64,000 bases of DNA from Holophagales bacterium (GTDB taxonomy: Bacteria > Acidobacteriota > Thermoanaerobaculia > Multivoradales > Multivoraceae), in contig VXUF01000048.1 in the NCBI GenBank assembly GCA_009837085.1, positions 14,111-78,110 on the forward strand. Reading direction: 5' to 3'. Below the pieces are notes generated by a model. The model had not been told where the DNA came from. It did not search any database and was given only the letters and a program-made list of their open reading frames with translations. Each line of letters starts with the position of its first letter. Within the stretch, counting starts at the first letter, position 1. This document shows positions 1 to 64,000 of the stretch, piece after piece. A program made the position numbers and the translations under genes.

Positions 1-30
1 GTCGCCTTGAGCGGTCGCGCTTCGCGGCAC
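1..30 (-). repeat. Distal-module fragment of the dispersed hairpin repeat family (R0), cut by the window edge
   Basis: gtcgccttgagcggtcgcgcttcgcggc at 1-28 matches gtcgccttgagcggtgccgcttcgcggc at 1618-1645 (26/28 by eye). Confidence 0.5.
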
Positions 31-82
31 TTCCACTCGGTACGATGAGCCGCCCTCGAACCGAAGCCCCCGGGAGGATCGA

Positions 83-445
83 TTGAACGAAATGAAGCCG
101 GCGGAGGTCAAGCCCGCGATCAGCATCGATGTCGTCAACCAGCTCGACGCTCGGGTCGGGACGATCGAGAGCGTCACGGATGTCGAGGGCTCCAGCAAGC
201 TCGTCAGACTCAGGGTCGATTCCGGCGACCACAAGCGGACGATCCTCGCGGGGATGAAACAGGAGCGCGAAGATCCGACCGAGATCGAAGGTCGTCAGGC
301 GTTGTTCATCGTCAACCTGGAGCCGAGGAAGATGATGGGGGAGACCTCGGAGGGCATGGTCTTCGACGTCGGTTACGAGGACGGGTTTCAGCCGGCGTTG
401 CTGCTCCCGGAGCGGCCGGTGCCGAACGGCGCTCGCGCCGGTTGA
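83..445 (+). CDS. tRNA-binding domain protein (CsaA/YgjH, EMAP-II-like OB fold)
   Basis: 120-aa ORF. LDARVGTI..KLVRLRVDSGD..RTILAGMK..ALFIVNLEPRKMMGETSEGMVF fits the tRNA-binding domain pattern. SD-like gggagga at 72-78 precedes TTG 83; ATG 92 is an alternative start. Confidence 0.85.
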   Translation: MNEMKPAEVKPAISIDVVNQLDARVGTIESVTDVEGSSKLVRLRVDSGDHKRTILAGMKQEREDPTEIEGRQALFIVNLEPRKMMGETSEGMVFDVGYEDGFQPALLLPERPVPNGARAG

Positions 446-457
446 GTCGCGGAGTGT

Positions 458-541
458 CGTCGCCGCTTCACGGCGCGAGTCGTTGGCCGTCTGCGGCGGC
501 AGCCGGCCAGAAGGCCGGCGCACCCAGTGTGGGGCGCTGCC
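458..541 (-). repeat. Hairpin repeat copy R1 (long-form variant) between convergent genes
   Basis: The reverse complement reads cacactgggtgcgccggccttctggccggctgccgccgcag...cgccgtgaagcggcg. It lies between the stop at 445 (+) and the stop at 552 (-). Confidence 0.8.
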
Positions 542-551
542 ATAGAAGGCC

Positions 552-1562
552 TTAGCCTTGCTGCCCTTCTGGAGGAGCTTCGTCTGGCTCCCGGACTTCA
601 TAGCCTCTCTGTCGGAGCCATGACAGGGGTCCGTCGGGCCGGAGCAGGCGCTCGAGCGGCAGGATGGCGAAGGTGGAGTCGTTGTCGGTCACGGCACGAT
701 CGACGTTCTCGAGCCAGAGCTTCCAAACGCGCGATTCGATCTGGCTCAGCACCTCCGGGTCGGCGAGCGTGAAGGAACCGCAGACCCCGGTGGCCGAGTC
801 GCCTGAATGGGCCCTGATCGAGGCCAGATCGCCTACGGCCCAGGCGGTCGCAAGACGTGCGTGCGCCTCGAGCTGGGCATCGAGCCCCTGCAGACCTGCC
901 TGAAGACAGGTCTGCTCCGCCTCGGGCGACATCTCCTGAGTCGAATCGAAGAGAGGCAAGTCCTTGTGGCGCTCGGACAGGCGCGTTGGCACCTTCTTGA
1001 CGTTGCGCTTCCTCGCTCGCTTCTCGATCGCCCGACCAATCGTTAGGCCCGACTCCAGGCCGGCGGATTGCGCCGCCGAGTCGAAGAGCTCCTCGGCCGC
1101 GACGATAGGCCGCAGTTCTTCGAGGCCGTCCCGCTTCGGTGCGTATCTGAGTCTGGTCTCCGAGAAGAGCCGGTACAGGTTCTCCGGCAGCACGTCCTCC
1201 AGGGTTCCGCGGTCCGGGATCCGTCGTATGAGCTTCCACAGCCGCCGTGCTCTCACCGGGTTTGTCACCCCGAAAACGCGCGTGGATGGAAGCGGTAGGT
1301 ACTCGCTGGAGTGGGCCAACGCGTGTTCGATGGAGTCCGGATGCCAGAGGAGATCGTTCGGCACGAGTCTGGGAATGCCGAGGATCCACAGGACGTGGTC
1401 GTCCTTCGTGACCTTCCAGAGGGGCGGCCCAGGGAGATCTCCCATGACCTGGATCTCTTCCTCGACGACGTCCACCGGGGCCGGCTGGGATGCGTCGTTC
1501 TCCTGGGCGATCGCTCCAGGTACTGCCACCGAGGTCGCGAGTAGCAAGGCTCTCCAGTTCAT
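552..1562 (-). CDS. TraB/GumN family protein, secreted
   Basis: ORF 552..1922 is trimmed to ATG 1562, which has an aaggag SD upstream. The rest of that ORF only translates repeat R2. Signal peptide MNWRALLLATSVAVPGAIAQ. GPPLWKVTKDDHVLWILG and the overall length fit the TraB/GumN family by recollection. Confidence 0.7.
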   Translation of the reverse strand: MNWRALLLATSVAVPGAIAQENDASQPAPVDVVEEEIQVMGDLPGPPLWKVTKDDHVLWILGIPRLVPNDLLWHPDSIEHALAHSSEYLPLPSTRVFGVTNPVRARRLWKLIRRIPDRGTLEDVLPENLYRLFSETRLRYAPKRDGLEELRPIVAAEELFDSAAQSAGLESGLTIGRAIEKRARKRNVKKVPTRLSERHKDLPLFDSTQEMSPEAEQTCLQAGLQGLDAQLEAHARLATAWAVGDLASIRAHSGDSATGVCGSFTLADPEVLSQIESRVWKLWLENVDRAVTDNDSTFAILPLERLLRPDGPLSWLRQRGYEVREPDEAPPEGQQG

Positions 1563-1617
1563 CGAGGGGCTCCTTTCGCCCCAAGAACGGTGGACCGCTG
1601 TCTTTTGTTCCACTGGT

Positions 1618-1729
1618 GTCGCCTTGAGCGGTGCCGCTTCGCGGCGCGTTCTTTCCGGAAAGCCGGCGGGGACGCCGGCGCACCCAGTGTGCGGCGCATC
1701 GGTGGGGACCCAGTGTGGGGCGCTGTACC
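1618..1729 (-). repeat. Hairpin repeat copy R2 (composite, with an extra partial core end) in a divergent intergenic region
   Basis: agccggcggggacgccggcgcacccagtgtg at 1661-1691 is the reverse-complement core. A second gacccagtgtggggcgctg lies at 1708-1726. The distal part at 1618-1645 matches window positions 1-28. Confidence 0.85.
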
Positions 1730-1737
1730 ATCCACTC

Positions 1738-2124
1738 ATGATTCCCTGGAGCAACCTGAAATCGACCCTGGAGCAGGACGCCGAGTTCCGGTACACGATC
1801 CGGCACTGGACGGCGAGCCTGCGGCTGAGCGTGGGTGACCGGCACCATGCGATCCGCTTCGAGGATGGCGCCGTTGCGGCGGTCGAGCCGTGCGACGCGG
1901 ACAGCCCTGCCGACGTCTTCATCGCCGGCCCGGAGGAGGAATGGCGGGAACTCCTGCGCGAGGTGCCGCGGCCCTTCTACCAGGACCCGTTCTTCGCCAG
2001 CGTGCATCACGGCATCGAGCTGAACCAGGATCAGCTCGACTACGCCGCCTACTACCCGGCGCTGCGGCGGCTGGTCGGTGTGCTGCGCGAGATGTCCAAC
2101 CCAACCGAGGGAGCTTCCGCATGA
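1738..2124 (+). CDS. Hypothetical protein (possibly SCP2-like fold)
   Basis: 128-aa tail of ORF 964..2124 from ATG 1738, directly after repeat R2. Its stop overlaps the next start (ATGA at 2121). Only a weak resemblance to sterol-carrier-like proteins. Confidence 0.6.
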   Translation: MIPWSNLKSTLEQDAEFRYTIRHWTASLRLSVGDRHHAIRFEDGAVAAVEPCDADSPADVFIAGPEEEWRELLREVPRPFYQDPFFASVHHGIELNQDQLDYAAYYPALRRLVGVLREMSNPTEGASA

Positions 2125-2465
2125 ACGCGTTTCGCCTGCTGCTTGGCGTCATCTTCGGCGTGATCGTCGTCTACACGGTGTTCGTCGCCATGGAACATGG
2201 CCTGGGCCTCTTCGGCGTCTTCTTCGGCGACATAGCCGAAGTGGGGTGGCCGGGCCAGTTCAACCTGGACTTCATGGGCATGCTGATCCTCTCCGGGTTC
2301 TGGATGGCCTGGCGTAACCACTTCACGCCCGGCGGCCTCGTGCTCGGCGTCGGGGGCCTTCTCCTCGGCGCGCCGATCCTGACGCTCTACCTCTTCATCC
2401 TGAGCCAGCAGACGAACGGTGACGTGAAGCGGATGCTCCTCGGCGACCAGCGGGCAGCGGCCTGA
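2121..2465 (+). CDS. Small integral membrane protein, unknown function
   Basis: 114 aa from ATG 2121. Hydrophobic helices LLLGVIFGVIVVYTVFV, GMLILSGFWMAW and GLVLGVGGLLLGAPILTLYLFIL. Coupled to both neighbouring genes. Confidence 0.65.
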   Translation: MNAFRLLLGVIFGVIVVYTVFVAMEHGLGLFGVFFGDIAEVGWPGQFNLDFMGMLILSGFWMAWRNHFTPGGLVLGVGGLLLGAPILTLYLFILSQQTNGDVKRMLLGDQRAAA

Positions 2466-3367
2466 TGCCCACCTTTGCGCGGCGCGTCGGCCGCTACATG
2501 GACCTCCAAGTCCAAGGCGTTTCCTACGAGGTCTACTTCGAGTCGGCCGGGAACCCGGACGGCATTCCGCTCGTGCTGCAGCACACCGCCGGCTCCGACG
2601 GCCGCCAGTGGCGCCACCAGTTGGAGGACGAACGGATCGGCCGGCACTTCCACCTGCTGGCCTACGACCTGCCCTACCACGCCAAGTCCGTGCCGCCGGC
2701 GGGAGTCGAGTGGTGGAAGCAGGAGTACAGGCTGACGAAGAGCTTTCTGCTCGACTTCGTCGCCGCCTTTGTGGGCGAGCTCCAGCTCGAAGACCCGGTC
2801 TACATGGGTAGTTCGATCGGCGGTCACCTGGCCCTCGACCTCGCCCTGCACCGGCCGGGCCTGTTCCAGGCCGTCATCGGGCTGGAGGCGGCGATCAAGT
2901 CGGACCCCGGCAACATCGACCTGCTCGACCACCCCGAGATCAACAACGGTTACAAGGGCGAGCTGATGATCGGCATCACGTCGCCCGAGGCGCCGGAGGC
3001 GTTCCGGCGCGAGGTCGGCTGGTGCTACAGCCAGAGCGCGCCGCGAGTGTTCCGGGGCGACCTCTTCTACTGGGGCACCGACCACGACCTGGGCGACCGC
3101 GCGTCGGAGATCGACACGTCGCAGACGCGGGTGTTCCTGCTGACCGGCGAGTACGACGCGGCCACGCCGCCCGCGGCGTCCAAGGAAGTTGCCGGGCAGA
3201 TCAAGGGAGCGACGTACCGGACGATGAAGGGCCTGGGCCACTTCCCGATGTCCGAGGACCCGGAGCGGTTCTACGGGTACATCGAGCCGGTCCTGGAGGA
3301 GATCGTCGGTGATCAGACGCGGCTGGGGTCGCCGGACTTTTCGCCGGCTGCGGCGGCTGGCCGCTAG
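2465..3367 (+). CDS. Alpha/beta-fold hydrolase
   Basis: 300 aa. GxSxG nucleophile elbow GSSIGG and C-terminal GLGHFPMSE His motif. ATG 2465 overlaps the preceding stop. Confidence 0.85.
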   Translation: MPTFARRVGRYMDLQVQGVSYEVYFESAGNPDGIPLVLQHTAGSDGRQWRHQLEDERIGRHFHLLAYDLPYHAKSVPPAGVEWWKQEYRLTKSFLLDFVAAFVGELQLEDPVYMGSSIGGHLALDLALHRPGLFQAVIGLEAAIKSDPGNIDLLDHPEINNGYKGELMIGITSPEAPEAFRREVGWCYSQSAPRVFRGDLFYWGTDHDLGDRASEIDTSQTRVFLLTGEYDAATPPAASKEVAGQIKGATYRTMKGLGHFPMSEDPERFYGYIEPVLEEIVGDQTRLGSPDFSPAAAAGR

Positions 3368-3377
3368 CGATGCGCTT

Positions 3378-3455
3378 CACACTGGGTGCGCCGGCGTCCC
3401 CGCCGGCTGCCGCCGAAGGCGGCCAGAGAGACGCGCCGGCCTAAGGGCCGGCGTC
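3378..3455 (+). repeat. Hairpin repeat copy R3 (full long form), intergenic
   Basis: cacactgggtgcgccggcgtccccgccggc / tgccgccgaaggcggc / cgccggcctaagggccggcg gives three consecutive hairpins (A, B, C). Confidence 0.9.
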
Positions 3456-3478
3456 CAACACGACCACGAGAGAGCACC

Positions 3479-3913
3479 ATGCCGACTATGTCCCACTCAG
3501 AGATCGACGAGTTCCTGAGCAAACCGCGAATCGGCGTCCTCTGCACCAACGAACTCGACGGATCGCCGAACGGCGTGCCCGTCTGGTTCGAGTGGGACGG
3601 CGAGCGGATCCTGATGTTCAGCAGTGCCTCGCACAGGAAGATCGCCCGGCTCGAGAACGATCCAAGGGCGTCGTTGCTGGTAGCTCGGGAAGTCGGCGAA
3701 CCGGAGGCGTGGGTTGCCGTCGACGGTGTCGTATCGATGAGCGAGGGGGGCGTCGTGCCGCTCATGGAACGGCTCGCCGCGCGCTACTGGGTCGACGAAG
3801 ATCCGGCGGTCGCGGCGGCGCACGCGGAGACGGTCGAGTCGTGGCGCCAGGCTGCGGCGCAGTTGCGGGTGCTGACGATCGTTCCGGAGGAGATCAGGAG
3901 CTATCGCGCCTGA
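3479..3913 (+). CDS. Pyridoxamine 5'-phosphate oxidase family / PPOX-class (possibly F420-dependent) protein
   Basis: 144 aa from ATG 3479; the upstream part of ORF 3386.. is repeat R3. PRIGVLCT..DGSPNGVPVWFEWDGERILMFS..LENDPRASLLV fits the split-barrel PNPOx-like pattern. Confidence 0.8.
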   Translation: MPTMSHSEIDEFLSKPRIGVLCTNELDGSPNGVPVWFEWDGERILMFSSASHRKIARLENDPRASLLVAREVGEPEAWVAVDGVVSMSEGGVVPLMERLAARYWVDEDPAVAAAHAETVESWRQAAAQLRVLTIVPEEIRSYRA

Positions 3914-3949
3914 GAGCGGAAGGTCTTCAGACCCAGATCCCGCACGCGC

Positions 3950-4198
3950 TCAGTCGGTCCGGTGTCGCTTCCGGAGTCGCTGGAACACATCGGACGCCGG
4001 CTCAACCTGGCCGGCCTCGATCTGGCGGTCGCCTAGCTCAAGGATCTTGAGTAGAGCCATCCGGCTGTACTCCCGGTTCCATTCGGAGAGCGACTCGGGT
4101 ACCGGAAGCGGCTCGATCGCAGCGAGTCTGTCGATCGCGTCCAGTTGGCGCCGCCGCTTGTCGCGCTCTTCGTGGGACTGCTCGTCTGGGCCAGTCAC
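3950..4198 (-). CDS. Small hypothetical protein, possibly an addiction-module/antitoxin-like component
   Basis: 82-aa ORF. The C-terminal ..EWNREYSRMALLKILELGDRQIEAGQVEPASDVFQRLRKR loosely resembles putative addiction-module component or ParD-type C-termini. The start is uncertain. Confidence 0.35.
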   Translation of the reverse strand: MTGPDEQSHEERDKRRRQLDAIDRLAAIEPLPVPESLSEWNREYSRMALLKILELGDRQIEAGQVEPASDVFQRLRKRHRTD

Positions 4199-4300
4199 GA
4201 TCTTCCTCTCCGTATTCGGCCGACGTGAATCGATCGGGTCTTGACGACGCTAACAGGACTGCCGAAGTGCTGGCGGTCGAGCGACGTGGATCCACGCGAT

Positions 4301-4329
4301 AGCGCCTGGTTCGGTTGCCGCCAGGCGCT
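4301..4329. promoter_or_regulatory. Perfect 9-bp inverted repeat (agcgcctgg N11 ccaggcgct) in a divergent intergenic region
   Basis: Read directly from the sequence: 4301-4309 and 4321-4329 are reverse complements. Confidence 0.4.
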
Positions 4330-4333
4330 TACA

Positions 4334-4357
4334 CGTATACGATGCGTGGTATACGTA
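4334..4357. promoter_or_regulatory. Candidate VapB operator/promoter: two GTATACG motifs 14 nt apart, each within a palindrome
   Basis: cGTATACGatgcgtgGTATACGta. CGTATACG at 4334-4341 is palindromic, and GTATAC/TACGTA lie at 4349-4357. This is an AT-rich island about 25-45 nt upstream of vapB ATG 4381. Confidence 0.4.
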
Positions 4358-4380
4358 TTGCCGTGTCAGGAAGGCAGATC

Positions 4381-4602
4381 ATGAAGAGCAAGCTGACAAT
4401 CACCGTCGACAGTGAGTTGGTTCCCAGAGCCAAACAGTACGCAGAGGCTCGGGGAGTCTCGCTGTCGTCTCTGATCGAGGCATCGCTGAGAGAGATGGCG
4501 GGCGAGAAGACACCCTCGTTTGCATCGCGGTGGCGGGGTCGATTCAAGCCGGCACGGCGGGCGGACGGCCGCTACGCAGCGCTCGCCCGCAAGTACCTCT
4601 GA
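4381..4602 (+). CDS. Type II antitoxin (VapB-like) paired with a PIN toxin
   Basis: 73 aa from ATG 4381 (aggaagg SD). MKSKLTITVDSELVPRAKQYAEARGVSLSSLIEASLREM is a typical short antitoxin found upstream of PIN genes. Its stop overlaps the vapC start by 1 nt. Confidence 0.7.
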   Translation: MKSKLTITVDSELVPRAKQYAEARGVSLSSLIEASLREMAGEKTPSFASRWRGRFKPARRADGRYAALARKYL

Positions 4603-5006
4603 TGCTGCTGGACACGGACGTCCTGATCGACGTCGCCCTGGACCGGCGCCCTCACTCGGAAGCGTCCACCGAACTCCTCGAACGAATCGAGCGGTCGTCC
4701 CGTCGCGTGTTCGTGGCGTGGCACAGCCTGTCGAACTTCTACTACCTGGTGACTTCCGAACGTGGAGCCCGCGACGCCCGGGACTTCATCGCCGAGTTGA
4801 TCCGCTTTGTCGCCGTTGCGCCCGCTGATACGGCGACTCTCCGCTACGCGATCTCCCTCCCGATGACGGACTTTGAAGATGCGATGCAGGTTGCGGCTGC
4901 GCGGGCGTGCGGAGCGGAGCACATCGTTACGAGGAACGTCCGGGACTTCAGGCTGTCCCCGATCCCGGCCGTGACCCCGCGAGAGGCGCTAGCGCGCCTG
5001 TTCTAA
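4602..5006 (+). CDS. vapC: PIN-domain ribonuclease toxin VapC
   Basis: 134 aa. It opens MLLDTDVLID (first acidic PIN residue), with later ..MTDFEDAMQVAAA.. and ..IVTRNVRDF. It is coupled to the upstream antitoxin. Confidence 0.85.
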   Translation: MLLDTDVLIDVALDRRPHSEASTELLERIERSSRRVFVAWHSLSNFYYLVTSERGARDARDFIAELIRFVAVAPADTATLRYAISLPMTDFEDAMQVAAARACGAEHIVTRNVRDFRLSPIPAVTPREALARLF

Positions 5007-5088
5007 GGGTGCCACGATTGCGCTCCTCTACCCATCGCCCTAAGCTGAACGGCCACTCATCAGTCTCGCCCAGGGAGGACGACCGGCA

Positions 5089-6288
5089 GTGGACACCGGC
5101 ATGAACGAAGCGCAGAAGACCGTCGGCTACATGACCCCGGAGCGCGAGATGCTCCGCCGGATCGCGCGGGACTTCACGGACAAGGAGGTCCTCCCGGTCG
5201 CCAACGAGCTGGACCCGAAGAAGGAGACGATTCCGCAGTCGTTGATCGACCAGATGGGCGAGCTGGGCTTCTTCGGCATCACGATCCCGGAGGAGTACGG
5301 CGGCGCCGGGCTGGGTGCGTTCGAGTACTGCCTGGTGGCCGAGGAGCTGGCGCGGGGCTGGATGAGCGTGGCGAGCATCATCGCCCGCGGCAACGGCTTC
5401 CACCGCTCGATCCCGTTCGAGGGCGAGGAGCGGCGGAAGCGCATCGAGCTGATGGCGCAGGGCAAGTATCTTGGCGCGCTCGCCATGTCGGAGCCGGAGG
5501 TCGGCTCGGACATCTCGTCGATCACCTGCCGGGCGCGGATGGAGGACGACCACTGGGTGATCACCGGCAACAAGTACTGGTGCACGTTCGCCGACGGCGC
5601 GAACTTCATCCAGGTCATCGCGCGGACGGAGGGCGATCCGGCGAAGCGCCACGCCGCCCTGACCGGGATCGGGATCGAGAAGCCGCCCGGCGAGCTGCCG
5701 GAGGGCGTCACCGGATCGCCGATTCCGAAGATCGGCTACCACGGCTGGAAGACCTGGGAACTCCACTTCGAGAACGTCCGCGTGCCGATCACGAAGCAAC
5801 AGCGCGAGTCCAAGGGTCAGGCGTTCTACGGCATGACGCGCGGCCTGCAGACGGCGCGGGCCCACACCGCGGCGCGCTCGATCGGCCTTGCCCAGGGCGC
5901 GCTGGAGCAGGCGATCGCGTACTCGAAGGAGCGCATCCAGTTCCGGCGCCCGATCGCCGACTTCCAGGCGATCCGCTTCAAGATCGCGAACATGGCCGCG
6001 GAGGTCGAGGCGGCGCGCCAGTTGAACTACTCGGTCTGCGCCAAGATCGACACCGGCGTGTCGTGCGCCAAGGAGGCGGCGATGGTGAAGTACTACGCCG
6101 CCGAGATGTCGGAGCGGGTGTGCTCCGACGCGCTGCAGGTGCTCGCGGGCGCCGGCTACACGACGGACTACCCGGTCGAGCGCTACTGGCGCGACGCGCG
6201 GCTGACGAAGATCTTCGAGGGGACGTCGGAGATCATGCTGAAGATCGTGTCGGACGAGCTGCTGGGGAAGCCGTCGAGGAGGAGCTGA
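5089..6288 (+). CDS. Acyl-CoA dehydrogenase
   Basis: 399 aa. GFFGITIPEEYGGAG, AMSEPEVGSDI and C-terminal TKIFEGTSEIM (catalytic Glu context). gggagga SD 10 nt before GTG 5089. Confidence 0.93.
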   Translation: MDTGMNEAQKTVGYMTPEREMLRRIARDFTDKEVLPVANELDPKKETIPQSLIDQMGELGFFGITIPEEYGGAGLGAFEYCLVAEELARGWMSVASIIARGNGFHRSIPFEGEERRKRIELMAQGKYLGALAMSEPEVGSDISSITCRARMEDDHWVITGNKYWCTFADGANFIQVIARTEGDPAKRHAALTGIGIEKPPGELPEGVTGSPIPKIGYHGWKTWELHFENVRVPITKQQRESKGQAFYGMTRGLQTARAHTAARSIGLAQGALEQAIAYSKERIQFRRPIADFQAIRFKIANMAAEVEAARQLNYSVCAKIDTGVSCAKEAAMVKYYAAEMSERVCSDALQVLAGAGYTTDYPVERYWRDARLTKIFEGTSEIMLKIVSDELLGKPSRRS

Positions 6289-6290
6289 CG

Positions 6291-7649
6291 ATGAGACTCG
6301 CGAACCATCTCTGGGATCGCTTCGGCGGTCTGACCCTCGACGAGATTCCGGAGTCGTCCCGCACGGTCGCCGGCCAGTGCGTGCTCGACTGGTTCGGCTG
6401 CGCGCTGGCCGGCAGCCGCGAGCCGCTGTCGGAGATCCTGCGCGACGAACTGGGCGGTCAGACCGGGCCGTGCTCCATCGTCGGCACGGATTTGCACTGC
6501 GCGCCGGGCGTCGCCGCGCTGGTCAACGGCGCCGCTGGGCATGCGCTGGACTTCGACGACACCCACAGCATGATGGGCGGCCATCCCACGGTGCCGGTGT
6601 TCCCGGCCGCCCTGGCGCAGGCCCAGGAGATGGGCGCGAGCGGCGAGCGGCTGCTCGTTGCCTTCGTTGTCGGCGTGGAGGTGGAGTCGCGGGTCGGCGC
6701 GCTGGTTGGTGGCGCTGCCTACAGGAAGGGCTGGCATTCGACTTCGACGATCGGCGTCCACGGTGCCGCGGCGGCGGCCTGCTACTTGCTGGGCGCGAGC
6801 AACGAGCAGTTCGCGCACGCGCTTGGGCTGGCCGCATCGCAGGCGAGCGGCCTCAAGGCGAACTTCGGCACGATGACGAAGCCGTTCCACGCCGGTCACG
6901 CCGCCGAGCGCGGCCTGCTGTCGGCGCGGCTGGCGATGCGAGGCTTCACCTCGAACCCCGAGGCCGTCGACGGCCGGCAGGGCTACGCCGACGCCGCGGC
7001 CGCCGGCCACGAAGAGGTCAAGTGGGAGCGGCTAGAGGAGCAGGACGGCCGCTTCCTGATCGAGGACACGCTGTTCAAGTACCACGCCGCCTGCTACCTG
7101 ACCCACGCGGCGATCGAGTCGGTGGGGCGTCTGCGTCCGCAGTTGTCGGCCGCGGGGGTCTCGGCAGGGGACGTCGAAAAGGCGATCGTCACGGTGCATC
7201 CGGGGTTGCTCGATGTCTGCGGCATCCCGGAGCCGAAGACGGGCCTGGAGGCGAAGTTCAGCCTGGTCGCCACGACGTCGCTGGCGATGCTGGGGATCGA
7301 TACGACGGACACCGGGACCTTCGTCGACGCGACGCTGGACGATCCGGAGGTTGCGCGGATGATCGACCGGGTCGAGGTGCGGACGGATCGCGGCTTGGGG
7401 CACACGCAGGCGCGGGTGGAGTTGCGGGCGAATGGGCACTCGCTCGAGGAGTTCCACGACACGGGGATCCCGGCGACGGACCTGGAGGCGCAGGGGGCGA
7501 AGCTGGCGGCGAAGATGACCGGTCTGACGGCGCCGTTGCTTGGCGCGAAGGCGAGCGACCGGTTGCGGGAGCTGTCGCTGAGTCTGGACGCCGTGGAGGA
7601 CGTTCGCGACCTGGCCGGGCTCCTCGCGGGTTCTCGCGAAGCCGCATGA
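6291..7649 (+). CDS. MmgE/PrpD family protein (2-methylcitrate-dehydratase-like)
   Basis: 452 aa from ATG 6291 (ggagga SD); the rest of ORF 5580.. is out-of-frame overlap with the previous gene. DWFGCALAG, GHALDFDDTH, GWHSTSTIG and KPFHAGHAA motifs. Confidence 0.9.
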   Translation: MRLANHLWDRFGGLTLDEIPESSRTVAGQCVLDWFGCALAGSREPLSEILRDELGGQTGPCSIVGTDLHCAPGVAALVNGAAGHALDFDDTHSMMGGHPTVPVFPAALAQAQEMGASGERLLVAFVVGVEVESRVGALVGGAAYRKGWHSTSTIGVHGAAAAACYLLGASNEQFAHALGLAASQASGLKANFGTMTKPFHAGHAAERGLLSARLAMRGFTSNPEAVDGRQGYADAAAAGHEEVKWERLEEQDGRFLIEDTLFKYHAACYLTHAAIESVGRLRPQLSAAGVSAGDVEKAIVTVHPGLLDVCGIPEPKTGLEAKFSLVATTSLAMLGIDTTDTGTFVDATLDDPEVARMIDRVEVRTDRGLGHTQARVELRANGHSLEEFHDTGIPATDLEAQGAKLAAKMTGLTAPLLGAKASDRLRELSLSLDAVEDVRDLAGLLAGSREAA

Positions 7650-7663
7650 CGGGCGAGGTAGTC

Positions 7664-7693
7664 CACACTGGGGACGCCGGCGCACCCAGTGTG
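7664..7693. repeat. Minimal palindromic repeat copy R4 (9-bp stem), a terminator-like hairpin between convergent genes
   Basis: In cacactggg gacgccggcgca cccagtgtg the arms are exact reverse complements. It lies 15 nt after the stop at 7649 (+) and 27 nt after the stop at 7720 (-). There is no T-tract. Confidence 0.8.
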
Positions 7694-7719
7694 CGAGCGG
7701 ACCGGTTGCCGACCTTCTC

Positions 7720-9222
7720 CTACCCCTCGATCCCCCCGATGCACATGTACTTGATCTCGAGGTAGTCGTCCAACCCGTACTTCGACCCTTCGCGGCCGTG
7801 GCCGGACTCCTTCATGCCGCCGAAGGGGGCCATCTCGTTGGAGATGATGCCTTCGTTGATTCCGACGATGCCGTACTCCAGCGCTTCGCTGACGCGCCAG
7901 ATGCGGCCGACGTCGCGGGCGTAGAAGTAGCTGGCAAGGCCGAACTCGGTGTCGTTGGCCATGGCGATCGCTTCCTCTTCGGTGCTGAACTTCATCAGCG
8001 GCGCGATGGGGCCGAAGATCTCTTCGCGGAAGACGCGCATGTCGTCGGTCACGTTGGTGAGGATCGTGGGCTGGACGAAGCACTCGCCGAGGTCGGACTG
8101 ACCGCCGCCGATCTCGACTGTGGCGCCGCGGTCGACCGCGTCGGTGACGCGGCTGGTCACGTTCGCGACGGCCTCGGTGCTGATCAGCGGGCCCACGGTG
8201 ACGCCGTCCTCGGTGCCGTCGCCCATCTTGATCCCGGCCACCGCGGCGGCGAGTTTCTCGGCGAACTCGTCGTAGACGCCTTCCTGGACCAGGATGCGGT
8301 TGGCGCAGACGCAGGTCTGGCCGGCGTTGCGGAACTTGCAGATCATGGCGCCGGCCACCGCCGCGTCCAGGTCGGCGTCGTCGAACACGATGAAGGGCGC
8401 GTTGCCGCCGAGTTCCATCGACAGCCGCTTCATCGTGCCCGCGCACTGAGACATGAGCAGCTTGCCCACCGCGGTGGAGCCGGTGAAGGTGAGCTTGCGG
8501 ACGGTGGGGTTGGACGTCAGTTCCTTGCCGATCTCCTCGGTCTGGCCGCAGAGGATGTTGATCACTCCGGCCGGGATGCCCGCCCGCTCCGCCAGCTCGG
8601 CCAGTGCATTGGCTGACAGGGGCGTTTCGTTGGCCGGCTTGCAGACCACCGTGCAGCCGGCCGCGAGGGCCGGTGCGATCTTGCGCGCGAGCATGGCGTT
8701 GGGGAAGTTCCAGGGCGTGATGCAGGCCACCACGCCGACCGGCTGCTTGATGGTGACGACCCGCTTGTCGTTGGCAGGCTGGGGGATCGTGTCGCCGTAG
8801 ACCCGCTTGGCCTCTTCGGCGAACCACTCGACGTAGCTGGCGCCGTAGGCGATCTCCCCGCGGGCCTCGAACAGGGGCTTGCCCTGTTCCGCGGTCATCA
8901 TCCGGGCCAGGTCTTCCTGGCTCTCCATCATCAGGTCGAACCAGCGGCGCAGCAGCGCGGCGCGCTCCTTGGCGGTGGTCTGCCGCCACTGCTCGAAGGC
9001 CCTTCCGGCAGCCTCGATGGCTCGCCTCGTTTCGGCGCCGCCGCAGCAGGCGACTTCGGCCAGGACCTCGCCGGTGGCCGGGTTCTCGACGGCGAAGGTC
9101 TCGCCGGAGTCCGCGGCGACCCACTGGCCGTCGACGTAGGCCTGGTCACGGAGCAGACCGGGGTCGGCCAGCTCGATGCGGGTGGCCGGGACTCGGGTGG
9201 CTACGGAGGCGGCAATGCTCAT
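7720..9222 (-). CDS. gabD: NAD(P)+-dependent succinate-semialdehyde dehydrogenase
   Basis: 500 aa. ITPWNFP, FTGSTAVGK, ELGGNAP, catalytic Cys context NAGQTCVCANR, and C-terminal PFGGMKESGHGREG. Overall GabD-like. Confidence 0.9.
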   Translation of the reverse strand: MSIAASVATRVPATRIELADPGLLRDQAYVDGQWVAADSGETFAVENPATGEVLAEVACCGGAETRRAIEAAGRAFEQWRQTTAKERAALLRRWFDLMMESQEDLARMMTAEQGKPLFEARGEIAYGASYVEWFAEEAKRVYGDTIPQPANDKRVVTIKQPVGVVACITPWNFPNAMLARKIAPALAAGCTVVCKPANETPLSANALAELAERAGIPAGVINILCGQTEEIGKELTSNPTVRKLTFTGSTAVGKLLMSQCAGTMKRLSMELGGNAPFIVFDDADLDAAVAGAMICKFRNAGQTCVCANRILVQEGVYDEFAEKLAAAVAGIKMGDGTEDGVTVGPLISTEAVANVTSRVTDAVDRGATVEIGGGQSDLGECFVQPTILTNVTDDMRVFREEIFGPIAPLMKFSTEEEAIAMANDTEFGLASYFYARDVGRIWRVSEALEYGIVGINEGIISNEMAPFGGMKESGHGREGSKYGLDDYLEIKYMCIGGIEG

Positions 9223-9227
9223 GGACG

Positions 9228-10835
9228 TTACTCCCTGCTGGTCGGTGGCGTAGCCGGTTCGACGGGCTCGAAGTTCCGATAGTCGTTGGGATCGCCGCTG
9301 CCCTTGTATCGCGCCTGCAGCGGGTAGGGATAGTGGGGCCGCGTGAACGTGTAGCTATCGGGGACCGCGGTGTTCGCTTCAACATAAGCTCTCGCAGTCC
9401 GTCTGCCGGAGGGGTCTTCTTCTGGATGGTAGCCCACGATCATGTCGGGCGCCTGACCCTCTTCGACCCAGGCTTCGAGATAGCTGAGATAGTCGCCGCT
9501 GGTCGCGCCAACGCCACCATAGCAATGGGTACGGCCCGGAATCATGAACAGGCGAACCGCCTCTTGGGCGCTGGCTCGTCCCCCCATGATGCGTTCCGCC
9601 ATCTCATAGTAGTCGATGCTGACTCGTGGGCTGGGCAAACCAGAGTCTTCCCAACCCTGGATGATCAGCAGCTTGCCACCCGCCGTCTTGAAATTGCGTA
9701 GATCGGGATTGCTGAAACCATTCACCAGCGCATCTGAAATCCCCATGCGCTTGTAATCGTGGTCCCAATCGAAGTCGGACGCCTTCCAGCTCGGTCCCGG
9801 ATCCGGGTTGAACGCCTTGAACCGCCCCCACGAGGTCCTTGACTCGAGATCCATGGAGAAGTAGTTGCCCTTCTCCGAACCGGGCAAGGCAGGATAGAAC
9901 GGGAAGTACTTGCTGAGCTTCTCTCCGGTCGATGTCACCGGCCCGGTGTACTTTTTCTTGGCCGCCTCCACCTGGACCGGCGATAGACAGCCCGATGTCT
10001 GCCCCGACGCGCAGGCGAGGTCGGCCGGATCGAATTGGCAAGTGCGCGGATCGCCACCGATGATCCCATCCTCGAGGCCATCGTCCGCATCGCAGGCGGC
10101 AATGGCCCCCGCGTGCAGCACGTCCAGATCGGCGGGTGTGAACAGCGGCTGGCCGTCCGCGTCGTACGATGCCAGGGCGTTCCACAGGATCATCACGCCC
10201 ACGGCCGTTACGTTCGCGGGCTCCTGGGCGAGAATGCCGTCGAAGTTCCAGGGAAAGCGACTCGCCTGGACCATTCCCTGCTTCCCGCCGGCGGAACAGC
10301 CCACATGATAGGAGAACGCCGGCGCCCGGCCGTAGTAGTGCTCGGTGATGGCCTTGCCCGCCAGAGCGGCGACATGGTGACCGCGGATGCCGTAGTCGAG
10401 CTCCGCCTGGAGATTGTTGTAGGCCCACGAGGACCTTCTTGTCATGCCGAAATGCCCCGTATCGTGTGTGAGACAGGCATAGCCTCTCCGCAAGGCCTCA
10501 TCGCACCAGCCGGCCTCCTGTTCCGTCGAGCCGCCCTGGCCACCAGGGCTCGCCTGCAGATACTTGCCGTTCCACGAGGCGCTGTTGGGCAGGTCTAGCA
10601 CGATCCGGACATTGGGCGTGACATACCCATCCATCCGGCAATGGGCGGGCACCTCGCCGGTGGCCTCCACCGTTCGGGTCGCCGTCGCCTGCGTCGGCGC
10701 ATCCGGAATGCTTGTGAAGTCCATCGCCGGCAAGGCCTCGCAGTCATCAACGGCGCGCGAGCTGCCGGCTCCGACCGCCATCGCGCTGATCGCCAGCGCC
10801 AGAACCAACGGGAATCGCTTGAAGGTGCGCGCCAT
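9228..10835 (-). CDS. Tannase/feruloyl esterase family protein, secreted
   Basis: ORF trimmed to ATG 10835 (aaggagag SD). Signal peptide [24 protein letters not shown]. Nucleophile motif GCSAGG and the Cys-rich lid typical of the family. It lies 5 nt upstream of gabD. Confidence 0.85.
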
Positions 10836-11019
10836 AGGTCTCTCCTTTGTTGCCTGCAGCGAGGCCTGGGTTCGACAGTTTCTCGGTATCTCGCCAGGTT
10901 CCGTTAGGAACTGGATTCGAGCGCGAGCGCGACCACGCCGCCCGTCGGACTGCCGTCCCTCGCGGCAGCCTCTCTTCCGCCGCCGACGCTCGCCGCGAGA
11001 TACTGACGCCCCCCAACTT

Positions 11020-11393
11020 CGTAGGTGATGAGCTCTCGGCGTAGAGGTTGTCGCCAAGGCGGTGACCACCGTAGAGGTCACTCGTCGGTGTGCCGATCGG
11101 AAGATAGGCGAGGCCGAGCTCTTCGTCGACGGTGATCAGGCATCGGGTCTTCCGGTCGACGCGTCGAGCGAAAGCAGCCGCCGGTCGTGGGTAGCCAGCA
11201 CCGCGCTCGGTCAGGTGGCGGCAATCGACGCCGCCTCGGGGTTCGTGGCGTCTATCTGGGCCAGCGGTGAGTACTTCGAGTTGCCGGCGTCGTTGCCGTA
11301 GTTAGGCCAGTCGGTGTCGGCGGCAGTCGCGGCAGCGGTACCGAGCAGCGACACCGCGCACCAGGAGAGGAGCAGGGTCTTGGCCACGTTCAT
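11020..11393 (-). pseudogene. Remnant of a PQQ-dependent (quinoprotein) dehydrogenase
   Basis: Fragment 1 (11393-11214) is a signal peptide plus [24 protein letters not shown], then a stop. Fragment 2 (about 11160-11030, in a different frame) reads [33 protein letters not shown]. These two motifs are normally a couple of hundred residues apart in intact enzymes. Confidence 0.6.
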
Positions 11394-11444
11394 GGAGCAT
11401 AGCTGGTGTAGCGTCGACGACCCACGCTCCAAAGAGAGGACATA

Positions 11445-12953
11445 GTGATGATGGCACTCCGATTCCGAAACTGTGTGCTCACCGTGGGACTGATCGCCGC
11501 GTTCGCTTGTCAATCTTCCGAGCCGGCTCCGGAGGCCTCGACTGCCTCACCGGCGCCACCACCGCCGAACATCGTCGTCATCGTCGGTGACGACCTGGGC
11601 TACGGAGATGTCGGCGTGTACGGCTCGCAGATCCCCACGCCTCACATCGACCAGTTGGCACGCGACGGCGTGCGCCTGACCGACGGTCATGTGTCCGCAG
11701 CCGTCTGCAGTCCGATGCGTGCGGGTTTCCACACCGGGCAGTATCAGAATCGTTTCGGCTGGGAGTACAACCCGACCGACCACGACCTCGGACTTCCGTT
11801 GGATCAGAAAACGGTCGCCAACCACTTTCAGGACGCCGGCTACGTCACCGGCCTGATCGGCAAGTGGCACCTAGGGGTGCCCGAGCCCTATCATCCACTC
11901 CACCGCGGTTTCGACGAGTTCTACGGCATCCTGGGAGGCGTCACCAGCTATATCGACTCCCGACTTCCAGGCACCCACGAGTGGCCCGCCGAGAGAGCCC
12001 CCACCACCCGCACCCGCGAGTCGCAGGTCATCCGCGACGGCTTCGAGGTGGTCGAGGTCGAGGAGTATCTGACGGACGTCTTTGCCGAGAGGGCGGTCGA
12101 CTTCATCGATCGCCACGCCGACGAGCGCTTCCTCCTGATGCTGACACCCAACACTCCGCACACCCCGCTGCAGGCGATCGACGAGTACATGGAGCGGGTG
12201 CAGCACATCGAAGGCGATGGAGCGCGCGTCTACGCCGCGATGGTCGTCTCGCTCGACGACTACGTCGGCGACGTCGTCGCGGCACTACGCAAGCACGATC
12301 TGGAGCGCGACACGCTGGTCGTCTTTCTCTCCGACAATGGGTGCATCAACTACATGCCCGAGCCGATCTGCACCAACGCGCCGCTGGCGGGGCATAAGCG
12401 CTACCACCTGGAAGGCGGTCATCGCGTCCCCTTCATCCTCAAGTGGCCGGCGGGCCTTCCTCAGGGCGAGGTCTACCACGGGCTTGCCAGCGCTCTCGAC
12501 CTCTATGCCACGTTCACTGCCGCGAGCGGTTTCGAAGCGGATAGCCCGGACAGCGTCAATCTGCTTCCGCATCTGCGCGGCGAGACCAGCGAACCGCCGC
12601 ACGAGTTCCTCTACTGGCGGGCGGCACCGAACATCGCCATCCGCTGGGGCAAGTGGAAGATGTGGAAAGTGAACAACACCGATATCGAGATCCCCGCCGG
12701 GCCACCGGGCCAGGTCCTGCCGTCGATGGAGTACCCACCCGACCACTCACCTATGGGCCAGACCACCGTTCTGTACGACCTGGAGGCCGATCTCGGGGAA
12801 GCCAGCAACATCGCGGATCAGCACCCGGAGATCGTCGAGCGCCTGGAGAGGGAACTCGAAGCCTGGGAGGCCGAGCTCGCCGAACCACTCTGGGTCAACC
12901 ATCGCGGGACTCTTCACTCGCTTCACGGTCAGACGGTTCAGCTCTTCTTCTGA
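11445..12953 (+). CDS. Sulfatase (formylglycine-dependent arylsulfatase family), exported
   Basis: 502 aa. NIVVIVGDDLGYGDVG and the CSPMR formylglycine motif. Cys-containing signal peptide LIAAFAC. Confidence 0.9.
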   Translation: MMMALRFRNCVLTVGLIAAFACQSSEPAPEASTASPAPPPPNIVVIVGDDLGYGDVGVYGSQIPTPHIDQLARDGVRLTDGHVSAAVCSPMRAGFHTGQYQNRFGWEYNPTDHDLGLPLDQKTVANHFQDAGYVTGLIGKWHLGVPEPYHPLHRGFDEFYGILGGVTSYIDSRLPGTHEWPAERAPTTRTRESQVIRDGFEVVEVEEYLTDVFAERAVDFIDRHADERFLLMLTPNTPHTPLQAIDEYMERVQHIEGDGARVYAAMVVSLDDYVGDVVAALRKHDLERDTLVVFLSDNGCINYMPEPICTNAPLAGHKRYHLEGGHRVPFILKWPAGLPQGEVYHGLASALDLYATFTAASGFEADSPDSVNLLPHLRGETSEPPHEFLYWRAAPNIAIRWGKWKMWKVNNTDIEIPAGPPGQVLPSMEYPPDHSPMGQTTVLYDLEADLGEASNIADQHPEIVERLERELEAWEAELAEPLWVNHRGTLHSLHGQTVQLFF

Positions 12954-12964
12954 GGCTCCGTGGC

Positions 12965-14041
12965 CTAGTTTCCGGAGTTCCCCAGTGCGTCCGCCTCGAG
13001 CACGCGAGCGCCGCGCAGGATGTTCCCCATGGAGTAATTCCCCTCGTGGCAGGCGTACTCGAAGACCCGGTCGGTCGTCGAACGCAACACATACTCGCCG
13101 GTCCAGGTCGCTGTCCACGATGAGGGATCGTCCACCGTGAAGCGGTAGAGCACGTCGCCGTCCTCGAGCTTTGTAAAGCGCTCGACAACGTGCATCTCCG
13201 TGGAACCACCAAGGAGAAATGCGTCGGGATGGAAGTTTGTCGTGTCGACGACCAACGTGTCGCCCTCCCACCACCCGATCGAATCGCCGGCCCACTTCTT
13301 GATCTCCGACGGCAGATGCTCCACGGCGCGCCCCTCGGACTTCATCCGCACCACCCGCGCGTCGTGAACCATCTCGATCAGGATCATGACGTGATCCTCG
13401 GTCTGGACGATGGTCTTGTAGTTGTTGTAGCCGCTGGGGAGCGTCGGCGCGGCGCCGGTGAACCCCACGATGCAACGCTCCTGGGCCAGCAGCGACTCCG
13501 GACCATCGAACGGTCCGGGCTCGTCGCTGTCGAGCCAGAATGCTGTGCCGTCGTTGTCGCCGCGCACGATCTTGGCATTGGTCGCGGCCGCACGCCTGGC
13601 CGCACTCTCGGTCATCGGCGGAAAACGACCGTTCAGTGGATCGATCAGAATCGAGGTGCGAAACTTGCCGTCCACCGCGAAGGCCTCAGTGCCCCGGTCG
13701 AGCCAGAAGAAGTTGTAGCCGCCGACGTTGCCAGAACCGCCGTCCGATCCGTCGCCACCCTCGGGTGGCGCCTCACGTTCCGGGTCGCTCGCCTCGGATT
13801 CCTCCTCGATTCGCGCAGCCATGTCGCCCTCCATCCGCGTGGCCTCTTCCCTGCTGAGATAGAGGTTGTCACCGTAGCGTTCCGGGCGCTGGAGCGGGGT
13901 CACCGTCGCGGCGTTGTAGTTACCCGTGAGATCGGGACGGCCACTGGCCGTGCGCGGCACCCCGTCGTCGTCGGCGGCGATTCCGGGATTGAGGGCGAGC
14001 ATGAGTGCGACGATAGCCAGGGATCGGATGACTCTCTTCAT
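12965..14041 (-). CDS. Conserved secreted protein of unknown function, paralog A
   Basis: 358 aa. Signal peptide MKRVIRSLAIVALMLALNPGIAA. The C-terminal half is alignable to 16128..17111 (..HDARVV..W.GDS.G.WEGDTLV..T.NF..VERF..DDP..W..PW..FE(Y/F)ACHEGNY..IL.GAR). ggagagg SD. Confidence 0.75.
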   Translation of the reverse strand: MKRVIRSLAIVALMLALNPGIAADDDGVPRTASGRPDLTGNYNAATVTPLQRPERYGDNLYLSREEATRMEGDMAARIEEESEASDPEREAPPEGGDGSDGGSGNVGGYNFFWLDRGTEAFAVDGKFRTSILIDPLNGRFPPMTESAARRAAATNAKIVRGDNDGTAFWLDSDEPGPFDGPESLLAQERCIVGFTGAAPTLPSGYNNYKTIVQTEDHVMILIEMVHDARVVRMKSEGRAVEHLPSEIKKWAGDSIGWWEGDTLVVDTTNFHPDAFLLGGSTEMHVVERFTKLEDGDVLYRFTVDDPSSWTATWTGEYVLRSTTDRVFEYACHEGNYSMGNILRGARVLEADALGNSGN

Positions 14042-14109
14042 ACGTCCTTACCTCTCCAGGACTCTCGAGTATAGTCGTATAACGCCTAGCTCCGTACAGG
14101 AGAATCGTC

Positions 14110-15714
14110 ATGAAAGAAAACGCGACCCGCTCGGGTATCAACCTGTCACCCGTTTACGGGCCCTCCGATGGCAATGGCGACTACAGCAGGCGCTTCGGCA
14201 ATCCAGGGGAGTACCCGTTTACCCGCGGTACCCGTGCCTATTCCGGGCGGGGCTGGATTCAGCGCGAGTTGTCCGGTGAAGGCGATCCCAAACGCTCGAA
14301 TGAGCAATTCAAGTACCTGATGACTCTGGGCCAGACCGGTCTCGATGTGATCGGTGACAGTCCGACGATGTCGTTGATGGATCCCGATCACCCACTCGCG
14401 CGATACACCGTTGGCACGCAGGGCGTCTCACTCTGTCGTCATGATGACTACCGCCAACTGCTCGACGGCATTCCGCTCGACCAGATGTCGATTTCGAGTT
14501 CCGGTCCGTCGATGTTCACGGTGGCAAGCCTCTATCTGCTCGCGAAGGAACGCGGTGTCTCGCCGGGCGTCCTCCGCGGTTCTGTGATCGAGTGGCCGTT
14601 CTACTCCGAACACTGCTCCTATGCGTACAAGATGCCCTTCGATCTCCACCTGCGGATGTCCTGCGACGTCATCGAGTTCTGCAGCAAGGAGATGCCGAGA
14701 TTCCACGGTTTTCTCGAAGACACCTACTTCTTCAGTGAAGCGGGCCTGAACGCGGTCGAGGAGGCGGCCCTCGGCTTCGTCGAGATACGGCACATCGTAC
14801 GCGCGCTTCTCGCACGCGGTCTCGACATCGACAGCTTCGCCCCGCGCATCGCCATCCTCACGAATTGCTCGATGGACTTCTACGAGGAGATCGCGAAGAT
14901 TCGCGCCATGCGTCGCATCTTCGCGCGCATGATGAAAGAAGAGTTCGGCGCCAAGGACCCGCGCTCTCAGGCGGTCAATATCGCAGTGCACACCTCGGGA
15001 CTTTCGCTGACGACCGAGCAGCCAGCCAACAACATCGTGCGCGGCGCGGTCCAGACGGTCGCACTCGGACTGGCCGGGGTCACCGCGCTCGAGATCTCGA
15101 CCTTTGACGAGGGCTACCGAACCCCCAGCAAGGAGGCGCATCTGGTCGGGCTGCGCACGCAGCAGGTGATTGATCTCGAGACGAACATCAACAGCGTGCA
15201 GGATCCGTTCGGTGGATCGTGGTTCATGGAGTCGCTCACCGATGAGGTCGAGGCCAGGATTCTGGACATGGTCAACGAGATCGAGTCGCTCGGCGATCCG
15301 GCCGAGCTGGTCAGCAGTGGTTACTTCAAGCAGTTCTTCCACGGCACGATGGGCCGCTACCACCGGCAGGTGCACGACGGGGAAGTGCTGAAAGTCGGAA
15401 TGAACGTACACCAGATGCCCGCCGAGCAGGACACGCTGCTGCGGGATATCAGCGAGGAGAAGATCGAACCCCTCTTCGATCGAGTTGAGGAGATATCGGC
15501 TTACCGCGACAAGCGCGATCAGAGACCATTGCTGGATTCGCTTCAGCGCTTGCACGACGTCGTGCAGACCGACGAGAACATGCTTGAAGCGGTGCTCGAG
15601 TGCACGCTGGCCGGAGCGACCATGGGTGAGATCGCCGGCATTCTCCGTCAAGCCTGGGGCACGCCCTATGACCCCTACGGTTTTCTCGAGTCGCCCATCG
15701 GAAGTACGCAGTGA
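14110..15714 (+). CDS. Methylmalonyl-CoA-mutase-family large (substrate-binding TIM-barrel) subunit, divergent
   Basis: 534 aa. GEYPFTRG, GQTGLDV..D.PT, EAG..AVEEAA, TSG.SLT.EQP.NNIVRG..Q..A and DP.GGS.F.E.LT motifs match the acyl-CoA mutase family. The canonical RQYAGF and GTVQNDILKE motifs are replaced (see findings). Confidence 0.85.
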   Translation: MKENATRSGINLSPVYGPSDGNGDYSRRFGNPGEYPFTRGTRAYSGRGWIQRELSGEGDPKRSNEQFKYLMTLGQTGLDVIGDSPTMSLMDPDHPLARYTVGTQGVSLCRHDDYRQLLDGIPLDQMSISSSGPSMFTVASLYLLAKERGVSPGVLRGSVIEWPFYSEHCSYAYKMPFDLHLRMSCDVIEFCSKEMPRFHGFLEDTYFFSEAGLNAVEEAALGFVEIRHIVRALLARGLDIDSFAPRIAILTNCSMDFYEEIAKIRAMRRIFARMMKEEFGAKDPRSQAVNIAVHTSGLSLTTEQPANNIVRGAVQTVALGLAGVTALEISTFDEGYRTPSKEAHLVGLRTQQVIDLETNINSVQDPFGGSWFMESLTDEVEARILDMVNEIESLGDPAELVSSGYFKQFFHGTMGRYHRQVHDGEVLKVGMNVHQMPAEQDTLLRDISEEKIEPLFDRVEEISAYRDKRDQRPLLDSLQRLHDVVQTDENMLEAVLECTLAGATMGEIAGILRQAWGTPYDPYGFLESPIGSTQ

Positions 15715-16115
15715 GTCCGATTCGTGTGCTGGTCGGCGTGCTGGGTATGGACCAGCACGAACTGGGCGCAGTCGGCATCGCCAGGATGCTTCGCGACCAG
15801 GGTATGGAGGTCATCTATACCGGTTGCTTCAACACCCCGGAGACCATCGTGCAGGCTGCCATGCAGGAAGACGCGGATGTCATCGGCATCAGCTCTCATT
15901 CCTGGGAGTATCTGTACTACACACCCGAACTACTCGAGCTGCTGAAACAGAACGACCTCGACGTGCCCGTGGTTCTCGGTGGTTCGGTCATTACCGAGGA
16001 GGACGCCGGGAAGATGCTCGACAAGGGTGTCGCGGCAGTGTTCGGCTCTGGTAGCGCGATGACCGACATGATCGACACCGTCAGAAACCTGGCGGCCGGT
16101 GCCGCGACGTCCTGA
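15711..16115 (+). CDS. Cobalamin (B12)-binding small subunit of the mutase
   Basis: 134 aa. DxHxxG motif as MDQHELG, then GISSHS and VVLGGSVI. GTG 15711 overlaps the upstream stop (GTGA). Confidence 0.88.
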   Translation: MSPIRVLVGVLGMDQHELGAVGIARMLRDQGMEVIYTGCFNTPETIVQAAMQEDADVIGISSHSWEYLYYTPELLELLKQNDLDVPVVLGGSVITEEDAGKMLDKGVAAVFGSGSAMTDMIDTVRNLAAGAATS

Positions 16116-16127
16116 GCCCACAGTCGC

Positions 16128-17111
16128 CTACCTTGATGCCGCCAAGGCCGCCTCTTCTGCCCGCGCCCCGGCGAGGATCCCCTCCAGGCCGTAGTTGCCC
16201 TCGTGACAGGCGAACTCGAAGAGATCGTCGGGCGACTTCCTGAGCGGGATCATCACGGTCCACGGCTCCGTCCAGGTCTGCGGATCGTCGAGCGTGACCA
16301 CGTACTCCAGGGTCTCGGGCCCCACCCGAGTCAGCCGTTCCACGAGCTGTAGGTTGCCGGTCGCTCCCCGATAGCCACCGGTGTCCGAGAAGTTGCGGGT
16401 CTCGATGACCAGAGTCTCGCCTTCCCAGTGACCCCTCGAGTCGCCGTGCCAAAGCCGGACGTCCTCCGGCAGGTGGGGCCTGCCGTCGATCGGGACGACG
16501 CGCGCGTCGTGGATCATCTCCATGAGCAAGACGACATGGTCCTCGCCCTGAAAGATCTGGGTGTAGCTGTTGTAGGCGGCGCGGAGGCGAGGTACGCCGA
16601 AGGAGATGCAGCGCTCGGTGAGGCTGCGATCCTCCGGACCCGCTGCCCGTGCGTTTCTGGCCGCACGAAGCGCGGCGGCACGCTTCTCGCCTTCGTCCGT
16701 CAGGGGGGGCAGGCGGCCGTTCGGAGGGTCGACGATCAGCGAAGTGCGGTTGTCCCAGTCGCGCTCGGCGACCCAGAACTGGTTGTAGTTGCCGGTGGCG
16801 GCGTCCGTCGACGTGAACGACTCTGCTCCGTTCAGAGCGAGGTTGAAGACGCTGTCGCCAAACGCGGCATCGTCACTATCGAGACCGAAGAGCGACTCCG
16901 CCCTCTGCCGGATCGCGGCCAGCTCGGCGTCGGTGAGGGTCTCCCGACCGGCCAGGGCCTCGGGCCGCTCGAGCGGAGTCGCGATGTTGTTGGCCCAGAC
17001 CCCCTGAAGATCAGGCTGACCGAAGGCGTTGCGCGGCGCTTTCCAGCCGCTCTCGGCGGCGGCCCCGGACGCAAGAGCCAGAACAAGCAGTGCGAGAGAA
17101 ACGCTTCGCAT
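16128..17111 (-). CDS. Conserved secreted protein of unknown function, paralog B
   Basis: 327 aa. Signal peptide MRSVSLALLVLALASGAAA. Shares N-terminal G.PDL.G.....ATPLERPE and C-terminal FEFACHEGNY motifs with 12965..14041. Confidence 0.75.
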   Translation of the reverse strand: MRSVSLALLVLALASGAAAESGWKAPRNAFGQPDLQGVWANNIATPLERPEALAGRETLTDAELAAIRQRAESLFGLDSDDAAFGDSVFNLALNGAESFTSTDAATGNYNQFWVAERDWDNRTSLIVDPPNGRLPPLTDEGEKRAAALRAARNARAAGPEDRSLTERCISFGVPRLRAAYNSYTQIFQGEDHVVLLMEMIHDARVVPIDGRPHLPEDVRLWHGDSRGHWEGETLVIETRNFSDTGGYRGATGNLQLVERLTRVGPETLEYVVTLDDPQTWTEPWTVMIPLRKSPDDLFEFACHEGNYGLEGILAGARAEEAALAASR

Positions 17112-17193
17112 GGGTCCTCCCTTCGCCGCTGCGGCGGAGGTTCTCGATCGTGCTCTCTACGAGAATGTGTAGCCTACACCGCTCGGGGTCAGC

Positions 17194-18216
17194 CTACGGC
17201 CGACGATACAAGCTCGCCGGCGCCAGCACTTTCCGGTCCTGTCCTGTTATCGGGCTTGGACCGAAGTCGATCTCGATGGTGATGTAGCGAACCAGCTCGA
17301 GCCCCAGGTCAATCTCATCAGGAGGTCGGCTCGGCCGGTACAGGTGCAACGTCATCGCGGCACATGTTTCCACCTTGACTCCCTGAGCATCGGACACCAT
17401 TTCGACGTGGAACATGTCCTCGAAATGATGCTCAAGGTAGTACTCAAGAGGGATGAATCCACGCGGCACTTCCACAAACGCAAGACTGTACCCGGTATCC
17501 ATCCCGATCAGGTGACACATCCCCATCGAGTCCGCGTTTCCCTGAAACAGCTGACGCAAGACACCAAGGTAAAGCGGCAGCCTGTCAGGACTGTACTGAC
17601 GCGCCCCTTGCTGCTCGAACCAGAGAACCGGTTGGGCGATTCGTTCGGGGATGAGTGCATTCCTCAACACATCTTCGGCCATGCCATGCGGCAGAAAGGC
17701 AAGTCCGCTCATCAGACAGGCCATGATCTCCGCGAGTACCGCGCGGTCCGTTGCATCGGGTTGCAGCTCCAGGGTCTTGCACAAGGCCCTTCGAACCAGC
17801 CCGTCGACGGCCACTCCCTGGCGTGATAGATCACGAAAGACCTGATCCATATGGCCCTGCGCATCCAGGGCCAGGTAGTGGACGACGCCAGGGCCACGCG
17901 CCATATGCTGTCTCTTGATGCCAAGCGCGCCGACACCTACACCACACCCTGTTTCGATAATGACGGCACCAGGCGGCGCCGTCAGAACCCTTTCAAAGAC
18001 AGGACCGAGGTTCCGGCGGTAGAGGCTCGCCGGGCGGATGACTCCGCACTGAGCACTGTACTGCCGATAGTCTGCCGCGAAACCCACATTGTCGTTCCCA
18101 TGGGCGTTCGTGCTTTGAGGATTCTCGTCGAGGACTCTGAAGAGCACGCCCGCATCTGACTCTCGTGGCGGGTACCAGGTTGTCTGAACGAGATCGGCGT
18201 AGTTCTCTAACGCCAT
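17194..18216 (-). CDS. Putative class I SAM-dependent methyltransferase-like protein (orphan, low GC)
   Basis: 340 aa from ATG 18216 (aggaga SD). Motif-I-like VIIETGCGVGVGALG. No other family signature recognised. G+C is visibly lower than in the surrounding sequence. Confidence 0.55.
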   Translation of the reverse strand: MALENYADLVQTTWYPPRESDAGVLFRVLDENPQSTNAHGNDNVGFAADYRQYSAQCGVIRPASLYRRNLGPVFERVLTAPPGAVIIETGCGVGVGALGIKRQHMARGPGVVHYLALDAQGHMDQVFRDLSRQGVAVDGLVRRALCKTLELQPDATDRAVLAEIMACLMSGLAFLPHGMAEDVLRNALIPERIAQPVLWFEQQGARQYSPDRLPLYLGVLRQLFQGNADSMGMCHLIGMDTGYSLAFVEVPRGFIPLEYYLEHHFEDMFHVEMVSDAQGVKVETCAAMTLHLYRPSRPPDEIDLGLELVRYITIEIDFGPSPITGQDRKVLAPASLYRRP

Positions 18217-18265
18217 GCCCTTCTCCTGGATTGAACGAGGTGTAGAGTCATCGCTGGAGATTGAC

Positions 18266-19969
18266 GTGAAGGGTCGCGCATTGGTCACAGCTTACATATG
18301 CGCCGCCTTCGCCATGGCGACGGGGAATCTCTTGCAGGCCCAAGGCCGGGACTTCACCCCGGTCACGGACGCGATGCTCCAGAATCCCGACCCGGCGGAC
18401 TGGTTGAACTGGCGGCGCACCCTGAATGCGTGGGGGTACAGCCCGCTTGAGCAAATCGACCGGAGCAATGTCGATGAGCTCCGGCTCGCCTGGTCGTGGG
18501 GTCTCGAACGCGGAGTGTCGCAGACGACGCCGATCGTGCACGACGGCGTCATGTATGTCGCGAACCCGGGCAATGTGGTCCAGGCGCTCGACGCGCGCAC
18601 CGGCGACTTCATGTGGGAGTACCGCCGTGAGCTGGACGCGCGACGCCGAAGCGCGGCGCAGACGCGCAGCATGGCTGTCTACCAGGATCTGGTGATCCTG
18701 AACACGGTCGATGCGCACATCGTCGGGCTGGATGCCCGGACGGGCGAGGCGCGCTGGGACACGCCGGTCGGGGGCGATCAGGAAGGCTTTACCTTTTCGA
18801 ACGGACCGATCGTCGCCGATGGAACGGTCGTCGCCGGGCTGACAGGCTGCGGGCGCTACCGTGACGACACCTGCTACGTCGTCGGCGTCGACGGCCGCAC
18901 CGGCCGGTTGCTCTGGCGAACCTCGACGATCGCCCGGCCCGGCGAGCGCGGCGGCGACACCTGGGGCGATCTGCCGCTCATGTTTCGCGCGGGGAGCGAC
19001 GCCTGGATGACCGGGAGCTATGACCCGGTCACCGGGCTCGTCTACTGGGGTACGTCGCAGCCCAAGCCGCACAACCGCGACGCACGCGGGACCGACGGCG
19101 CCGCCCTCTACAGCAACTCGACGCTCGCGCTCGACCCTGCGACCGGTGAGATGAGGTGGTACTACCAGCACATCCCGGGCGATGCGCACGACATGGACGA
19201 GTCGTTCGAGCGCATCCTGATCGACTACGACGGCAAGCGTTCGCTGTTCACGATGGGCAAGCTCGGGATTCTCTGGGAAGTCGACCGGGTCACGGGCGAG
19301 TTCGGGCGCGCGACCGACCTCGGCTATCAGAACATCCTGGATGTCGACTCGCGGACCGGTGAGGTGACTTACCGGGACGGAATGCTGACTGACGTCGGCG
19401 AAGAGCTCTCCTTCTGCCCCAGCACTGCTGGCTTCAAGAGCCTGCGGGCGATGGCGTATCACCCCGGGACCGAGGCGTTGTACGTGCCGCTCAATCTCAG
19501 TTGTCAGACCGTCACATTCGGCCCGGTCGAGAAACGCGCCGGGGGCGGCGGCGGGGGCAGCAGGCCCGGACGGACGAATCACTTTCATCCGCAGGCGCCG
19601 AACGAACTGGGCGAGTTTCGAGCGCTGGACCTGCGGACCGGCGAGACCCTCTGGCGCCAGCGCCTCCGGGTGCCCTACAACACGGCGGCGCTGACGACCG
19701 GCGGGGACCTGGTGTTCATCGGCGACTGGGGCCGGCACGTCTACGCCTACGACGTGCGGAACGGCGAGCCGCTCTGGCGGAGCCGGCTCCCGACGATGGC
19801 GAACGGGTTCCCGATCACTTATGCCGTTGACGGCAAGCAGTTCGTCGCGTTCGTGGCCGGCCCGTCGATCAGCCGCTCGAGCTGGGCCACACTTCTCCCG
19901 GCCGACCTCATACCCGACGAACATAACCCGCGGGGCGGTAGCGGCGTTTTCGTGTTCGCGTTGCCCTAG
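18266..19969 (+). CDS. PQQ-dependent dehydrogenase, methanol/ethanol family (8-bladed propeller), periplasmic
   Basis: VTDAMLQNPDPADWLNWRRTLNAWGYSPLEQIDRSNV is the family N-terminal signature, with repeated W-motif blades. GTG 18266 (ggag SD) gives signal peptide VKGRALVTAYICAAFAMATG; ATG 18215 is an alternative start. Confidence 0.85.
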   Translation: MKGRALVTAYICAAFAMATGNLLQAQGRDFTPVTDAMLQNPDPADWLNWRRTLNAWGYSPLEQIDRSNVDELRLAWSWGLERGVSQTTPIVHDGVMYVANPGNVVQALDARTGDFMWEYRRELDARRRSAAQTRSMAVYQDLVILNTVDAHIVGLDARTGEARWDTPVGGDQEGFTFSNGPIVADGTVVAGLTGCGRYRDDTCYVVGVDGRTGRLLWRTSTIARPGERGGDTWGDLPLMFRAGSDAWMTGSYDPVTGLVYWGTSQPKPHNRDARGTDGAALYSNSTLALDPATGEMRWYYQHIPGDAHDMDESFERILIDYDGKRSLFTMGKLGILWEVDRVTGEFGRATDLGYQNILDVDSRTGEVTYRDGMLTDVGEELSFCPSTAGFKSLRAMAYHPGTEALYVPLNLSCQTVTFGPVEKRAGGGGGGSRPGRTNHFHPQAPNELGEFRALDLRTGETLWRQRLRVPYNTAALTTGGDLVFIGDWGRHVYAYDVRNGEPLWRSRLPTMANGFPITYAVDGKQFVAFVAGPSISRSSWATLLPADLIPDEHNPRGGSGVFVFALP

Positions 19970-19982
19970 GCTGGACGCCGCC

Positions 19983-21893
19983 ATGCCGAAACTCCTTCGT
20001 GTTTCGTTGACAATGGCTGCGATCCTGACGCCCGTGGCTGGATGGGCCCAGCCCGGCGGCTCATTGTTCGAGGAGCACTGCGCGCCCTGTCATGGAAACC
20101 CGGAGCCCGGCTCCCGAGCCCCGGATCGGGAGGCGCTGCGGCAGTTCACGCCCGAGCTCGTGCTCGAGTCGCTGACGACCGGCGCGATGTCGGTGGAGGT
20201 GCCCGGACTGACCGACGAGGAGAGGCGAGAGGTGGCTCAGTGGACCGCGGGCCGTGCCCTTGGGACGGCCGGCGGGGATGCCTCATCGATGCCCAATCAG
20301 TGTCCGAGCAAACCGTTCGGCGACCCGTTCGCCGGCGCCGGGTGGAACGGCTGGAGCCCGGATGGCGGCAACTCGCGCTTCCAGCCGGCCGCGGCCGCCG
20401 GGTTGACCCCGGACCAGGTGCCGCGCCTGACGTTGAAGTGGGCATTCGGATACCCGGGCGGGGTCAGAGCCGCCGCCGGTTCGCCGACGGTCGTGGGGGG
20501 AAGGCTCTACGCGGGATCCGACACCGGCTATGTCTACTCCCTGGATGCGGCGACCGGCTGTGTCTACTGGTCGTTCGAGTCGAAATGGGTCGTCCGCTCC
20601 TCCGTCACCATCGGACCCGTCACGGGCGCGGGGACGGCGCGCTACGCCGCGTACTTCGGGGACGCCAGGGCGAACGTGTATGCCGTCAATGCCGAAACCG
20701 GTGAGTTGCTGTGGAAGCAACGTGCCGACACTCATCCGATCGCGCGCATCACCGCCGCCCCCAAGCTTCACGCCGGCCGGCTCTACGTGCCCGTTTCCTC
20801 ACTGGAAGAACTGGCGGGCCGCCACCTCTGGTACGAGTGCTGCACGTTCCGGGGCAGCGTGGTGGCGTATGACGCGAACACCGGCGAGCAGATCTGGAAG
20901 AGCTACGCGATTGCCGAAGAACCCAGGCCCACGACGAAGAACGCGCAGGGCACTCAACAGTGGGCCCCGGCCGGGGGGGCGGTCTGGGGCGCGCCGGTCA
21001 TCGATGCGGCTCGAGGGGCCTTGTACATCGGTAGCGGAAACGGCTATACCGCGCCCGCGGCCAGTGACACCGACGCCGTCATCGCCTTCGATCTCGAGAC
21101 CGGGAAGCGGCTGTGGCTGAACCAGTTGACGGCCATGGATGCCTACCTCAGCAGGTGTCCCGGCCGGATCGATGTCCAAGGCCGCGCGAGGGATCCCAAG
21201 CGAGCGGATCCCCAGCGCATCGCGAACCTCAACTGCCCCGACCCCGAGAAGCTCGCAGAGAACGTCGATGTCGATGTGGTGGCGGTCATGCTTCACATGC
21301 TGCCGGACGGGCGGACGATTCTCGTCGTTGGGCAGCAGAATGGCCGGGTCTATGCGCTCGACCCTGACCGCGAGGGGGCGGTGCTGTGGGAACTCTACGC
21401 GGGCGCGGACACGGAGAAGCGCGCGAACATCACGTTCGGTGGCGCCACCGACGGGCGGCTGGCCTACTTCCCCCTCCTGTACCAACCGTCGGAGCACCGC
21501 GGAATCGCTGCGCCGTCGCGGTCGAAGGGCGGCCTGGCCGCGATTCGCGTGGAGACGGGCGAGCTGGTGTGGTACACGCCGACGCCGCCGGCCAACTGTC
21601 CCGACCCCTCCCCGCAACGGTGCGGCTCCGGGCAGGACGCGGCGGCGACGGCGATCCCGGGCGTGGTCTTCGCCGGCGCGATGGACGGCATGCTTCGCGC
21701 GTACTCGACCGCCGACGGCCGCGTCATCTGGGAGGTCGACACGGCCCAGGAGTTCGAGACCGTCAACGATGTGCCGGCCAGGGGCGGCATGCTGAACGGC
21801 CCGGGGCCAACCGTCGTCGACGGCATGCTGTTCACGGGGTCGGGCTACGCGTCGGGGACGGGCAACGTGCTGCTGGCGTTCGGACCCGAATAG
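19983..21893 (+). CDS. Cytochrome c fused to a PQQ-like beta-propeller (polyvinyl-alcohol-dehydrogenase-like architecture)
   Basis: 636 aa from ATG 19983. Signal peptide, heme motif CAPCH (20079-20093) with downstream Met, then propeller repeats (GGRLYAGSDTGYVYSLDAATG, GRVYALD, DGMLRAYSTADGRVIWE). Confidence 0.8.
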   Translation: MPKLLRVSLTMAAILTPVAGWAQPGGSLFEEHCAPCHGNPEPGSRAPDREALRQFTPELVLESLTTGAMSVEVPGLTDEERREVAQWTAGRALGTAGGDASSMPNQCPSKPFGDPFAGAGWNGWSPDGGNSRFQPAAAAGLTPDQVPRLTLKWAFGYPGGVRAAAGSPTVVGGRLYAGSDTGYVYSLDAATGCVYWSFESKWVVRSSVTIGPVTGAGTARYAAYFGDARANVYAVNAETGELLWKQRADTHPIARITAAPKLHAGRLYVPVSSLEELAGRHLWYECCTFRGSVVAYDANTGEQIWKSYAIAEEPRPTTKNAQGTQQWAPAGGAVWGAPVIDAARGALYIGSGNGYTAPAASDTDAVIAFDLETGKRLWLNQLTAMDAYLSRCPGRIDVQGRARDPKRADPQRIANLNCPDPEKLAENVDVDVVAVMLHMLPDGRTILVVGQQNGRVYALDPDREGAVLWELYAGADTEKRANITFGGATDGRLAYFPLLYQPSEHRGIAAPSRSKGGLAAIRVETGELVWYTPTPPANCPDPSPQRCGSGQDAAATAIPGVVFAGAMDGMLRAYSTADGRVIWEVDTAQEFETVNDVPARGGMLNGPGPTVVDGMLFTGSGYASGTGNVLLAFGPE

Positions 21894-21896
21894 GCC

Positions 21897-23753
21897 TTAG
21901 GGGACGTACCAGATGGGCGACGACCAGGCGCGCTCCTGGATGGTGGGAGGCAGGCCGGGCTTCGGCGCCGTTCCCGCCCGGATCGCATCCCACGTCGACC
22001 AGCGGCAGGTCGGATTCTGCAGCACGCGAACGTAGTAGAAGGCGCGCTGGCCAGGATCGAAGTCGGGGTCCTGCCACAACGCCTCGAGCTCTGAAGCACC
22101 TCGGCCTTCCGTCGTCGCGCACGTGCTCAGATCCACCGTAGCCCCGTTGTCGGGGCAGCGGTGGGTGTCGTCCGGGGTCGAGCCTTCGGAGCAGGCTGCG
22201 TCGTAGACCCGCTCATGCTTCGCGCCGTCCGCCGTCCATCCCTTGATCACCTGCAATCGAGCAAGGGGAGCGGCGGTGGGATCCCTGGTCGCCCAAAGCA
22301 GAAAGCGGGGAGCGCGTTGCTCGCCGTCGGCCATCAGGTCTCCTCCCATGGGGACGCCGTCGGCATAGGCCCTCGTGAGCCTGTCCGATCCAGCCAGCGT
22401 CGTCTCGTCGAGGTCGTAGCCGGCGAAGAAGCGGACCCGCATGCGAGGGCCGCTGGTGCCAAAGGTCTCCTTCCGCTGCAAGGCGCGAAAAATGTCCTCC
22501 CTGGTGTTCGATTCGGCCCACACTCCGGCCAGGCCCGAGGCACCCCAGTACTGACTGGACCCGTCGCTGTACTCGCCGGTTTCGGCCCGGGGAACCGACC
22601 CTCGCTGTTCCGGTGTGATGTCCAACAGGCCGGCCTTGCTCCAGTAGTCCTTTTCCCGAAACGACCCGGCTGCATTGTGCGTATCCGAGGAGCCGATGAG
22701 GCCGAAGCGAAAGGGATTGAAGCCCTGCTCCTCTTCCATGGCCAGGCCGTTCAGGTAGGCATCGCGTACGTAGCTGCCCTGGGGCCTGCTCGGAGAGTCA
22801 TTGCCGATGGTCCCTTCGATGATCCCGAAGTCAGCCCACTCATCGTTCGGAGACAGGAGCGGATGCGTGTCCGAGGTGCCCTTGACCTGGGTTACCTCGA
22901 CCAGCGGCTCGTTTCGCATCCGCTGCTCGGCGCCGGCCTGGTCGAGAGGGTTGCCTTCCCTGTCGGTCAACCGGAACATCCATCCGTCTGAACCGTTGGA
23001 GTTGTGGGGGATCGCCAGAGACTCGATGCCCTGCTCGCGCTGCCGGTCCATCCAGTCCCACAGCTTCTCCGGGTTGTTCCTGGCGTCAATGCGACTGAAA
23101 GGAATGCCCGGCACGTTCGAGCCACGGAAGATCACGTTTCGATGCAGGTTCTCCCCTGTGGGACCGCTGGCAGTGAACTCGTAGGCGATGAGGGTGGTGA
23201 AAGTGCCTGGATCGTTGTGGCGCTCAGCGGCGGCGATGATCTCCCGCCATGCGCTCGCTACGATGCCGAGATCGAGCAGGTCGTCCGAATCGACATAGCC
23301 TCTCTGACGCGGCATTACTTCCCGGAAAACGGCGGTGCGATCGTCGGGCGTTTCAGCGCTCCGAAGTGCGATCGACAGCGGATGCCGGCCAACCGCGGAA
23401 TCGGGGTTGTCCATCTGATCGAACATGCCCAGATAGGTGGCGTGGTCGGCAACCGCGAGGAAGTCCAGCGGCGCTTTCAGGCGCATTTCGATGCCGGCCG
23501 CGTGCATCAGCGGTTCTCCCTTGGCGAACCTGTAGGCGTCGTCCGGATCGTTGCGGGTGCCGTAGATGTAGGCGTCGAAGGAGTACTTCGTGTGGACGTG
23601 AAGGTCGCCGAAGTACGCGTTTCGAGTCGATGATCTCTGCTCTATTGGAGCGGCCTCTTCGCTGGCTCGAGCCGGAACCTCGGCAGGTTCATCCGCACAA
23701 CCGAGAGGCAGGAGAAGAAGAGCTGTGAGCCCGACACCGCTACGCGCACACAT
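21897..23753 (-). CDS. DUF3604 family protein (PHP-like metal-dependent hydrolase), exported
   Basis: 618 aa. The hallmark N-terminus is AYFGDLHVHTKYSFDAY. Signal peptide LLLLPLGC. Confidence 0.85.
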   Translation of the reverse strand: MCARSGVGLTALLLLPLGCADEPAEVPARASEEAAPIEQRSSTRNAYFGDLHVHTKYSFDAYIYGTRNDPDDAYRFAKGEPLMHAAGIEMRLKAPLDFLAVADHATYLGMFDQMDNPDSAVGRHPLSIALRSAETPDDRTAVFREVMPRQRGYVDSDDLLDLGIVASAWREIIAAAERHNDPGTFTTLIAYEFTASGPTGENLHRNVIFRGSNVPGIPFSRIDARNNPEKLWDWMDRQREQGIESLAIPHNSNGSDGWMFRLTDREGNPLDQAGAEQRMRNEPLVEVTQVKGTSDTHPLLSPNDEWADFGIIEGTIGNDSPSRPQGSYVRDAYLNGLAMEEEQGFNPFRFGLIGSSDTHNAAGSFREKDYWSKAGLLDITPEQRGSVPRAETGEYSDGSSQYWGASGLAGVWAESNTREDIFRALQRKETFGTSGPRMRVRFFAGYDLDETTLAGSDRLTRAYADGVPMGGDLMADGEQRAPRFLLWATRDPTAAPLARLQVIKGWTADGAKHERVYDAACSEGSTPDDTHRCPDNGATVDLSTCATTEGRGASELEALWQDPDFDPGQRAFYYVRVLQNPTCRWSTWDAIRAGTAPKPGLPPTIQERAWSSPIWYVP

Positions 23754-23820
23754 GGTCTTCTCGTTTCTCTTCGGTTCGATGACCGGAGTGGATGCGATCT
23801 GTTCCCGGAGCCCTCATCCT

Positions 23821-23865
23821 AGCGCCGGAGTGGGTGCGCCTGCGTCCCCGCCGGCATCCGGCGCT
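23821..23865 (+). repeat. Hairpin repeat copy R5 (short form), divergent intergenic region
   Basis: agtgggtgcgcctgcgtccccgccggcatccggcgc, flanked by agcgccgg / ccggcgct arms. Confidence 0.8.
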
Positions 23866-23877
23866 AGCATCGGCCGC

Positions 23878-23931
23878 ATGAACATCGAGAGCGAGACGCG
23901 GGACACGGGCCGGCAGGGGGAGTCACCCTGA
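23878..23931 (+). other. 17-codon upstream ORF whose TGA overlaps the inferred CTG start of livH
   Basis: atg aac atc gag ... tca ccc tga. The stop is at 23929-23931 and the CTG at 23928-23930. No SD precedes the ATG. Confidence 0.3.
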
Positions 23932-24800
23932 GTCAGCTCCTGCAGGTTCTCGTCAACGGTCTGGCCGTCGGCTGCATCTACGGCCTGATCGCTCTCGGCT
24001 TCGTCCTCGTCTACAAGGCGACCGAGATGGTGAACTTCGCCCAGGGCGATCTCATGATGCTGGGCGCCTTCGTGGCGGTGACCCTGATCGGCGACTTCGG
24101 TCTGCCCTGGGCGCTGGGGTTGTTGCTGTCGGTCCTGGCGCTGGCGGTCTTTGGCTATCTGCTCGACGCCTTCGTGCTGCGCCGCGTTCTGGGCGAACCC
24201 CAGTTCGCCATCGTGATGCTGACGATCGGGCTGGGCTTCATCTTCCGCGCCGTGGCGGGACTGGTGTGGGGCTACGACCCGCAGAGCTTTCCCACTCCGT
24301 ACACCGGCAAGTCGCTGCGTGTCGGCGAAGTCGTCGTGAGCTACGAGAACTTCGCGATCCTGCTGGGCACGCTCGTCCTCTGCGTCGTGCTCTTCCTGTT
24401 CTTCCGCCGCACGCGGCTCGGCATCGCCATGCAGGCCACGTCGCAGAACCAGCTCGCGGCCTATTACGTCGGCATCCCGGTCAAGCGGGTCTTCTCCCTG
24501 GTGTGGGCGATCTCCGCCGGAGTCGCCGCCGTGGCCGGGATCCTCCTGGCGCCCGTCTCGCTCGTCCAGCCCGGGATGGGATTCATCGGGATCAAGGCCT
24601 TCGCGGCCGCGGTGATCGGCGGCTTCGGTTCGATCCCCGGCGCGCTGCTCGGCGGCTGGATCATCGGCATCGCCGAGCAATTCGCGGGGGTCTACCTGCC
24701 CGCCGGTTTCCAGGAGATGTCCGCCTACGGCATTCTCATTCTGGCCCTGATCCTGCGGCCCCAGGGCCTGTTCGCGCAGATTCAGCGAAAGAAAGTCTGA
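23928..24800 (+). CDS. livH: Branched-chain amino acid ABC transporter permease (LivH family)
   Basis: The annotated ORF starts at ATG 24027, which would delete the conserved first helix. In-frame upstream LSQLLQVLVNGLAVGCIYGLIALGFVLVYKATE matches the LivH N-terminus. There is no ATG/GTG/TTG between the in-frame stop at 23865-67 and 24027. gggggag SD lies 5 nt before CTG 23928. Confidence 0.8.
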   Translation: MSQLLQVLVNGLAVGCIYGLIALGFVLVYKATEMVNFAQGDLMMLGAFVAVTLIGDFGLPWALGLLLSVLALAVFGYLLDAFVLRRVLGEPQFAIVMLTIGLGFIFRAVAGLVWGYDPQSFPTPYTGKSLRVGEVVVSYENFAILLGTLVLCVVLFLFFRRTRLGIAMQATSQNQLAAYYVGIPVKRVFSLVWAISAGVAAVAGILLAPVSLVQPGMGFIGIKAFAAAVIGGFGSIPGALLGGWIIGIAEQFAGVYLPAGFQEMSAYGILILALILRPQGLFAQIQRKKV

Positions 24801-24817
24801 CGGGCGGCGAGCATCGA

Positions 24818-25894
24818 ATGCGGTTCCTCTTCAAGACCCACTACAACCAGGACATCGACCACCTCAAGCACGGTGGCGACCGGTTCTGGTACGGCCTGCT
24901 CCTGGTGCTGGCCGCCGCGGCGCCGGCGGCGCTCGGCACCTTCTATCTGGGCGAGCTCAACCTGGTGATGATCTACGCCATCGCCGGCGTCGGCCTGATG
25001 CTGCTGGTGGGCTACACCGGCCAGGTGAGCCTGGGCCACGCGGCGTTTCTGGCGATCGGCGCCTATACCCACTCGCTCCTTCTGGGCGCCGGTCTGCCGT
25101 TCCTGCTCTCGATCGTCGCGGCGGTCCTGGTCTCGGCGCTGGTCGGCGCCGGCGTGGGGTGGATCGCGCTCCGGATGACGGGCATCTATCTCGCCATCGC
25201 CACCCTGGCCTTCGCCATGCTCACCGAGCAGACGATCTCGCGCGCCGAGTGGCTCACCGGGGGCTTTCGCGGCCTCGCCGTTCCTCAGGCGAGCCTCTTC
25301 GGGATGCCGCTCACGCAGGGCTGGCAGCACTACTACGTGACGCTCACGCTCCTCGTCGTGACGCTCCTCGCGGCGCTCAACATCCTGCGGTCCTCGACGG
25401 GAAGGGCCATGGTCGCCATCCGTGACTCGGAGATCTCGGCGGAGAGCGTCGGCATCAACCTGGCCGTCTACAAGACCTTCGCTTTCGCTCTCAGCGCCGG
25501 CATCACCGGCCTCGCCGGCGCTCTCTTCGCGCATCGCCTCGGCTACCTATCGCCCGACGCCTTCACGTTCCTCATCTCGCTGCAACTCCTCCTGATGGTC
25601 GTGGTCGGCGGGGTTGGCTCGATGCGGGGCGTCATCTACGGCGCGCTCTTCATCGGCTTCCTGCCTCAGCTCCTCGCCATCGCCCGCGACACGCTGCCGC
25701 CGCAGATCGCTCAGGCTCCCGGCCTCGAGCCGGGCATCTTCGGCCTCATCCTCGTGCTGGTGATCCTCTTCGAGCCCCAGGGCATCTTCGGCCGCTGGCT
25801 CAAGATCAAGAGCTACTTCCAGTTGTTCCCGCTCTATCGCCGGGCGACGCATCGGCGCCAGAAGACCTACCTGCGCACGGAGCGACTGAGGTGA
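24818..25894 (+). CDS. livM: Branched-chain amino acid ABC transporter permease (LivM family)
   Basis: 358 aa from ATG 24818. GQVSLGHAAFLAIGAY and the typical multi-TM profile. Confidence 0.9.
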   Translation: MRFLFKTHYNQDIDHLKHGGDRFWYGLLLVLAAAAPAALGTFYLGELNLVMIYAIAGVGLMLLVGYTGQVSLGHAAFLAIGAYTHSLLLGAGLPFLLSIVAAVLVSALVGAGVGWIALRMTGIYLAIATLAFAMLTEQTISRAEWLTGGFRGLAVPQASLFGMPLTQGWQHYYVTLTLLVVTLLAALNILRSSTGRAMVAIRDSEISAESVGINLAVYKTFAFALSAGITGLAGALFAHRLGYLSPDAFTFLISLQLLLMVVVGGVGSMRGVIYGALFIGFLPQLLAIARDTLPPQIAQAPGLEPGIFGLILVLVILFEPQGIFGRWLKIKSYFQLFPLYRRATHRRQKTYLRTERLR

Positions 25895-26652
25895 GCTACC
25901 TCGCCGTCGAGGACCTGTCGATCAGCTTCGGGGGCATCCGTGCCGTCGACGACGTGAGCTTCGACGTCGAGGAGGGCGAGGTGTTCGCCATCATCGGACC
26001 GAACGGAGCCGGCAAGACGACGCTCTTCAACCTGGTGAGCGGCATCTACTCCCCCGACGGCGGGAGCGTTCGGTTCGCGGGCCGCGACATCACCTCGCTG
26101 CCGGCGCATCGCATCGCGCCGCTCGGCCTCGCGCGCACCTTCCAGAACATCGAGCTCTTCGAGCACGCCACCGTTCTGCAGAACCTCCTCATCGGCCGTC
26201 ATGTCCACCGGCGCTCGACGGCGCTGTCCCATCTCCTGTTCCTCCCCGCGGTGAGGCGGGAGGAGCTCGAGCACCGGCGCCGCGTGGAAGACGTCATCGA
26301 CCTCCTCGAGCTCGCGCACTACCGCGAGCAGAGGATCGCCAACCTCCCCTACGGAGTGCGCAAGGTCGTGGAGGTGGGCCGCGCGCTCTGCCTGGAGCCG
26401 AAGCTGCTGCTCCTCGACGAGCCGACCTCCGGGCTGAACCCCGAGGAGAGCGAGGACATGGGGTTCTGGATTGAGGACATCAACCGCGACCTCGGCGTCA
26501 CGGTCGTCATGGTGGCGCACGACATGGGTCTCGTGAGCCGGGTGGCGGGGCGGGTGCTGGCCCTCAACGAGGGTCGCGTGATCGCGGAGGGCAGCGCCGC
26601 GGAGGTGCAGAAGAACCCCGCCGTCGTCGACGCCTACCTGGGAGCGGACTAG
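25891..26652 (+). CDS. livG: ABC transporter ATP-binding protein (LivG family)
   Basis: Walker A GPNGAGKTT, Walker B LLLDEP, and C-terminal NPAVVDAYLG. GTG 25891 overlaps the livM stop. Confidence 0.93.
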   Translation: MSYLAVEDLSISFGGIRAVDDVSFDVEEGEVFAIIGPNGAGKTTLFNLVSGIYSPDGGSVRFAGRDITSLPAHRIAPLGLARTFQNIELFEHATVLQNLLIGRHVHRRSTALSHLLFLPAVRREELEHRRRVEDVIDLLELAHYREQRIANLPYGVRKVVEVGRALCLEPKLLLLDEPTSGLNPEESEDMGFWIEDINRDLGVTVVMVAHDMGLVSRVAGRVLALNEGRVIAEGSAAEVQKNPAVVDAYLGAD

Positions 26653-27417
26653 GTGCTGCTCGAGCTCAAGAACGTCGAGACCTACTACGGTCCGATCATG
26701 GCGATCCGCGGCGTCAGCCTGGCGGTGCCGGAAGGCCGGATCGTGGCCGTTCTGGGCGCCAACGGCGCGGGCAAGACGACCATCCTCCGTACGATCTCCG
26801 GCGTGATGGATCCCCAGAAGGGCGAGATCGTCTTTGCCGGGGAGGACATCGCGCGTCGCGATCCCGACGCCGTCATGCGCCTCGGCCTGAGCCACGTGCC
26901 GGAGGGCCGGGAGGTCTTTCCCTTCCTCTCGGTGAACGAGAACCTGCGCATGGGCGCCTACAGCCGCCGCGACCGCGCCCGCATCGCCGACGATCTCGAG
27001 CGCGTCTACGACTACTTCCCGGCGCTCGCCGATCGGGGCTCGCAACAGGCGAGCCAGCTCTCCGGCGGCGAGCAGCAGATGCTCGCCATCGGACGCGCCC
27101 TGATGGCGCATCCGAGGATGCTGCTGCTCGACGAGCCGTCGCTCGGGCTGTCTCCGATCCTGGTCCACCAGATCTTCGAGATCATCAACCGCATCAACGC
27201 GGAGCAGGGCATGACGATCCTCGTCGTCGAGCAGAATGCCCACGTCGCGCTGCGACACTCGCACTACGGCTACGTGCTCGAGAACGGAAGGGTGGTCATG
27301 GACGACACGTGCGAGAAGCTCGAGAGTTCGCCGGACATCCAGGAGTTCTATCTCGGGATGAAGGACCAGATGCCGAGAGGGGTCCGCCGGTGGAAGAAGC
27401 GGAAGACCTGGAGGTGA
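26653..27417 (+). CDS. livF: ABC transporter ATP-binding protein (LivF family)
   Basis: Walker A GANGAGKTT, signature LSGGEQQML, Walker B LLLDEPS. It carries a basic C-terminal tail RGVRRWKKRKTWR. Confidence 0.93.
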   Translation: MLLELKNVETYYGPIMAIRGVSLAVPEGRIVAVLGANGAGKTTILRTISGVMDPQKGEIVFAGEDIARRDPDAVMRLGLSHVPEGREVFPFLSVNENLRMGAYSRRDRARIADDLERVYDYFPALADRGSQQASQLSGGEQQMLAIGRALMAHPRMLLLDEPSLGLSPILVHQIFEIINRINAEQGMTILVVEQNAHVALRHSHYGYVLENGRVVMDDTCEKLESSPDIQEFYLGMKDQMPRGVRRWKKRKTWR

Positions 27418-27419
27418 GG

Positions 27420-29315
27420 ATGGGCGGCCCCGAATCGAACCCCGATCTCGTGCGTGAGACGCGCACGGCCGACGACGGCCGCGAGCTCGTGTTCTGGCGC
27501 GACACCAGCTTCGCCGGCACCGTGCCGACAATGTTCTGGAGCCGCGTCGAGAAGTACGGCGACCGCATCGCGATGCGGGAGAAGGACTTCGGCATTTGGC
27601 AGGACGTCTCCTGGCGCACCTTCGGCGAGAAGGCGCGCCACACGGGGCTGGCGCTGCGGTCGCTCGGCTTCGGCAAGGGCGACGTCGCCTGCATCCTCTC
27701 CAACACGATCACCGAGTGGATGTTCGCCGACATGGGGGTGCTCGGCGCCGGCGGCGTGTGCGCCGGGATCTACCCGACGGACGCGGCCGAGCAGGTGGAC
27801 TACCTGGTCAACGACTCGGGCTGCAAGGTGATGTTCGTCGAAGACGAGGAGCAGCTCGACAAGGTGCTCGAGGTGCGCGAGAAGTGCCCGACGCTCGAGC
27901 AGATCGTCATCTTCGACATGGAGGGCCTGCGGGACTTCGAAGATTCGCGGGCCATGAGCTACGACGACCTGCTCGCGCTCGGCCGCGAACAGGACGAGCT
28001 CCACCCCGAGGCCTGGGCCGAGTGCCTCGAGCTGGCGAGGCCCGAGGACCTCGCGATCCTCGTCTACACCTCCGGCACCACCGGGCCTCCGAAGGGGGCG
28101 ATGATCAGCCACCACAACCTCGTGTTCCAGTGCGTCAACGCCCCGCACGTCCTCTCGCAGAACGAGGACGACGAGCGCATGGCCTTCCTGCCGTTGTGCC
28201 ACATCGCCGAGCGGATCTTCGTCTACGGTTCGCTCTACACCGGCACGAAGCTGAACTTCGTCGAGAACCCGGAGACGGTGCCCGAGAACGCTCAGGAGAT
28301 CCAGCCGACGCTGTTCTTCTCGGTGCCGCGCGTGTGGGAGAAGTTCTACTCGGCCATCAGCATCGCCCTCTCCGACGCCACCTCCTTGCAAAAATGGGCC
28401 TACGAAAAGGCGATCGGGATCGGGTTCAAGCGAGCGGACAAACGCCTCGCGGGCGAGAAGCCGGGGGCGGTCCTGGAGCTCGCCTACCGCGTCGGCGATG
28501 CGCTCGTGCTGCGCAACATTCGCAGGTTCCTGGGCCTCGACCGCTGTCGCTGGATCGGCACCGGGGCCGCGCCGATCTCACCCGATCTGATCCGCTGGTA
28601 TCTCGCACTCGGCATCGACATGGTGGAGGGCTACGGCCAGACCGAGAACACCGGCATCGCCTCCATCCTGGAGCCGGGCGAGATCAGGCCCGGCACCGTC
28701 GGCCGTTCCGTTCCCTACGGCGAAATCAGGATCTCCGATGAGGGCGAGATCCTGATCCGCGGAGAGTTCGTCTTCATGGGCTACCTCAACCAGCCGGAGA
28801 AGACGGCCGAGACGATTCGTGACGGGTGGCTTCACACCGGCGACGTCGGCGAGATCGACGACGACGGCTTCCTCAAGATCACCGACCGCATGAAGGACAT
28901 CATCATCACGGCCGGCGGCAAGAACATCACCCCGAGCGAGATCGAGAACCAGCTCAAGTTCTCGCCCTACATCGCCGACGCGGTGGTGATCGGCGACAAG
29001 CGCAAGTTCCTGACGTGTCTCGTGATGATCGACCACGACAACGTCGTCAAATACGCTCAGGATCATCATGTGCCCTTCACCAACTACCAGAGCCTCTGCG
29101 CGGCGGAGAAGATCGTCGAGCTGATCCAGGCTGAGGTGGAGGCCGTCAACGCGAAGTTCGCGCGCGTCGAGCAGGTGAAGAAGTTCCGCCTGATCGACCA
29201 GGAGCTGACCCCCGAGGACGACGAGCTCACGCCGACGATGAAGCTCAAGCGCAAGTTCGTGAACGAGAAGTACCGACCCCTGATCGATTCGATGTACGGA
29301 GGACAGCAAGCATGA
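27420..29315 (+). CDS. AMP-dependent long-chain acyl-CoA synthetase (FadD-like)
   Basis: 631 aa from ATG 27420 (ggaggtgagg SD). AMP-binding motif YTSGTTGPPKGA, GYGQTE, GWLHTGDVG and the C-terminal KLKRKF motif. Confidence 0.9.
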   Translation: MGGPESNPDLVRETRTADDGRELVFWRDTSFAGTVPTMFWSRVEKYGDRIAMREKDFGIWQDVSWRTFGEKARHTGLALRSLGFGKGDVACILSNTITEWMFADMGVLGAGGVCAGIYPTDAAEQVDYLVNDSGCKVMFVEDEEQLDKVLEVREKCPTLEQIVIFDMEGLRDFEDSRAMSYDDLLALGREQDELHPEAWAECLELARPEDLAILVYTSGTTGPPKGAMISHHNLVFQCVNAPHVLSQNEDDERMAFLPLCHIAERIFVYGSLYTGTKLNFVENPETVPENAQEIQPTLFFSVPRVWEKFYSAISIALSDATSLQKWAYEKAIGIGFKRADKRLAGEKPGAVLELAYRVGDALVLRNIRRFLGLDRCRWIGTGAAPISPDLIRWYLALGIDMVEGYGQTENTGIASILEPGEIRPGTVGRSVPYGEIRISDEGEILIRGEFVFMGYLNQPEKTAETIRDGWLHTGDVGEIDDDGFLKITDRMKDIIITAGGKNITPSEIENQLKFSPYIADAVVIGDKRKFLTCLVMIDHDNVVKYAQDHHVPFTNYQSLCAAEKIVELIQAEVEAVNAKFARVEQVKKFRLIDQELTPEDDELTPTMKLKRKFVNEKYRPLIDSMYGGQQA

Positions 29316-30571
29316 CCGATAGACACCTGGGACCGTCCGCAGTAGAAACTGGGTGCGCCGGCGTCCCCGCCGGCATCCGGCGCGAAGCGCCGGCTTCCGG
29401 ACCTGTCAATGCGCTGGCGGTCGCTTGCTTGTTGCTTGGCGCCGTCCTGCCGGGATGCGGGAGCTCCGATCCCGAGACCTCGGACGCGGCCGGGGAGATC
29501 GTGCTCGGCACCTACACCGACCTGTCCGGTCCGGCCGCGGCCATCGGTGTCGGCAGCATCAACGCGGCGCGAATGATCTTCGATGCCGTGAACGAGGATG
29601 GCGGCATCCACGGCCGCCAGATCCGCTTCATCGTCGAGGACAATCAGTACCAGGTGCCTCGCGCCGTTCAGGCGGCCAACAAGCTGATCCACCGCGACCG
29701 GATCTTCGCCATGGTGGGCGCCCTCGGGACGCCGATGAACAACGCCGTCATGACCAGCCAGTTCGAGGCGGGCGTTCCGAACATCTTCCCGCTCTCGGGC
29801 GCGCGTTCGATGGCGGAACCGCTGCATCGGCTGAAGTTCGCCGGTGTCTCCACCTACTACGACCAGATGCGCGCCGCCATCAAGTACTTCGTCGAGGAGA
29901 GGGGCAAGGAGCGCATCTGCACCATGACCCAGGACACCGACTACGGAACCGAGATGACCGACGCGGCGAACGATCAGCTCGGCGAGATGGGGCGGGAGGT
30001 CATCGACTCGACGGCCCACAGGCCTCTCGACACCGACTTCAGCGCGGCGATCCTCAAGCTCCGGCAGGCCGACTGCGACCTGATCGTGCTCGGAACGATC
30101 ATCGGCGACACGATCCTGGCGATCTCGGCGGCACGGGGGATCGACTGGGACGTCGACTTCGTCGGCCCGATCGCGGCGTTCGAGTCCGAGGTCGCGGAGG
30201 CGGAGGGCGGTGTGACCAACGGCTTCTTCGCGATGACGTCGTTCGAGTTCCCCTACGCCGATCATCCCAGCCAGGAGGTCCGCGACTTCCTCGCCGGCTA
30301 CGAGGAACGCTACGGCCAGGAGCCCAACACCGGCTCGCTCCTGGGCTGGTTGGTCGCCGACTTCACGGTCAGGGCTCTACGCGACGCCGGGCCGGATCTC
30401 ACGGTCGATTCGCTGGTCGCCGCGATCGAGTCGATCGACGACTACCAGGACATCTTCGGCGGCCCGGTCCTGAGCTTCGGGCCGGAGAAGCGGATCGGCA
30501 CGGACGAGTCGTTCCTCGCCGAGGTACAGGACGGACGCTGGGTACGCGTGACCGAGAACCTGTCCTACTGA
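29312..30571 (+). CDS. ABC transporter substrate-binding protein (Leu/Ile/Val-binding, Peripla_BP_6-like), lipoprotein-like
   Basis: 419 aa. ATG 29312 overlaps the upstream stop (ATGA). The h-region is LAVACLLLGAVLPGC. No alternative in-frame start lies after repeat R6, so the repeat is translated in the n-region. Confidence 0.85.
   Translation: MTDRHLGPSAVETGCAGVPAGIRREAPASGPVNALAVACLLLGAVLPGCGSSDPETSDAAGEIVLGTYTDLSGPAAAIGVGSINAARMIFDAVNEDGGIHGRQIRFIVEDNQYQVPRAVQAANKLIHRDRIFAMVGALGTPMNNAVMTSQFEAGVPNIFPLSGARSMAEPLHRLKFAGVSTYYDQMRAAIKYFVEERGKERICTMTQDTDYGTEMTDAANDQLGEMGREVIDSTAHRPLDTDFSAAILKLRQADCDLIVLGTIIGDTILAISAARGIDWDVDFVGPIAAFESEVAEAEGGVTNGFFAMTSFEFPYADHPSQEVRDFLAGYEERYGQEPNTGSLLGWLVADFTVRALRDAGPDLTVDSLVAAIESIDDYQDIFGGPVLSFGPEKRIGTDESFLAEVQDGRWVRVTENLSY
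29348..29400 (+). repeat. Hairpin repeat copy R6 (short form) inside the 5' coding region of the SBP gene
   Basis: aactgggtgcgccggcgtccccgccggcatccggcgcgaagcgccggcttccgg, translated as TGCAGVPAGIRREAPASG. Confidence 0.85.
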
Positions 30572-30613
30572 CGCGGGCCTCGATCGCCCACGGACGTCTC
30601 CCGGCCTGCTCGG

Positions 30614-31909
30614 CTACTCGCCGCCGGCGGTGGTCTCAGTCGCTCGACCGCGTCCCTGCCGCGTGGGCGGCTCCCCGTCGCTGTAGACGCAGGAGATGAA
30701 GCCCATCAGCATCTCGTCGGTTGACATGGGGCCGAAGACGACGTCGCGGTCCGGGTTGAAGCCCCAGCGTTCCGCCTCCTCCGGCGAGTTGTCGAACCAC
30801 ATGTCGATCCGCAGGCGGCTGCCCTTGGGTAGCACCTTGGGCTCGGAGTACCAGTAGATCTCCTGCCAGTCGAAATCCCAGTCGGGTACATGGAGGATCT
30901 GCTCCTCGCTGCCGTCGGGATAGAAGACGGTGTACTTCGCCTCGCGGCCGCGCATGTGCATGTGGGGGAGCATGCCGAGGATCGTCACTTCCTGTTCGAA
31001 GGTGCGCTCGGCGGTGTCGTGCCAGTAGGCGTGGCGGGCCGGAATCTCGAACTCGTAGTTGCTGATCGGGAAGAAGTGGACCGGGTGTGTGACCGGCCTG
31101 GTCGCGAACTTGAGCGCGATCGATGACTGGTCCCAGCCGCCGCTGCCGGGGCCCGGCTCCTTGTGGTAATGCAGGTCGAAGGTGAGCGTGGCGCCGACCT
31201 CGAGCAGTGAGCCGTAGCCCTCGGGCCAGACATGGGGAGGCGACCCGGAGGTGGCGCCGCCGAGGAAGTGGCCGTCGCCGCGGGTCTCTTCGTCGTTCGG
31301 CCCCTTGACGAAGATGTTGAAGTGGTGGACTAGTTCGCTGCCGCGGCGGAACTCGATCTCCTGCACCCACTTGTCCTCGGGCAGGAGGTCCGGCGTCAGG
31401 ACCAGACGGTGCTTGGTGTAGATGTCCTTGATGTCGTCCTCGACGTAGTAGGGCTCGGGCATCTTGAGCACCAGGTCGGGGTCGGTGAACACCCAGCCGT
31501 CGTCGTCGGGCCACTGGATCGGTGCCGGACCGTCTTCCGGCCGGCCCGGTTGCGCGCCCGCCTCGACCCAGCGCCTGATCGTCGCGATCTCCCCGTCGGT
31601 CAGGCCGCGCTCGTTCCTGAACACGCCGTCGAAGTGCTCGGAGGCGTCCCAGGGCGGCATCTCCTTGGAGGCCGTCATGCGGACGATGGCGCGCGCCCAG
31701 GGCCGGGCTTCCTCGTAGGTCGTGAGCGACATCGGCACGCCGCCCCGGTAGATCTTGCTGCCCGAGGGCCGGTGACACTCCTGGCAGTTCTGCTGCAGGA
31801 TGGGCAAGACATCCTCGTAGAATGTCGGCCCTTCCGCCTCAGCGGCGCCGTGGGCGGCCGCGGCAAAGACCAGGCAGAGCGCAAAACCAACCAGGCGTCG
31901 ACTCGTCAT
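30614..31909 (-). CDS. Monoheme cytochrome c fused to a copper type II ascorbate-dependent-monooxygenase-like (PHM/DBH-like) domain, exported
   Basis: 431 aa. Signal peptide, then CQECH (31772-31786). LVHHFNIF and LHYH resemble CuH-site histidines. LPHMHMRG resembles the HxH of the CuM site, and STDEMLMGF resembles the CuM Met context. Confidence 0.7.
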   Translation of the reverse strand: MTSRRLVGFALCLVFAAAAHGAAEAEGPTFYEDVLPILQQNCQECHRPSGSKIYRGGVPMSLTTYEEARPWARAIVRMTASKEMPPWDASEHFDGVFRNERGLTDGEIATIRRWVEAGAQPGRPEDGPAPIQWPDDDGWVFTDPDLVLKMPEPYYVEDDIKDIYTKHRLVLTPDLLPEDKWVQEIEFRRGSELVHHFNIFVKGPNDEETRGDGHFLGGATSGSPPHVWPEGYGSLLEVGATLTFDLHYHKEPGPGSGGWDQSSIALKFATRPVTHPVHFFPISNYEFEIPARHAYWHDTAERTFEQEVTILGMLPHMHMRGREAKYTVFYPDGSEEQILHVPDWDFDWQEIYWYSEPKVLPKGSRLRIDMWFDNSPEEAERWGFNPDRDVVFGPMSTDEMLMGFISCVYSDGEPPTRQGRGRATETTAGGE

Positions 31910-31940
31910 CGCTACCCTCCTGCAGAACCGGTTCGGATCC

Positions 31941-34562
31941 GTGCGAGCTTACCGCAGCCGTTGGGCCCGTGGAGCTGCCGCACTGGCCCTCATCGTCGGT
32001 CTGGCAGGCGGTCGCACACTGGGTGCGCCGGCGTCCTCGCCGGCTGCCGCCGCAGGCGGCCAGGTAAACGCGCCGGCCGCAAGGCCGGCGACCGCTGCCG
32101 ACAGCGCCCAGGAGGCCGCCGGGCCGGACGCGGACGACTACCAGGCCGCCGCCGCACTGGTCGAAGGCAACCTGCTGGCCCTGCTGCGCAACGCGGACGT
32201 CACCCCGCACTGGCTCGCTGCCGACCTGGGCACGCCAGGCTTCTGGTACGGCCGCGACGGCGACTCCGGCCCGGAGCTCGCGATCTTCGACCTGGAGACG
32301 CAATCGCGCCGGCCCGCCTTCGACCATGCCCGGATGGCTGCCGCGATCTTCGAGGCGCTGACCGCCGCTGACGCGCCGACCGGGGAGCGAGACAAGGCGA
32401 GCCTCGAAGGGCTCCTGGGCCTCTCGCTCTCGAGTGATCTGGCAACGCTGACCGCCCGCCACGGCGCCCATCGCGTCACCTGCTCGGTGGCCGATTTCGG
32501 CTGCGCCGCGGCGGCGATCACGCCGCCCGAGCCCGGCCTGCTGCCGTCGCCGGACGGCGCCCGCGCGGCCTTCACACGCGACGACAACCTGTTCTGGCGC
32601 GATCTCAAGAACGGCTTGGAGGCTGGCCTCACGCACGACGGCAAGCCGTACTTCTCCTACGGCAAGTGGCCCGATTCCTCGCTGCTGACGGTGGTCGCGA
32701 GGAAGACGGGATTACGGCAGCCGCCGTACCTGTCGAGCTGGTCGCCGGATAGCCGCTACCTGCTCGCGCCGCGCATCGACGAGCGGCTGCTCGAGGCGGT
32801 GCCCTTCGTCGAGTGGGTGCCGACCGACGGCAGCCGTCGGCCGGTCGTGCACCTGCTGCGCGAGCCGGTCGCGGGCGACGAGGACGAGATGGGCGTCGGC
32901 TGGTTCCTGTTCGACACGGAGGAGGGCGGACGGGTCCAGGTCGAGCTCGATGGCGCTTCGCTCCCTGAAGGGATCGACACCCCTGGGCTCGGCGGCGGCG
33001 TCATCGGCTGGGACCTGGAGCGGAACCGTCTCTACATGCTGGGGTCCGCCTACGCCGGCAAGAGCGCCGCCCTGGTCGCCGTCGACGTCGAGTCGGGCAA
33101 GGCCACGCCGGTGGTGTGGGAGACGAACGAAACGCGGGTCGAGGCGAACACGCACATGTACAACCGGCCCAACGTCCGCCTGGTGCGCGGCCCGAACGAC
33201 GAACGGCGGGTGCTCTGGTACTCGGACCGCACCGGCTGGGGGCACCTCTACCTGTACGAGCTGGCCGGCGACGACACGGCCGATCTCGTAGGCACGGTGA
33301 CCGCGGGCGACTGGACGGTGCTCGACATCATCCACGTCGACGAGGGCGGCCAGCAGGTTTACTTCACGGGCGGCGGCCGCGAGCCCGGCGATCCGTACCT
33401 GCGCCATCTCTACCGCGCGTCGTTCGATTCCGGCTCGCTCGGTGGCGGCGAGGTCACGCTGCTGACCGCGAACGAGGCCGACCACCACTTCGAGCCGGCG
33501 CCGGTGCCGATGATGCAGGTCCTGTTCGGCCTCGCTCCGCCGCCGCCGCGGATCCGGCCCGATCTCGGGGTCTTCCTCGACACGTACTCGACCGTCGACC
33601 GGCCGCCGGTCACCGTGCTGCGTTCGACCAAGGACGGCAAGGTGCTCGCCGAGATCGAGCAGGCGGACGCTTCCAGGCTGTTCGAGGCGGGGTTCGTGCC
33701 GCCCGAGCGCCGCGCCTTCGTCGCCGCCGACGGCGAGACGGAGGTGTACTCGGTCTACTTCGCGCCGCAGCGCGAGGTCGATGGCCACCGTCACCCGGTG
33801 ATCGACGCGGTCTACGGAGGCCCCCAGGTGTTCGTGGCGCCGCGGAACTTCGTGCAGGCCGTGGGCGCGCGCAACCCGGCGGCAGAGCCGGCGCTGGCCC
33901 GCCTCGGCTTCGCGGTCGTCGTCACGGACGGCCGCGGCACGCCGGGCCGCTCGAGCGCGTTCCGCGACGCGGGCTACCCGGAGTTCACGCAGGTCGGCGT
34001 CGACGATCACGTGGCGGTCATCCGCCAGTGGGCGGAGCTCAAGCCCGAGATGGACCCGGAGCGGGTCGGCATCTACGGCTGGTCCTGGGGCGGGACGTTC
34101 ACCGCCCAGGCGATCCTCAGCCGGCCGGACTTCTACGACGTGGCCGTCTCCGGCGCCGGCGTCTACGACTACGCCGCGATCTACCCCGGCTTCGAGGCGT
34201 TCACAGGCCCGGCGGTCTACTCCGACGGCGGCAGGACCCGGACCCGCCCCGACGAGGCACCGAAGAGCTGGGAACCGCTCGACATCACCGCAATGGCCGG
34301 GAACCTCGAGGGGCGACTTCTCATCGTCTACGGCGACATGGACGAGAACGTGCCGCCGGCCCAGGCCTTCCGGCTCGTCGACGCGCTGATCCAGGCGAAC
34401 AAGCCCTACGACCTGCTCTACCTTCCGAACCGCAATCACGGCGGCGGCGCCGAGCCGTACGCCCTGCTCCGTACATGGGACTACTTCGTCGAGCACCTGC
34501 TCGGCGTCCAGCCGCCGCGCGACGTGACCTTCGAGGTCAAGCCGGCGGCGATGGTGTTCTGA
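31941..34562 (+). CDS. S9 family serine peptidase (dipeptidyl-peptidase IV / prolyl oligopeptidase-like), exported
   Basis: 873 aa. N-terminal propeller region, nucleophile GWSWGG, then DENVP and NRNHGG for Asp/His. Signal peptide MRAYRSRWARGAAALALIVGLAGG is followed by repeat-encoded TLGAPASSPAAAAGG. Confidence 0.9.
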   Translation: MRAYRSRWARGAAALALIVGLAGGRTLGAPASSPAAAAGGQVNAPAARPATAADSAQEAAGPDADDYQAAAALVEGNLLALLRNADVTPHWLAADLGTPGFWYGRDGDSGPELAIFDLETQSRRPAFDHARMAAAIFEALTAADAPTGERDKASLEGLLGLSLSSDLATLTARHGAHRVTCSVADFGCAAAAITPPEPGLLPSPDGARAAFTRDDNLFWRDLKNGLEAGLTHDGKPYFSYGKWPDSSLLTVVARKTGLRQPPYLSSWSPDSRYLLAPRIDERLLEAVPFVEWVPTDGSRRPVVHLLREPVAGDEDEMGVGWFLFDTEEGGRVQVELDGASLPEGIDTPGLGGGVIGWDLERNRLYMLGSAYAGKSAALVAVDVESGKATPVVWETNETRVEANTHMYNRPNVRLVRGPNDERRVLWYSDRTGWGHLYLYELAGDDTADLVGTVTAGDWTVLDIIHVDEGGQQVYFTGGGREPGDPYLRHLYRASFDSGSLGGGEVTLLTANEADHHFEPAPVPMMQVLFGLAPPPPRIRPDLGVFLDTYSTVDRPPVTVLRSTKDGKVLAEIEQADASRLFEAGFVPPERRAFVAADGETEVYSVYFAPQREVDGHRHPVIDAVYGGPQVFVAPRNFVQAVGARNPAAEPALARLGFAVVVTDGRGTPGRSSAFRDAGYPEFTQVGVDDHVAVIRQWAELKPEMDPERVGIYGWSWGGTFTAQAILSRPDFYDVAVSGAGVYDYAAIYPGFEAFTGPAVYSDGGRTRTRPDEAPKSWEPLDITAMAGNLEGRLLIVYGDMDENVPPAQAFRLVDALIQANKPYDLLYLPNRNHGGGAEPYALLRTWDYFVEHLLGVQPPRDVTFEVKPAAMVF
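32015..32090 (+). repeat. Hairpin repeat copy R7 (long form) inside the S9 peptidase 5' coding region
   Basis: cacactgggtgcgccggcgtcctcgccggc tgccgccgcaggcggc ... cgccggccgcaaggccggcg. Confidence 0.9.
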
Positions 34563-34568
34563 CCACGC

Positions 34569-36350
34569 GTGCAGGTCGTCGCACACTGGGTGCGCCGGCG
34601 TCCTCGCCGGCTGCCGCCGGAGGCGGCGGAAAGAACGTGCCGGCCGCAAGGCCGGCGAACGCTTTGCCTGCTCGTCGCGCTCGCCCTCGGTTGCACCTCG
34701 GCGCCCGACGGCGACGCCGACCTGATCCTCACCAACGGCCGCATCTACACCCTCGAAGCCGCGCAGGCCTGGGCCGAAGCGGTCGCGATCGCCGGCGGCG
34801 AGTTCACGTTCGTCGGCTCGACCGCGGAGGCGCTGGAACGGCGCGGCCCGAACACCGAAGTCCGCGACCTCGAAGGCCGCATGGCGATGCCGGGCATCTA
34901 CGACGCCCACGTTCATCCCGTCCTCGGCGGCACCGAGGTGCTGCTTCAGTGCCTGTTCCCGCCCACCGCGGGACCGGCGGAAATCGAGGAGACCCTGTCG
35001 GCCTGCGTCGCGGCCGATCCCGCCGCGGCCTGGATCGAGGGCGGGCGCTGGACGAGCAACTTCTTCGTCGAGCACGACATCGGCTCGCCGCGCGAGTGGC
35101 TGGACCGGTTCTCGGGCGACGTGGCGATCAGCCTGGCGGACGACACCGGCCACAACCGCTGGGTGAACAGCAAGGCCCTGGAACTGGCCGGCATCGACGC
35201 CGGCACGGTGGTCGAAGGCGGCGAGGTCGTGCTGGACGAGGCGACCGGCGAGCCGAACGGCCTGCTGCTCGAAGCGGCGATGTACCCGGTGTTCCAGGCG
35301 ATCCCCGACAAGACGGCGGAGCAGTTCCTGCGCGCCGCCCGCGAATCGATCCGGACGGCGAACCGCTTCGGCATCGTCGGCGTCAAGGAGGCGGGCGATG
35401 CGGGCACCGGCGTCGCGGCCTACAAGGCACTGGCCGACGAGGGCGCCCTGACCGTCCACATGGCGGCCTCGATCGCCATTCCGCTGGTCGCCGGCTCGCT
35501 CGATCTCGACGTCGACGCCCTGGAGCGGCTGCGCGAGGAGAACCGGGCCGCCAACCTCGACGCCGACCACGTGAAGATCTTCCTCGACGGCGTGCCGTCC
35601 GTCGCGCGGACGGCGGCGATGCTCGACGACTACGAGCCGGAAGTGCCGGGCGGACCGGCTCACAACGGCGAACTGCTGGTGCCGCCGGAAGCGCTCCACG
35701 CCTGGCTCCAGCAGCTCGACGCGCTGGGCGTCACGGTGAACATCCACACGGCGGGCGACCGGGCGGTCCGGGTCGCGCTCGACGCGATCGAGTTCGCGCG
35801 CGAACAGAACGGCGACTCCGGGCTGATGCACCAGCTCGCCCATTCCGGTTTCGTGGCGGTCGACGACGTGCCGCGTTACGCCGAACTCGGCGCGGTCGCG
35901 GACATGTCGCCGGCCATCTGGTACCCGTCCCTGATCTCCGACTCCATCCGCGCCGCCATCGGCGACCGCGCCGACCGCTCCTGGCCGGTGCGGGAGTTGC
36001 TCGACGCCGGCGCGCACGTCATCGTCGGCTCGGACTGGCCGGCCGTCATCCCGGACATGAACCCCTGGCCCGGCATGGAGGCGCTGGTCACCCGCGCCGA
36101 CCCCTGGGGCGGGTATCCGGGGACGCTGGCGCCGGAGCAGGCGGTGAGTCTGGAAGAAGCGATCGAGCTCTACACGCTCGCGGGCGCCCGGCTGCTCGGC
36201 GTCGAGTCGCGGGCCGGCACGATCGCCGCCGGCAAGTCAGCCGACCTGATCGTGCTCGATCGCAACCTCTTCGAGGTGCCGATCGAGGACGTCAGCGAGA
36301 CGAGCGTCGAAATGACTGTCTACGCAGGAGGAATCGTCCATGAGAAGTAG
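34569..36350 (+). CDS. Amidohydrolase family protein (Amidohydro_3 / YtcJ-like metal-dependent hydrolase), exported
   Basis: 593 aa. PGIYDAHVHP (HxH), FLDGV, NIHTAGD, HSGF and GSDWP motifs. h-region LCLLVALALGC. The start is GTG 34569, or the in-frame GTG 34590 that lies inside repeat R8. Confidence 0.88.
   Translation: MQVVAHWVRRRPRRLPPEAAERTCRPQGRRTLCLLVALALGCTSAPDGDADLILTNGRIYTLEAAQAWAEAVAIAGGEFTFVGSTAEALERRGPNTEVRDLEGRMAMPGIYDAHVHPVLGGTEVLLQCLFPPTAGPAEIEETLSACVAADPAAAWIEGGRWTSNFFVEHDIGSPREWLDRFSGDVAISLADDTGHNRWVNSKALELAGIDAGTVVEGGEVVLDEATGEPNGLLLEAAMYPVFQAIPDKTAEQFLRAARESIRTANRFGIVGVKEAGDAGTGVAAYKALADEGALTVHMAASIAIPLVAGSLDLDVDALERLREENRAANLDADHVKIFLDGVPSVARTAAMLDDYEPEVPGGPAHNGELLVPPEALHAWLQQLDALGVTVNIHTAGDRAVRVALDAIEFAREQNGDSGLMHQLAHSGFVAVDDVPRYAELGAVADMSPAIWYPSLISDSIRAAIGDRADRSWPVRELLDAGAHVIVGSDWPAVIPDMNPWPGMEALVTRADPWGGYPGTLAPEQAVSLEEAIELYTLAGARLLGVESRAGTIAAGKSADLIVLDRNLFEVPIEDVSETSVEMTVYAGGIVHEK
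34582..34657 (+). repeat. Hairpin repeat copy R8 (long form) inside the amidohydrolase 5' coding region
   Basis: cacactgggtgcgccggcgtcctcgccggc tgccgccggaggcggc ... gccggccgcaaggccggc, translated as HWVRRRPRRLPPEAAERTCRPQGRR. Confidence 0.9.
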
Positions 36351-38130
36351 AAGCGGCCGCCGCCGTCTGCGGCTGCCACACACTGGGTGCGCCGGCGTCC
36401 CCGCCGGCATCCGCTTTGCCCTCCTCGCGCTGACCATCGCCGCCCAACCCGCCGTCGCCCAGTTCCAGGACGGCGAGCCGGCGCCGTCGCGCAACGACCC
36501 GGCCGACACCATCCTCGACGGCGGCAACGTCTACACGCCCGACGGCTGGGCAGAGTCCATCGCGATCCGCGACGGCGTCATCGTCGCGGTCGGCAACAGC
36601 GCTTCCGTCGCCGCGTTCCGCGCCGACGCCACCGAGTTCGTCGACCTGGCGGGCCGGACCGTCTTCCCCGGCTTCCACGACGTCCACGTGCATCCGTTGA
36701 TCGCGGGCATGCAGGAGTTCTCGTGCCGGCTGCCTCCGGGCGCGACACCGGACATCATCAGCGAGTCGGTCGGCGAGTGCGCTTCAAAGGCCGAGCCGGG
36801 GGAGTGGATCAACGGCGGCAACTGGGTGGCGGCGGTGTTCGAGCCCGGCCAGCAGACCAGGCAGTTCCTCGACGCCGTGTCGCCGGACAACCCGGTCTTC
36901 CTCTACGACGAGTCCCACCACAGCGTCTGGGTCAACACGATGGCGCTGGAAGTGGCCGGCATCGACCGCGACACGCCGGACCCGGAGGGCGGGATCATCG
37001 AGCGCGACCAGGACGGCAACCCGACCGGCCTGCTGCGCGAGACGGCCAACGCGATGGTGGCTTCGGTGATTCCTCCGGCCTCGGACGCGCGGAAGATGCA
37101 GGGCATGAAGATCGCCACCGACGAGATGCTGGCCCACGGCATCACCTCGTTCACCGTCGCCTACGCGAACTCGTGGCAGCTCGGCGCGCTGGCGCAACTG
37201 GCGCGTGAGGGAACGTTGAAGCAGCGGGTGCGGGCCTGCGTCGCCTGGGCGCACAATCCGGCGCTCGCCGATGCAGCCGAGTCCCAACTCGCGATCCGGG
37301 CGACCTACGCGAGCGAGCGACTGAAGGTCGACTGCGTGAAGATCATGCTCGACGGCGTACCGACGGAGAGCCACACCGCGGCGATGCTCGCGCCCTACGA
37401 GGACTCGACCGGCGAGGACGATCCGCGGCCCAAGCTCGGGCTGCTCCTGGTGCCGCAGGAGGCGCTGAACGACGCGGTCACGGCGTTCGACCGCCAGGGG
37501 CTGCACGTCAAGATGCACGCCGCCGGCGACGGCGCGGTGCGGGCCGCGATCGACGCCGTCGCGGCGGCCCGGGAACGGAACGGCTTCGGCGGCCCGATGC
37601 ACGACGTCGGCCACAGCACCTTCGTTGACCCGGCCGACATTCCCCGGCCGCGCGAACTGGGGATGGCCTGGGAGTTCTCGCCCTACATCTGGTTCCCCAC
37701 GCCGATGGCGGCGATCGACATCCGCAAGGCGGTCGGCGACGAGCGGATGAAGCGATGGGTGCCGATCAGGGACGCCCTCGAGACGGGCGCCCTCGTGGCG
37801 GCCGGCTCGGACTGGCCGGTGGTGCCTCTGGTCGACCCGTGGCTCGCGGTCGAGACGATGGTGACCCGGCAGGTTCCCGGCGGCAGCGAGGAGACGCTCG
37901 GCCTCCAGGGACAGGTGAGGCTCGAGGACGCTCTTCGCATCATGACCTGGAACGGCGCGCGCCTGATGGGCCAGGACGACAAGGTCGGCACGATCGAGGT
38001 TGGGAAGGAGGCCGACCTCGTCGTGACCTCGCAGAACCCGTTCGACGTCGAGCCGACCCAGGTCCACCGGACGAAGGTGGAGATGACGTTCATCGCCGGC
38101 GAGAGGGTGTACACCGCCGGTGCGAACTAG
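36340..38130 (+). CDS. Amidohydrolase family protein (Amidohydro_3), exported; paralog of the preceding gene
   Basis: 596 aa. Strong aggagga SD 7 nt before ATG 36340, overlapping the upstream gene by 11 nt. PGFHDVHVHP, MLDGV, KMHAAGD, HSTF and GSDWP. Signal region RRRLRLPHTGCAGVPAGIRFALLALTIAAQPAVAQ. Confidence 0.9.
   Translation: MRSRSGRRRLRLPHTGCAGVPAGIRFALLALTIAAQPAVAQFQDGEPAPSRNDPADTILDGGNVYTPDGWAESIAIRDGVIVAVGNSASVAAFRADATEFVDLAGRTVFPGFHDVHVHPLIAGMQEFSCRLPPGATPDIISESVGECASKAEPGEWINGGNWVAAVFEPGQQTRQFLDAVSPDNPVFLYDESHHSVWVNTMALEVAGIDRDTPDPEGGIIERDQDGNPTGLLRETANAMVASVIPPASDARKMQGMKIATDEMLAHGITSFTVAYANSWQLGALAQLAREGTLKQRVRACVAWAHNPALADAAESQLAIRATYASERLKVDCVKIMLDGVPTESHTAAMLAPYEDSTGEDDPRPKLGLLLVPQEALNDAVTAFDRQGLHVKMHAAGDGAVRAAIDAVAAARERNGFGGPMHDVGHSTFVDPADIPRPRELGMAWEFSPYIWFPTPMAAIDIRKAVGDERMKRWVPIRDALETGALVAAGSDWPVVPLVDPWLAVETMVTRQVPGGSEETLGLQGQVRLEDALRIMTWNGARLMGQDDKVGTIEVGKEADLVVTSQNPFDVEPTQVHRTKVEMTFIAGERVYTAGAN
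36379..36413 (+). repeat. Hairpin repeat copy R9 (short/truncated) inside the signal-peptide coding region
   Basis: cacactgggtgcgccggcgtccccgccggcatccgc. Confidence 0.85.
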
Positions 38131-40993
38131 GGCGGAGCCGGCCTTTCGGCCGGCGCGTGCTTCTGGCCGCCTTCGGCGGCAGCCGGCGGGGACGCCGGCG
38201 CACCCAGTCTGTGCGGCGCGAGGTGCTGGCTGGCTCGTCCTTGGGATCGTGCTTCGGTTGCTCGCGGCCGCGCCCGTCGCGGCCGCCGAGCCGGACGCGC
38301 GCGCCCTCTACCGCCTCCATTGCGGCGGCTGTCACGGGCAGGCGCTCGAAGGCGGGCTCGCGGAGCCGCTGATCAAGTCGGACTGGCGGTTCGGCCGGGA
38401 CGGCTTCTCGGTGGAGAGCAACATCCGGCACGGCATCCCGGGCACCGACATGCCGGGCTACCTCGGCGAACTCTCGAACGAGGAGATGGCGGCGCTCGTC
38501 GAGCTGATCTACAGCCTGCAGACGGAGGAGGTCTGGATCGCGAAGCCGCTGCCGCCGGCGGTCGAGACGGAGCACTACACGCTCCGGGTCGAGTACCTGG
38601 CCACCGACGAACTGGAGAACCCCTGGGGCATCGAGTTCACGGGTCCGTCGGAAGCGCTGATCTCCGAGGACGCGGGGTACCTGATCCGGTACCGGGACGG
38701 CAGGGTGGATCCGGAGCGGATTACGGGGCTGCCGCCGGTTGACCTCGCGACCTCGACCGGCGGGCTGATGGACATCGCGCTCGATCCGGACTATGCGGAG
38801 AACGGATGGGTCTACGCGGCGATCAGCCACTCGGAAGATCCGAACGACCGCTACGCCCGCGGGCTGACCCGGATCATCCGCGGCCGGGTCGACGGCAACC
38901 GCTGGCGGGACACGGAGTACCTCTTCCGGCTCGATCCCGGGTACCACCTGCCCGACAGCAAGCACTGGGGCGGCCGCCTGCTGTTCGACCGCGACGGCTT
39001 CCTCTACTTCTCGATCGGCGACATGAGCGCGGCGATGAACTCGCAGGATCCGGCCATGCCGTCGGGCAAGGTGTTCCGCATCCGGCCCGACGGCGGCATC
39101 CCGGACGACAACCCCTTCGCCGGCCAGGACGGAGCGCTCGGCGCGGTGTTCACTCTCGGCAACCGGAACGTCCAGGGCATGGCGCAGCATCCGGAGACCG
39201 GCGGGATCTGGGCCGCCGAGCACGGTCCGCGCGGCGGCGACGAACTGAATCTCCTCGTCAAGGGCCGGAACTACGGCTGGCCGGTCGTGACGTTCGGCGT
39301 CAACTACGACGGCTCGGTGATCAGCGACCGGACCCGCGCCGACGGCATCGAGCCCCCGGTCGTCGAGTGGACGCCGGCGCTCGCCGTCGGCCCGATCGAG
39401 TTCGTGGCGAGCCCGGCTTTCGAGCAGTGGCGAGGCAACCTGCTGGTCGGTTCGCTCTCCTTCGAGGAACTCCGGCGCCTGGAGCTCGACGGCGGCCGGG
39501 TCACTCGCCAGGAACTCCTGTTCAAGGGCCATGGCCGCATCCGCGACATCAAGACCGGCCCCGACGGCGCGATCTACCTGCTCCTCAACAACCCCGGCGC
39601 CCTGGTCCGCCTGACGGCCGCCGAGACGACCAACGTCACCGCGATCGAACACGCGGCCCTCATCCCGATGACTTCGCGCACGCCGCTCGTGCTGGAGGAT
39701 CACACCCTGGTCGTCCGCGACGAACGGATCGCCGACATCTGCCCCAGCAGCCCAGGCTGCACGCCGGCGGATGCCCGCGTCGTCGACGGCGCCGGCAAGT
39801 TCGTCATCCCGGCGCTCGCCGACATGCACAACCACTTCGATGGCTTCGCCTGGGACGGCACGGACGCCTCACGCATCCGGATGCGCGACCAGAACCTGAG
39901 GCAGTACGTCATGTTCGGGGTCGCCACGGCGAGGGACCCCTCCGGCGGCCCCCTGGTCCTGGAGGCGCGCGACGCGATCGAGCGCGGCGAGCTGTTCGGG
40001 CCGCGGATCTTCGTTTCGTCGCCGCTGATGGACGGCGACCCGCCGCTCTTCCCGATTCCGCGGACGTTCACGGAGCCCGGGGAGGCGGCTGACTTCGTCC
40101 GCCGGAGCGCGGCGGAAGGGTACGACCTGGCCAAGGTCTACACCACGCTCAGCCTCAAGGTGTTCGACGCGGTGATGGCGGCCGCCGCGGAGGTGGGCCT
40201 TACGGTCGCGGCCCACGTGCCGATCCGCGTGCCCCTGGAGCACGCCCTGGAGCGCGGGCTGCGCTCGATCGAGCACCTGACCGGCTACGACGTCGCCTGC
40301 GCGGCCCCGCACGTGAAGATGGAGCCGGTCCGGCAGGACATCTACCAGGGCTGGGCGTGGTGCTCGCCGGAGAAGGTGGCCGAGCTGGCGGCGCTGACCG
40401 CGAAGTACGAGGTCTGGAACGTGCCGACCCTCGCCCTGTGGGACAGCACGGTGACCGAGTTCGACCGGCCGCAGCGCGACGCGGGCGAGATCGGCAAGTA
40501 CGAGCACCCGACGACGCCCGGCGGCATCGAGTGGCTCTACACCCTGTACGGACCGCGCGAGCGGGCGGGGATCACCGGGACGCGCTCGGTGCGGCTCGGC
40601 CTGGTCAAGGCGCTCCACGACGCGGGCGCGCCGCTCCTCGTCGGCACCGACATCTCGGCCACCGGCTATACCGTCCACCGGGAGATGGGCCTCTTCGTCG
40701 AGGCCGGCCTGACGCCGTACCAGACGCTGGAAGCCGCGACCTCGGAGGCGGCCCGCTACATGGACCGGGAAGGCGAGTTCGGGGTGCTCGCCACGGGCGC
40801 GCGGGGCGACGTTCTGCTCCTGGACGCGAACCCGCTCGACGACATCGGCAACGCACGTAGGATCCGCGGCCTGATGTTCCGCGACAGGTGGTGGTCGAAG
40901 CAGGCGATCGACGCCGAGCTGGAAGCGATCCAGCGCGAGTACGCGGAAGACGAGGCGCGTCTGCGGGAACTGGGGATCGGACCGCGGCCGTGA
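38120..40993 (+). CDS. Three-domain fusion: cytochrome c + PQQ-dependent sugar (glucose/sorbosone) dehydrogenase + amidohydrolase, exported
   Basis: 957 aa. CGGCH at about aa 68-72. The sGDH-like six-blade region runs about aa 150-500 (ENPWGIEF, GGLMDIALDP, HWGGRLLFDRDGFLYFSIGD, GKVFRIRPDG, GNRNVQGMA, EHGPRGGDELN, GRNYGWP). The amidohydrolase runs from about aa 505 (ADMHNHF, AAHV, IEHL, VGTD). GTG 38120 overlaps the upstream gene. Confidence 0.85.
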   Translation: MRTRAEPAFRPARASGRLRRQPAGTPAHPVCAARGAGWLVLGIVLRLLAAAPVAAAEPDARALYRLHCGGCHGQALEGGLAEPLIKSDWRFGRDGFSVESNIRHGIPGTDMPGYLGELSNEEMAALVELIYSLQTEEVWIAKPLPPAVETEHYTLRVEYLATDELENPWGIEFTGPSEALISEDAGYLIRYRDGRVDPERITGLPPVDLATSTGGLMDIALDPDYAENGWVYAAISHSEDPNDRYARGLTRIIRGRVDGNRWRDTEYLFRLDPGYHLPDSKHWGGRLLFDRDGFLYFSIGDMSAAMNSQDPAMPSGKVFRIRPDGGIPDDNPFAGQDGALGAVFTLGNRNVQGMAQHPETGGIWAAEHGPRGGDELNLLVKGRNYGWPVVTFGVNYDGSVISDRTRADGIEPPVVEWTPALAVGPIEFVASPAFEQWRGNLLVGSLSFEELRRLELDGGRVTRQELLFKGHGRIRDIKTGPDGAIYLLLNNPGALVRLTAAETTNVTAIEHAALIPMTSRTPLVLEDHTLVVRDERIADICPSSPGCTPADARVVDGAGKFVIPALADMHNHFDGFAWDGTDASRIRMRDQNLRQYVMFGVATARDPSGGPLVLEARDAIERGELFGPRIFVSSPLMDGDPPLFPIPRTFTEPGEAADFVRRSAAEGYDLAKVYTTLSLKVFDAVMAAAAEVGLTVAAHVPIRVPLEHALERGLRSIEHLTGYDVACAAPHVKMEPVRQDIYQGWAWCSPEKVAELAALTAKYEVWNVPTLALWDSTVTEFDRPQRDAGEIGKYEHPTTPGGIEWLYTLYGPRERAGITGTRSVRLGLVKALHDAGAPLLVGTDISATGYTVHREMGLFVEAGLTPYQTLEAATSEAARYMDREGEFGVLATGARGDVLLLDANPLDDIGNARRIRGLMFRDRWWSKQAIDAELEAIQREYAEDEARLRELGIGPRP
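38131..38213 (-). repeat. Hairpin repeat copy R10 (long form, inverted) inside the 5' coding region of the fusion gene
   Basis: The reverse complement reads cacagactgggtgcgccggcgtccccgccggc tgccgccgaaggcggc ... gccggccgaaaggccggc. In the gene frame it is translated as AFRPARASGRLRRQPAGTPAHPV. Confidence 0.9.
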
Positions 40994-42435
40994 GCGAAGG
41001 CGCGCCCCAGTCCCTGCGCTCAGGCGCGCTCGGCCTCTGGGGCGTCGTGTTCCTGGTCGTCGGCTCGGCGGCGCCGCTGACGTCGATGATGGGCGCGGTG
41101 CCGCCGCCGCTGTCGATCGGCAACGGCATCGGCGCGCCCGGGGCCTGGGTGCTGACGGGTCTGGTGCTGACCCTGTTCGCGGTCGGCTACGCGACGATGA
41201 GCCGGTTCGTCACGAACGCCGGCGCGTTCTACGCCTACATCGCGCGCGGCCTCGGGCGGCCGGCGGGCCTGGGGGGCGCGCTGGTGGCCGTCCTCTCCTA
41301 CAACACGATCCAGTGCGCGCTTTGGGGGCTGTTCGGCTTCTTCTCCGTGAACATCCTGAATCCCAAGCTGGGCGTCGACGTCGCTTGGTACTGGTGGTCC
41401 TTCGTGCTGATGGCGATCACCGCGGTGCTCGGCTACTTCGGGATCGAGATCTCGGCCAGGGTCCTGGGCGTGCTGCTGATCCTCGAGGTCCTCGTCCTCC
41501 TGGTGCTCGACGTCGCCGTCGTGTTCACCGGCGGCGCGAGCGGCCTCCAACTCAACTCGTTCAACCCGGCCGAGATCTTCTCGGGCGCGCCGGGGGTGAC
41601 CTTCGTCTTCGCCTTCGCGACGTTCGTCGGCTTCGAGGCGACCGCGATCTACGGCGAAGAGACCCGGGATCCGAAGCGCACCGTGCCGCGGGCGACCTAC
41701 GTGGCGGTGGCGATCATCACCGTCTTCTACGCCCTGACCTCCTGGTCGATCGTCCAGGCCTACGGCGAGGACGAGGCCGTCGCCGCGGCCACCGGGAATC
41801 CGGACGGGCTGTTCCTGGACGCGAGTGCGAGCTACGTCCACCCGCTGTCGGCGAGCATGATGGAGTGGCTCATCCTCACCTCCATCTTCGCCGCCCTGCT
41901 GGCGTTCCACAACGCGGCCGCGCGCTACTTCTACGCGATGGCGCGGGAGGGCCTGCTGCCGCGGCGGATCGCCCGCACCCACCCGCGCTACGGCTCGCCC
42001 TACCTCGCCGGACTCCTGCAGGCCGAGGTCGCCTTCGTCATCACGCTGGTCTTCGTGCTGGCCGGACTGGATCCGTACGCCGGCCTGTTCGCCTGGCTGA
42101 GCGGCATCGCGGCGCTGGGGATCATCGGCCTGCAGTGCCTGACCTCGCTGTCCGTCATCGCGTTCTTCCGGCGGACCGGTCTGGACGCGCGGCCGTGGCA
42201 CACGAAGGTGGCGCCGGGGCTGGGCGCGCTCGGCCTGGCGGCGGCGATGGTGTTCGTCGTCGTCAACTGGGACGCGCTGACCGGGGCGAGCACCGGCCTG
42301 GTCGGCTCGCTGTGGGCTGCCGTGCCGATCTTCTTCGTGTGCGGCGTCGTCTGGGCCGCCGCCATCCGCCGCCGCGACGCCGCGGCCTACGAACGCCTGG
42401 GCCACTTCATCGACGAATCACCGGACGCGGCGTAG
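40990..42435 (+). CDS. APC superfamily amino acid/polyamine permease
   Basis: 481 aa from GTG 40990 (GTGA overlap with the upstream stop). About 12 TM helices, with GAPGAWVLTGLV...GYATMS and the FVGFEATAIYGEE motif. Confidence 0.9.
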   Translation: MSEGAPQSLRSGALGLWGVVFLVVGSAAPLTSMMGAVPPPLSIGNGIGAPGAWVLTGLVLTLFAVGYATMSRFVTNAGAFYAYIARGLGRPAGLGGALVAVLSYNTIQCALWGLFGFFSVNILNPKLGVDVAWYWWSFVLMAITAVLGYFGIEISARVLGVLLILEVLVLLVLDVAVVFTGGASGLQLNSFNPAEIFSGAPGVTFVFAFATFVGFEATAIYGEETRDPKRTVPRATYVAVAIITVFYALTSWSIVQAYGEDEAVAAATGNPDGLFLDASASYVHPLSASMMEWLILTSIFAALLAFHNAAARYFYAMAREGLLPRRIARTHPRYGSPYLAGLLQAEVAFVITLVFVLAGLDPYAGLFAWLSGIAALGIIGLQCLTSLSVIAFFRRTGLDARPWHTKVAPGLGALGLAAAMVFVVVNWDALTGASTGLVGSLWAAVPIFFVCGVVWAAAIRRRDAAAYERLGHFIDESPDAA

Positions 42436-42465
42436 CTGAAGCCACGTCGTCAAAAGGGACTGCAC

Positions 42466-43791
42466 ATGAGCGACATCGAACGCACCGAACAGCTCGTCGA
42501 GCAGGGCGCCAGGACACTGCGGGTCATGTACCCCGACCTCCACGGGATCGCCCGCGGCAAGGACCTGGTGCTCGCCGACGCCGGCCACGAGATCGAGGAC
42601 GGGGTCGCCTTCTGCTCGGCGATCATGACCACGGACCTGGCGCACACGCCGGTGATGGGCGGCGAGATCGGTTACCCGGACTTCTTCGCGCGGCCGGATC
42701 TCTCGACCGCCGCGGCGCTGCCGTGGGCGCCGGACGTCGCCGCCTGCCTGGTGGACCTGGTCGACGAGGAGGGCAATCCCCATCCGTTTGACCCGCGCGG
42801 CGCGGTGCGGCGGGCGGCGGACGGCCTGGCCGAGCTGGATCTTCTGCCGATCGTCGGCCCGGAGCTCGAGTTCTTCCTGTTCAAGCCGGACGACGCCGCT
42901 CCGGAAGGCGCCGTCCGCTACGTCGACACGCTGTCGCGGGTCTACACCGTCGGCGCCGAGAGCGACCCGGGCGGCATCTCGGGCCGGATGCTCCACGCCT
43001 GCGCCGAGATGGGCCTGGGCGCCTACGCCGCGAACCACGAGTTCATGAACTCCCAGTACGAGATCAACCTCCGCCACGGCCCCGCCCTCGACGCCGCCGA
43101 CCGCGCCTTCCGTCTCAAGGCGACGGTCAAGGAGATGGCCGTGCTGGAGGAGATGCGGGCCACCTTCATGGGCCGGCCGTTCAACGACCAGGGCGGTTCG
43201 GGGCTCCACCTCCACGTGTCGCTCCAGGACGGCGACGGCGCCAACCGGATCGGCGATCCGGCGGGCCCGGACGGCCTGAGCGCGGCCGCGCTCTCCTTCA
43301 TCGCCGGCGTGCTGGAGCACGCCGGGGCGCTGATGGCCTTCCTCAACCCGACGGTCAACGCGTTCAAGCGGATCGCGCCCGACTCGCTGGCGCCGATCAA
43401 CGTCTCCTGGGGCCTCGACAACCGGACGACCTTCGTCCGCGTGCCGCCCGAGCGCGGCAAGGCGGCCCGCCTGGAGATCCGTGTCGGCGACGGCACGGCG
43501 AACTGCCACCTGGCGATCGCCGCGCTGCTCCAGGCCGGGCTCGACGGCGTGCGGCGGGAACTCGAGGCGCCGGAACAGACCGCGGGCGACGCCTACCGGC
43601 GGGAGGATCTCGCCCCGCTGCCGAGCTCCCTCGACCAGGCCCTCGACGCGCTGGAGGCCGACGAACTGCTTTGCGACGGCGTCGGCCGCGAGATCGTCGA
43701 CGCCTTCCTGACCCTCAAGCGCTTCGAGCTCGAGCGCTACCACGGCTGGGTGACCGACTGGGAGCGCAACGAGTACAGGATTCAACTCTAG
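42466..43791 (+). CDS. Glutamine-synthetase-like gamma-glutamyl-amide (gamma-glutamylpolyamine/alkylamine) synthetase
   Basis: 441 aa. GPELEFFLF, NHEFMNSQYEINL, GSGLHLHVSL, NAFKRI and the RVGDG motif match GS catalytic-domain signatures. The size and absence of an adenylylation loop fit the PuuA/GlnA2-4-like class. Confidence 0.9.
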   Translation: MSDIERTEQLVEQGARTLRVMYPDLHGIARGKDLVLADAGHEIEDGVAFCSAIMTTDLAHTPVMGGEIGYPDFFARPDLSTAAALPWAPDVAACLVDLVDEEGNPHPFDPRGAVRRAADGLAELDLLPIVGPELEFFLFKPDDAAPEGAVRYVDTLSRVYTVGAESDPGGISGRMLHACAEMGLGAYAANHEFMNSQYEINLRHGPALDAADRAFRLKATVKEMAVLEEMRATFMGRPFNDQGGSGLHLHVSLQDGDGANRIGDPAGPDGLSAAALSFIAGVLEHAGALMAFLNPTVNAFKRIAPDSLAPINVSWGLDNRTTFVRVPPERGKAARLEIRVGDGTANCHLAIAALLQAGLDGVRRELEAPEQTAGDAYRREDLAPLPSSLDQALDALEADELLCDGVGREIVDAFLTLKRFELERYHGWVTDWERNEYRIQL

Positions 43792-43802
43792 GGACTGGGC
43801 CG

Positions 43803-45053
43803 GTGGCGCACGCAGCCAACGCCTCGCTCGCGGCCGAGATCGACCTCTGCGATCACGACCGGTTCGCCCAGGGTGTGCCGCACGAGTGGTTCGCCCGGCT
43901 GCGGGCGGAGGCGCCGGTGTACTGGCAGCCGGAGCCGAAGGGCCCCGGCTTCTGGTCGATCACGCGGCACGAGGATGTCGTCCGCGTCTCGAAGGACCCG
44001 AAGCGCTTCTCGTCCGAAGTCGGCGGCACCTCGCTCGAGGACCTGGAGCCGGAGCACGTCGAGGCCCGCAAGTCGATGATCGACATGGATCCGCCACGCC
44101 ACTACAAGCTGCGGTCGCTGATCAGCAAGCGTTTCCTGCCGCGGGCGCTCACCGCCTTCTCGGACCACATCCGGCAACTGTTCCGGGGCATTCTGGAGAC
44201 CGCAATCGCCCGGGGCGACTTCGACTTCGTCGACGACGTGGCGGTCGAGCTGCCGATGCGGGTGTTCGCCGAGATGCTGGGCGCGCCCCAGGAGGACCGG
44301 CGGTTGATCGTCGACATCGGCAATCGCATCCTCGGCGCGACCGACCCGGAGTACGTCGACGACTACGAGACGGAGCGGGAGCGCTTCAAGCACCTGCCGT
44401 TCTCGAGCCCGGCGAGTCTCGAGATGTTCGAGTACGGGCGGAAGCTGGCGGCGCAGCGCCGCGCCGAACCGCGCGACGACATCGTGACCGACCTGGTGTT
44501 CGCCGAGGTCGACGGCGAGCCGCTCACGCCGCACGAGTTCGATCTCTACTTTCTGCTGCTGGCGGCGGCCGGCAACGAGACGACGCGCCACTCGCTGTCG
44601 GGCGGCATGCACGAGCTGCTGCGCCAGCCCGACGAGGGGTTGCGCGTGGTCGCGGGCGACGAGGACCTCGCGACAACCGCCGCCGACGAGGTGCTGCGGA
44701 CGGTGACGGCGGTTCACCACTTCCGCCGCACGGCGACCGAGGACGTCGAGATGCGCGGCGAGGTCGTCCGCGCCGGCGACAAGGTCGCGATGTGGTACAC
44801 GAGCGCCAACCGGGACGAGGACGTGTTCGAGGATCCCTACAGATTCGATGTCGGCCGCAAGCCGAACCGGCACCTGACCTTCGGCATCGGGCCGCACTTC
44901 TGCCTGGGCGCGTACCTGGCGCGGCTCGAGATCAAGATCGCGCTGGAGGAGCTGCGGCCCCATCTCGGTCGCCTCGAACTGGTCTCGGAGCCGGAGCGGC
45001 TGCGCTCCAACTTCTTCAACGGCATGAAGCACATGGGAGTTCGCTACCGATGA
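43803..45053 (+). CDS. Cytochrome P450 monooxygenase
   Basis: 416 aa from GTG 43803. I-helix AAAGNETTRH, ExxR (EVLR), and heme loop FGIGPHFCLGAYLAR. Confidence 0.93.
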   Translation: MAHAANASLAAEIDLCDHDRFAQGVPHEWFARLRAEAPVYWQPEPKGPGFWSITRHEDVVRVSKDPKRFSSEVGGTSLEDLEPEHVEARKSMIDMDPPRHYKLRSLISKRFLPRALTAFSDHIRQLFRGILETAIARGDFDFVDDVAVELPMRVFAEMLGAPQEDRRLIVDIGNRILGATDPEYVDDYETERERFKHLPFSSPASLEMFEYGRKLAAQRRAEPRDDIVTDLVFAEVDGEPLTPHEFDLYFLLLAAAGNETTRHSLSGGMHELLRQPDEGLRVVAGDEDLATTAADEVLRTVTAVHHFRRTATEDVEMRGEVVRAGDKVAMWYTSANRDEDVFEDPYRFDVGRKPNRHLTFGIGPHFCLGAYLARLEIKIALEELRPHLGRLELVSEPERLRSNFFNGMKHMGVRYR

Positions 45054-45838
45054 GTGGAGGCGCCCCCGGCAACTCGGGCACCAACTCCGGGCGCGGACGC
45101 AGGCCGCGGATCGGCATCGTCGGCGACGTCCGGGACGCGATCATCGGCCCTTGGGACGAGGTCGTCTCGATGGTCCCGCACGACTACGTCTCGGCGATTG
45201 CCGCCGCCGGCGGGGCGCCGGTCATCATCCCGAGCGTCGAGCCTTACGACGAGGAACCCGGGGCCGCGCTCGACGACCTCGACGGGATCGTCTTCATGGG
45301 CGGCAAGGACTTCGATGCGCAGATCTACGGCGCGGAACCGCACCCGGAGAACGACGAGCACGACGAGACGCGTGACCGGGTCGAACTGGCGATCGGCCGC
45401 GCCGCGCTCGAACGCAGGATGCCGATCCTCGGGATCTGCCGCGGTTTCCAGCTCCTGAACATCCTCTACGGTGGCGACCTGGAACAGCACCTCGGCGACC
45501 GGCTCGACATGAAGCCGCACCGCGACGTCCTGGGCGAGTTCACGCGGCACATGGTGACGATCGAGCCGGGGACGCACCTGGCGGCGGCGATGGAGGCGGG
45601 CAAGGAAGACGGAGACGTCGAGATCGCCTCGCACCATCACCAGGGCGCCGGCCGGCTGGGCGAGGGGCTCCGTGTGGCCGCCACCGCGCCGGACGGCGTG
45701 ATCGAGGCGCTGGAGGATCCCCGGCTTCCGTTCTGCCTCGGTGTCCAGTGGCACCCCGAGGTCACCGCGCCGGAGGACGGCGGCCGGCTGTTCCGCGCCC
45801 TGGTCGACTTCTGCTCATCCCATCCGTCAACGGCCTGA
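45050..45838 (+). CDS. Gamma-glutamyl-amide hydrolase, class I glutamine amidotransferase / peptidase C26 (PuuD-like)
   Basis: 262 aa. ATG 45050 overlaps the P450 stop (ATGA). Nucleophile GICRGFQLLN and the His/Glu context GVQWHPE. Confidence 0.9.
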   Translation: MSGGAPGNSGTNSGRGRRPRIGIVGDVRDAIIGPWDEVVSMVPHDYVSAIAAAGGAPVIIPSVEPYDEEPGAALDDLDGIVFMGGKDFDAQIYGAEPHPENDEHDETRDRVELAIGRAALERRMPILGICRGFQLLNILYGGDLEQHLGDRLDMKPHRDVLGEFTRHMVTIEPGTHLAAAMEAGKEDGDVEIASHHHQGAGRLGEGLRVAATAPDGVIEALEDPRLPFCLGVQWHPEVTAPEDGGRLFRALVDFCSSHPSTA

Positions 45839-45850
45839 GGTTCGACGCAC

Positions 45851-46654
45851 ATGCCACTCAAGGGCTACAGCGGCCCCCTCTCCGCCAGCGGTCGCGGCGG
45901 CCTCGTGCCGGCGCCGCCCTGGCACTACTCCTGCGACTTCCTGATCGTCGAGTACCGCACCGATGCGGACGCGATCACGGCCCTGCTGCCGGCGGAGCTC
46001 GAGCCGGCCGAGCGGCCGGACATGGCCTGCGTCATCTTCGCCGACTGGCAGTCCTGCTCCGACGATCTGCACGAACTGGAGGACCCGATCCAGTCCCAGT
46101 ACAAGGAGTACTTCATCGTCGTCGGCGCCAGCTTTCAGGGCGAGCCGGTCTCGCGTTGCGTCTACATCTGGGTCGACAAGGACTTCGCGATGTTCCGCGG
46201 CTGGGTGCAGGGCTTCCCGAAGAAGCTCGGCTCGATCCACATGACCCGCAGCTTCGAGGTCGGCAAGGCGGCTTGCCGGCTCGCCCCCGGCGCCCGCTTC
46301 GGGGCGACCTGCACCGCCAACGACCGCCAGATCGTCCGCGCCGTCGTCGAGCTCGAGGGGATCAGCGAGACGGGGCCGACGGTGAACGCTCCGCCGATGT
46401 TCAACACGCGCCACTTTCCGGCCGCCGCCGGGCTCGAACCCACGGTGTTCGAGATGGTTCGCGCCGGCGGCTACGACCGGGACTCGACCGACGTCTGGGA
46501 AGGGCCGGCCACGCTGGCCTTCGGCGAGGACACGCTGGAGGACCTGCAGGCGATCGCGCCGCGCGAGGTGCACTGCGGCTTCCGGTTCTCCTTCGCCTAC
46601 AGCGTCGACGGCGTGGAGGTCGTCGGACCGCATGACCGGGAGCAACTGCGATGA
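45851..46654 (+). CDS. Acetoacetate decarboxylase (ADC) family protein
   Basis: 267 aa. The N-terminal PAPPWHYSCDFLIVEYRTD and the beta-cone-sized length fit the ADC family by recollection. Confidence 0.75.
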   Translation: MPLKGYSGPLSASGRGGLVPAPPWHYSCDFLIVEYRTDADAITALLPAELEPAERPDMACVIFADWQSCSDDLHELEDPIQSQYKEYFIVVGASFQGEPVSRCVYIWVDKDFAMFRGWVQGFPKKLGSIHMTRSFEVGKAACRLAPGARFGATCTANDRQIVRAVVELEGISETGPTVNAPPMFNTRHFPAAAGLEPTVFEMVRAGGYDRDSTDVWEGPATLAFGEDTLEDLQAIAPREVHCGFRFSFAYSVDGVEVVGPHDREQLR

Positions 46655-47442
46655 GACATGAGCGCCGCGCCGGCGACGGCACCTGGCTGCCTCCGATCGA
46701 TCCGCCGTCGAAGATCATCGCCGTCCACCTGAGCTACCGCTCGCGCTGCGTCGAGTACCAGATGGAGCGCATCCCGGAGGTGCCGTCCTACTTCATGAAG
46801 CCCACCTCCTCGCTGAGCGCCCACGAGGCGCCGGTGGCGCGGCCGCGCGGCTGCCGCTTCCTGAACTACGAGGGGGAGTTCGCGGTCGTCATCGGCCGGC
46901 GGGCGATCGGCGTGGCGATCGAGGAGGCGCTCGACTATGTCCGCGGCTACACGCTGGTCAACGACTTCGGCATCCATGACTTCCGGCACGCGGACCGCGG
47001 CTCGATGCTGCGGGTCAAGGGCCAGGACGGCTTCGGGCCGATGGGCCCGGCCCTGGTCGACGCCGGCGACGTCGACCCGAACGACCTGACACTGCGCACC
47101 CTGGTCAACGGCGAGGTGGTGCAGGAGGGGAACACGGGCGAGGACCTCCTGTTCTCGTTCGCGTACCAGGTCGCCGACCTGAGCCGGCTGATCACGCTCG
47201 AACCCGGCGACGTCATCATGACCGGCACGCCGGCGAACTCGCGGCCGGTCGAGCCGGGCGACGTGGTCGAGGTGCAGTGCGACGAGATCGGCACCCTGCG
47301 CAACCCGATCGTCGAGCTGGACCGGGACCTGCAGCCGGTCGGCGAGCAGCCCCAGGTGACCGGCAACACGCTGCACGTCGCGCTCTGCGTGCCGGAGGAC
47401 GAGGCGGAGGTCGTCGCGGCGGCGGAGGCGGCGGGCTCGTGA
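46651..47442 (+). CDS. Fumarylacetoacetate hydrolase (FAH) family protein (HpaG/2-oxo-dienoate hydratase/isomerase-decarboxylase type)
   Basis: 263 aa. YFMKPTSS, NYEGEFAVVIG, NDFGIHDF..KG.DGF.PMGP and PGDVIMTGTP motifs. ATGA overlap with the upstream stop. Confidence 0.9.
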   Translation: MRHERRAGDGTWLPPIDPPSKIIAVHLSYRSRCVEYQMERIPEVPSYFMKPTSSLSAHEAPVARPRGCRFLNYEGEFAVVIGRRAIGVAIEEALDYVRGYTLVNDFGIHDFRHADRGSMLRVKGQDGFGPMGPALVDAGDVDPNDLTLRTLVNGEVVQEGNTGEDLLFSFAYQVADLSRLITLEPGDVIMTGTPANSRPVEPGDVVEVQCDEIGTLRNPIVELDRDLQPVGEQPQVTGNTLHVALCVPEDEAEVVAAAEAAGS

Positions 47443-48974
47443 CGGCCGACGCGACACTGGGTGCGCCTGCGTCCTCGCCGGCATCTGGCGCTGGTGAGGA
47501 GCGAACCGACGTTGAGGGCGTCGCCGTTCCGACCGGCCATCTGATCGGCGGCCGGCGGGTCGGCGCCGGCGCCGGCTTCGAGGTGCGCTCGCCGATCGAC
47601 TGGGAATGGAAGCTGGCCGAGTTTCCCGAAGCGGGGGCGGTGGAGGTCGACGCCGCCGTCGACGCCGCGCGGGGGGCGTTCCCGGACTGGGCGGCGCTGG
47701 GACCGGAGGGACGCGCGCCGTACCTGCTGCGCCTGGCTGCCGGGGTCGAACGGCGGGCCGCCGAGATCGCCCAGGTCGAGACGGTCGACAACGGTTCGCT
47801 GCTGGAAGCGATGCGCGAGCGGGTGATTCCGCGCGGCGGGATGAACTTCCGCTTCTTCGCCGAGTACGCGGTGTCGCGTCTGGCCGAGCCGTCGCGGATC
47901 CTGCATGGCGGCGAGCGGAACACGGTCCGCCACGATCCGGCCGGCGTCGTCGCGGTGTCGACGCCGTGGAACGCGCCCTTCATGCTGGCGACCTGGCGGG
48001 TCGGCCCGGCCCTCGCCGCGGGCAACACCGTGGTCCTCAAGCCGCCGGAGTGGGCGCCGCTGACGTGCTCACTGCTAGGCGATCTGGCGGAGGAGGCGGG
48101 GCTGCCGCCGGGCGTGCTCAACATCGTCCACGGCGGGCCGGAGACCGGCGCGATGCTGACCGGCCACGCCGGCGTCGACCGGATCGCCTTCACCGGATCG
48201 CCGGCCACTGCCCGCACGGTCGGCGCCGCGGCCGCGGCGGAGTTGACGCCCGTCTCCTTCGAACTCGGCGGCAAGTCGCCGTTCCTCGTCTTCGCCGACG
48301 CCGACCTGGAGGCCGCTGCCCGCACCGCGGCGTACCAGTACGACAACTCAGGCCAGGTCTGCCTGGCCGGCACCCGGTTGCTAGTGGAGCGGAGCTGCCT
48401 CGACGCCTTCATGGAGCGGTTCCTGGCGGAAGTCGAGGCGATCCGGGTCGGCGATCCGCGGGAGGCCGCGACGACCTACGGTCCGCTGATCCACCCGCGG
48501 GCGCTTTCGCGGGTCGAGGCACACGTCGAGAAGGCGCTGGCCCAGGGCGCGGCGCTCCGCTTCGGCGGCAAGAGCAGCGGCGGGCTCTACTTCCCGCCGA
48601 CGCTGTTCACCGACGTGCCGTCCGGCGCCGACATCCTGCGCGAGGAGGTGTTCGGGCCGGTGCTGACCCTGCAGGCGTTCGAGGACGACGACGAGGCGAT
48701 CGCGTTGGCCGAGTCGACGGACTACGGGCTCGCCACGATGATCTTCACCGGCGACGAGTCCCGCGCGGGCCGGCTCTCGCGCCGGATCAGCGCCGGCACG
48801 ATCTGGGTGAACTGCTTCTACGTCCGCGACCTCGAGACGCCCTTCGGCGGGACGAAGCACTCCGGCATCGGCCGCGAGGGCGGGCGGCATTCGTTCGACT
48901 TCTACTGCGACGTGAAGACGGTCTGCGAGCGCACTGCCGCGTTCGCGGCCGCCGGGACAGGAGGTGGCTCGTGA
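47439..48974 (+). CDS. NAD+-dependent hydroxymuconic-semialdehyde-type aldehyde dehydrogenase (HpaE/XylG-like)
   Basis: 511 aa from GTG 47439 (GTGA overlap). NFRFFAEY, STPWNAPF, FTGSPATAR, ELGGKSP, catalytic Cys SGQVCLAG, and C-terminal VRDLETPFGGTKHSGIGREGGRHSFDFY, which closely resembles HpaE-type enzymes. Repeat R11 is translated near the N-terminus. Confidence 0.9.
   Translation: MTADATLGAPASSPASGAGEERTDVEGVAVPTGHLIGGRRVGAGAGFEVRSPIDWEWKLAEFPEAGAVEVDAAVDAARGAFPDWAALGPEGRAPYLLRLAAGVERRAAEIAQVETVDNGSLLEAMRERVIPRGGMNFRFFAEYAVSRLAEPSRILHGGERNTVRHDPAGVVAVSTPWNAPFMLATWRVGPALAAGNTVVLKPPEWAPLTCSLLGDLAEEAGLPPGVLNIVHGGPETGAMLTGHAGVDRIAFTGSPATARTVGAAAAAELTPVSFELGGKSPFLVFADADLEAAARTAAYQYDNSGQVCLAGTRLLVERSCLDAFMERFLAEVEAIRVGDPREAATTYGPLIHPRALSRVEAHVEKALAQGAALRFGGKSSGGLYFPPTLFTDVPSGADILREEVFGPVLTLQAFEDDDEAIALAESTDYGLATMIFTGDESRAGRLSRRISAGTIWVNCFYVRDLETPFGGTKHSGIGREGGRHSFDFYCDVKTVCERTAAFAAAGTGGGS
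47453..47491 (+). repeat. Hairpin repeat copy R11 (short form) inside the aldehyde dehydrogenase 5' coding region
   Basis: gacactgggtgcgcctgcgtcctcgccggcatctggcgc. It shares the cctgc arm variant with R5. Confidence 0.85.
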
Positions 48975-49969
48975 TCCGCGGCATCCACCACGTCGGGCTT
49001 GCCGTCACCGACCTCGCCGAGGCCTCGGCGCGCTGGCGGCGGCTGCTCGGCCTGACCCTGGCCGGAGACGACGGTGCCTCACCACTGGGTGCGCCGGCGT
49101 CCCCGCCGGCTGCCGCCGCAGGCGGCCGGGAGACGCGCGAGGCGCAAGCCTCGCTCCCTTCCGCCCTGCTCCGCTGCGCCTATGAAGACTTCTGCGTCCG
49201 CCTGACCGCCGGCGACCGAGGCTGCGTCGACTACATCGCCTACGAACTCGAAGCCGGCGTGACGCTGGCCGAGGCCGGCGGCCGGCTGTCCGACGCCGGA
49301 ACGCTCGCCGTGCCCTTCGAGCTGCCGGCCGGCCGGTTCGGGTTGCGCACCGCCGACCCGGACGGCAACGGCGTGGCCGTCGTCGAGCACGTTGCGCCGA
49401 ACGACCCGCGTCCCGACGTCTGCAAGCACTCGGACACCCTGCCCGGCTTCCATCCGCGCCGGCTCCAGCATGTGAACTACCTCACTGCCGACACCCCGCG
49501 CGCCGTCGACTGGTACGTCGAGGCTCTCGGCCTCAAGATCACCGACTGGATCGGCGACGACGCCTGCTGGCTCCACGCCGACCGCGACCATCACGTGCTC
49601 GCCTTCCTCGACAAGGGCTATGCCCACATCCACCACGTCGCCTTCGAACTGACCGACTGGGGCGAGATGCGGGTCGGCCTTGATCACCTGGCGGCCCACC
49701 GGCGACCGATCGTCTGGGGGCCCGGCCGCCACGGCATGGCCCGGAACCTGTTCGCCTACTGGCGGATGCCCGAGGAGGACACGTTCATCGAGTTCTTCGC
49801 CGACATGGAAGTGCTCGGCCCGAACCACCAGGTCCGCCACTTCCCGGACGATGCCTTCGCCTCGAACACCTGGGGTCAGCTCCCCCCGCGGTCCTACTTC
49901 CGGTTCGACGAAGAAGCGATCCGCGCCGAGTGGGAGCAGTCGCAGCAACTGGGCGATCCGCTCTCGTAG
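48971..49969 (+). CDS. Type I extradiol ring-cleavage dioxygenase (two-module VOC fold) carrying an in-frame repeat insertion
   Basis: 332 aa from GTG 48971 (GTGA overlap). N-terminus IRGIHHVGLAVTDLAEASARWRRLLGL. Putative 2-His-1-carboxylate ligands lie in LQHVNY, HIHHVAFEL and FIEFFAD. Residues about 37-65 are encoded by repeat R12. Confidence 0.85.
   Translation: MIRGIHHVGLAVTDLAEASARWRRLLGLTLAGDDGASPLGAPASPPAAAAGGRETREAQASLPSALLRCAYEDFCVRLTAGDRGCVDYIAYELEAGVTLAEAGGRLSDAGTLAVPFELPAGRFGLRTADPDGNGVAVVEHVAPNDPRPDVCKHSDTLPGFHPRRLQHVNYLTADTPRAVDWYVEALGLKITDWIGDDACWLHADRDHHVLAFLDKGYAHIHHVAFELTDWGEMRVGLDHLAAHRRPIVWGPGRHGMARNLFAYWRMPEEDTFIEFFADMEVLGPNHQVRHFPDDAFASNTWGQLPPRSYFRFDEEAIRAEWEQSQQLGDPLS
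49080..49156 (+). repeat. Hairpin repeat copy R12 (long form) inserted in-frame within the dioxygenase gene
   Basis: caccactgggtgcgccggcgtccccgccggc tgccgccgcaggcggc ... gcgaggcgcaagcctcgc, translated as SPLGAPASPPAAAAGGRETREAQASLPSA. Confidence 0.9.
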
Positions 49970-50004
49970 ACCGCTTCCCGCCGCAGGCGTTGGGGTAGTC
50001 GTCA

Positions 50005-50068
50005 CCGGCCTTCGGCCGGCGGCTGTGTTGGTTCGGAAGGCCGACGAGGACGTCGGCGCACCCAGTAG
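50005..50068 (-). repeat. Hairpin repeat copy R13 (divergent long form), head-to-head with R14
   Basis: The reverse complement reads ctactgggtgcgccgacgtcctcgtcggc...ccggccgaaggccgg. Hairpin A arms have changed to gccgac/gtcggc. Confidence 0.8.
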
Positions 50069-50077
50069 CACCGCCAG

Positions 50078-50151
50078 CACCCACTGGGTGCGCCGGCGTC
50101 CTCGCCGGCTGCCGCCGAACGCGGCTGGAGAACGCCGCCGCGAAGCGGCGA
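50078..50151 (+). repeat. Hairpin repeat copy R14 (long form)
   Basis: cacccactgggtgcgccggcgtcctcgccggc tgccgccgaacgcggc ... cgccgcgaagcggcg. Confidence 0.85.
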
Positions 50152-50274
50152 CGACACTGCGAGCGGCCTGATACGGTGCCTCGGCACAGATGGCGTCAGC
50201 CAAGCGTGAGGGGCCGCAAGCAACCCGGAGCGACCGCTGGCGTCCGCCCGCCTGGATTCGTCTAGTGGAAGGTC

Positions 50275-51774
50275 ATGCCGATGCAACCCACTCGACGCGA
50301 TCTTCTGGCCAGGAGCGCCGCCGTGGCGGCCGTGGCCGCGCTGCCGCCGCTCCGCGCAACCTTCGGCCAGACCGCTCCGGCCGACGAGGGCCCCGGCGCC
50401 ACCGACCTGCAGCGCGACCTCGAACAGGCGATCGCGCGTCACCGGGTCATCGGCGCGAGCGCGGCCGTCTACCACGCCGGTGAGATCGAGACCGCGTCGG
50501 CCGGGATCCTGAACGCGACCACTGGCGTCGAGGTCACCCCCGAAACGGTGATGCACATCGGTTCGATCACGAAGACCCTGAACACGACCCTGGTCATGCA
50601 ACTCGTCGACGAAGGTCTGGTCGACCTCGACGCGCCGGTGCTCGACTACGTGCCCGACTTCGCGGTCGCCGACCCGGAAGCGACCCGGGCGATCGAGGTC
50701 GGCATGCTGCTCAACCACACGAGCGGCATCGACGGCGAAATGATCCCCGACCACGGCCCCGATCAGGAGGCCATCCTTCAGGCGGTCGAACGCGCCCGCG
50801 ATCTCGGCCAACTGTTCGCTCCCGGCGAGGACTGCTCGTACTGCAACACGGCGATGGTGGTCGCCGGCCACGTCGCCGAACGGGTGCTCGGGGACAGTTG
50901 GTACAACCTGATCGAGGACCGCATCTTCGGCCGCATCGGTCTGGAGCACTCGGTGGTCCAGCCCCAGGATGCCCTGCTCCACCGCGCCTCCGTCGGCCAC
51001 TTCCTCGATCCGGCCACCGGCACGCAGCAGAGGACGTCGAAGGCCTTCCTGCCGCTGAGCTTCGCTCCGGCCGGCTCCACCGCCATGATGTCGGCGCCCG
51101 ACCTGCTCGCCTTCGTCGCCGCCCACCTCCGCGGCGGCGAGGGACTGAACGGCGAGCGCCTGCTGTCGGAGGACAGCTCGAAGGCGATGCGCACCGCCAC
51201 CGCCGCGGTCCAGGGGATCGGCGCCGTTCGCTCCTTCGGCCTCGGCTTCATGCTCGGTCCCAACGGCGACTTCGGCCACGGCGGCGGCGGCCCGGGCATC
51301 CTCTCCTGGTTCTCGGCGCACGAGGAGTCCGACTTCGCGATGGTCGTCCTGACCAACTCGGCGCACGGCGGCCTGGTCGCCTTCGAGCTCGTGAACGCCT
51401 GGATGAAGAAGGCCTCCGGCTTCGAGCCGCTGGCGGCGCAGCGGTTCCCGCCGCTCGACATCGAGATCGATCCGCGGCTCTACGCCGGCGTCTACGAGGA
51501 CGTCGCCGCCGAGCACACGATCACCGAGCGCGACGGCCGCCTGAGCGTCAGTTCACGCGCCAAGGTCGCCTTCTACGACACGACCTCGACCGACGCGACG
51601 CCGGCCTTCCCGCTCGACCCGGTGGGCGAGCACTCCTTCGTCGTCTCCCTGCCGGAGGCGATCGCGGCCACCGCGCCGCAGACTCTCCTGTCGTTCGTCA
51701 ATCCGCAGGCCGACGGGCGGATGCGGCATGTGTCGACGGGTGGGCGGCTCTACCTGAGGCGAAGCGGGTCCTGA
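50275..51774 (+). CDS. Serine hydrolase, beta-lactamase/transpeptidase-like (class C family), Tat-exported
   Basis: 499 aa. Twin-arginine-like signal MPMQPTRRDLLARSAAVAAVAAL. SxxK as SITK, and YxN as YCN. Confidence 0.85.
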   Translation: MPMQPTRRDLLARSAAVAAVAALPPLRATFGQTAPADEGPGATDLQRDLEQAIARHRVIGASAAVYHAGEIETASAGILNATTGVEVTPETVMHIGSITKTLNTTLVMQLVDEGLVDLDAPVLDYVPDFAVADPEATRAIEVGMLLNHTSGIDGEMIPDHGPDQEAILQAVERARDLGQLFAPGEDCSYCNTAMVVAGHVAERVLGDSWYNLIEDRIFGRIGLEHSVVQPQDALLHRASVGHFLDPATGTQQRTSKAFLPLSFAPAGSTAMMSAPDLLAFVAAHLRGGEGLNGERLLSEDSSKAMRTATAAVQGIGAVRSFGLGFMLGPNGDFGHGGGGPGILSWFSAHEESDFAMVVLTNSAHGGLVAFELVNAWMKKASGFEPLAAQRFPPLDIEIDPRLYAGVYEDVAAEHTITERDGRLSVSSRAKVAFYDTTSTDATPAFPLDPVGEHSFVVSLPEAIAATAPQTLLSFVNPQADGRMRHVSTGGRLYLRRSGS

Positions 51775-51789
51775 TCGGCACCAGGACTG

Positions 51790-52434
51790 TCAAGACATAG
51801 CGAGTTCACGTTCCGTCGCAGGGGAAACCGGTCCCTCGAGAACGGCCGCCATCGCGTCCAGCAGCGTTTCGAAGAACAGTTCGGCATCGGGTCCGTCGAA
51901 GCTGCCGCCGGAGAGCGCGCGCTGAGCGAGCGCCAGCGCCGCCATCCGGTGCATCAGGTCGAACCGCCGGTCCGCCAGCGCCCTGGGGATCCGAAGCTGC
52001 GCGCGGATGCGCTTCGCCACCTCCCCCACCCCCGCGCCCGTGTAGCGGGTCGCGCCCTCGCGGAGCTCCTCGCCGGGTAGAAACACGAGCTGCCCGATCA
52101 CCTTCAGGAAGAGCGCGAACTCCGGATCCCGTCGGGCGATCCGCACCGGAGGCATGACCGCCACCTCGCACAACCGGCGCACGTCCTGAACCCCGCCGGC
52201 CTCATCCAGCTCGCGCAGCATGTGCTCCCGCTCTTCCCCGATCTGCGCGCCGCGCTTGACGTACATGGCGTCGATGAGCCCTTCGCGGCCGCCGAAGTGG
52301 TACTGGAGGGCCGATTCGTTGCGTTGGCCCGCTTCGCGCAGGATGGCGCGAGTGGAGGTCGGCCCGACGCCCTGCTCGGCGAACAGCTTCTCGGCGGCGC
52401 GAAGGATCTTCTCTCGCGTGCTAATGACTTCCAT
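51790..52434 (-). CDS. TetR/AcrR family transcriptional regulator
   Basis: 214 aa. N-terminal HTH REKILRAAEKLFAEQGVGPTSTRAILREAGQRNESALQYHFG. Confidence 0.9.
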   Translation of the reverse strand: MEVISTREKILRAAEKLFAEQGVGPTSTRAILREAGQRNESALQYHFGGREGLIDAMYVKRGAQIGEEREHMLRELDEAGGVQDVRRLCEVAVMPPVRIARRDPEFALFLKVIGQLVFLPGEELREGATRYTGAGVGEVAKRIRAQLRIPRALADRRFDLMHRMAALALAQRALSGGSFDGPDAELFFETLLDAMAAVLEGPVSPATERELAMS

Positions 52435-52439
52435 CAGAA

Positions 52440-52456
52440 CTAATGATAGACATTAG
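52440..52456. promoter_or_regulatory. Candidate TetR operator: CTAATG-N5-CATTAG palindrome in the tetR/sulfatase divergent region
   Basis: ctaatgatagacattag is a 17-bp AT-rich dyad in a 40-bp intergenic gap of an otherwise GC-rich region. A third half-site gctaatg lies at 52420-52426. Confidence 0.45.
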
Positions 52457-52474
52457 CAGACGAGGTTCAGAGCG

Positions 52475-55072
52475 ATGAGACCCGGGTTCATCTTCAGCCG
52501 ACGAAGGAGGCGCCGTGGCGGTCTGCGAGTCCTGGCGGCGACGCTCGCGGCGGTCGCGGCCCTTCAGGCGTCGGCGTCGACGGCAGCGGAATCCGAGGCC
52601 CCGGCCTCACCCCGGCCGAACGTCGTCGTCGTGGTCGCGGACGACGTCGGCTTCACGGACCTGGGCGCGTACGGCAGCGAGATTCGCACCCCCCACATCG
52701 ACGCGATCGCCTCGCGCGGCGTCCTCTTCACGAACTTCCACGCCTCGCCGATGTGCTCGCCGTCGCGGGCCATGTTGCTCACCGGGGTCGACTCGCACCT
52801 GACCGATGTCGCCAGCCTGCACGTGGCCACGCCGCTTCGTCATCGCGGCCGACCCGGCTACCGAGGCGAGTTGAGCACGGACGTGATCACGATCGCCAGC
52901 CGCCTGCGCGCCGCCGGCTACCGCACGTACCTGAGCGGCAAGTGGAACCTCGGTCACGCTCCGACCTCGCTGCCCAGCGCGCGCGGGTTCGATCGGACGT
53001 TCGCGCTTGACGCCACCGGCGCCGACAACTTCGAGAAGAAGCCCTACCTGCCGATCTACGGGGAGCCCCCCTGGTTTGCCGACGGCGAACCGACCGACCT
53101 GCCGGACGACTTCTACTCGTCGGAGCACCTCGTGGACAGGCTCGTCGAGTTCATCGACACGGATCGGGTCACGGATGGGGAGCGACAACCGTTCTTCGCC
53201 TACCTCGCCTTTCAGGCGGTCCACCTGCCGGTTCAGGCGCCGCGCGAGTTCATCGAGGGCTACGAGGGCGTGTACGACGAAGGATGGGACGCGCTGCGGA
53301 GGGAGCGTCATCGCGGCGCCGTCGAAGCGGGCGTCTTTCCGCCCGGGGCCGTAGCGTCGACCACGCCCGAGCAGGCGGACTGGGAGGCTCTCTCGCCCGG
53401 CGAGAAGGCGTTCGCCGCCAAGAACATGGCGGTCAACGCGGCGATGCTCGAAGCGATGGACCATCACTTCGGGCGGTTGGTCGAGTACCTCGGGAACGAG
53501 GGACTCCTGGAGAACACCGTCTTCGTGGTGCTGTCCGACAACGGTCCGGAGGCGGGTGACCCGGCGCAGAGCGGTCAGTTCGACCGGTGGGCGAAGCGCG
53601 TCGGCTACCGCCGCGACCTCGAGACGCTCGGTGAGAAGGGGAGCTACGGCATCATCGGCCCGCACTTCGCGCGGGCGGCGGCCGCTCCGCTCGCGTACTA
53701 CAAGTTCCACGGCGGAGAGGGAGGAATTCGCGTTCCCCTGATCATCGCCGGGCCGGGGGTGGAGGCGCGAGGGATCGCTCCGGCCTTCACCTTCGTGACG
53801 GACCTGGTTCCCACGATTCTCGAGCTCACCGGCGCGGGCGACGCCACTCCGTCCGGCAAGCATCCCATCGATGGCCGCAGCCTGGCCCCGGCGCTGCGCG
53901 ATCCTTCGGCCCTGGTCCATCCGTCGCATGAGGCGGTCGGATTCGAGACGGCGGGCCACAGGGGCGTCTTCAAGGGCGACCACAAGCTCGTTCGGGTCGG
54001 CGCTCCCGTGGGCGATGGCCGCTGGCGCCTGTTCGATCTGGCGGAGGACCCGGGCGAGACCCGCGACCTGGCCGCGGAACAACCCGAGCGGTTCTCCGAG
54101 ATGCTGGCGGACTACGAGGCCTACGCCGAGCGCGTGGGAGTGCTCGAGGTGCCTGCCTTCTACTCGCCGACTCGACAGCTAGCGATCAACTACTTCTACG
54201 ACCGCGCAAAGGAGACCTTCATGAAGACCAGGGTATGGACCGGAGCAGGGCTGGCCGTCGTCGTGCTGGCGGCCGCCGTCTGGCTGGGTTTGCCGAGGGT
54301 GCTCGTCGGCCTGGGCCTTCACGCCCACTATGAGATTCCCGCGATCGATCTCGCCGGCCACCGCGCCCTCATCGTGACCACCAGCCACGACACGCTGGGC
54401 GACTCGGGCAAGGCGACCGGCGTCTGGGCGTCGGAGATGACGGTGCCCTACTACGCATTCACGGACGCCGGAATGACGGTCGACGTGGCGAGCATCCAGG
54501 GCGGCGCCATCCCGGTCGAGCGCCAGTCGGTGCGGTGGCCGGTGGCCACGCCGGAGGACAAGCGCTATCTCCGGGATGCGGAGTTTCGATCCAGGGTCGA
54601 GAACTCGTTGGCGATCGCCGACGTGGACGGCAGCGCCTACGACATCGTGTTTCTGGCAGGCGGCTGGGGCGCCGCGTACGACCTCGGCCAGTCGGAAGAA
54701 CTGGGCAGGAAGGTCAGCGAGGCGTACGCCCGCGAATCGGTAGTCGGCGGCGTGTGCCATGGTCCGCTGGGACTGCTTCAGGCGGTGACTCCGGGCGGAG
54801 AACCGCTGGTGCGGGGCCGCCGCGTCTCGGCCGTTTCGGACAAGCAGATCGAGGAACTCGGCATCACCTTCACGCCGATGCACCCGGAGCGTGACCTGCG
54901 CGCCGCCGGAGCGCTGTTCGAGAGCGAGACCAGGTTTCGCGACATGCTCGCGAGCCGCGTCGTCGTCGACGGGCGCCTGGTGACCGGTCAGAACCAGAAC
55001 AGCGGCGCCGAAACGGCGCATCGCATGATGGAGGTTCTGCTGGGGTCGCGGCCGGCCTACGCCGAGAAGTAG
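52475..55072 (+). CDS. Sulfatase (formylglycine type) continuing in-frame into a TM-anchored DJ-1/PfpI (class I glutamine-amidotransferase-like) domain
   Basis: 865-aa uninterrupted ORF. Signal region SRRRRRRGGLRVLAATLAAVAAL. NVVVVVADDVGFTDLG and CSPSR. From aa 583 it reads MKTRVWTGAGLAVVVLAAAVWLGL (TM), then a DJ-1/PfpI-like domain with nucleophile elbow GGVCHGP. Confidence 0.8.
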   Translation: MRPGFIFSRRRRRRGGLRVLAATLAAVAALQASASTAAESEAPASPRPNVVVVVADDVGFTDLGAYGSEIRTPHIDAIASRGVLFTNFHASPMCSPSRAMLLTGVDSHLTDVASLHVATPLRHRGRPGYRGELSTDVITIASRLRAAGYRTYLSGKWNLGHAPTSLPSARGFDRTFALDATGADNFEKKPYLPIYGEPPWFADGEPTDLPDDFYSSEHLVDRLVEFIDTDRVTDGERQPFFAYLAFQAVHLPVQAPREFIEGYEGVYDEGWDALRRERHRGAVEAGVFPPGAVASTTPEQADWEALSPGEKAFAAKNMAVNAAMLEAMDHHFGRLVEYLGNEGLLENTVFVVLSDNGPEAGDPAQSGQFDRWAKRVGYRRDLETLGEKGSYGIIGPHFARAAAAPLAYYKFHGGEGGIRVPLIIAGPGVEARGIAPAFTFVTDLVPTILELTGAGDATPSGKHPIDGRSLAPALRDPSALVHPSHEAVGFETAGHRGVFKGDHKLVRVGAPVGDGRWRLFDLAEDPGETRDLAAEQPERFSEMLADYEAYAERVGVLEVPAFYSPTRQLAINYFYDRAKETFMKTRVWTGAGLAVVVLAAAVWLGLPRVLVGLGLHAHYEIPAIDLAGHRALIVTTSHDTLGDSGKATGVWASEMTVPYYAFTDAGMTVDVASIQGGAIPVERQSVRWPVATPEDKRYLRDAEFRSRVENSLAIADVDGSAYDIVFLAGGWGAAYDLGQSEELGRKVSEAYARESVVGGVCHGPLGLLQAVTPGGEPLVRGRRVSAVSDKQIEELGITFTPMHPERDLRAAGALFESETRFRDMLASRVVVDGRLVTGQNQNSGAETAHRMMEVLLGSRPAYAEK
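54221..55072 (+). CDS. Possible independently initiated DJ-1/PfpI family protein (nested in-frame in the sulfatase ORF)
   Basis: ATG 54221 is preceded by aaggag at 54209-54214 (6-nt spacing). It would give a 283-aa protein with an N-terminal TM/signal anchor. Confidence 0.45.
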   Translation: MKTRVWTGAGLAVVVLAAAVWLGLPRVLVGLGLHAHYEIPAIDLAGHRALIVTTSHDTLGDSGKATGVWASEMTVPYYAFTDAGMTVDVASIQGGAIPVERQSVRWPVATPEDKRYLRDAEFRSRVENSLAIADVDGSAYDIVFLAGGWGAAYDLGQSEELGRKVSEAYARESVVGGVCHGPLGLLQAVTPGGEPLVRGRRVSAVSDKQIEELGITFTPMHPERDLRAAGALFESETRFRDMLASRVVVDGRLVTGQNQNSGAETAHRMMEVLLGSRPAYAEK

Positions 55073-56688
55073 ACCATCACCGCGGCGACGATCAGGACCA
55101 GCACAACCGACAGCGTCCGGTCCAGCCGGCGCTTCGCCGGGTCGGACTCGGCGAGAAGCTCGGCGTTGCCCGCCCGGCTCCAGGTCAGGCCGGCGACGCG
55201 CTGCTCGGAGGGCGGCGGGAACCAGAGGCTCACCGCGACCAGCACGGCCGCGCAGATCAGGAACAGGAAGATCGCGACGTGCATGAAGTTGATGTCGGCG
55301 AAGGTGTAGAGGAAGCCGCTGAGGCTGTCCTTGTTGAGCTCCGCCACCAGACGGCCCATTCCCAGCACGAAGCCGACGGCCAGTGACGCGATCGCGCCCT
55401 GGGCGTTGAGGCGCTTCCAGAACAGGCCCAGCAGGAAGACCGCGGTGATGGGCGGCGAGATGTAGCCCTGGACGCTCTGGAGGTACTGGTAGAGCGTGCC
55501 CGAGATGTTCTGCATCAAGGGGATCCAGAGCAGGCCCAGGCCCACCAGCCCGATGGTGGCCGTCTGCCCGACCAGGACCAGGCGCCGCTCCGAGACGCCG
55601 GGGTGGAGCTTCTTGTAGATGTCGATCGTGATCAGCGTCGAGCACGAGTTGAAGACGGAGGAGAGGCTGCTCATCAGGGCCGCCAGCAAGCCCGCGACGA
55701 CCAGTCCCCGGAAGCCGGCCGGCAGCAGCGCCACCACCAGGGCGGGCAGCGCCTGGTCGGAGGAGGCGAGTTCGAGCTTGCCGGACTGCGACAGGCAGTA
55801 GGCGATCACGCCGGGCACCACGAACAGGAACAGCGGCAACTGCTTGAGGAAGCCGGCGAAGATCGTGCCGCGCCGGGCGTCGTCGATGCCGCGCGCGGAG
55901 AGTGCGCGCTGAACGATGAACTGGTCGGTGCACCAGTACCAGACCGCGATGATCGGCGCGCCGAAGGCGATGCCGGTCCACGGGAAGTCCGGATCGGACA
56001 TCGGCTTCCACATGTCGAAGAAGCCGTCGCCGGCGGTCTCGACCATGACCCGCCAGCCGCCGAGTTCGGCGAGTCCGAGGATGGTCACCGTGGAGGCGCC
56101 GACGATCAGGACGATGGCCTGCAGCAGGTCGGTGTAGACGACGGCGCGGAGGCCGCCGAGCACGGTGTAGACCCCGGTGATGACGACGACCACCAGGGCG
56201 CCGGTCCAGAAGTTGATCCCCATCAGGGTCTCGAAGACGACGCCGCCCGCGTAGATCGTCACCGAGATCTTGGTCAGGACGTAGCCGATGACCGAGATCA
56301 CCGAGAGGTACCAGCGGGCCGCGGGCGAGTAGCGCCGCTCCAGGAACTCCGGCATCGTGAAGATGCCGCTCTTGACGTAGAACGGCACGAAGAGCCAGCC
56401 GAGGATGAGCAGAATGAGCGAGGCCTGGAGCTCGAACTGGCCGAGAACGAGGCCGCTCTCGGCGCCGGTGCCAGCCAGGCCGACGAGATGCTCGGAGCCG
56501 ATGTTCGAGGCGAACAGCGACGCGCCGACGACGAACCAGCCGACGTTGCGGCCGGCGAGGAAGTAGCTCGACGACGTGCGTTCGCCGTGCTGGACGCGCC
56601 TGATGGCCCAGAGCGCGATGGCGAAGACGCCGGCGAAGTAGAGGGCGACGACGGTCCAGTCGAGGGTGGTGATCTTCGCCGTCAGCAT
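55057..56688 (-). CDS. Sodium:solute symporter (SSS family, SGLT-like sugar transporter)
   Basis: 543 aa. YFLAGRNVGWFVVGASLFASNIGSEHLVGLAG and FTMPEFLERRY are typical of Na+/glucose-type SSS transporters. Confidence 0.93.
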   Translation of the reverse strand: MLTAKITTLDWTVVALYFAGVFAIALWAIRRVQHGERTSSSYFLAGRNVGWFVVGASLFASNIGSEHLVGLAGTGAESGLVLGQFELQASLILLILGWLFVPFYVKSGIFTMPEFLERRYSPAARWYLSVISVIGYVLTKISVTIYAGGVVFETLMGINFWTGALVVVVITGVYTVLGGLRAVVYTDLLQAIVLIVGASTVTILGLAELGGWRVMVETAGDGFFDMWKPMSDPDFPWTGIAFGAPIIAVWYWCTDQFIVQRALSARGIDDARRGTIFAGFLKQLPLFLFVVPGVIAYCLSQSGKLELASSDQALPALVVALLPAGFRGLVVAGLLAALMSSLSSVFNSCSTLITIDIYKKLHPGVSERRLVLVGQTATIGLVGLGLLWIPLMQNISGTLYQYLQSVQGYISPPITAVFLLGLFWKRLNAQGAIASLAVGFVLGMGRLVAELNKDSLSGFLYTFADINFMHVAIFLFLICAAVLVAVSLWFPPPSEQRVAGLTWSRAGNAELLAESDPAKRRLDRTLSVVLVLIVAAVMVYFSA

Positions 56689-56696
56689 GGCCCCCT

Positions 56697-56738
56697 CTCC
56701 TCGCTCAGCAAGCCGGCCTCCTCGCTCAGCAACCGGCC
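56697..56738. repeat. Imperfect 21-nt tandem duplication spanning the GH3 stop codon and the SSS ribosome-binding region
   Basis: ctcctcgctcagcaagccggc (56697-56717) is followed by ctcctcgctcagcaaccggcc (56718-56738). Confidence 0.8.
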
Positions 56739-59272
56739 GTCAGCGCGGTGGAATCGGGGGGCGCGATCGCGATGCGTGAGAAACGAAGCGTGAACGGCCT
56801 GTCCGTCGTGATCAGGAAGGGTGTGTCGATGCGGTCCATCTCGGCGCCGGAGTTCTCGAAGCAGCGGAGAGGAATCTGCAGAGTGTCCCATGCTCCTTCG
56901 GGCACGCCCGCGAAGATCGGCGAGACGAGAAGACCGCCGGTACACGGGTAGCCGCAGTCCATCCGCATCTGGACTCGTCCAGCAGGCGCTTGCTCCACCA
57001 GGAAATCGATCTCGAGAGTCATGCCGCTCGCCGTTTCGGCGCGCAGGTCGATGGGATTCGACTGGAGGTAGATCTGGGCCTCGTTGCGGCCTCTCCACTG
57101 CGCCTTCCTCGCGTCTTCCTGGACGTTGCGGTCGACGGCCGAGAGCACGACACCGGATACGCGGCGGCGGGTCTGGCCGCGGCCGTCGGGAGCGGTAACC
57201 CGCCAGTCCGCCTCGTCGCCCACGTAGAACTGCCACCCTTCCGCCGTCCGTCCGTCGAACAGAACGCGGTCTGCTGTCCCGCCTGCATCCGTCGTGCGCA
57301 CCGGCGATGCACCGGCCGGCCGCGTCTCGTCCAGTTCGGGGAGATCGCCGTCGTCGGCGTAGGTCAGGCCGTAGCCGTAGGGGAAGAGCGGGTCGTAGTC
57401 CGGGTCGCCGACGTTGAGAACCGTCTGGTCCAGCGACCGCGGCCAGGAGAAGGAGAGCTTTCCCTGGAAGTCGTGAGTAACTCCGCCGTCCGCCGAGCCG
57501 AAGATGACGTCGGCGACGCCGCCGCCCTCGGAGCCCGGCAACCAGGCGGCGACGAAGGCGTCGGAGGCGTTGATCTCCGGGTTCGTCCACAGCGGGCGCC
57601 CGGACAGGAAGATCGTGACGACCGGAATGCCGGCGGCCCGAAGCCTCCCCATCAACTCGACGTCGGACTTGTCCGCCGGGCTGTACTCGAGGCTCGTCAC
57701 ATCGCCCTGGCCCTCGGCGTAAGGCATCTCGCCGGTCACGTAGATGGCGGCGTCGGGCAGCTCGCCGCTGTACGCGCATCCCTGGCAGAGGACGGCCCGG
57801 CCGCCCGCCGCCTCGACGGTCCGTTCGATGCCGGTCCAGATCGAGGTGGCGCCCGGGAAGTCGTCGTTCGTGTTCTCGGTTCCCTGCCAGGTCAGCGTCC
57901 AGCCGCCGCTCTGCCGGCCGATGTCGTCGGCCGCGGGACCCGCGACCAGCACCAGCGACGTCGGAGGCAGGGGCAGAAGACCGTCGTCGTTCTTCAGCAG
58001 GACGAGAGACTCACGCACCGCCTGCCGGGCCACCTCGCGGTGCTCGGGAGCGCCGAGCAGTTCGAAGCGTCCGCCGAGCGCTCGCTCCGACGGCCGGCCG
58101 CTGTCGAGCAGGCCGGCGCGGGCCTTCACCCTCAGGATGCGCCGCACCGCGTCGTCGAGCCTCTCCTCGGGAATCGCGCCGGAACGTACCTGGCGGAGCG
58201 TGTTCCTGTGGAGCGCCCTCCAGTCTTCCGGGACCATGAAGAGGTCGAGGCCGGCTCGTAGCGTGTCGGCGCAGTCGTCGTTTGTGCAGTTCGGCAACTG
58301 GCCGTGTCCGTTCCAGTCGCCGACAACGAGCCCGTCGAAGGCCATGCGGCCCTTGAGCACGTTCGTCAGCAGCTCGGCGTGGCCGTGCATCTTGCGGCCG
58401 TGCCAACTGCTGAACGAGGCCATCACCGCCTGCGCGCCGGCATCGAGCGCGGCGACGTAGGCAGCGCCGTGGATGTCGCGGAGTTCCTCTTCGCTCGCCC
58501 GCGTGTCTCCCTGATCGATGCCCTCGAAGGTGCCGCCGTCGCCCAGGAAGTGCTTCGCCGTGGCGATCACCCGCTCCTCGCCCAGGAAGTCAGGACTGCC
58601 GACCGCGCCCTGGAGTCCCTCGACCAGGGCGCGCGCGTAGTCGACGACGATCTCGGGATCTTCCGAGTAGCTCTCGTAGGTGCGGCCCCAGCGATCGTCC
58701 CGGGCCACGGCGACGGTCGGCCCGAAGTTCCAGTCGAGGCCGGTAGCGAGCACTTCCCGCGCCGTGACCTCACCGATGCGGCGGATCAGATCCGGATTCC
58801 GCGCCGCGCCGAGCCCGATGTTGTGCGGGAAGATCGTCGCGCCGATCACGTTGTTGTGGCCGTGCACCGCGTCCACGCCCCAGATCACCGGGATGCCGAC
58901 GCCGCCGTCCGAGGTGTCGGTCGAGGCTTCGTGGAACGCGTCGGCCAGGGCCAGCCAGCTTTCCGGCGAGGCGTGCTTGTTCTCGTCGGGAAACGAGCCG
59001 CCGCCGTTCAGCACCGAGCCCAGGTCGTATCGCCGCACGTCCCGCGGCGTGACCGAGCGGATCTCCGCTTGTATGACCTGACCGACCTTCTCGCGGACGG
59101 TCATCCGCTCGATGAGGGCTTCGACGCGCGCTTCGAGCGCCGGATCGGCCGGGAGCGGCGGAGTCAGTTCAGGCCAGACTTCGGCGCGAACCTCGGGGGC
59201 CGGAGCCTGCTGCGCCGGCGCTGGAACCGCCCAGGCGATTACCAGCGCAAGCGCTAGCAGAGGGGCCGTCAC
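56726..59272 (-). CDS. Glycoside hydrolase family 3 exo-beta-glucosidase with a C-terminal ExoP-like galactose-binding-like domain, periplasmic
   Basis: 848 aa. GVDAVHGHNN, KHFLGDGG, nucleophile context GLVVGDWNGH, then Fn3-like and C-terminal extra domains. Signal peptide LLALALVIAWAVPAPAQQ. Confidence 0.95.
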   Translation of the reverse strand: MTAPLLALALVIAWAVPAPAQQAPAPEVRAEVWPELTPPLPADPALEARVEALIERMTVREKVGQVIQAEIRSVTPRDVRRYDLGSVLNGGGSFPDENKHASPESWLALADAFHEASTDTSDGGVGIPVIWGVDAVHGHNNVIGATIFPHNIGLGAARNPDLIRRIGEVTAREVLATGLDWNFGPTVAVARDDRWGRTYESYSEDPEIVVDYARALVEGLQGAVGSPDFLGEERVIATAKHFLGDGGTFEGIDQGDTRASEEELRDIHGAAYVAALDAGAQAVMASFSSWHGRKMHGHAELLTNVLKGRMAFDGLVVGDWNGHGQLPNCTNDDCADTLRAGLDLFMVPEDWRALHRNTLRQVRSGAIPEERLDDAVRRILRVKARAGLLDSGRPSERALGGRFELLGAPEHREVARQAVRESLVLLKNDDGLLPLPPTSLVLVAGPAADDIGRQSGGWTLTWQGTENTNDDFPGATSIWTGIERTVEAAGGRAVLCQGCAYSGELPDAAIYVTGEMPYAEGQGDVTSLEYSPADKSDVELMGRLRAAGIPVVTIFLSGRPLWTNPEINASDAFVAAWLPGSEGGGVADVIFGSADGGVTHDFQGKLSFSWPRSLDQTVLNVGDPDYDPLFPYGYGLTYADDGDLPELDETRPAGASPVRTTDAGGTADRVLFDGRTAEGWQFYVGDEADWRVTAPDGRGQTRRRVSGVVLSAVDRNVQEDARKAQWRGRNEAQIYLQSNPIDLRAETASGMTLEIDFLVEQAPAGRVQMRMDCGYPCTGGLLVSPIFAGVPEGAWDTLQIPLRCFENSGAEMDRIDTPFLITTDRPFTLRFSRIAIAPPDSTALTAGC

Positions 59273-59312
59273 GACGTGGAGTCGTCCGTTTTCCGGCGTC
59301 CCGTGGTGTGCT

Positions 59313-62300
59313 CTAGAACAGCAGCTTGAAGCCGAGCTGCACCTGCCTCGGATCGCGGGCCGCCTGCGCCTCGCCGAAGTTGTTCGGCAGGGTGTAGCCG
59401 GTGATCGCCCTTCTCTCCGTGGCGACGTCGCTGTCGTAGGTGACGCTGCTCGGGTTCATCACCGTGTTGATGCCCACGAAGTTGTCGCGGTTCGTCACGT
59501 TGAACACCTCGAACCGGAACTGGCCGGTCACGCGGTCGGTGATGCGGATGTTCTTGGTCAGCGAGAAGTCGACCTGGAAGAAGTCCGCTCCCTCGCACGC
59601 GCCGGGCCGGGTGTTGCTCAGCGTGCCGAGCTGCCAGCCGACCAGCGTGAAGGCGTCGGGATTGATGACCTGCAACCCACTGCCGCCGCACGCGACCCCC
59701 GTGAGGAGCGGCCGCATGTTCTCGGTGTAGCCGGTGCCGCCGGCGCCGTTGACCCCGGTCAGGTTTCCGGTTCTCACCGTCAGGGCCTGGCCCGAGGAGT
59801 ACTGGACGATCCCGCCGAACTGCCAGGCTCCGAACAGCGCGCGGACGAAGCCGCTCTGGTTCTCGAGCGTGGGCAGGTTGTGGAGCACGTTGGCGTTGAA
59901 CACGTGATCCCGATGCAGGCCTGCGTAGCCGAAGTCGAGATCCGGGTTCTCGCGATCCGTGATCTGACCGGCGAACGAGCCGGCCCCCGCGTCGTTCAGC
60001 GGGTCGTTGGCCTTGAAGCTCGAGAGCGTGTACGAGGCCTGGAACTGGGAACCATTTCCGTACCGCTGCACGTACTGCATCTGGAGACCGTCGTACTCGG
60101 AGATGCCGTTCGACTCCCAGAACAGGATGTTGCCGTCACCGAAGACCGAGAACGGTCGCAGGGCGCCTCGCACCCCGGCGCCGCCGTCGCCCTCGGGGGC
60201 GGTCACGTACTCGAGCCGGTCGGGGATGCCGTTGCCGTTGTTGTCGCCGGAGGCAACCTGGTTGATGTCCGAGCGCCTCGTGATGTGGCGCCCGCGGGTG
60301 CCGACGTAGGCGATCTCGATCGTGCTGCTCCGGCCGAGCCGCTGCTCCCAGGCCACGTTGAACTGGAGGTTGTACGGCGTCTGGAAGTTCGGGTCGATGC
60401 CCGTCTGCGGTCTTCCGAGGCCGCAGTCGAGGCAGGGTTCCGGCGCTTCGTCCAGCTTCCGGATGCCGTTCAGGCTGGAGCGGAAGGGCGGGTTGCCCGC
60501 GAACTCGAGCTGAATGTTCACGCGGTCACGCTGGAAGAACTGGCCGAAGCCGGCCCGGACCACGCTCCTGCCGTTGCCGAAGATGTCGTAAGCCAGACCG
60601 AGGCGCGGCGCGAAGTTGTCCGTGTCGCTGTCCACCAGCCCGCGGCCCGGACCGGTAGAGCCGCCCATCAGGCCCGCATCGCCGCAGGGGTCCGTTCCCG
60701 GTACCTGGAGCAGACCGTTGCACGGGTCGCCGCCCAGCGCGGGATCGAAGGTTCTCGGATCGAATGCCGTGAGCAGGTCGTCGCTGGCGTAGGGCCACTT
60801 GTAGTTCGAGTAGCGGACGCCGTAGTCGAGGTTGAGGCGGGGGTTCACCTGCCAGGAGTCGGCGACGTAGAACTCGACGTCCTCCCAGTTCAGCTCCGGC
60901 GTCGGCTGGTGCGAGTTCTCCGCGTAGCCGAAGGTCATGTCCTGGAGCAGGAAGTCGGCCAGGATGTTGCCGGTGTTGGCGCCCCAGCCGTTGTGACCGG
61001 TGCTCGGGCCCCAGAACTGCGGCGTCTCGGACGCCGAGCTGCCGCCGATGTACTCCTTCTTCTTGTTCTCGCTGTAGAGGGCGCCCACCTTGAGCCAGTG
61101 CTTGCCGAACACCTGCGAGTAGTCGTCCTTGAGCACCATCAGGTCCTGCTTGTTCTCCCAGGGCGCGATGTTCCACAGCGCTCCGTAGCCGGCCGCGCCC
61201 CAGAACACCGGGTGGCTACGGTCCGCGCCGCCCGTCTTGCCGTCGAAGATCGCGGGGATTGCCGCGTTGATCTGGCTGTTCAGCCCCGGGTTGGTGCCGC
61301 CCCGGTTGAGGCTGATCTCGTTGCCCGAGTAGGAGAAGGTGACCGTGTTGACGCTGTTGTCGCCGATCGTCTGGCTGAGCTGGGCCACGAGGGAGTGGCC
61401 GGGCTGGTCCCAGTTCGTGTCGACGGCGGGGTAGGGGTCGTCGCCCCACAGGCCGTTCGCTTCGCCGGCGTTCGGAGCGCCGTTGACCCAGTTGTCCCGG
61501 GTGTAGCGAAGCATCAGCCGGCTGCGATCAGTGGCGTCGTAGTCGAGCCGCAGGTTCGCCTGATCCCAGTCGATCGGCGTAACCACGGCCTCGACCCAGT
61601 TGTTGCAACTGCCGGCCACCGGCGTCACGTTGGGCAGGGGGTAGAGATTCAGCATGCCCTGGCCGCCGGCGTTGATCCGGTCCGATGGAATCATGTTGCC
61701 GGGGAACGGCTGGCCGGTGGTCGGATCGGTCGGGATCGCCGGGGTGCACCCGGGGATCGACGGACCGCTGAAGTCACCGGCGCGCTCGGCCGCCGTGGGG
61801 ACGAAGCCCGTCCGGGCGATGCCGCGCTCTTCCTGGTTCCACTCGCCGGAGAGGAAGAAGTGCAGCTTGTCCTGCTGGATCGGGCCGCCGAGGGTGAAGC
61901 CGTAGTCCTGACGGTCGAGGGGCTCCGTGTCCAGGCCGGCCTGCTCCAGGAAGTAGTTCGTCTCGTTCCAGGAGTCGTCGCGCATGAACGTGTAGGCGCT
62001 GCCGCGGAACTCGTTCGTGCCGCCGCGCGTCACGATGTTGATCTGGCCACCGGCGGCGCCCCCGAACTCGGGGCTGTAGCTGTTCCGGTGGATCTTGAAC
62101 TCCTCGATCGCGTCGACCGAGGGGTAGATGAGGATCGTGCGGTTGGAGCCGACGTCGTTGTTGTTCGCGCCGTCGACCGTCCACAGGTTGCCGGTGGTGC
62201 CGCTGCCGCTGATCGACAGGTCGACGCCGGCCAGCAGGCCCTTGTTCTTCGTATCGAAGCCCTCGGGCGAGCTCACGCCCGGCTGCAGGAGCGTCAACTG

Positions 62301-62753
62301 GACGAAGTTGCGTCCGTTGAGCGGCAGCTCGCGGATCTGTTCGCCGGTCATCAGGCCGGCGACCTCGCCGCTCATCGTTTCGACCGGGATGGCCTCGGCT
62401 TCGACCGTGATCGTCTCCGAGACGTCGCCGAGTTCGAGTTGCGCGTTCACCTCGCGGACGTCGGCGACGTTCAGTGCGATATCGCTGATCACGGACGACT
62501 TGAAGCCGTCCAGGGTGACCGTGATCTCGTACGCGCCGACCGGCAGGTCGCCGAAGGTGTAGATGCCGGAAGGGTTGGTGAAGGTCGTCCGGTTGAGACC
62601 GGTTTCGGTCCCTTCCAGGTTCACGGTGACGCCGGGCAGGGCGCTTCCGTTCGGGTCGGTGACGGTGCCCCGGATGCTGGCCGTGAACCGCTGCGCCACG
62701 AGGGGCGCCGCCAGCAGCGAGAGGATGAGGATGAGGGCGAGTCTTCGTGCCAT
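59313..62753 (-). CDS. TonB-dependent receptor with an N-terminal carboxypeptidase-regulatory-like domain
   Basis: 1146 aa. Signal peptide, then IRGTVTDPNGSALPGVTVNLEGTETG..TNPSGIYTFGDLPVGAYEITVTLDGFKS. Plug domain motifs and a C-terminal beta-barrel ending ..QLGFKLLF. aaggagg SD. Confidence 0.92.
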   Translation of the reverse strand: MARRLALILILSLLAAPLVAQRFTASIRGTVTDPNGSALPGVTVNLEGTETGLNRTTFTNPSGIYTFGDLPVGAYEITVTLDGFKSSVISDIALNVADVREVNAQLELGDVSETITVEAEAIPVETMSGEVAGLMTGEQIRELPLNGRNFVQLTLLQPGVSSPEGFDTKNKGLLAGVDLSISGSGTTGNLWTVDGANNNDVGSNRTILIYPSVDAIEEFKIHRNSYSPEFGGAAGGQINIVTRGGTNEFRGSAYTFMRDDSWNETNYFLEQAGLDTEPLDRQDYGFTLGGPIQQDKLHFFLSGEWNQEERGIARTGFVPTAAERAGDFSGPSIPGCTPAIPTDPTTGQPFPGNMIPSDRINAGGQGMLNLYPLPNVTPVAGSCNNWVEAVVTPIDWDQANLRLDYDATDRSRLMLRYTRDNWVNGAPNAGEANGLWGDDPYPAVDTNWDQPGHSLVAQLSQTIGDNSVNTVTFSYSGNEISLNRGGTNPGLNSQINAAIPAIFDGKTGGADRSHPVFWGAAGYGALWNIAPWENKQDLMVLKDDYSQVFGKHWLKVGALYSENKKKEYIGGSSASETPQFWGPSTGHNGWGANTGNILADFLLQDMTFGYAENSHQPTPELNWEDVEFYVADSWQVNPRLNLDYGVRYSNYKWPYASDDLLTAFDPRTFDPALGGDPCNGLLQVPGTDPCGDAGLMGGSTGPGRGLVDSDTDNFAPRLGLAYDIFGNGRSVVRAGFGQFFQRDRVNIQLEFAGNPPFRSSLNGIRKLDEAPEPCLDCGLGRPQTGIDPNFQTPYNLQFNVAWEQRLGRSSTIEIAYVGTRGRHITRRSDINQVASGDNNGNGIPDRLEYVTAPEGDGGAGVRGALRPFSVFGDGNILFWESNGISEYDGLQMQYVQRYGNGSQFQASYTLSSFKANDPLNDAGAGSFAGQITDRENPDLDFGYAGLHRDHVFNANVLHNLPTLENQSGFVRALFGAWQFGGIVQYSSGQALTVRTGNLTGVNGAGGTGYTENMRPLLTGVACGGSGLQVINPDAFTLVGWQLGTLSNTRPGACEGADFFQVDFSLTKNIRITDRVTGQFRFEVFNVTNRDNFVGINTVMNPSSVTYDSDVATERRAITGYTLPNNFGEAQAARDPRQVQLGFKLLF

Positions 62754-62774
62754 GGCTTCGTGCCTCCTTGACGG

Positions 62775-62790
62775 GTAAACCGATTTAGCC
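62775..62790. promoter_or_regulatory. Candidate LacI-family operator site 1 (upstream of the TonB receptor gene)
   Basis: The reverse complement of gtaaaccgatttagcc is ggctaaatcggtttac, which nearly matches site 2 (ggctaaatcgttttag). CG-centred AAATCG/CGATTT half-sites. Confidence 0.4.
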
Positions 62791-62840
62791 GGTAGCCGTA
62801 CAAAACGCCCGGCATCCTGCCGCTGCAGACGGAGGGGTCG

Positions 62841-62856
62841 GGCTAAATCGTTTTAG
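62841..62856. promoter_or_regulatory. Candidate LacI-family operator site 2 (upstream of lacI-family gene)
   Basis: ggctaaatcgttttag is a pseudo-palindrome (CTAAA tcgt TTTAG). It is an inverted copy of site 1, about 50 bp away. Confidence 0.4.
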
Positions 62857-62918
62857 CATGCTAGTCTGCACTGTACACACCGCGTCGGATTTGTCAAGAA
62901 GTCGGCAAAGAAGCCCCA

Positions 62919-64000
62919 GTGAGCAGCGACAGACCTGAAGAAGCCAGCGGCCGCGAGCCGAAGCCCGGGCGACGGGTCCGTCTCAAGGACGTGGCGGCGC
63001 ATCTCGGCCTGTCGCCCACGACGGTTTCTCTGGTCATGAACCGCTCGCCGGCCGCCAGGGGAATCCCCCCGGAGACCCAGGACCGGGTCCGCGCCGCGGC
63101 GGAAGAACTCGGCTACCGCCCCAACTTCATCGCCCGGTCGCTCCGGCGTCAGCGGACGTTCGCGGTCGGCGTGCTCCTGCCGGAGATCAGCGAGGGCTAC
63201 GCGGCGGGCGTCCTCGGCGGCATCGAGGACCAGCTCCTGCAGGAGGGGTATTTCTACCTGGTCGCCGGTCACCATTCGAAGCAGGATCTTCTGGACGACT
63301 ACCTGCAGCTCCTCACGGAACGCTCGGTCGAGGGACTGATCCTGGTCAACACCCCGATGGACCAGCCCCTGTCGCTGCCGGCGGTGGTGGTGGCCGGGCA
63401 CCGGGAGCTGCCGGGCGTGACGAACGTGGTCCTCGATCACGAAGTCGCCGCGCGACTGGCGTTGACCCACCTGGTTGAACGCGGCCACCGCCGGATCGCC
63501 TTCTTCAAGGGGCATCCGCACTCGGCCGACACCGAGTCACGACGGCAGGCGATCGTCGCGGCGTCCGCGGAACTCGGCCTCGAGATCGACCCGCGGTTGA
63601 CGCTCCAGCTCTCCGGAGGGCCGGCCGGCGAGCAGTTCTCGCCCGAGGAGGGCTACCGCGAGGGGCACGTGTTCGGCCAGAAGCTGCTCGCCGTCGGTGC
63701 GCCCTTCACCGCGCTCTTCGCATTCAACGACGTCTCGGCGATCGGTGCGATGCGGGCGATCGTCGAGAGCGGGCTGCGGATCCCGGACGATGTCTCGGTC
63801 GTCGGTTTCGACGACATTCTCAGCGCGGCCTTCCAGAACCCGAGCCTGACCACCGTGCGGCAGCCGTTGCACGAGATGGGCCGGAGGGCAGCCGCCGAGT
63901 TGCTGCACAAACTTGGCGCGTCCGGAGGCGATTCGCCGGCGAAGGTCACGATCGAGCCGACCCTCGTGCTCCGCGACTCGACCGGTCCCGCGCGCGATCG
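62919..64000 (+). CDS. LacI family transcriptional regulator (3' end beyond the window)
   Basis: Not in the ORF track because it runs off the window; translated by hand from GTG 62919. ..RVRLKDVAAHLGLSPTTVSLVMNRSP..RVRAAAEELGYRPNFIARSLR is the HTH, followed by a periplasmic-binding-fold core (..FAFNDVSAIGAMRAI..IPDDVSVVGFDD..TTVRQP). Confidence 0.85.
   Translation, partial: MSSDRPEEASGREPKPGRRVRLKDVAAHLGLSPTTVSLVMNRSPAARGIPPETQDRVRAAAEELGYRPNFIARSLRRQRTFAVGVLLPEISEGYAAGVLGGIEDQLLQEGYFYLVAGHHSKQDLLDDYLQLLTERSVEGLILVNTPMDQPLSLPAVVVAGHRELPGVTNVVLDHEVAARLALTHLVERGHRRIAFFKGHPHSADTESRRQAIVAASAELGLEIDPRLTLQLSGGPAGEQFSPEEGYREGHVFGQKLLAVGAPFTALFAFNDVSAIGAMRAIVESGLRIPDDVSVVGFDDILSAAFQNPSLTTVRQPLHEMGRRAAAELLHKLGASGGDSPAKVTIEPTLVLRDSTGPARD

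Follow-up and report, generated by a model that had tools for sequence, protein, structure and literature searches.

The region analysed, a window of 64,000 nucleotides from a Holophagales bacterium, belongs to a clade of sponge-associated Acidobacteriota ("Ca. Multivorans"). ORF calls and third-position GC plots place four consecutive genes on the plus strand, encoding an APC-family permease, a GS-like ligase, a cytochrome P450 and a C26 hydrolase (Table 1), just as in the original prediction, which had also recognized the ATGA in which the P450 gene ends and the C26 gene begins (45050-45053). That prediction treated the four genes as a self-contained cassette; they are instead the front half of an eight-gene operon (40990-49969), in which genes for an ADC-fold enzyme, an FAH-family enzyme, an aldehyde dehydrogenase (ALDH) and an extradiol dioxygenase are tightly coupled downstream of the C26 gene, an association conserved across phyla. 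From permease to dioxygenase, the successive junctions are 30 nt, 11 nt (followed by the GTG start of the P450 gene), ATGA (45050), 12 nt, ATGA (46651), GTGA (47439; the GTG start of the ALDH gene was set by comparison with the relative L006) and GTGA (48971), and the permease gene itself begins with a GTG that overlaps the stop codon of the upstream gene (GTGA, 40990). That start and stop codons overlap speaks in favour of co-transcription, and thus against the independent transcription that had been raised as an objection to the cassette. The hairpin that follows the operon is the sole terminator-like site on the plus strand between 31 and 51 kb, but it constitutes weak evidence because such sites are not more numerous than expected from shuffled sequence. 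Within the clade, purifying selection acts on each of the eight genes (dN/dS 0.03-0.26), with values of 0.03-0.13 for the permease, 0.13-0.16 for the P450 and 0.05-0.12 for the dioxygenase.

Table 1. Genes and other features of the operon and its upstream flank (positions in the window).
Feature	Position	Strand	Evidence or remark
Possible accessory genes: S9 peptidase, two Amidohydro_3 proteins, cytochrome c-GSDH-amidohydrolase fusion	31821..40993	+	Pfam
APC-family amine or amino-acid permease	40990..42435	+	PF00324 103.6 bits, PF13520 91.4 bits
GS-like γ-glutamyl-amine ligase	42466..43791	+	Gln-synt_C 320 bits
Cytochrome P450, CYP125/124 clan	43803..45053	+	PDB best matches, motifs
Peptidase C26 / class I GATase-fold γ-glutamyl-amide hydrolase	45050..45838	+	PF07722 200 bits
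ADC-fold enzyme, MppR/Sbi00515 type, predicted pyruvate hydratase-aldolase	45851..46654	+	PF06314 180.8 bits
FAH-family enzyme, HpaG-C-terminal-like decarboxylase or isomerase	46651..47442	+	PF01557 200.9 bits
NAD(P)-dependent aldehyde dehydrogenase, HpaE-like	47439..48974	+	PF00171 483.8 bits
REP-like element, in frame in ALDH N-terminal extension	47445..47498	+	net 54 nt versus L006
Two-domain VOC-type extradiol dioxygenase, HpaD-like	48971..49969	+	PF00903
REP-like element, in frame in dioxygenase non-catalytic N-terminal domain	49079..49161	+	29 codons including 4-nt overlap
Weak terminator-like hairpin	50013..50025	+	directly 3' of last gene

The GS-like ligase scores below every NCBIfam equivalog cut-off. 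All metal, ATP and glutamate residues are retained (E129, E131, E212, E220, H269, H271, R321, R339, R344, E357 and R359), and the ammonium site is gone (D50C, S53I, Y179V and E327L), the same pattern as in PuuA and IpuC; C50 is invariant among 27 members of the family. Judging from these substitutions, the product is not a glutamine synthetase, and the objection that it might be a genuine one, using ammonia, therefore falls away. The P450 carries the heme-loop (FGIGPHFCLG), I-helix (AGNETT) and EVLR motifs, its top PDB matches being a reconstructed CYP125 ancestor (447 bits), CYP125 (287 bits) and CYP124 (276 bits). In the C26 hydrolase, the motifs GICRGFQ and GVQWHPE can be read directly, and the best NCBIfam model is PuuD (108.8 bits versus a cut-off of 266). 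Catalytic residues are intact in the P450, the hydrolase, the ADC-fold enzyme and the dioxygenase; the P450 and the ring-cleaving dioxygenase are the only oxygenases in the operon.

The lower half of the operon resembles the Hpa/Hpc pathway, with HpaD, HpaE and HpaG being the best models for the dioxygenase, the ALDH and the FAH-family enzyme, respectively, although the scores are far below the cut-offs (TIGR02295 HpaD, 92.8 versus 321 bits; HpaE, 469.5 versus 638 bits; TIGR02303 HpaG-C-term, 212.5 versus 276.4 bits). Alignment of the dioxygenase to HPCD (1f1x) shows conservation of H155, H200, H214, H248, Y257 and E267, with catalytic roles described for H200, H248 and Y257 (PMC6308299). In contrast to Hpa/Hpc, the place of the hydratase and aldolase is occupied by the ADC-fold protein, which resembles the MppR/Sbi00515/Swit_4259 branch of the acetoacetate decarboxylase-like superfamily (193 bits to MppR, 4jm3; 189 bits to 4zbo; 98.6 bits to 5upb) and retains the Schiff-base lysine in GWVQGFPKK. 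It differs from MppR in not being an equivalog (218 bits versus a cut-off of 380) and in being encoded within an amine-catabolic operon. MppR has been reported to act as an aldolase, ADC-like genes of S. solfataricus are induced along with a meta-cleavage pathway, and an aldolase role adjoining meta-cleavage genes has been proposed earlier for this branch (PMC7820114).

To assess conservation, we sampled 80 genome loci and took counts from fully flanked loci, 44 of them distant (Actinomycetota in nearly every case) and 11 close. In 40 of the 44 distant and all 11 close loci (51/55 in total), a P450 gene starts downstream of the GS-like gene at a distance of no more than 250 nt, an arrangement far beyond chance. 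The P450, VOC, ADC, ALDH and FAH genes occur all together in 34/44 distant loci, and the upper and lower halves are joined across phyla, with two alternative gene orders. A hydrolase of the GATase or C26 kind is encoded in 32 of the distant loci (GATase-type in 31) and in all 11 close ones, and a PLP-dependent group II decarboxylase in 37 of the distant loci. The plasmid-borne cluster of Streptomyces canus, with a permease and a P450 44% and 46% identical to those described here, carries in place of the VOC dioxygenase a non-homologous LigB-type enzyme labelled 3,4-dihydroxyphenylacetate 2,3-dioxygenase in RefSeq, a replacement which argues that homoprotocatechuate-like catechol cleavage is an integral step. 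This swap, the co-occurrence of the two halves in both gene orders, the short or overlapping gene junctions and the genes around the clusters (for permeases and for regulators of the GntR, LysR or TetR type, not for biosynthetic scaffolds) make it very improbable that an Ipu-like aliphatic-amine cassette merely lies beside an unrelated meta-cleavage operon or that the locus is biosynthetic, even though there are minimal GATase-GS-P450-decarboxylase modules lacking ring-cleavage genes (L050, L057 and L063) and one ligase, 70% identical, has no P450 neighbour.

Tblastn searches with partner proteins from related loci and Pfam scans of most other window ORFs (tblastn alone at ~21.9-29.1 kb) revealed no gene for a ferredoxin, a ferredoxin reductase or a PLP decarboxylase in the 64-kb window. 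The original prediction was thus correct that redox partners are lacking in the window, but this lack is no defining oddity of the cassette: the clusters of relatives carry a ferredoxin in 28/44 and a reductase in 26/44 distant loci. The absence is specific to certain lineages. The 11 close relatives likewise have no ferredoxin or reductase gene within 10 kb, and this lack counts against the route proposed below.

Among characterized systems, the Ipu pathway, in which a P450 oxidizes the γ-glutamyl amide of isopropylamine (Pseudomonas sp. KIE171; Paenarthrobacter aurescens TC1 plasmid pTC1; PMC6776027), shares with the operon a permease, a GS-like synthetase with the same D50-to-Cys change, a P450 and a C26/GATase-type hydrolase. 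Identities to the TC1 proteins amount to 37% for the permease, 33% for the ligase, 31% for the P450 and 39% for the hydrolase (AAur_pTC10065), indicating homology at the family level and, at just 31-39%, a different CYP family for the P450. The family assignments and the γ-glutamylation logic of the original prediction hold. However, the Ipu cluster has its own ferredoxin and ferredoxin reductase, and its aliphatic substrate is processed further by alcohol and aldehyde dehydrogenases, without an extradiol set. The PuuP, PuuA, PuuC and PuuD proteins of Escherichia coli are 23%, 31%, 38% and 34% identical, respectively, to their analogues in the operon, and the end steps of Puu are the same as those that we propose (γ-glutamyl-aminobutanal to γ-glutamyl-GABA to GABA), but there is no PuuB flavin oxidase here, all matches are below the equivalog cut-offs, and the Puu substrate is a diamine whereas that of the operon appears to be aromatic.

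Collectively, the operon probably encodes a γ-glutamylation-dependent pathway that degrades an aromatic amine by P450 oxidation and meta-cleavage, the extradiol set of the lower half being the indication of an aromatic substrate. The PLP decarboxylase of the distant clusters suggests that the amine derives from an amino acid, although it identifies none, because its distances to aromatic, diaminobutyrate, aspartate and glutamate decarboxylases are roughly the same. The substrate is most probably a phenolic primary amine, tyramine or a close arylethylamine. More tentatively, and with somewhat less than an even chance in our assessment, the amide of a tyramine-type substrate would pass through ring hydroxylation and ring cleavage to GABA and glutamate. 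The amine would be imported by the permease and converted by the ligase, with ATP and glutamate, to the γ-glutamyl amide; its ring would then be hydroxylated by the P450, to which we assign this step because no other enzyme of the operon could form a catechol, yielding a γ-glutamyl-dopamine-type product. The HpaD-like dioxygenase would open the ring with the nitrogen still protected, and the HpaE-like dehydrogenase, the HpaG-like FAH enzyme and the ADC-fold hydratase-aldolase would produce pyruvate and γ-glutamyl-4-aminobutanal, to be oxidized and then split by the PuuD-like hydrolase into GABA and glutamate. The γ-glutamyl moiety would thus act as an N-protecting group, preventing the amine from cyclizing onto the quinone or the ring-fission aldehyde. 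Such a route would merge Ipu-type with Atd/Tdn-type logic, and we found no description of a glutamylation-P450-ring-cleavage route for an aromatic amine in the searchable literature. The substrate, the site of P450 attack, the point of glutamate removal and the electron source of the P450 in this organism are the elements that we infer. Several observations count against the route: characterized P450s of the CYP125/124 clan hydroxylate aliphatic termini rather than aromatic rings; there is a single ALDH for two proposed oxidations; the HpaD, HpaE and HpaG matches are all sub-threshold; homologues of HpaF, HpaH and HpaI are absent; and the permease and/or ADC gene has been lost in several close relatives (precise ADC gene deletions in L005, L008, L011, L016 and L017).

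Aliphatic C-H hydroxylation, which better fits the CYP125/124 clan, is the basis of an alternative that we consider unlikely, namely oxidative deamination. Here, the P450 would hydroxylate the carbon adjoining the amide nitrogen, and the carbinolamide would yield glutamine and an arylacetaldehyde (e.g. DOPAL from dopamine), which the ALDH would convert to homoprotocatechuate for Hpa-type meta-cleavage to pyruvate and succinic semialdehyde, with the C26/GATase protein acting as a glutaminase to regenerate glutamate. The substrates of the lower enzymes would then be close to those of HpaD, HpaE and HpaG, class I GATase domains natively hydrolyse glutamine, and a second ALDH of the S. canus cluster has StyD (phenylacetaldehyde dehydrogenase) as its second-best model, after PuuC. 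However, this scheme needs a ready-made catechol, since tyramine would require a 4-hydroxyphenylacetate 3-hydroxylase, none of which appears in the gene and Pfam tables of seven loci. Moreover, glutamine belongs to central metabolism and needs no glutaminase of its own, the Hpa matches fall well short of the equivalog thresholds, and in variant loci the C26 gene groups with lower-pathway genes (beside ADC and FAH in L001).

The original prediction had the amine glutamylated, oxidized as the amide and then released. Whereas the glutamylation logic stands, 'oxidized, then released' is one of several possible orders. Applied to this operon, the Ipu-type order would comprise γ-glutamylation, ring hydroxylation, immediate release by the C26 hydrolase and cleavage of the free catecholamine by the dioxygenase, and we deem it unlikely. 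The gene order GS-P450-C26 with ATGA coupling also fits release straight after hydroxylation, and this role has been proposed for the TC1 homologue of the hydrolase. Nevertheless, the extradiol product of a free arylethylamine, bearing both an amine and an aldehyde, would be expected to cyclize, as in betalamic acid formation, and would then be a poor catabolic intermediate; furthermore, the operon encodes no deaminating enzyme.

The Atd/Tdn/Npa systems for aniline and 1-naphthylamine likewise combine a GS-like ligase, a GATase-like hydrolase, an oxygenase acting on a γ-glutamylated aromatic amine and meta-cleavage genes (PMC11335346). Instead of a P450 monooxygenase, however, they use a multicomponent Rieske dioxygenase, which forms catechol with simultaneous removal of the nitrogen, and their lower pathway is of the catechol xyl/dmp type, as opposed to a homoprotocatechuate-like one with an ADC-fold enzyme. 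By this parallel, an aniline-type substrate, such as 4-aminophenol from N-acyl-arylamines, could be γ-glutamylated and ortho-hydroxylated by the P450 to γ-glutaminyl-3,4-dihydroxybenzene prior to ring cleavage, a source with which the amidohydrolases upstream in this clade and an HDAC-type amidohydrolase in the Solirubrobacter soli locus would agree. We find this quite improbable, considering the prevalence of the amino-acid decarboxylase in the distant clusters and the lower scores of the ligase against 8wwu (155 bits), which we take to be of the NpaA1 type, and 4hpp (PA5508-type, 130 bits) than against GS I-alpha and GmaS.

The genes preceding the permease gene occupy this upstream place only in this clade and are syntenic in most close relatives, with gene-level deletions. 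Their products all have signal-peptide-like N-termini and received no specific NCBIfam assignment; the gene for the cytochrome c-GSDH-amidohydrolase fusion is translationally coupled to the permease gene, and these genes may be functionally tied to the operon. The REP-like element within the dioxygenase gene is missing from L006, L007, L009, L012, L013 and L016-L019 and is shared with L005 and L011.

The original prediction placed at 40990-45838 a gamma-glutamylation cassette of four genes, encoding an APC permease, a glutamine synthetase (GS)-like ligase, a cytochrome P450 and a C26-family hydrolase. Gene calling and Pfam searches recovered all four there, together with the proposed ATGA coupling of the last two, but the unit had been drawn too small: four further genes follow directly, mostly by start/stop overlap, yielding an eight-gene operon. 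ORF lists are noisy at the ~70% G+C around the operon, and the gene calls were resolved by third-position GC profiles, which display one uninterrupted series of plus-strand genes. A terminator-like site at 50013, right behind the dioxygenase gene, is the sole plus-strand one between 31 and 51 kb (weak evidence).

Genes of the eight-gene operon and copies of the REP/MITE-like element (nucleotide positions in the window)
Feature	Position	Strand	Evidence and junction
APC permease	40990-42435	+	Pfam
GS-like ligase	42466-43791	+	Pfam (Gln-synt_C 320 bits)
Cytochrome P450	43803-45053	+	Pfam; GTG start, 11 nt past GS stop
Peptidase C26/class I GATase-fold hydrolase	45050-45838	+	Pfam; start overlaps P450 stop as ATGA
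ADC-fold protein	45851-46654	+	12 nt past C26; MppR (4jm3) closest
FAH-family protein	46651-47442	+	ATGA overlap; HpaG C-terminal domain is best model
Aldehyde dehydrogenase (ALDH)	47439-48974	+	GTGA overlap; HpaE is best model; start confirmed against related locus L006
Two-domain VOC extradiol dioxygenase	48971-49969	+	GTGA overlap; HpaD is best model
REP/MITE-like element copies	502, 1662, 3381, 23829, 29348, 32018, 34585, 36382, 38182, 47456, 49084, 50040, 50083

The start of the permease gene overlaps (GTGA) the stop of an upstream fusion gene (38120-40993), the product of which is an unusual, exported three-part protein uniting a cytochrome c, a PQQ-type glucose/sorbosone dehydrogenase (GSDH) beta-propeller and an amidohydrolase. 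Two Amidohydro_3 genes and an S9 peptidase gene lie 5' of the fusion gene; the N-termini of all four products are signal-peptide-like, and database searches gave no specific function for any of them. Exported degradative functions are abundant in the wider window (11412-12953, 52457-55072, 18203-21893 and 59313-62852), the set including two sulfatases, of which one is fused to a DJ-1/PfpI domain, and two PQQ-dependent dehydrogenases, of which one contains a cytochrome c domain; a GH3 glycosidase and a TonB-dependent receptor bearing a carboxypeptidase-regulatory-like domain are encoded there as well. On the other side, beyond a beta-lactamase-family gene that comes after the operon, a TetR-family regulator is encoded on the minus strand (51790-52452), and its synteny holds in the close relatives covered by a comparison of this stretch. 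An Rfam scan detected no structured RNA.

The gamma-glutamylation logic of the original prediction is backed by residue-level evidence. When aligned in MAFFT with GlnA and PuuA of E. coli and with IpuC from the isopropylamine (Ipu) cluster of Paenarthrobacter aurescens TC1, the ligase keeps all metal, ATP and glutamate residues of GlnA (E129, E131, E212, E220, H269, H271, R321, R339, R344, E357 and R359), whereas the ammonium/deprotonation site is lost (D50 to Cys, S53 to Ile, Y179 to Val and the flap residue E327 to Leu). PuuA and IpuC display the same pattern of loss, and the Cys at position 50, common to IpuC and the window ligase, is invariant across 27 members of the ligase family. The same substitutions, along with an eight-residue insertion after that motif, were recovered in a HMMER alignment to solved glutamine synthetases. 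With the ammonium-site residues gone, a true glutamine synthetase is ruled out. The protein also stays short of the NCBIfam thresholds for GS types I and III and for gamma-glutamylputrescine synthetase (GGputSyn, 251.7 versus 650 bits). Given that its identity to GlnA, PuuA and IpuC is only 31-33%, the ligase is, judging from its sequence, a separate lineage of gamma-glutamyl-amine ligases, with an amine as the predicted acceptor.

The Ipu system consists of a permease, IpuC, a P450 and an amidotransferase-type hydrolase (PMC6776027), and the upper module of the window operon (ligase, P450 and hydrolase) appears to work in the same way. However, the window proteins are 31-39% identical to the TC1 set (33% for the ligase, 31% for the P450) and not orthologous, and the ferredoxin (Fdx) and ferredoxin reductase (FdR) that accompany the P450 in Ipu-type clusters are not beside the window P450. 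The C26 hydrolase belongs to the same family as AAur_pTC10065 (39% identity) and would be a candidate for hydrolysing the hydroxylated gamma-glutamyl amide. The proposed final steps of the window route resemble the putrescine (Puu) pathway, but the PuuA- and PuuD-type proteins are not equivalogs of their E. coli counterparts (108.8 bits for the C26 protein against the PuuD model, cut-off 266), and no homologue of the PuuB oxidase was seen among the operon proteins by Pfam or by comparison with E. coli Puu. Orthology to Ipu or Puu is ruled out by identities of 23-39% and scores under the cut-offs. In overall architecture, the operon is similar to the Atd/Tdn/Npa clusters, in which genes for a ligase and a GATase-like hydrolase accompany those for meta-cleavage and for an oxygenase that attacks the aromatic amine in its glutamylated form (PMC11335346), except that a P450 takes the place of the Rieske dioxygenase; Pfam searches of the operon proteins gave no hit to Rieske or ring-hydroxylating dioxygenase domains.

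The lower module resembles the homoprotocatechuate (Hpa) ring-cleavage pathway, although all its members fall under the equivalog cut-offs and no HpaF, HpaH or HpaI homologue was found among the operon proteins with Pfam and NCBIfam. When aligned to the HPCD structure 1f1x, the dioxygenase retains all six of the six residues compared, namely, the 2-His-1-carboxylate triad and His200, His248 and Tyr257, the roles of which have been described (PMC6308299). Its score against HpaD is 92.8 bits (cut-off 321.4), that of the ALDH against HpaE is 469.5 bits (cut-off 638) and that of the FAH protein against HpaG-C is 212.5 bits (cut-off 276.4). HPCD Arg243, which we take to bind the substrate carboxylate, corresponds to Trp in the window protein, a substitution to which we give no weight as evidence. 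The ADC-fold protein retains the Schiff-base lysine (GWVQGFPKK) and matches MppR (4jm3) with 193 bits and 4zbo, which we take to be Sbi00515, with 189 bits, versus 24 bits for the true decarboxylase 3bgt; by these scores, it is assigned to the MppR/Sbi00515 branch rather than to the true acetoacetate decarboxylases. There is precedent both for MppR-type enzymes acting as aldolases and for the induction of ADC-like genes with a meta-cleavage pathway (PMC7820114).

Ligase homologues with ~60% identity number in the thousands, and in all three contexts that were sampled, the ligase gene has the same set of neighbours. A survey limited to one genome per species returned 80 loci. Fifteen of these are 91-99% identical and come from Thermoanaerobaculia, Holophagales and 'Ca. 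Multivorans' MAGs (Acidobacteriota), with some of the close relatives derived from the SB06xx samples, a sponge metagenome series (PMC7883664). The remaining loci are 55-63% identical and nearly all belong to Actinomycetota (Solirubrobacterales, Rubrobacterales and Conexibacter); cultured carriers of the cluster include Solirubrobacter soli DSM 22325 and Conexibacter sp. CPCC 205762. Among the 44 distant loci flanked on either side by 9 kb or more, tblastn detected the P450 in 41 (immediately 3' of the ligase in 40), the VOC dioxygenase and FAH in 38 each, ALDH in 37 and ADC in 34, and these five genes occur jointly in 34. A PLP group II decarboxylase is present in 37 of the 44, the permease in 32 and a hydrolase (C26 or GATase) likewise in 32, with a ~230-aa class I GATase in 31. 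The common actinobacterial order, FAH-Fdx-FdR-GATase-GS-P450-VOC-ADC-ALDH-permease, differs from that in the window clade. Such conservation across related loci renders it unlikely that the upper and lower halves are adjacent by coincidence. Three Solirubrobacterales loci (L050, L057 and L063) carry a GATase-ligase-P450-decarboxylase module without ring-cleavage genes, which in L057 neighbours genes for a flavin amine oxidase, an SDR, a luciferase-like monooxygenase and an ABC transporter.

On a plasmid of Streptomyces canus, the cluster occurs in a more distant form (46-53% identical). Here, the VOC enzyme is replaced by a non-homologous LigB-type enzyme, named 3,4-dihydroxyphenylacetate 2,3-dioxygenase in RefSeq, and this replacement argues strongly for extradiol cleavage of a homoprotocatechuate-like catechol as a step of the pathway. 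The S. canus cluster also carries a second, PuuC/StyD-like ALDH, for which PuuC is the best model. Its other extras are a second P450 with its own ferredoxin and an F420-dependent LLM oxidoreductase. The plasmid (NZ_CP107732.1, 47596-72927) is linear and mobilizable, and the cluster adjoins integrase and transposase genes. In two Embleya sp. records (NZ_CP108777.1 and NZ_CP108785.1), the comparison covered an adjoining pair of GS-like and P450 genes.

Among PDB entries, the P450 matches a reconstructed CYP125 ancestor with 447 bits and extant CYP125 with only 287 bits; it is 39-43% identical to Rhodococcus plasmid P450s without an established CYP name, the threshold applied for CYP125 membership being >40% identity to named CYP125 members. 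Neither Fdx or FdR nor a PLP decarboxylase was found in the 64-kb window by tblastn with the partners from related loci and Pfam scans of most other ORFs (tblastn only between ~21.9 and 29.1 kb), the Pfam scans yielding only periplasmic cytochrome c domains; the close relatives also lack all three within 10 kb (0/11). The missing redox partner noted in the original prediction is thus real for the window but does not define the system, as tblastn detected a ferredoxin in 28 and a ferredoxin reductase in 26 of the 44 distant loci: it is a lineage-specific feature. Within the Multivorans clade, dN/dS is 0.03-0.26 for all eight genes, indicating that the P450 is maintained despite having no adjacent redox partners.

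To our knowledge, every aromatic meta-cleavage cluster needs a catechol-making oxygenase. In the window operon the P450 is the sole candidate for this role, and its gene almost always adjoins that of the ligase. On the reading we favour, we infer both the substrate and the site of P450 attack. The former would be a phenolic primary amine, most simply tyramine, made by the PLP decarboxylase in the actinobacterial clusters and imported in the window organism; the relatives' decarboxylase is about equally far from Trp, DOPA, Tyr, diaminobutyrate, Asp and Glu decarboxylases, and an aniline or aminophenol is a rival candidate for the substrate. Following gamma-glutamylation of the amine, the P450 would hydroxylate the product to a catechol. 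The HpaD-, HpaE- and HpaG-like enzymes would then open and break down its ring, together with the ADC-fold protein acting as a hydratase-aldolase. Homoprotocatechuate chemistry with an N-gamma-glutamyl-aminoethyl side chain would yield pyruvate and gamma-glutamyl-4-aminobutanal, the PuuB product, and PuuC-like oxidation and PuuD-like hydrolysis of this aldehyde would then produce GABA and glutamate. In this putative chain, the glutamyl group would block cyclisation of the amine, whether onto the quinone or onto the aldehyde formed by ring fission.

Two other outcomes of the P450 step compete with this route. Hydroxylation of the alpha-carbon, freeing glutamine and an arylacetaldehyde, would be a better fit to CYP125-clan chemistry but requires a substrate that is already a catechol. 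Alternatively, the amine might be released directly after hydroxylation, as in Ipu. That the gamma-glutamyl group stays on the nitrogen through ring cleavage as a true protecting group, so that tyramine/tyrosine catabolism converges on the Puu-type intermediates gamma-glutamyl-4-aminobutanal and gamma-glutamyl-GABA, is a tentative reading, less likely than not; if true, aromatic biogenic amines would have a complete, undescribed route of breakdown that is widespread among soil Actinomycetota. In the literature searched (most subscription journals lying outside it), we found neither a published cluster of GS-like, P450 and meta-cleavage genes nor bacterial catabolism of gamma-glutamyl-tyramine or -dopamine.

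Gamma-glutamylation is known for the handling of putrescine, isopropylamine and anilines. The joining of an Ipu-type upper module to a homoprotocatechuate-type ring-cleavage module, conserved in dozens of the scanned Actinomycetota genomes and present in a second phylum, among sponge symbionts, suggests a fourth use that is widespread. If true, this would reveal a new way of catabolising aromatic biogenic amines, assign MppR/Sbi00515-type ADC-fold enzymes a physiological role, extend CYP125-clan P450s to a new class of substrates and offer a reason for protecting the nitrogen while an aromatic ring is cleaved. Direct tests of the proposal are feasible in Actinomycetota, where there are hosts in culture and complete clusters that include their own redox partners. 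In the sponge Acidobacteriota, the operon is joined to the exported peptidase and amidohydrolase genes, the products of which might harvest host-derived tyramine-type amides.

The G+C content is 0.69-0.72 over the operon and the upstream hydrolase genes (31800-52000) versus 0.60-0.69 in 10000-31000, and for those operon proteins that were checked, the closest homologues outside the clade belong to Actinomycetota. This G+C step and the actinobacterial affinity suggest that the operon was acquired horizontally by the sponge-associated Acidobacteriota. Within the window clade, the locus is undergoing remodelling: the ADC gene has been precisely lost in five close relatives (set compared with 31000-52500 of the window: L005, L008, L011, L016 and L017), three lack the permease gene together with the C-terminal portion of the upstream fusion, some lack the S9 peptidase and an amidohydrolase, and the ALDH gene of L008 has an internal 287-nt deletion. 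The window further contains 13 copies of a REP/MITE-like element of ~45-93 nt (core ACTGGGTGCGCCGGCGTCCYCGCCGGC), versus 0 expected by chance. The element has no Rfam match and forms a pair of GC-rich hairpins (z = -2.75); most copies lie at the start of a gene or between genes of an operon, and close relatives differ in which copies they have. Two copies are in frame: one (47445-47498) adds a net 18 codons at the ALDH N-terminus, and the other (49079-49161) adds 29 codons in the N-terminal domain of the dioxygenase and is common only to L005 and L011. Despite these in-frame elements, both ALDH and the dioxygenase are still under purifying selection.

Follow-up and report, generated by a model that had tools for sequence, protein, structure and literature searches.

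An in-frame REP-like palindromic repeat in an extradiol dioxygenase gene of uncultivated Acidobacteriota

In the 64,000-nt stretch of DNA analysed here (the window), an extradiol dioxygenase gene carries an in-frame insertion that contains a dispersed, palindromic repeat. Judged from comparisons of filled and empty alleles, the insertion is real, tolerated and REP/RPE-like. We consider it quite likely that a REP-like element entered the gene and is tolerated there as a translated passenger loop, the dioxygenase remaining functional. The features concerned are collected in Table 1.

Table 1. Coding sequences, insertions and repeat elements of the dioxygenase region (positions in the window)
Feature	Position	Strand	Description	Basis
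HpaE-like aldehyde dehydrogenase CDS	47439..48974	+	511 aa	Pfam Aldedh aa 47-495; NCBIfam HpaE match from aa 33
Second in-frame repeat insertion, dehydrogenase N-terminus	47447..47500	+	54 nt, 18 codons; short one-hairpin copy; edges alignment-dependent	
Extradiol dioxygenase CDS (type I, two-domain, HpaD/HPCD-like)	48971..49969	+	332 aa	Translation, Pfam, AF2, Foldseek
In-frame insertion relative to empty alleles	49079..49165	+	87 nt, 29 codons, aa 37-65	DNA and protein alignments
Repeat element proper	~49083..49160	+	Head CACTGGGTGC, three G+C-rich hairpins, tail CTCGCTCC(CTT)	
Hairpin 1	49093..49110	+	GCCGGCG-TCCC-CGCCGGC	7/7 pairs in all 34 aligned copies; invariant in 5 filled alleles
Hairpin 2	49112..49126	+	GCCGCC-GCA-GGCGGC	Family alignment, filled-allele comparison
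Hairpin 3	49137..49154	+	GCGAGGC-GCAA-GCCTCGC	Stems invariant, loop variable among filled alleles
Head-to-head repeat pair	50034..50161	.	Intergenic, downstream of dioxygenase; minus head 50048-50067, plus copy 50082-50161	

The edges of the insertion were defined against two empty alleles (L129 and L002) and two filled ones (L053 and L001). They are ambiguous by 3 nt because GCC stands on both sides, and within that latitude the coordinates of the initial annotation were right. The translation reads ...RWRRLLGLTLAGDDGA[SPLGAPASPPAAAAGGRETREAQASLPSA]LLRCAYEDF..., as had been quoted there, the bracketed part being the insert; the insertion point lies between Gly35/Ala36 and Leu66. Orthologues that are 94-97% identical lack the segment, being exactly 29 residues shorter at this point (303 aa, for example MXX74420.1/P0129), and have a clean empty site (...DDG/ALLRC, the slash marking the junction). 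These empty alleles bear out the proposal that a full-length dispersed repeat had inserted in frame. In 119 of 121 homologues the helix-strand loop (L28-L66) has 5-14 residues; the exceptions are the present protein with 37 and a close relative with 33. The segment is confined to the closest relatives; a homologous 29-aa segment in distant orthologues, which the initial annotation had named as counter-evidence, was not found. A scan of metagenome contigs for closer dioxygenase relatives gave nothing above 55% identity; those that proved informative are from a 90% cluster listing. In all, five independent assemblies from different projects carry the insert at the same site with lineage-specific substitutions (the window, L053 [COS3_bin_14], L001, L135 and L136), and in all five it is in frame, stop-free and a multiple of three. 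In L001 a 12-nt deletion beside the insert is also a multiple of three.

The GTG start of the gene shares bases with the TGA that ends the aldehyde dehydrogenase gene upstream (GTGA). Two Pfam families match, Glyoxalase_4 (aa 6-33) and Glyoxalase (aa 164-261). The top NCBIfam model is HpaD, with a score (92.8 bits) below the 321.4-bit cutoff of this equivalog (TIGR02295, 3,4-dihydroxyphenylacetate 2,3-dioxygenase). With HpaD as the closest model and with HpaE-like and HpaG-like neighbours, the enzyme is best described as HpaD-like, its substrate assignment being putative, and its gene is part of an HpaG/HpaE/HpaD-type meta-cleavage cluster. The AF2 model (mean pLDDT 90.6) has the two tandem domains of beta-alpha-beta-beta-beta modules that define the type I (vicinal-oxygen-chelate) fold, as judged from its secondary structure and from Foldseek, whose top matches were 3b59, catechol 2,3-dioxygenases, BphC and HPCD (TM 0.66-0.80, E-values to 8e-22). 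When the protein is aligned with homoprotocatechuate 2,3-dioxygenase (1f1x) using phmmer, the metal triad of that enzyme, His155, His214 and Glu267, falls on H167, H222 and E274, and its catalytic His200 and Tyr257 fall on H208 and Y263. All five residues, and with them the 2-His-1-carboxylate site of the C-terminal domain, are unchanged across the 121 homologues. The frame and the metal-ligand motifs are thus preserved, as originally claimed, but by homology the metal site belongs to the C-terminal domain, and the N-terminal domain that receives the insert, which had been called a catalytic module, is non-catalytic.

Within that domain, pLDDT is 51-64 over residues ~31-63, between the helix at 15-26 and the strand at 64-68. 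The insert is accordingly modelled as a low-confidence surface loop linking helix 1 to strand 2, the kind of location that the initial annotation had proposed to look for. In the frame used, the peptide is rich in Gly, Ala, Pro and Ser, and the segment is probably disordered. Tryptic peptides expected from a translated insert include, for example, one across ...ETREAQASLPSALLR, one across ETR/EAQASLPSALLR and one from LLGLTLAGDDGASPLGAPASPPAAAAGGR. Between two insert-bearing lineages, dN/dS is 0.18 in the rest of the gene, which indicates purifying selection, and 1.16 in the insert peptide, which indicates neutral evolution; the C-terminal domain differs by just 3 amino acids between the window and L001. 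These ratios favour the earlier suggestion that the gene works, and the insert-bearing dioxygenase is probably functional.

Other genomes supplied more than 30 copies to which the insert aligns over ~78 nt, and the repeat core CACTGGGTGCGCCGGCGTCC has 14 matches in the window (up to 3 mismatches) where 0.04 would be expected. At least 100 matches were found in Thermoanaerobaculia/Ca. Multivorans and sponge MAGs. The element is ~80% G+C, and its conserved head is (CA)CACTGGGTGC; the tetranucleotide CGTC occurs solely at the stem-loop junction of hairpin 1. Repeat units are modular, with one to three different hairpins. Hairpin 3 exists in the family in three self-complementary versions, of which the one present here is a minority allele, and alignment with 33 other copies shows three of its pairs changed on both sides. 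As the same GCGAGGC/GCCTCGC stem occurs in other family copies, we rejected a compensatory change having arisen in situ. The consensus has no stop codon in any of its six frames, which is to be expected at so high a G+C content and hence unremarkable; an ORF that stays open through a repeat was for this reason not accepted as proof of an intragenic copy.

Most copies lie outside clear coding flanks. They cluster at gene 5' ends and not at 3' ends, and those next to 5' ends lie more often in sense than in antisense (62 vs 23). Inverted doublets are common, many plus/minus pairs 50-150 nt apart being found at six other loci (L010, L011, L028, L029, L040 and L065) besides the pair downstream of the dioxygenase. 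Scanning the entire window against Rfam with gathering thresholds returned no family, which means that the repeat does not belong to a known RNA, and a promoter and terminator scan of 48500-50400 returned nothing within the insert, which is therefore not an intrinsic terminator or sigma-70 promoter. No terminal inverted repeats were found between the element ends in the alignment with other copies. The only flanking match of the dioxygenase insert is the 3-nt GCC; in L136 the dehydrogenase insert may be flanked by GACGCG. As terminal inverted repeats were not seen and neither flanking match makes a convincing target-site duplication, a MITE reading is not favoured.

The dioxygenase is not the only gene to have received such codons, in keeping with the RPE-like behaviour first suggested. 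The adjacent aldehyde dehydrogenase, which is translationally coupled to both of its neighbours, has the second insertion of Table 1, read in the same frame (TLGAPASSPA). The site is empty in L129, L053, L131, L133 and L134 and filled in the window, L001, L135 and L136, the protein having 493 aa at empty loci vs 511 aa in the window. No in-frame ATG, GTG or TTG occurs from 47439 to the conserved HLIGG. Intragenic copies were counted only where no possible downstream start codon exists; an antisense match in a squalene-hopene cyclase gene (L087) was just a partial 20-nt match and was not counted. Further in-frame copies occur in the window in genes for an S9 peptidase, two amidohydrolases and a periplasmic binding protein, and elsewhere in those for a GT2 glycosyltransferase and an ABC exporter. 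Apparently the repeat has also added in-frame codons to the S9 peptidase, to signal-peptide N-regions, to the glycosyltransferase and to the exporter. All three sense frames are used among the different genes.

The course of events that we favour is as follows. A mobile REP-like palindromic element (~78 nt, with the head CACTGGGTGC and three hairpins) inserted into the dioxygenase gene, which gained 29 codons (exactly 87 nt) between Gly35/Ala36 and Leu66. The family of this element abounds in one clade of Thermoanaerobaculia (phylum Acidobacteriota), which comprises Ca. Multivorans and MAGs associated with sponges. The insert would have been tolerated because its length is a multiple of three, because no sense frame contains a stop codon and because it landed in a surface loop of a non-catalytic domain. 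Its peptide would be made as a passenger, since the ribosome must read through it to make the catalytic C-terminal domain. Our comparisons show the insertion, its identity as a repeat, the empty alleles, the preserved frame and catalytic residues, the selection on the gene and its absence on the insert peptide, and the loop position as predicted; we infer that the insert peptide is translated, that the insert-bearing dioxygenase is active and that the element has a mobilisation mechanism.

The distribution of the insert is more complex than a single event would give. Filled and empty alleles are intermixed in the gene trees, where the most divergent lineage, L001, is filled whereas closer lineages are empty. 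Not one of 500 bootstraps recovered the filled alleles as monophyletic, and in the trees of two regions L001 is the outlier. One insertion followed by simple vertical inheritance was rejected on these grounds. Because presence and absence do not match the gene tree, precise losses or recombination must be added. Moreover, this 3-kb stretch has three repeat sites, all of them polymorphic and none congruent with another; the empty sites are perfectly clean; at one intergenic site the element points one way in the window and the other way in L001; and in other genomes the junction between a repeat copy and the 3' end of the dioxygenase gene falls precisely on a native CTGGG, identical to the element head. 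All this would suit an element that is active at present and selects its sites, so that the filled state has arisen repeatedly or is undone by a transposase through seamless excision, as in the "peel and paste" of IS200/IS605 and RAYT transposases; the insert would then be a passing visitor and not an old fixture. We nevertheless regard such current activity as rather unlikely. The filled alleles all have the insert at one position and in one rare version of the element (head CACCAC, hairpin 2 together with a GCGAGGC-type hairpin 3), which argues for one origin, and the divergence of the insert between L001 and the window (10/81) matches the age of the lineage split. Recombination among populations diverged by ~5%, or slippage between the GCC triplets, would explain the pattern without a transposase, and a crude HUH...Y regex search for RAYT/HUH proteins over ~0.95 Mb of sampled loci (<1% of the genomes) gave nothing credible.

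The hairpins pose a different problem, for they have stayed intact while the peptide has drifted. Among the five filled alleles 0 of 40 stem nucleotides vary, against 15 of 47 unpaired ones (Fisher p = 2.9e-5); between the window and L001 alone the figures are 0/40 and 10/41 (p = 6e-4), and all 13 third-codon positions that fall within stems are unchanged. Stem sequences covary across the repeat family, and at the dehydrogenase site of L001 the closing pair has been swapped from G-C to C-G. A purely passive passenger does not predict invariant stems. The element might thus be kept for a function at the nucleic-acid level, the peptide being a by-product whose dN/dS of ~1.2 means that the constraint is not on protein. 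The hairpins could act in mRNA (in stability, processing, or the pacing of translation ~110 nt after the coupled start), or in DNA, where a transposase or recombinase would recognise them. The sense bias of copies at gene 5' ends and a strong predicted RNA fold (minimum free energy -55.2 kcal/mol) point the same way, but this fold has a z-score of just -2.2 vs shuffles, the dehydrogenase copy in the window has a disrupted stem (GCCTGCG), and the scans of Rfam, promoters and terminators gave no match. Empty alleles are also frequent in equally successful relatives, so that the element must be dispensable, and gene conversion from hundreds of copies, or templated repair within a hairpin, would likewise hold stems at the consensus with no function for the host. 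On balance a nucleic-acid function seems unlikely. Conserved stems beside a drifting peptide within a coding region do offer a testable means of separating nucleic-acid constraint or gene conversion from protein constraint.

A broader proposal, which we think improbable, makes the whole family a "coding-competent" replicator whose hairpins are selected even within ORFs, which the host recruits time and again as protein sequence and which can leave ORFs seamlessly. Its copies would serve as Arg-rich/AGIRR n-regions, GTG start codons of signal peptides, N-terminal extensions and internal loops, and would make new C-termini with the stop codon in a hairpin loop. If this were true, the family would provide sponge-associated Acidobacteriota with a lasting supply of reversible variation in protein length.

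It is highly improbable that the insert escapes translation through ribosomal bypass or some other removal, for which T4 gene 60 hopping and the mitochondrial "byp" elements of Magnusiomyces are precedents. The very stable local structure and the unconstrained peptide would fit, but bypassed elements need no frame preservation, whereas the insert, the 54-nt dehydrogenase insert and the 12-nt change in L001 all keep the frame; nor is there an evident take-off/landing codon pair. The source is a metagenome, and assemblers can go astray at repeats, but an assembly chimera or a decayed gene is the least credible reading of all, given the independent assemblies with their own substitutions and an intact ORF under purifying selection.

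The preferred reading, a tolerated passenger loop, extends in-frame selfish palindromes to high-G+C, uncultivated Acidobacteriota of sponges and sediments. Because filled and empty alleles of one enzyme occur naturally at 94-98% identity, the effect of a repeat-derived loop should be directly measurable. For annotation, the family accounts for odd N-terminal extensions and length variants among many proteins in these MAGs.

Several known systems resemble this one in part. Bacterial MITEs such as ERIC, Correia/NEMIS and QMITE include in-frame ORF fusions (PMC10969869); they share with our element its size range, its non-autonomous nature and occasional translational fusions, but differ from it in that neither terminal inverted repeats nor a clear target-site duplication was found for it. 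The REPIN/RAYT systems (Bertels and Rainey 2011, PMC3116915) have in common with the present family vertically persistent populations of hairpin repeats, frequent head-to-head doublets and lasting stem conservation; many copies here, however, are singletons with three distinct hairpins and not two inverted REPs. In general terms the element is REP-like, being a short, imperfect palindrome of high copy number (14 copies per 64 kb) and mostly extragenic. Intragenic REPs of the GTAG/CGTC super-families, likewise short, G+C-rich hairpins with high copy numbers and frequent inverted pairs, include some copies that lie wholly within ORFs and encode 20-30 aa (Di Nocera et al. 2013, PMC3733652). The head of the present element is CACTGGGT, without a GTAG or CGTC tetranucleotide, and in contrast to those REPs the element is modular (1-3 hairpins) and clusters at gene 5' and not 3' ends. 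Di Nocera et al. note that N-terminal cases may be misannotated (PMC3733652), a caution that applies here too, although for the dehydrogenase the empty alleles confirm that its N-terminal insertion is genuine.

The closest likeness is to the Rickettsia palindromic elements (Ogata et al. 2000, 2002), which are summarised in PMC10969869 and PMC3733652 as palindromic repeats found both in intergenic regions and in frame in functional genes, RPE-1 being A+T-rich and ~150 nt long, and as encoding one conserved peptide in one frame. Both are dispersed palindromes, lying in frame in many unrelated functional genes and encoding a peptide predicted to be compatible with the fold. The present element differs in being ~80% G+C and ~78 nt long and in coming from another phylum, and on the published descriptions its sequence is probably unrelated; base composition, length and host phylum make membership of RPE-1 to RPE-10 implausible, so that the likeness is one of behaviour alone. 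A further difference is that three sense frames are used here and the peptide evolves neutrally, the stop-free state being what base composition alone would lead one to expect. The behaviour itself, an in-frame palindrome within a functional ORF, is that of the RPEs. The phenomenon is thus already known from Rickettsia and other bacteria, and the dioxygenase gene provides a clean new example of it.

The extradiol dioxygenase gene (window G+C 67.8%) begins with a GTG at 48971 that shares bases with the TGA stop of the gene before it (GTGA) and closes with a TAG whose last base is 49969; its 332-aa translation is identical to the protein reading quoted in the initial annotation. That annotation had proposed that 29 of these residues (87 nt, 49079-49165) are a repeat copy inserted in frame. 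The segment L28-L66 measures 5-14 residues (mode 9) in 119 of 121 homologues, 37 in the window dioxygenase and 33 in the homologous protein P0001. The positions of the Pfam matches (Glyoxalase_4, aa 6-33; Glyoxalase, aa 164-261) and of the best NCBIfam model (HpaD, aa 71-310 against profile positions 46-294, score far under cutoff) likewise imply that about 17 residues are expected where the dioxygenase has about 37. Its 90%-identity cluster holds members of 332 and 328 aa together with members of 303-307 aa; the latter share 94-97% identity with the window protein, and their sequence here is ...RLLGLSPAADDG/ALLRCAYEDF.... At the DNA level, the window junction is GGT GCC / TCACCACTGGG...CTCCCTTCC GCC / CTG versus GGC GCC CTG in the empty allele L129 (a homologous locus without the insert, VXSP01000012.1), a clean 87-nt difference in which the flanks share only the triplet GCC. 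The near-identical empty orthologues and this junction bear out the proposed insertion. Filled alleles, with the insert at the identical place, come from five assemblies of different projects (the window, L135, L136, L053 [COS3_bin_14, ~95% identical to the window] and L001 [~91%]), which rules out an assembly artefact.

The inserted sequence belongs to a repeat family. A 20-mer within it, CACTGGGTGCGCCGGCGTCC, has 14 matches in the window at up to 3 mismatches versus 0.04 expected from shuffles, and the 87 nt fall in direct and inverted repeat families of up to 75-93 nt, so that the repeat is real and far above chance. A full copy opens with a conserved head, (CA)CACTGGGTGC, after which come as many as three G+C-rich hairpins: hairpin 1, GCCGGCG-TCCC-CGCCGGC; hairpin 2, GCCGCC-GNA-GGCGGC; and hairpin 3, which has three self-complementary versions (GCCGGCC/GGCCGGC, CGCCGC/GCGGCG and GCGAGGC/GCCTCGC). 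Across 34 aligned copies, 96.7% of cells are paired, and in hairpin 3 three pairs are altered on both sides. The family is modular: among 208 copies sampled, 64 have one hairpin, 72 two and 46 three. The dioxygenase copy aligns end to end with others and has the minority GCGAGGC type of hairpin 3; its region folds as RNA at -55.2 kcal/mol (z = -2.2). The consensus is stop-free in all six frames, which the family's G+C content leads one to expect and which is no sign of adaptation. Head-only truncated copies, head-to-head fusions (CACACTGGGTGCGCCGGCGTCCCCAGTGTG) and duplicated heads beside full copies also occur, which suggests that the element head undergoes recombination or abortive events. 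In a scan of 185,579 species genomes an exact 26-mer of the repeat was found in at least 104 stretches, and the matches listed are all from Acidobacteriota MAGs labelled Thermoanaerobaculia, Candidatus Multivorans, 'Holophagales' or 'Acidobacteria bacterium', several of which look sponge-derived from their isolate names. An Rfam search gave no match to the repeat, and a literature search found no paper describing the family.

Where does the insert lie in the enzyme? Foldseek neighbours of the dioxygenase model are type I two-domain extradiol dioxygenases (3b59, catechol 2,3-dioxygenases, BphC, HPCD). In a phmmer alignment H167, H208, H222, Y263 and E274 correspond to His155, His200, His214, Tyr257 and Glu267 of the B. 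fuscum/A. globiformis homoprotocatechuate 2,3-dioxygenase, and all five are invariant throughout the family alignment. The metal-ligand motifs are thus intact, as had been claimed, and homology places the metal site in the C-terminal domain; in BphC and HPCD structures the N-terminal domain of this class is metal-free. AlphaFold2, run on the 121-sequence alignment, yields a model (mean pLDDT 90.6, pTM 0.89) with pLDDT 51-64 at residues ~31-63, between helix 15-26 and strand 64-68, and 96-97 in the blocks on either side of the insert. Model and alignment together put the insert in the first beta-alpha-beta-beta-beta module of the predicted non-metal domain, so that 'N-terminal catalytic module' was a misnomer. 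Tolerance of the insert is easier to understand in such a position.

The gene was also said to be in frame and probably functional, and the filled alleles agree. The frame is kept in all five, the additional deletion beside the insert in L001 being of 12 nt. Outside the insert, 295 codons compared between the window and L001 show dS 0.25, dN 0.044 and dN/dS 0.18, with three amino-acid changes in the C-terminal half. All dioxygenase alleles keep the start codon, the GGAGG ahead of it and the GTGA overlap that couples the gene to the dehydrogenase. Past the insert, the first in-frame canonical start comes at codon 97 (GTG), and its use would lose the entire first module, so the catalytic domain would be made solely by read-through of the insert. 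We infer from these sequence patterns that the insert is translated and that the enzyme is functional.

The dioxygenase is not the only gene affected. The adjoining HpaE-like aldehyde dehydrogenase (47439-48974), which lies between the FAA-hydrolase and dioxygenase genes, carries a 54-nt (18-codon) repeat-derived in-frame insertion, read in the same repeat frame as the dioxygenase insert (TLGAPASSPA) and making the protein 511 aa versus 493 aa in empty alleles. At this site the closing pair of hairpin 1 is swapped from G-C to C-G in L001, and the window copy has a broken pair. In L132 nearly all of the dehydrogenase is deleted, its start being fused to its final ~100 nt, and in L131 it is cut to 395 aa; some relatives therefore have a decaying cluster in which the dioxygenase is intact.

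Other window copies lie in probable coding 5' regions with no canonical start codon downstream. One in an S9/DPP-IV-type peptidase comes directly after the hydrophobic core of the signal peptide and before the mature domain, and is followed by more than 60 codons without a canonical start. In an amidohydrolase lipoprotein the sole possible in-frame starts are a GTG in the repeat head or one just upstream. Repeat copies supply the positively charged n-region of the signal peptide in this gene, in a second amidohydrolase and in a periplasmic binding lipoprotein. Such 5' arrangements also occur in other species (loci L016, L093 and L098). A LivH-like permease ORF (...SQLLQVLVNG...) lies just downstream of a copy and has no obvious canonical start at the expected place, the nearest candidate being CTG. 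At the opposite end, a further copy overlaps the dioxygenase 3' end in L053, L134 and L136; it begins at the native CAACTGGG and changes the C-terminus from ...QQLGDPLS* to ...QQLGARV(L/F)*, the TGA stop coming from a hairpin-1-variant loop, and in L133 it lies a few codons further on (...APLGTRVF*). Coding copies use all three sense frames. Among 172 classifiable copies, those at four loci (the window, L001, L028 and L035) were flagged as strictly internal to a domain-bearing ORF and represent three distinct events, since the window and L001 share one dioxygenase insertion. In L003-L106 and the window, copies with a coding 150-nt flank that adjoin gene 5' ends outnumber those at 3' ends about two to one, and those open into the downstream coding region are in sense in 62 cases versus 23. 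The dehydrogenase (with its empty alleles), GT2, ABC exporter and signal-peptide cases uphold the comparison with Rickettsia palindromic elements (RPE) made in the initial annotation.

Repeat copies and associated features in the window and in loci from other genomes (L-handles)
Feature	Locus	Position	Description
Dioxygenase copy	window	~49083-49160	
Dehydrogenase insertion	window	47447-47500	short one-hairpin copy, directly after second or third codon
S9/DPP-IV peptidase copy	window	~32013-32093	full three-hairpin, frame 2 (TLGAPASSPAAAAGG...); ORF from GTG 31941 to 34562
Amidohydrolase lipoprotein copy	window	~34580-34660	full, frame 3, MRRRPRR...; gene 34563-36350
Second amidohydrolase copy	window	36377-36414	short, in n-region, frame 1 (...TGCAGVPAGIR...)
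Periplasmic binding lipoprotein copy	window	29345-29400	short, in n-region, frame 1 (...TGCAGVPAGIR...)
GT2 glycosyltransferase copy	L028	~7251-7330	inside Pfam GT2 domain, frame 3; Ca. Multivorans
ABC exporter copy	L035	minus strand, ~354 from end	membrane-domain/ATPase linker, frame 1; Ca. Multivorans
Dioxygenase 3'-end copy	L053	5027-5100	
Spacer copy	window	38137-38211	minus strand
Spacer copy	L001	1359-1434	plus strand
Truncated, fused and duplicated heads	window	7660-7700, 1690-1740	
Truncated, fused and duplicated heads	L011	~5066	
LivH-like permease ORF	window	~23868-23910	
Dehydrogenase, nearly all deleted	L132	2885-3001	
Dehydrogenase, cut	L131	1817-3004	
Beta-lactamase-family gene	window	50275-51774	plus strand
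Segments missing from L001	window	39620-41011, 45839-46630, 49975-55057	
MppR/acetoacetate-decarboxylase-like gene	window	45839-46651	

Three polymorphic repeat sites were scored in 11 alleles: A, the dehydrogenase N-terminus; B, the dioxygenase-internal site; and C, the dioxygenase 3' end. Copies are present at A and B only in the window, L135 and L001, at all three sites in L136, at B and C in L053, and at C only in L134 and (in a different position) L133; L129 and L131 have none. L132 (dehydrogenase deleted) and L137 (A not resolved) are empty at B and C. Trees built from the dioxygenase (872 columns) and from the 1.5 kb upstream of it set L001 apart, at 8-10% from all others; the rest form a star at 4-7%, with the window and L135 1.7-1.9% apart, and filled alleles were monophyletic in 0 of 500 bootstraps. 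The filled alleles nonetheless have in common a rare element variant and the insertion position, and divergence between L001 and the window is as large inside the insert as across the gene. A single old insertion predating the L001 split is therefore favoured, and independent targeted insertions at this site are less likely. After a single insertion, some lineages could have lost the element cleanly, or recombination could have reshuffled the alleles; the loss might come about through slippage across the hairpins from one flanking GCC triplet to the other, or through excision by a transposase. Elsewhere, in the spacer between the amidohydrolase stop and the cytochrome c/GSDH gene (38131-38215), three-hairpin copies are oppositely oriented in the window and L001, genomes ~91% identical, which points to ongoing turnover of the element.

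The locus varies in other ways. Downstream of the dioxygenase, a beta-lactamase-family gene has the plus-strand orientation in the window, L131, L132, L133 and L135, is inverted in L053, L129, L134 and L136, and is missing from L001; genomes without repeats at that border also show the inversion. L001, otherwise collinear, lacks three window segments, one of which holds an MppR/acetoacetate-decarboxylase-like protein present in some relatives and not others.

Within the insert, the 29 codons have dN/dS 1.16 (window versus L001), so the peptide drifts freely. That said, none of 40 stem nucleotides varies among the five filled alleles versus 15 of 47 unpaired ones (Fisher one-sided p = 2.9e-5), and for the window and L001 only, changes number 0 of 40 versus 10 of 41 (p = 6e-4). 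Thirteen of the stem positions are third-codon positions. Stem conservation may reflect selection on DNA or RNA structure, or homogenisation through gene conversion or hairpin-templated repair that draws on the many other copies. This absolute conservation of hairpin stems in a coding region and the natural series of filled and empty alleles are worth following up.

How does the element relate to known systems? Its conserved, single-stranded-looking head beside covarying hairpins, with frequent head-to-head doublets, is architecturally nearer to REP/REPIN, mobilised by RAYT-type HUH transposases, than to MITEs, and clear terminal inverted repeats or target duplications were not seen for it. 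Its bias to gene 5' ends contrasts with classical REPs, for which a preference for 3' ends is reported. It differs from REPs in the head tetranucleotide (GTAG or CGTC in REPs), and a crude pattern search across about 0.95 Mb of sampled loci gave no credible gene for a cognate transposase. As these two defining REP features were not seen, we call it REP-like in its probable way of working, and not a member of the REP family. Intragenic REPs encoding 20-30 aa have been catalogued in several phyla by Di Nocera et al. (PMC3733652), who warn that N-terminal cases are often misannotations, and PMC10969869 reviews the RPE precedent. In-frame repeats are therefore a known phenomenon. The initial finding is well supported as correct in observation and, 'catalytic' apart, in interpretation, and is an event of this known kind; what is new is the repeat family, the host clade and the empty-allele controls.
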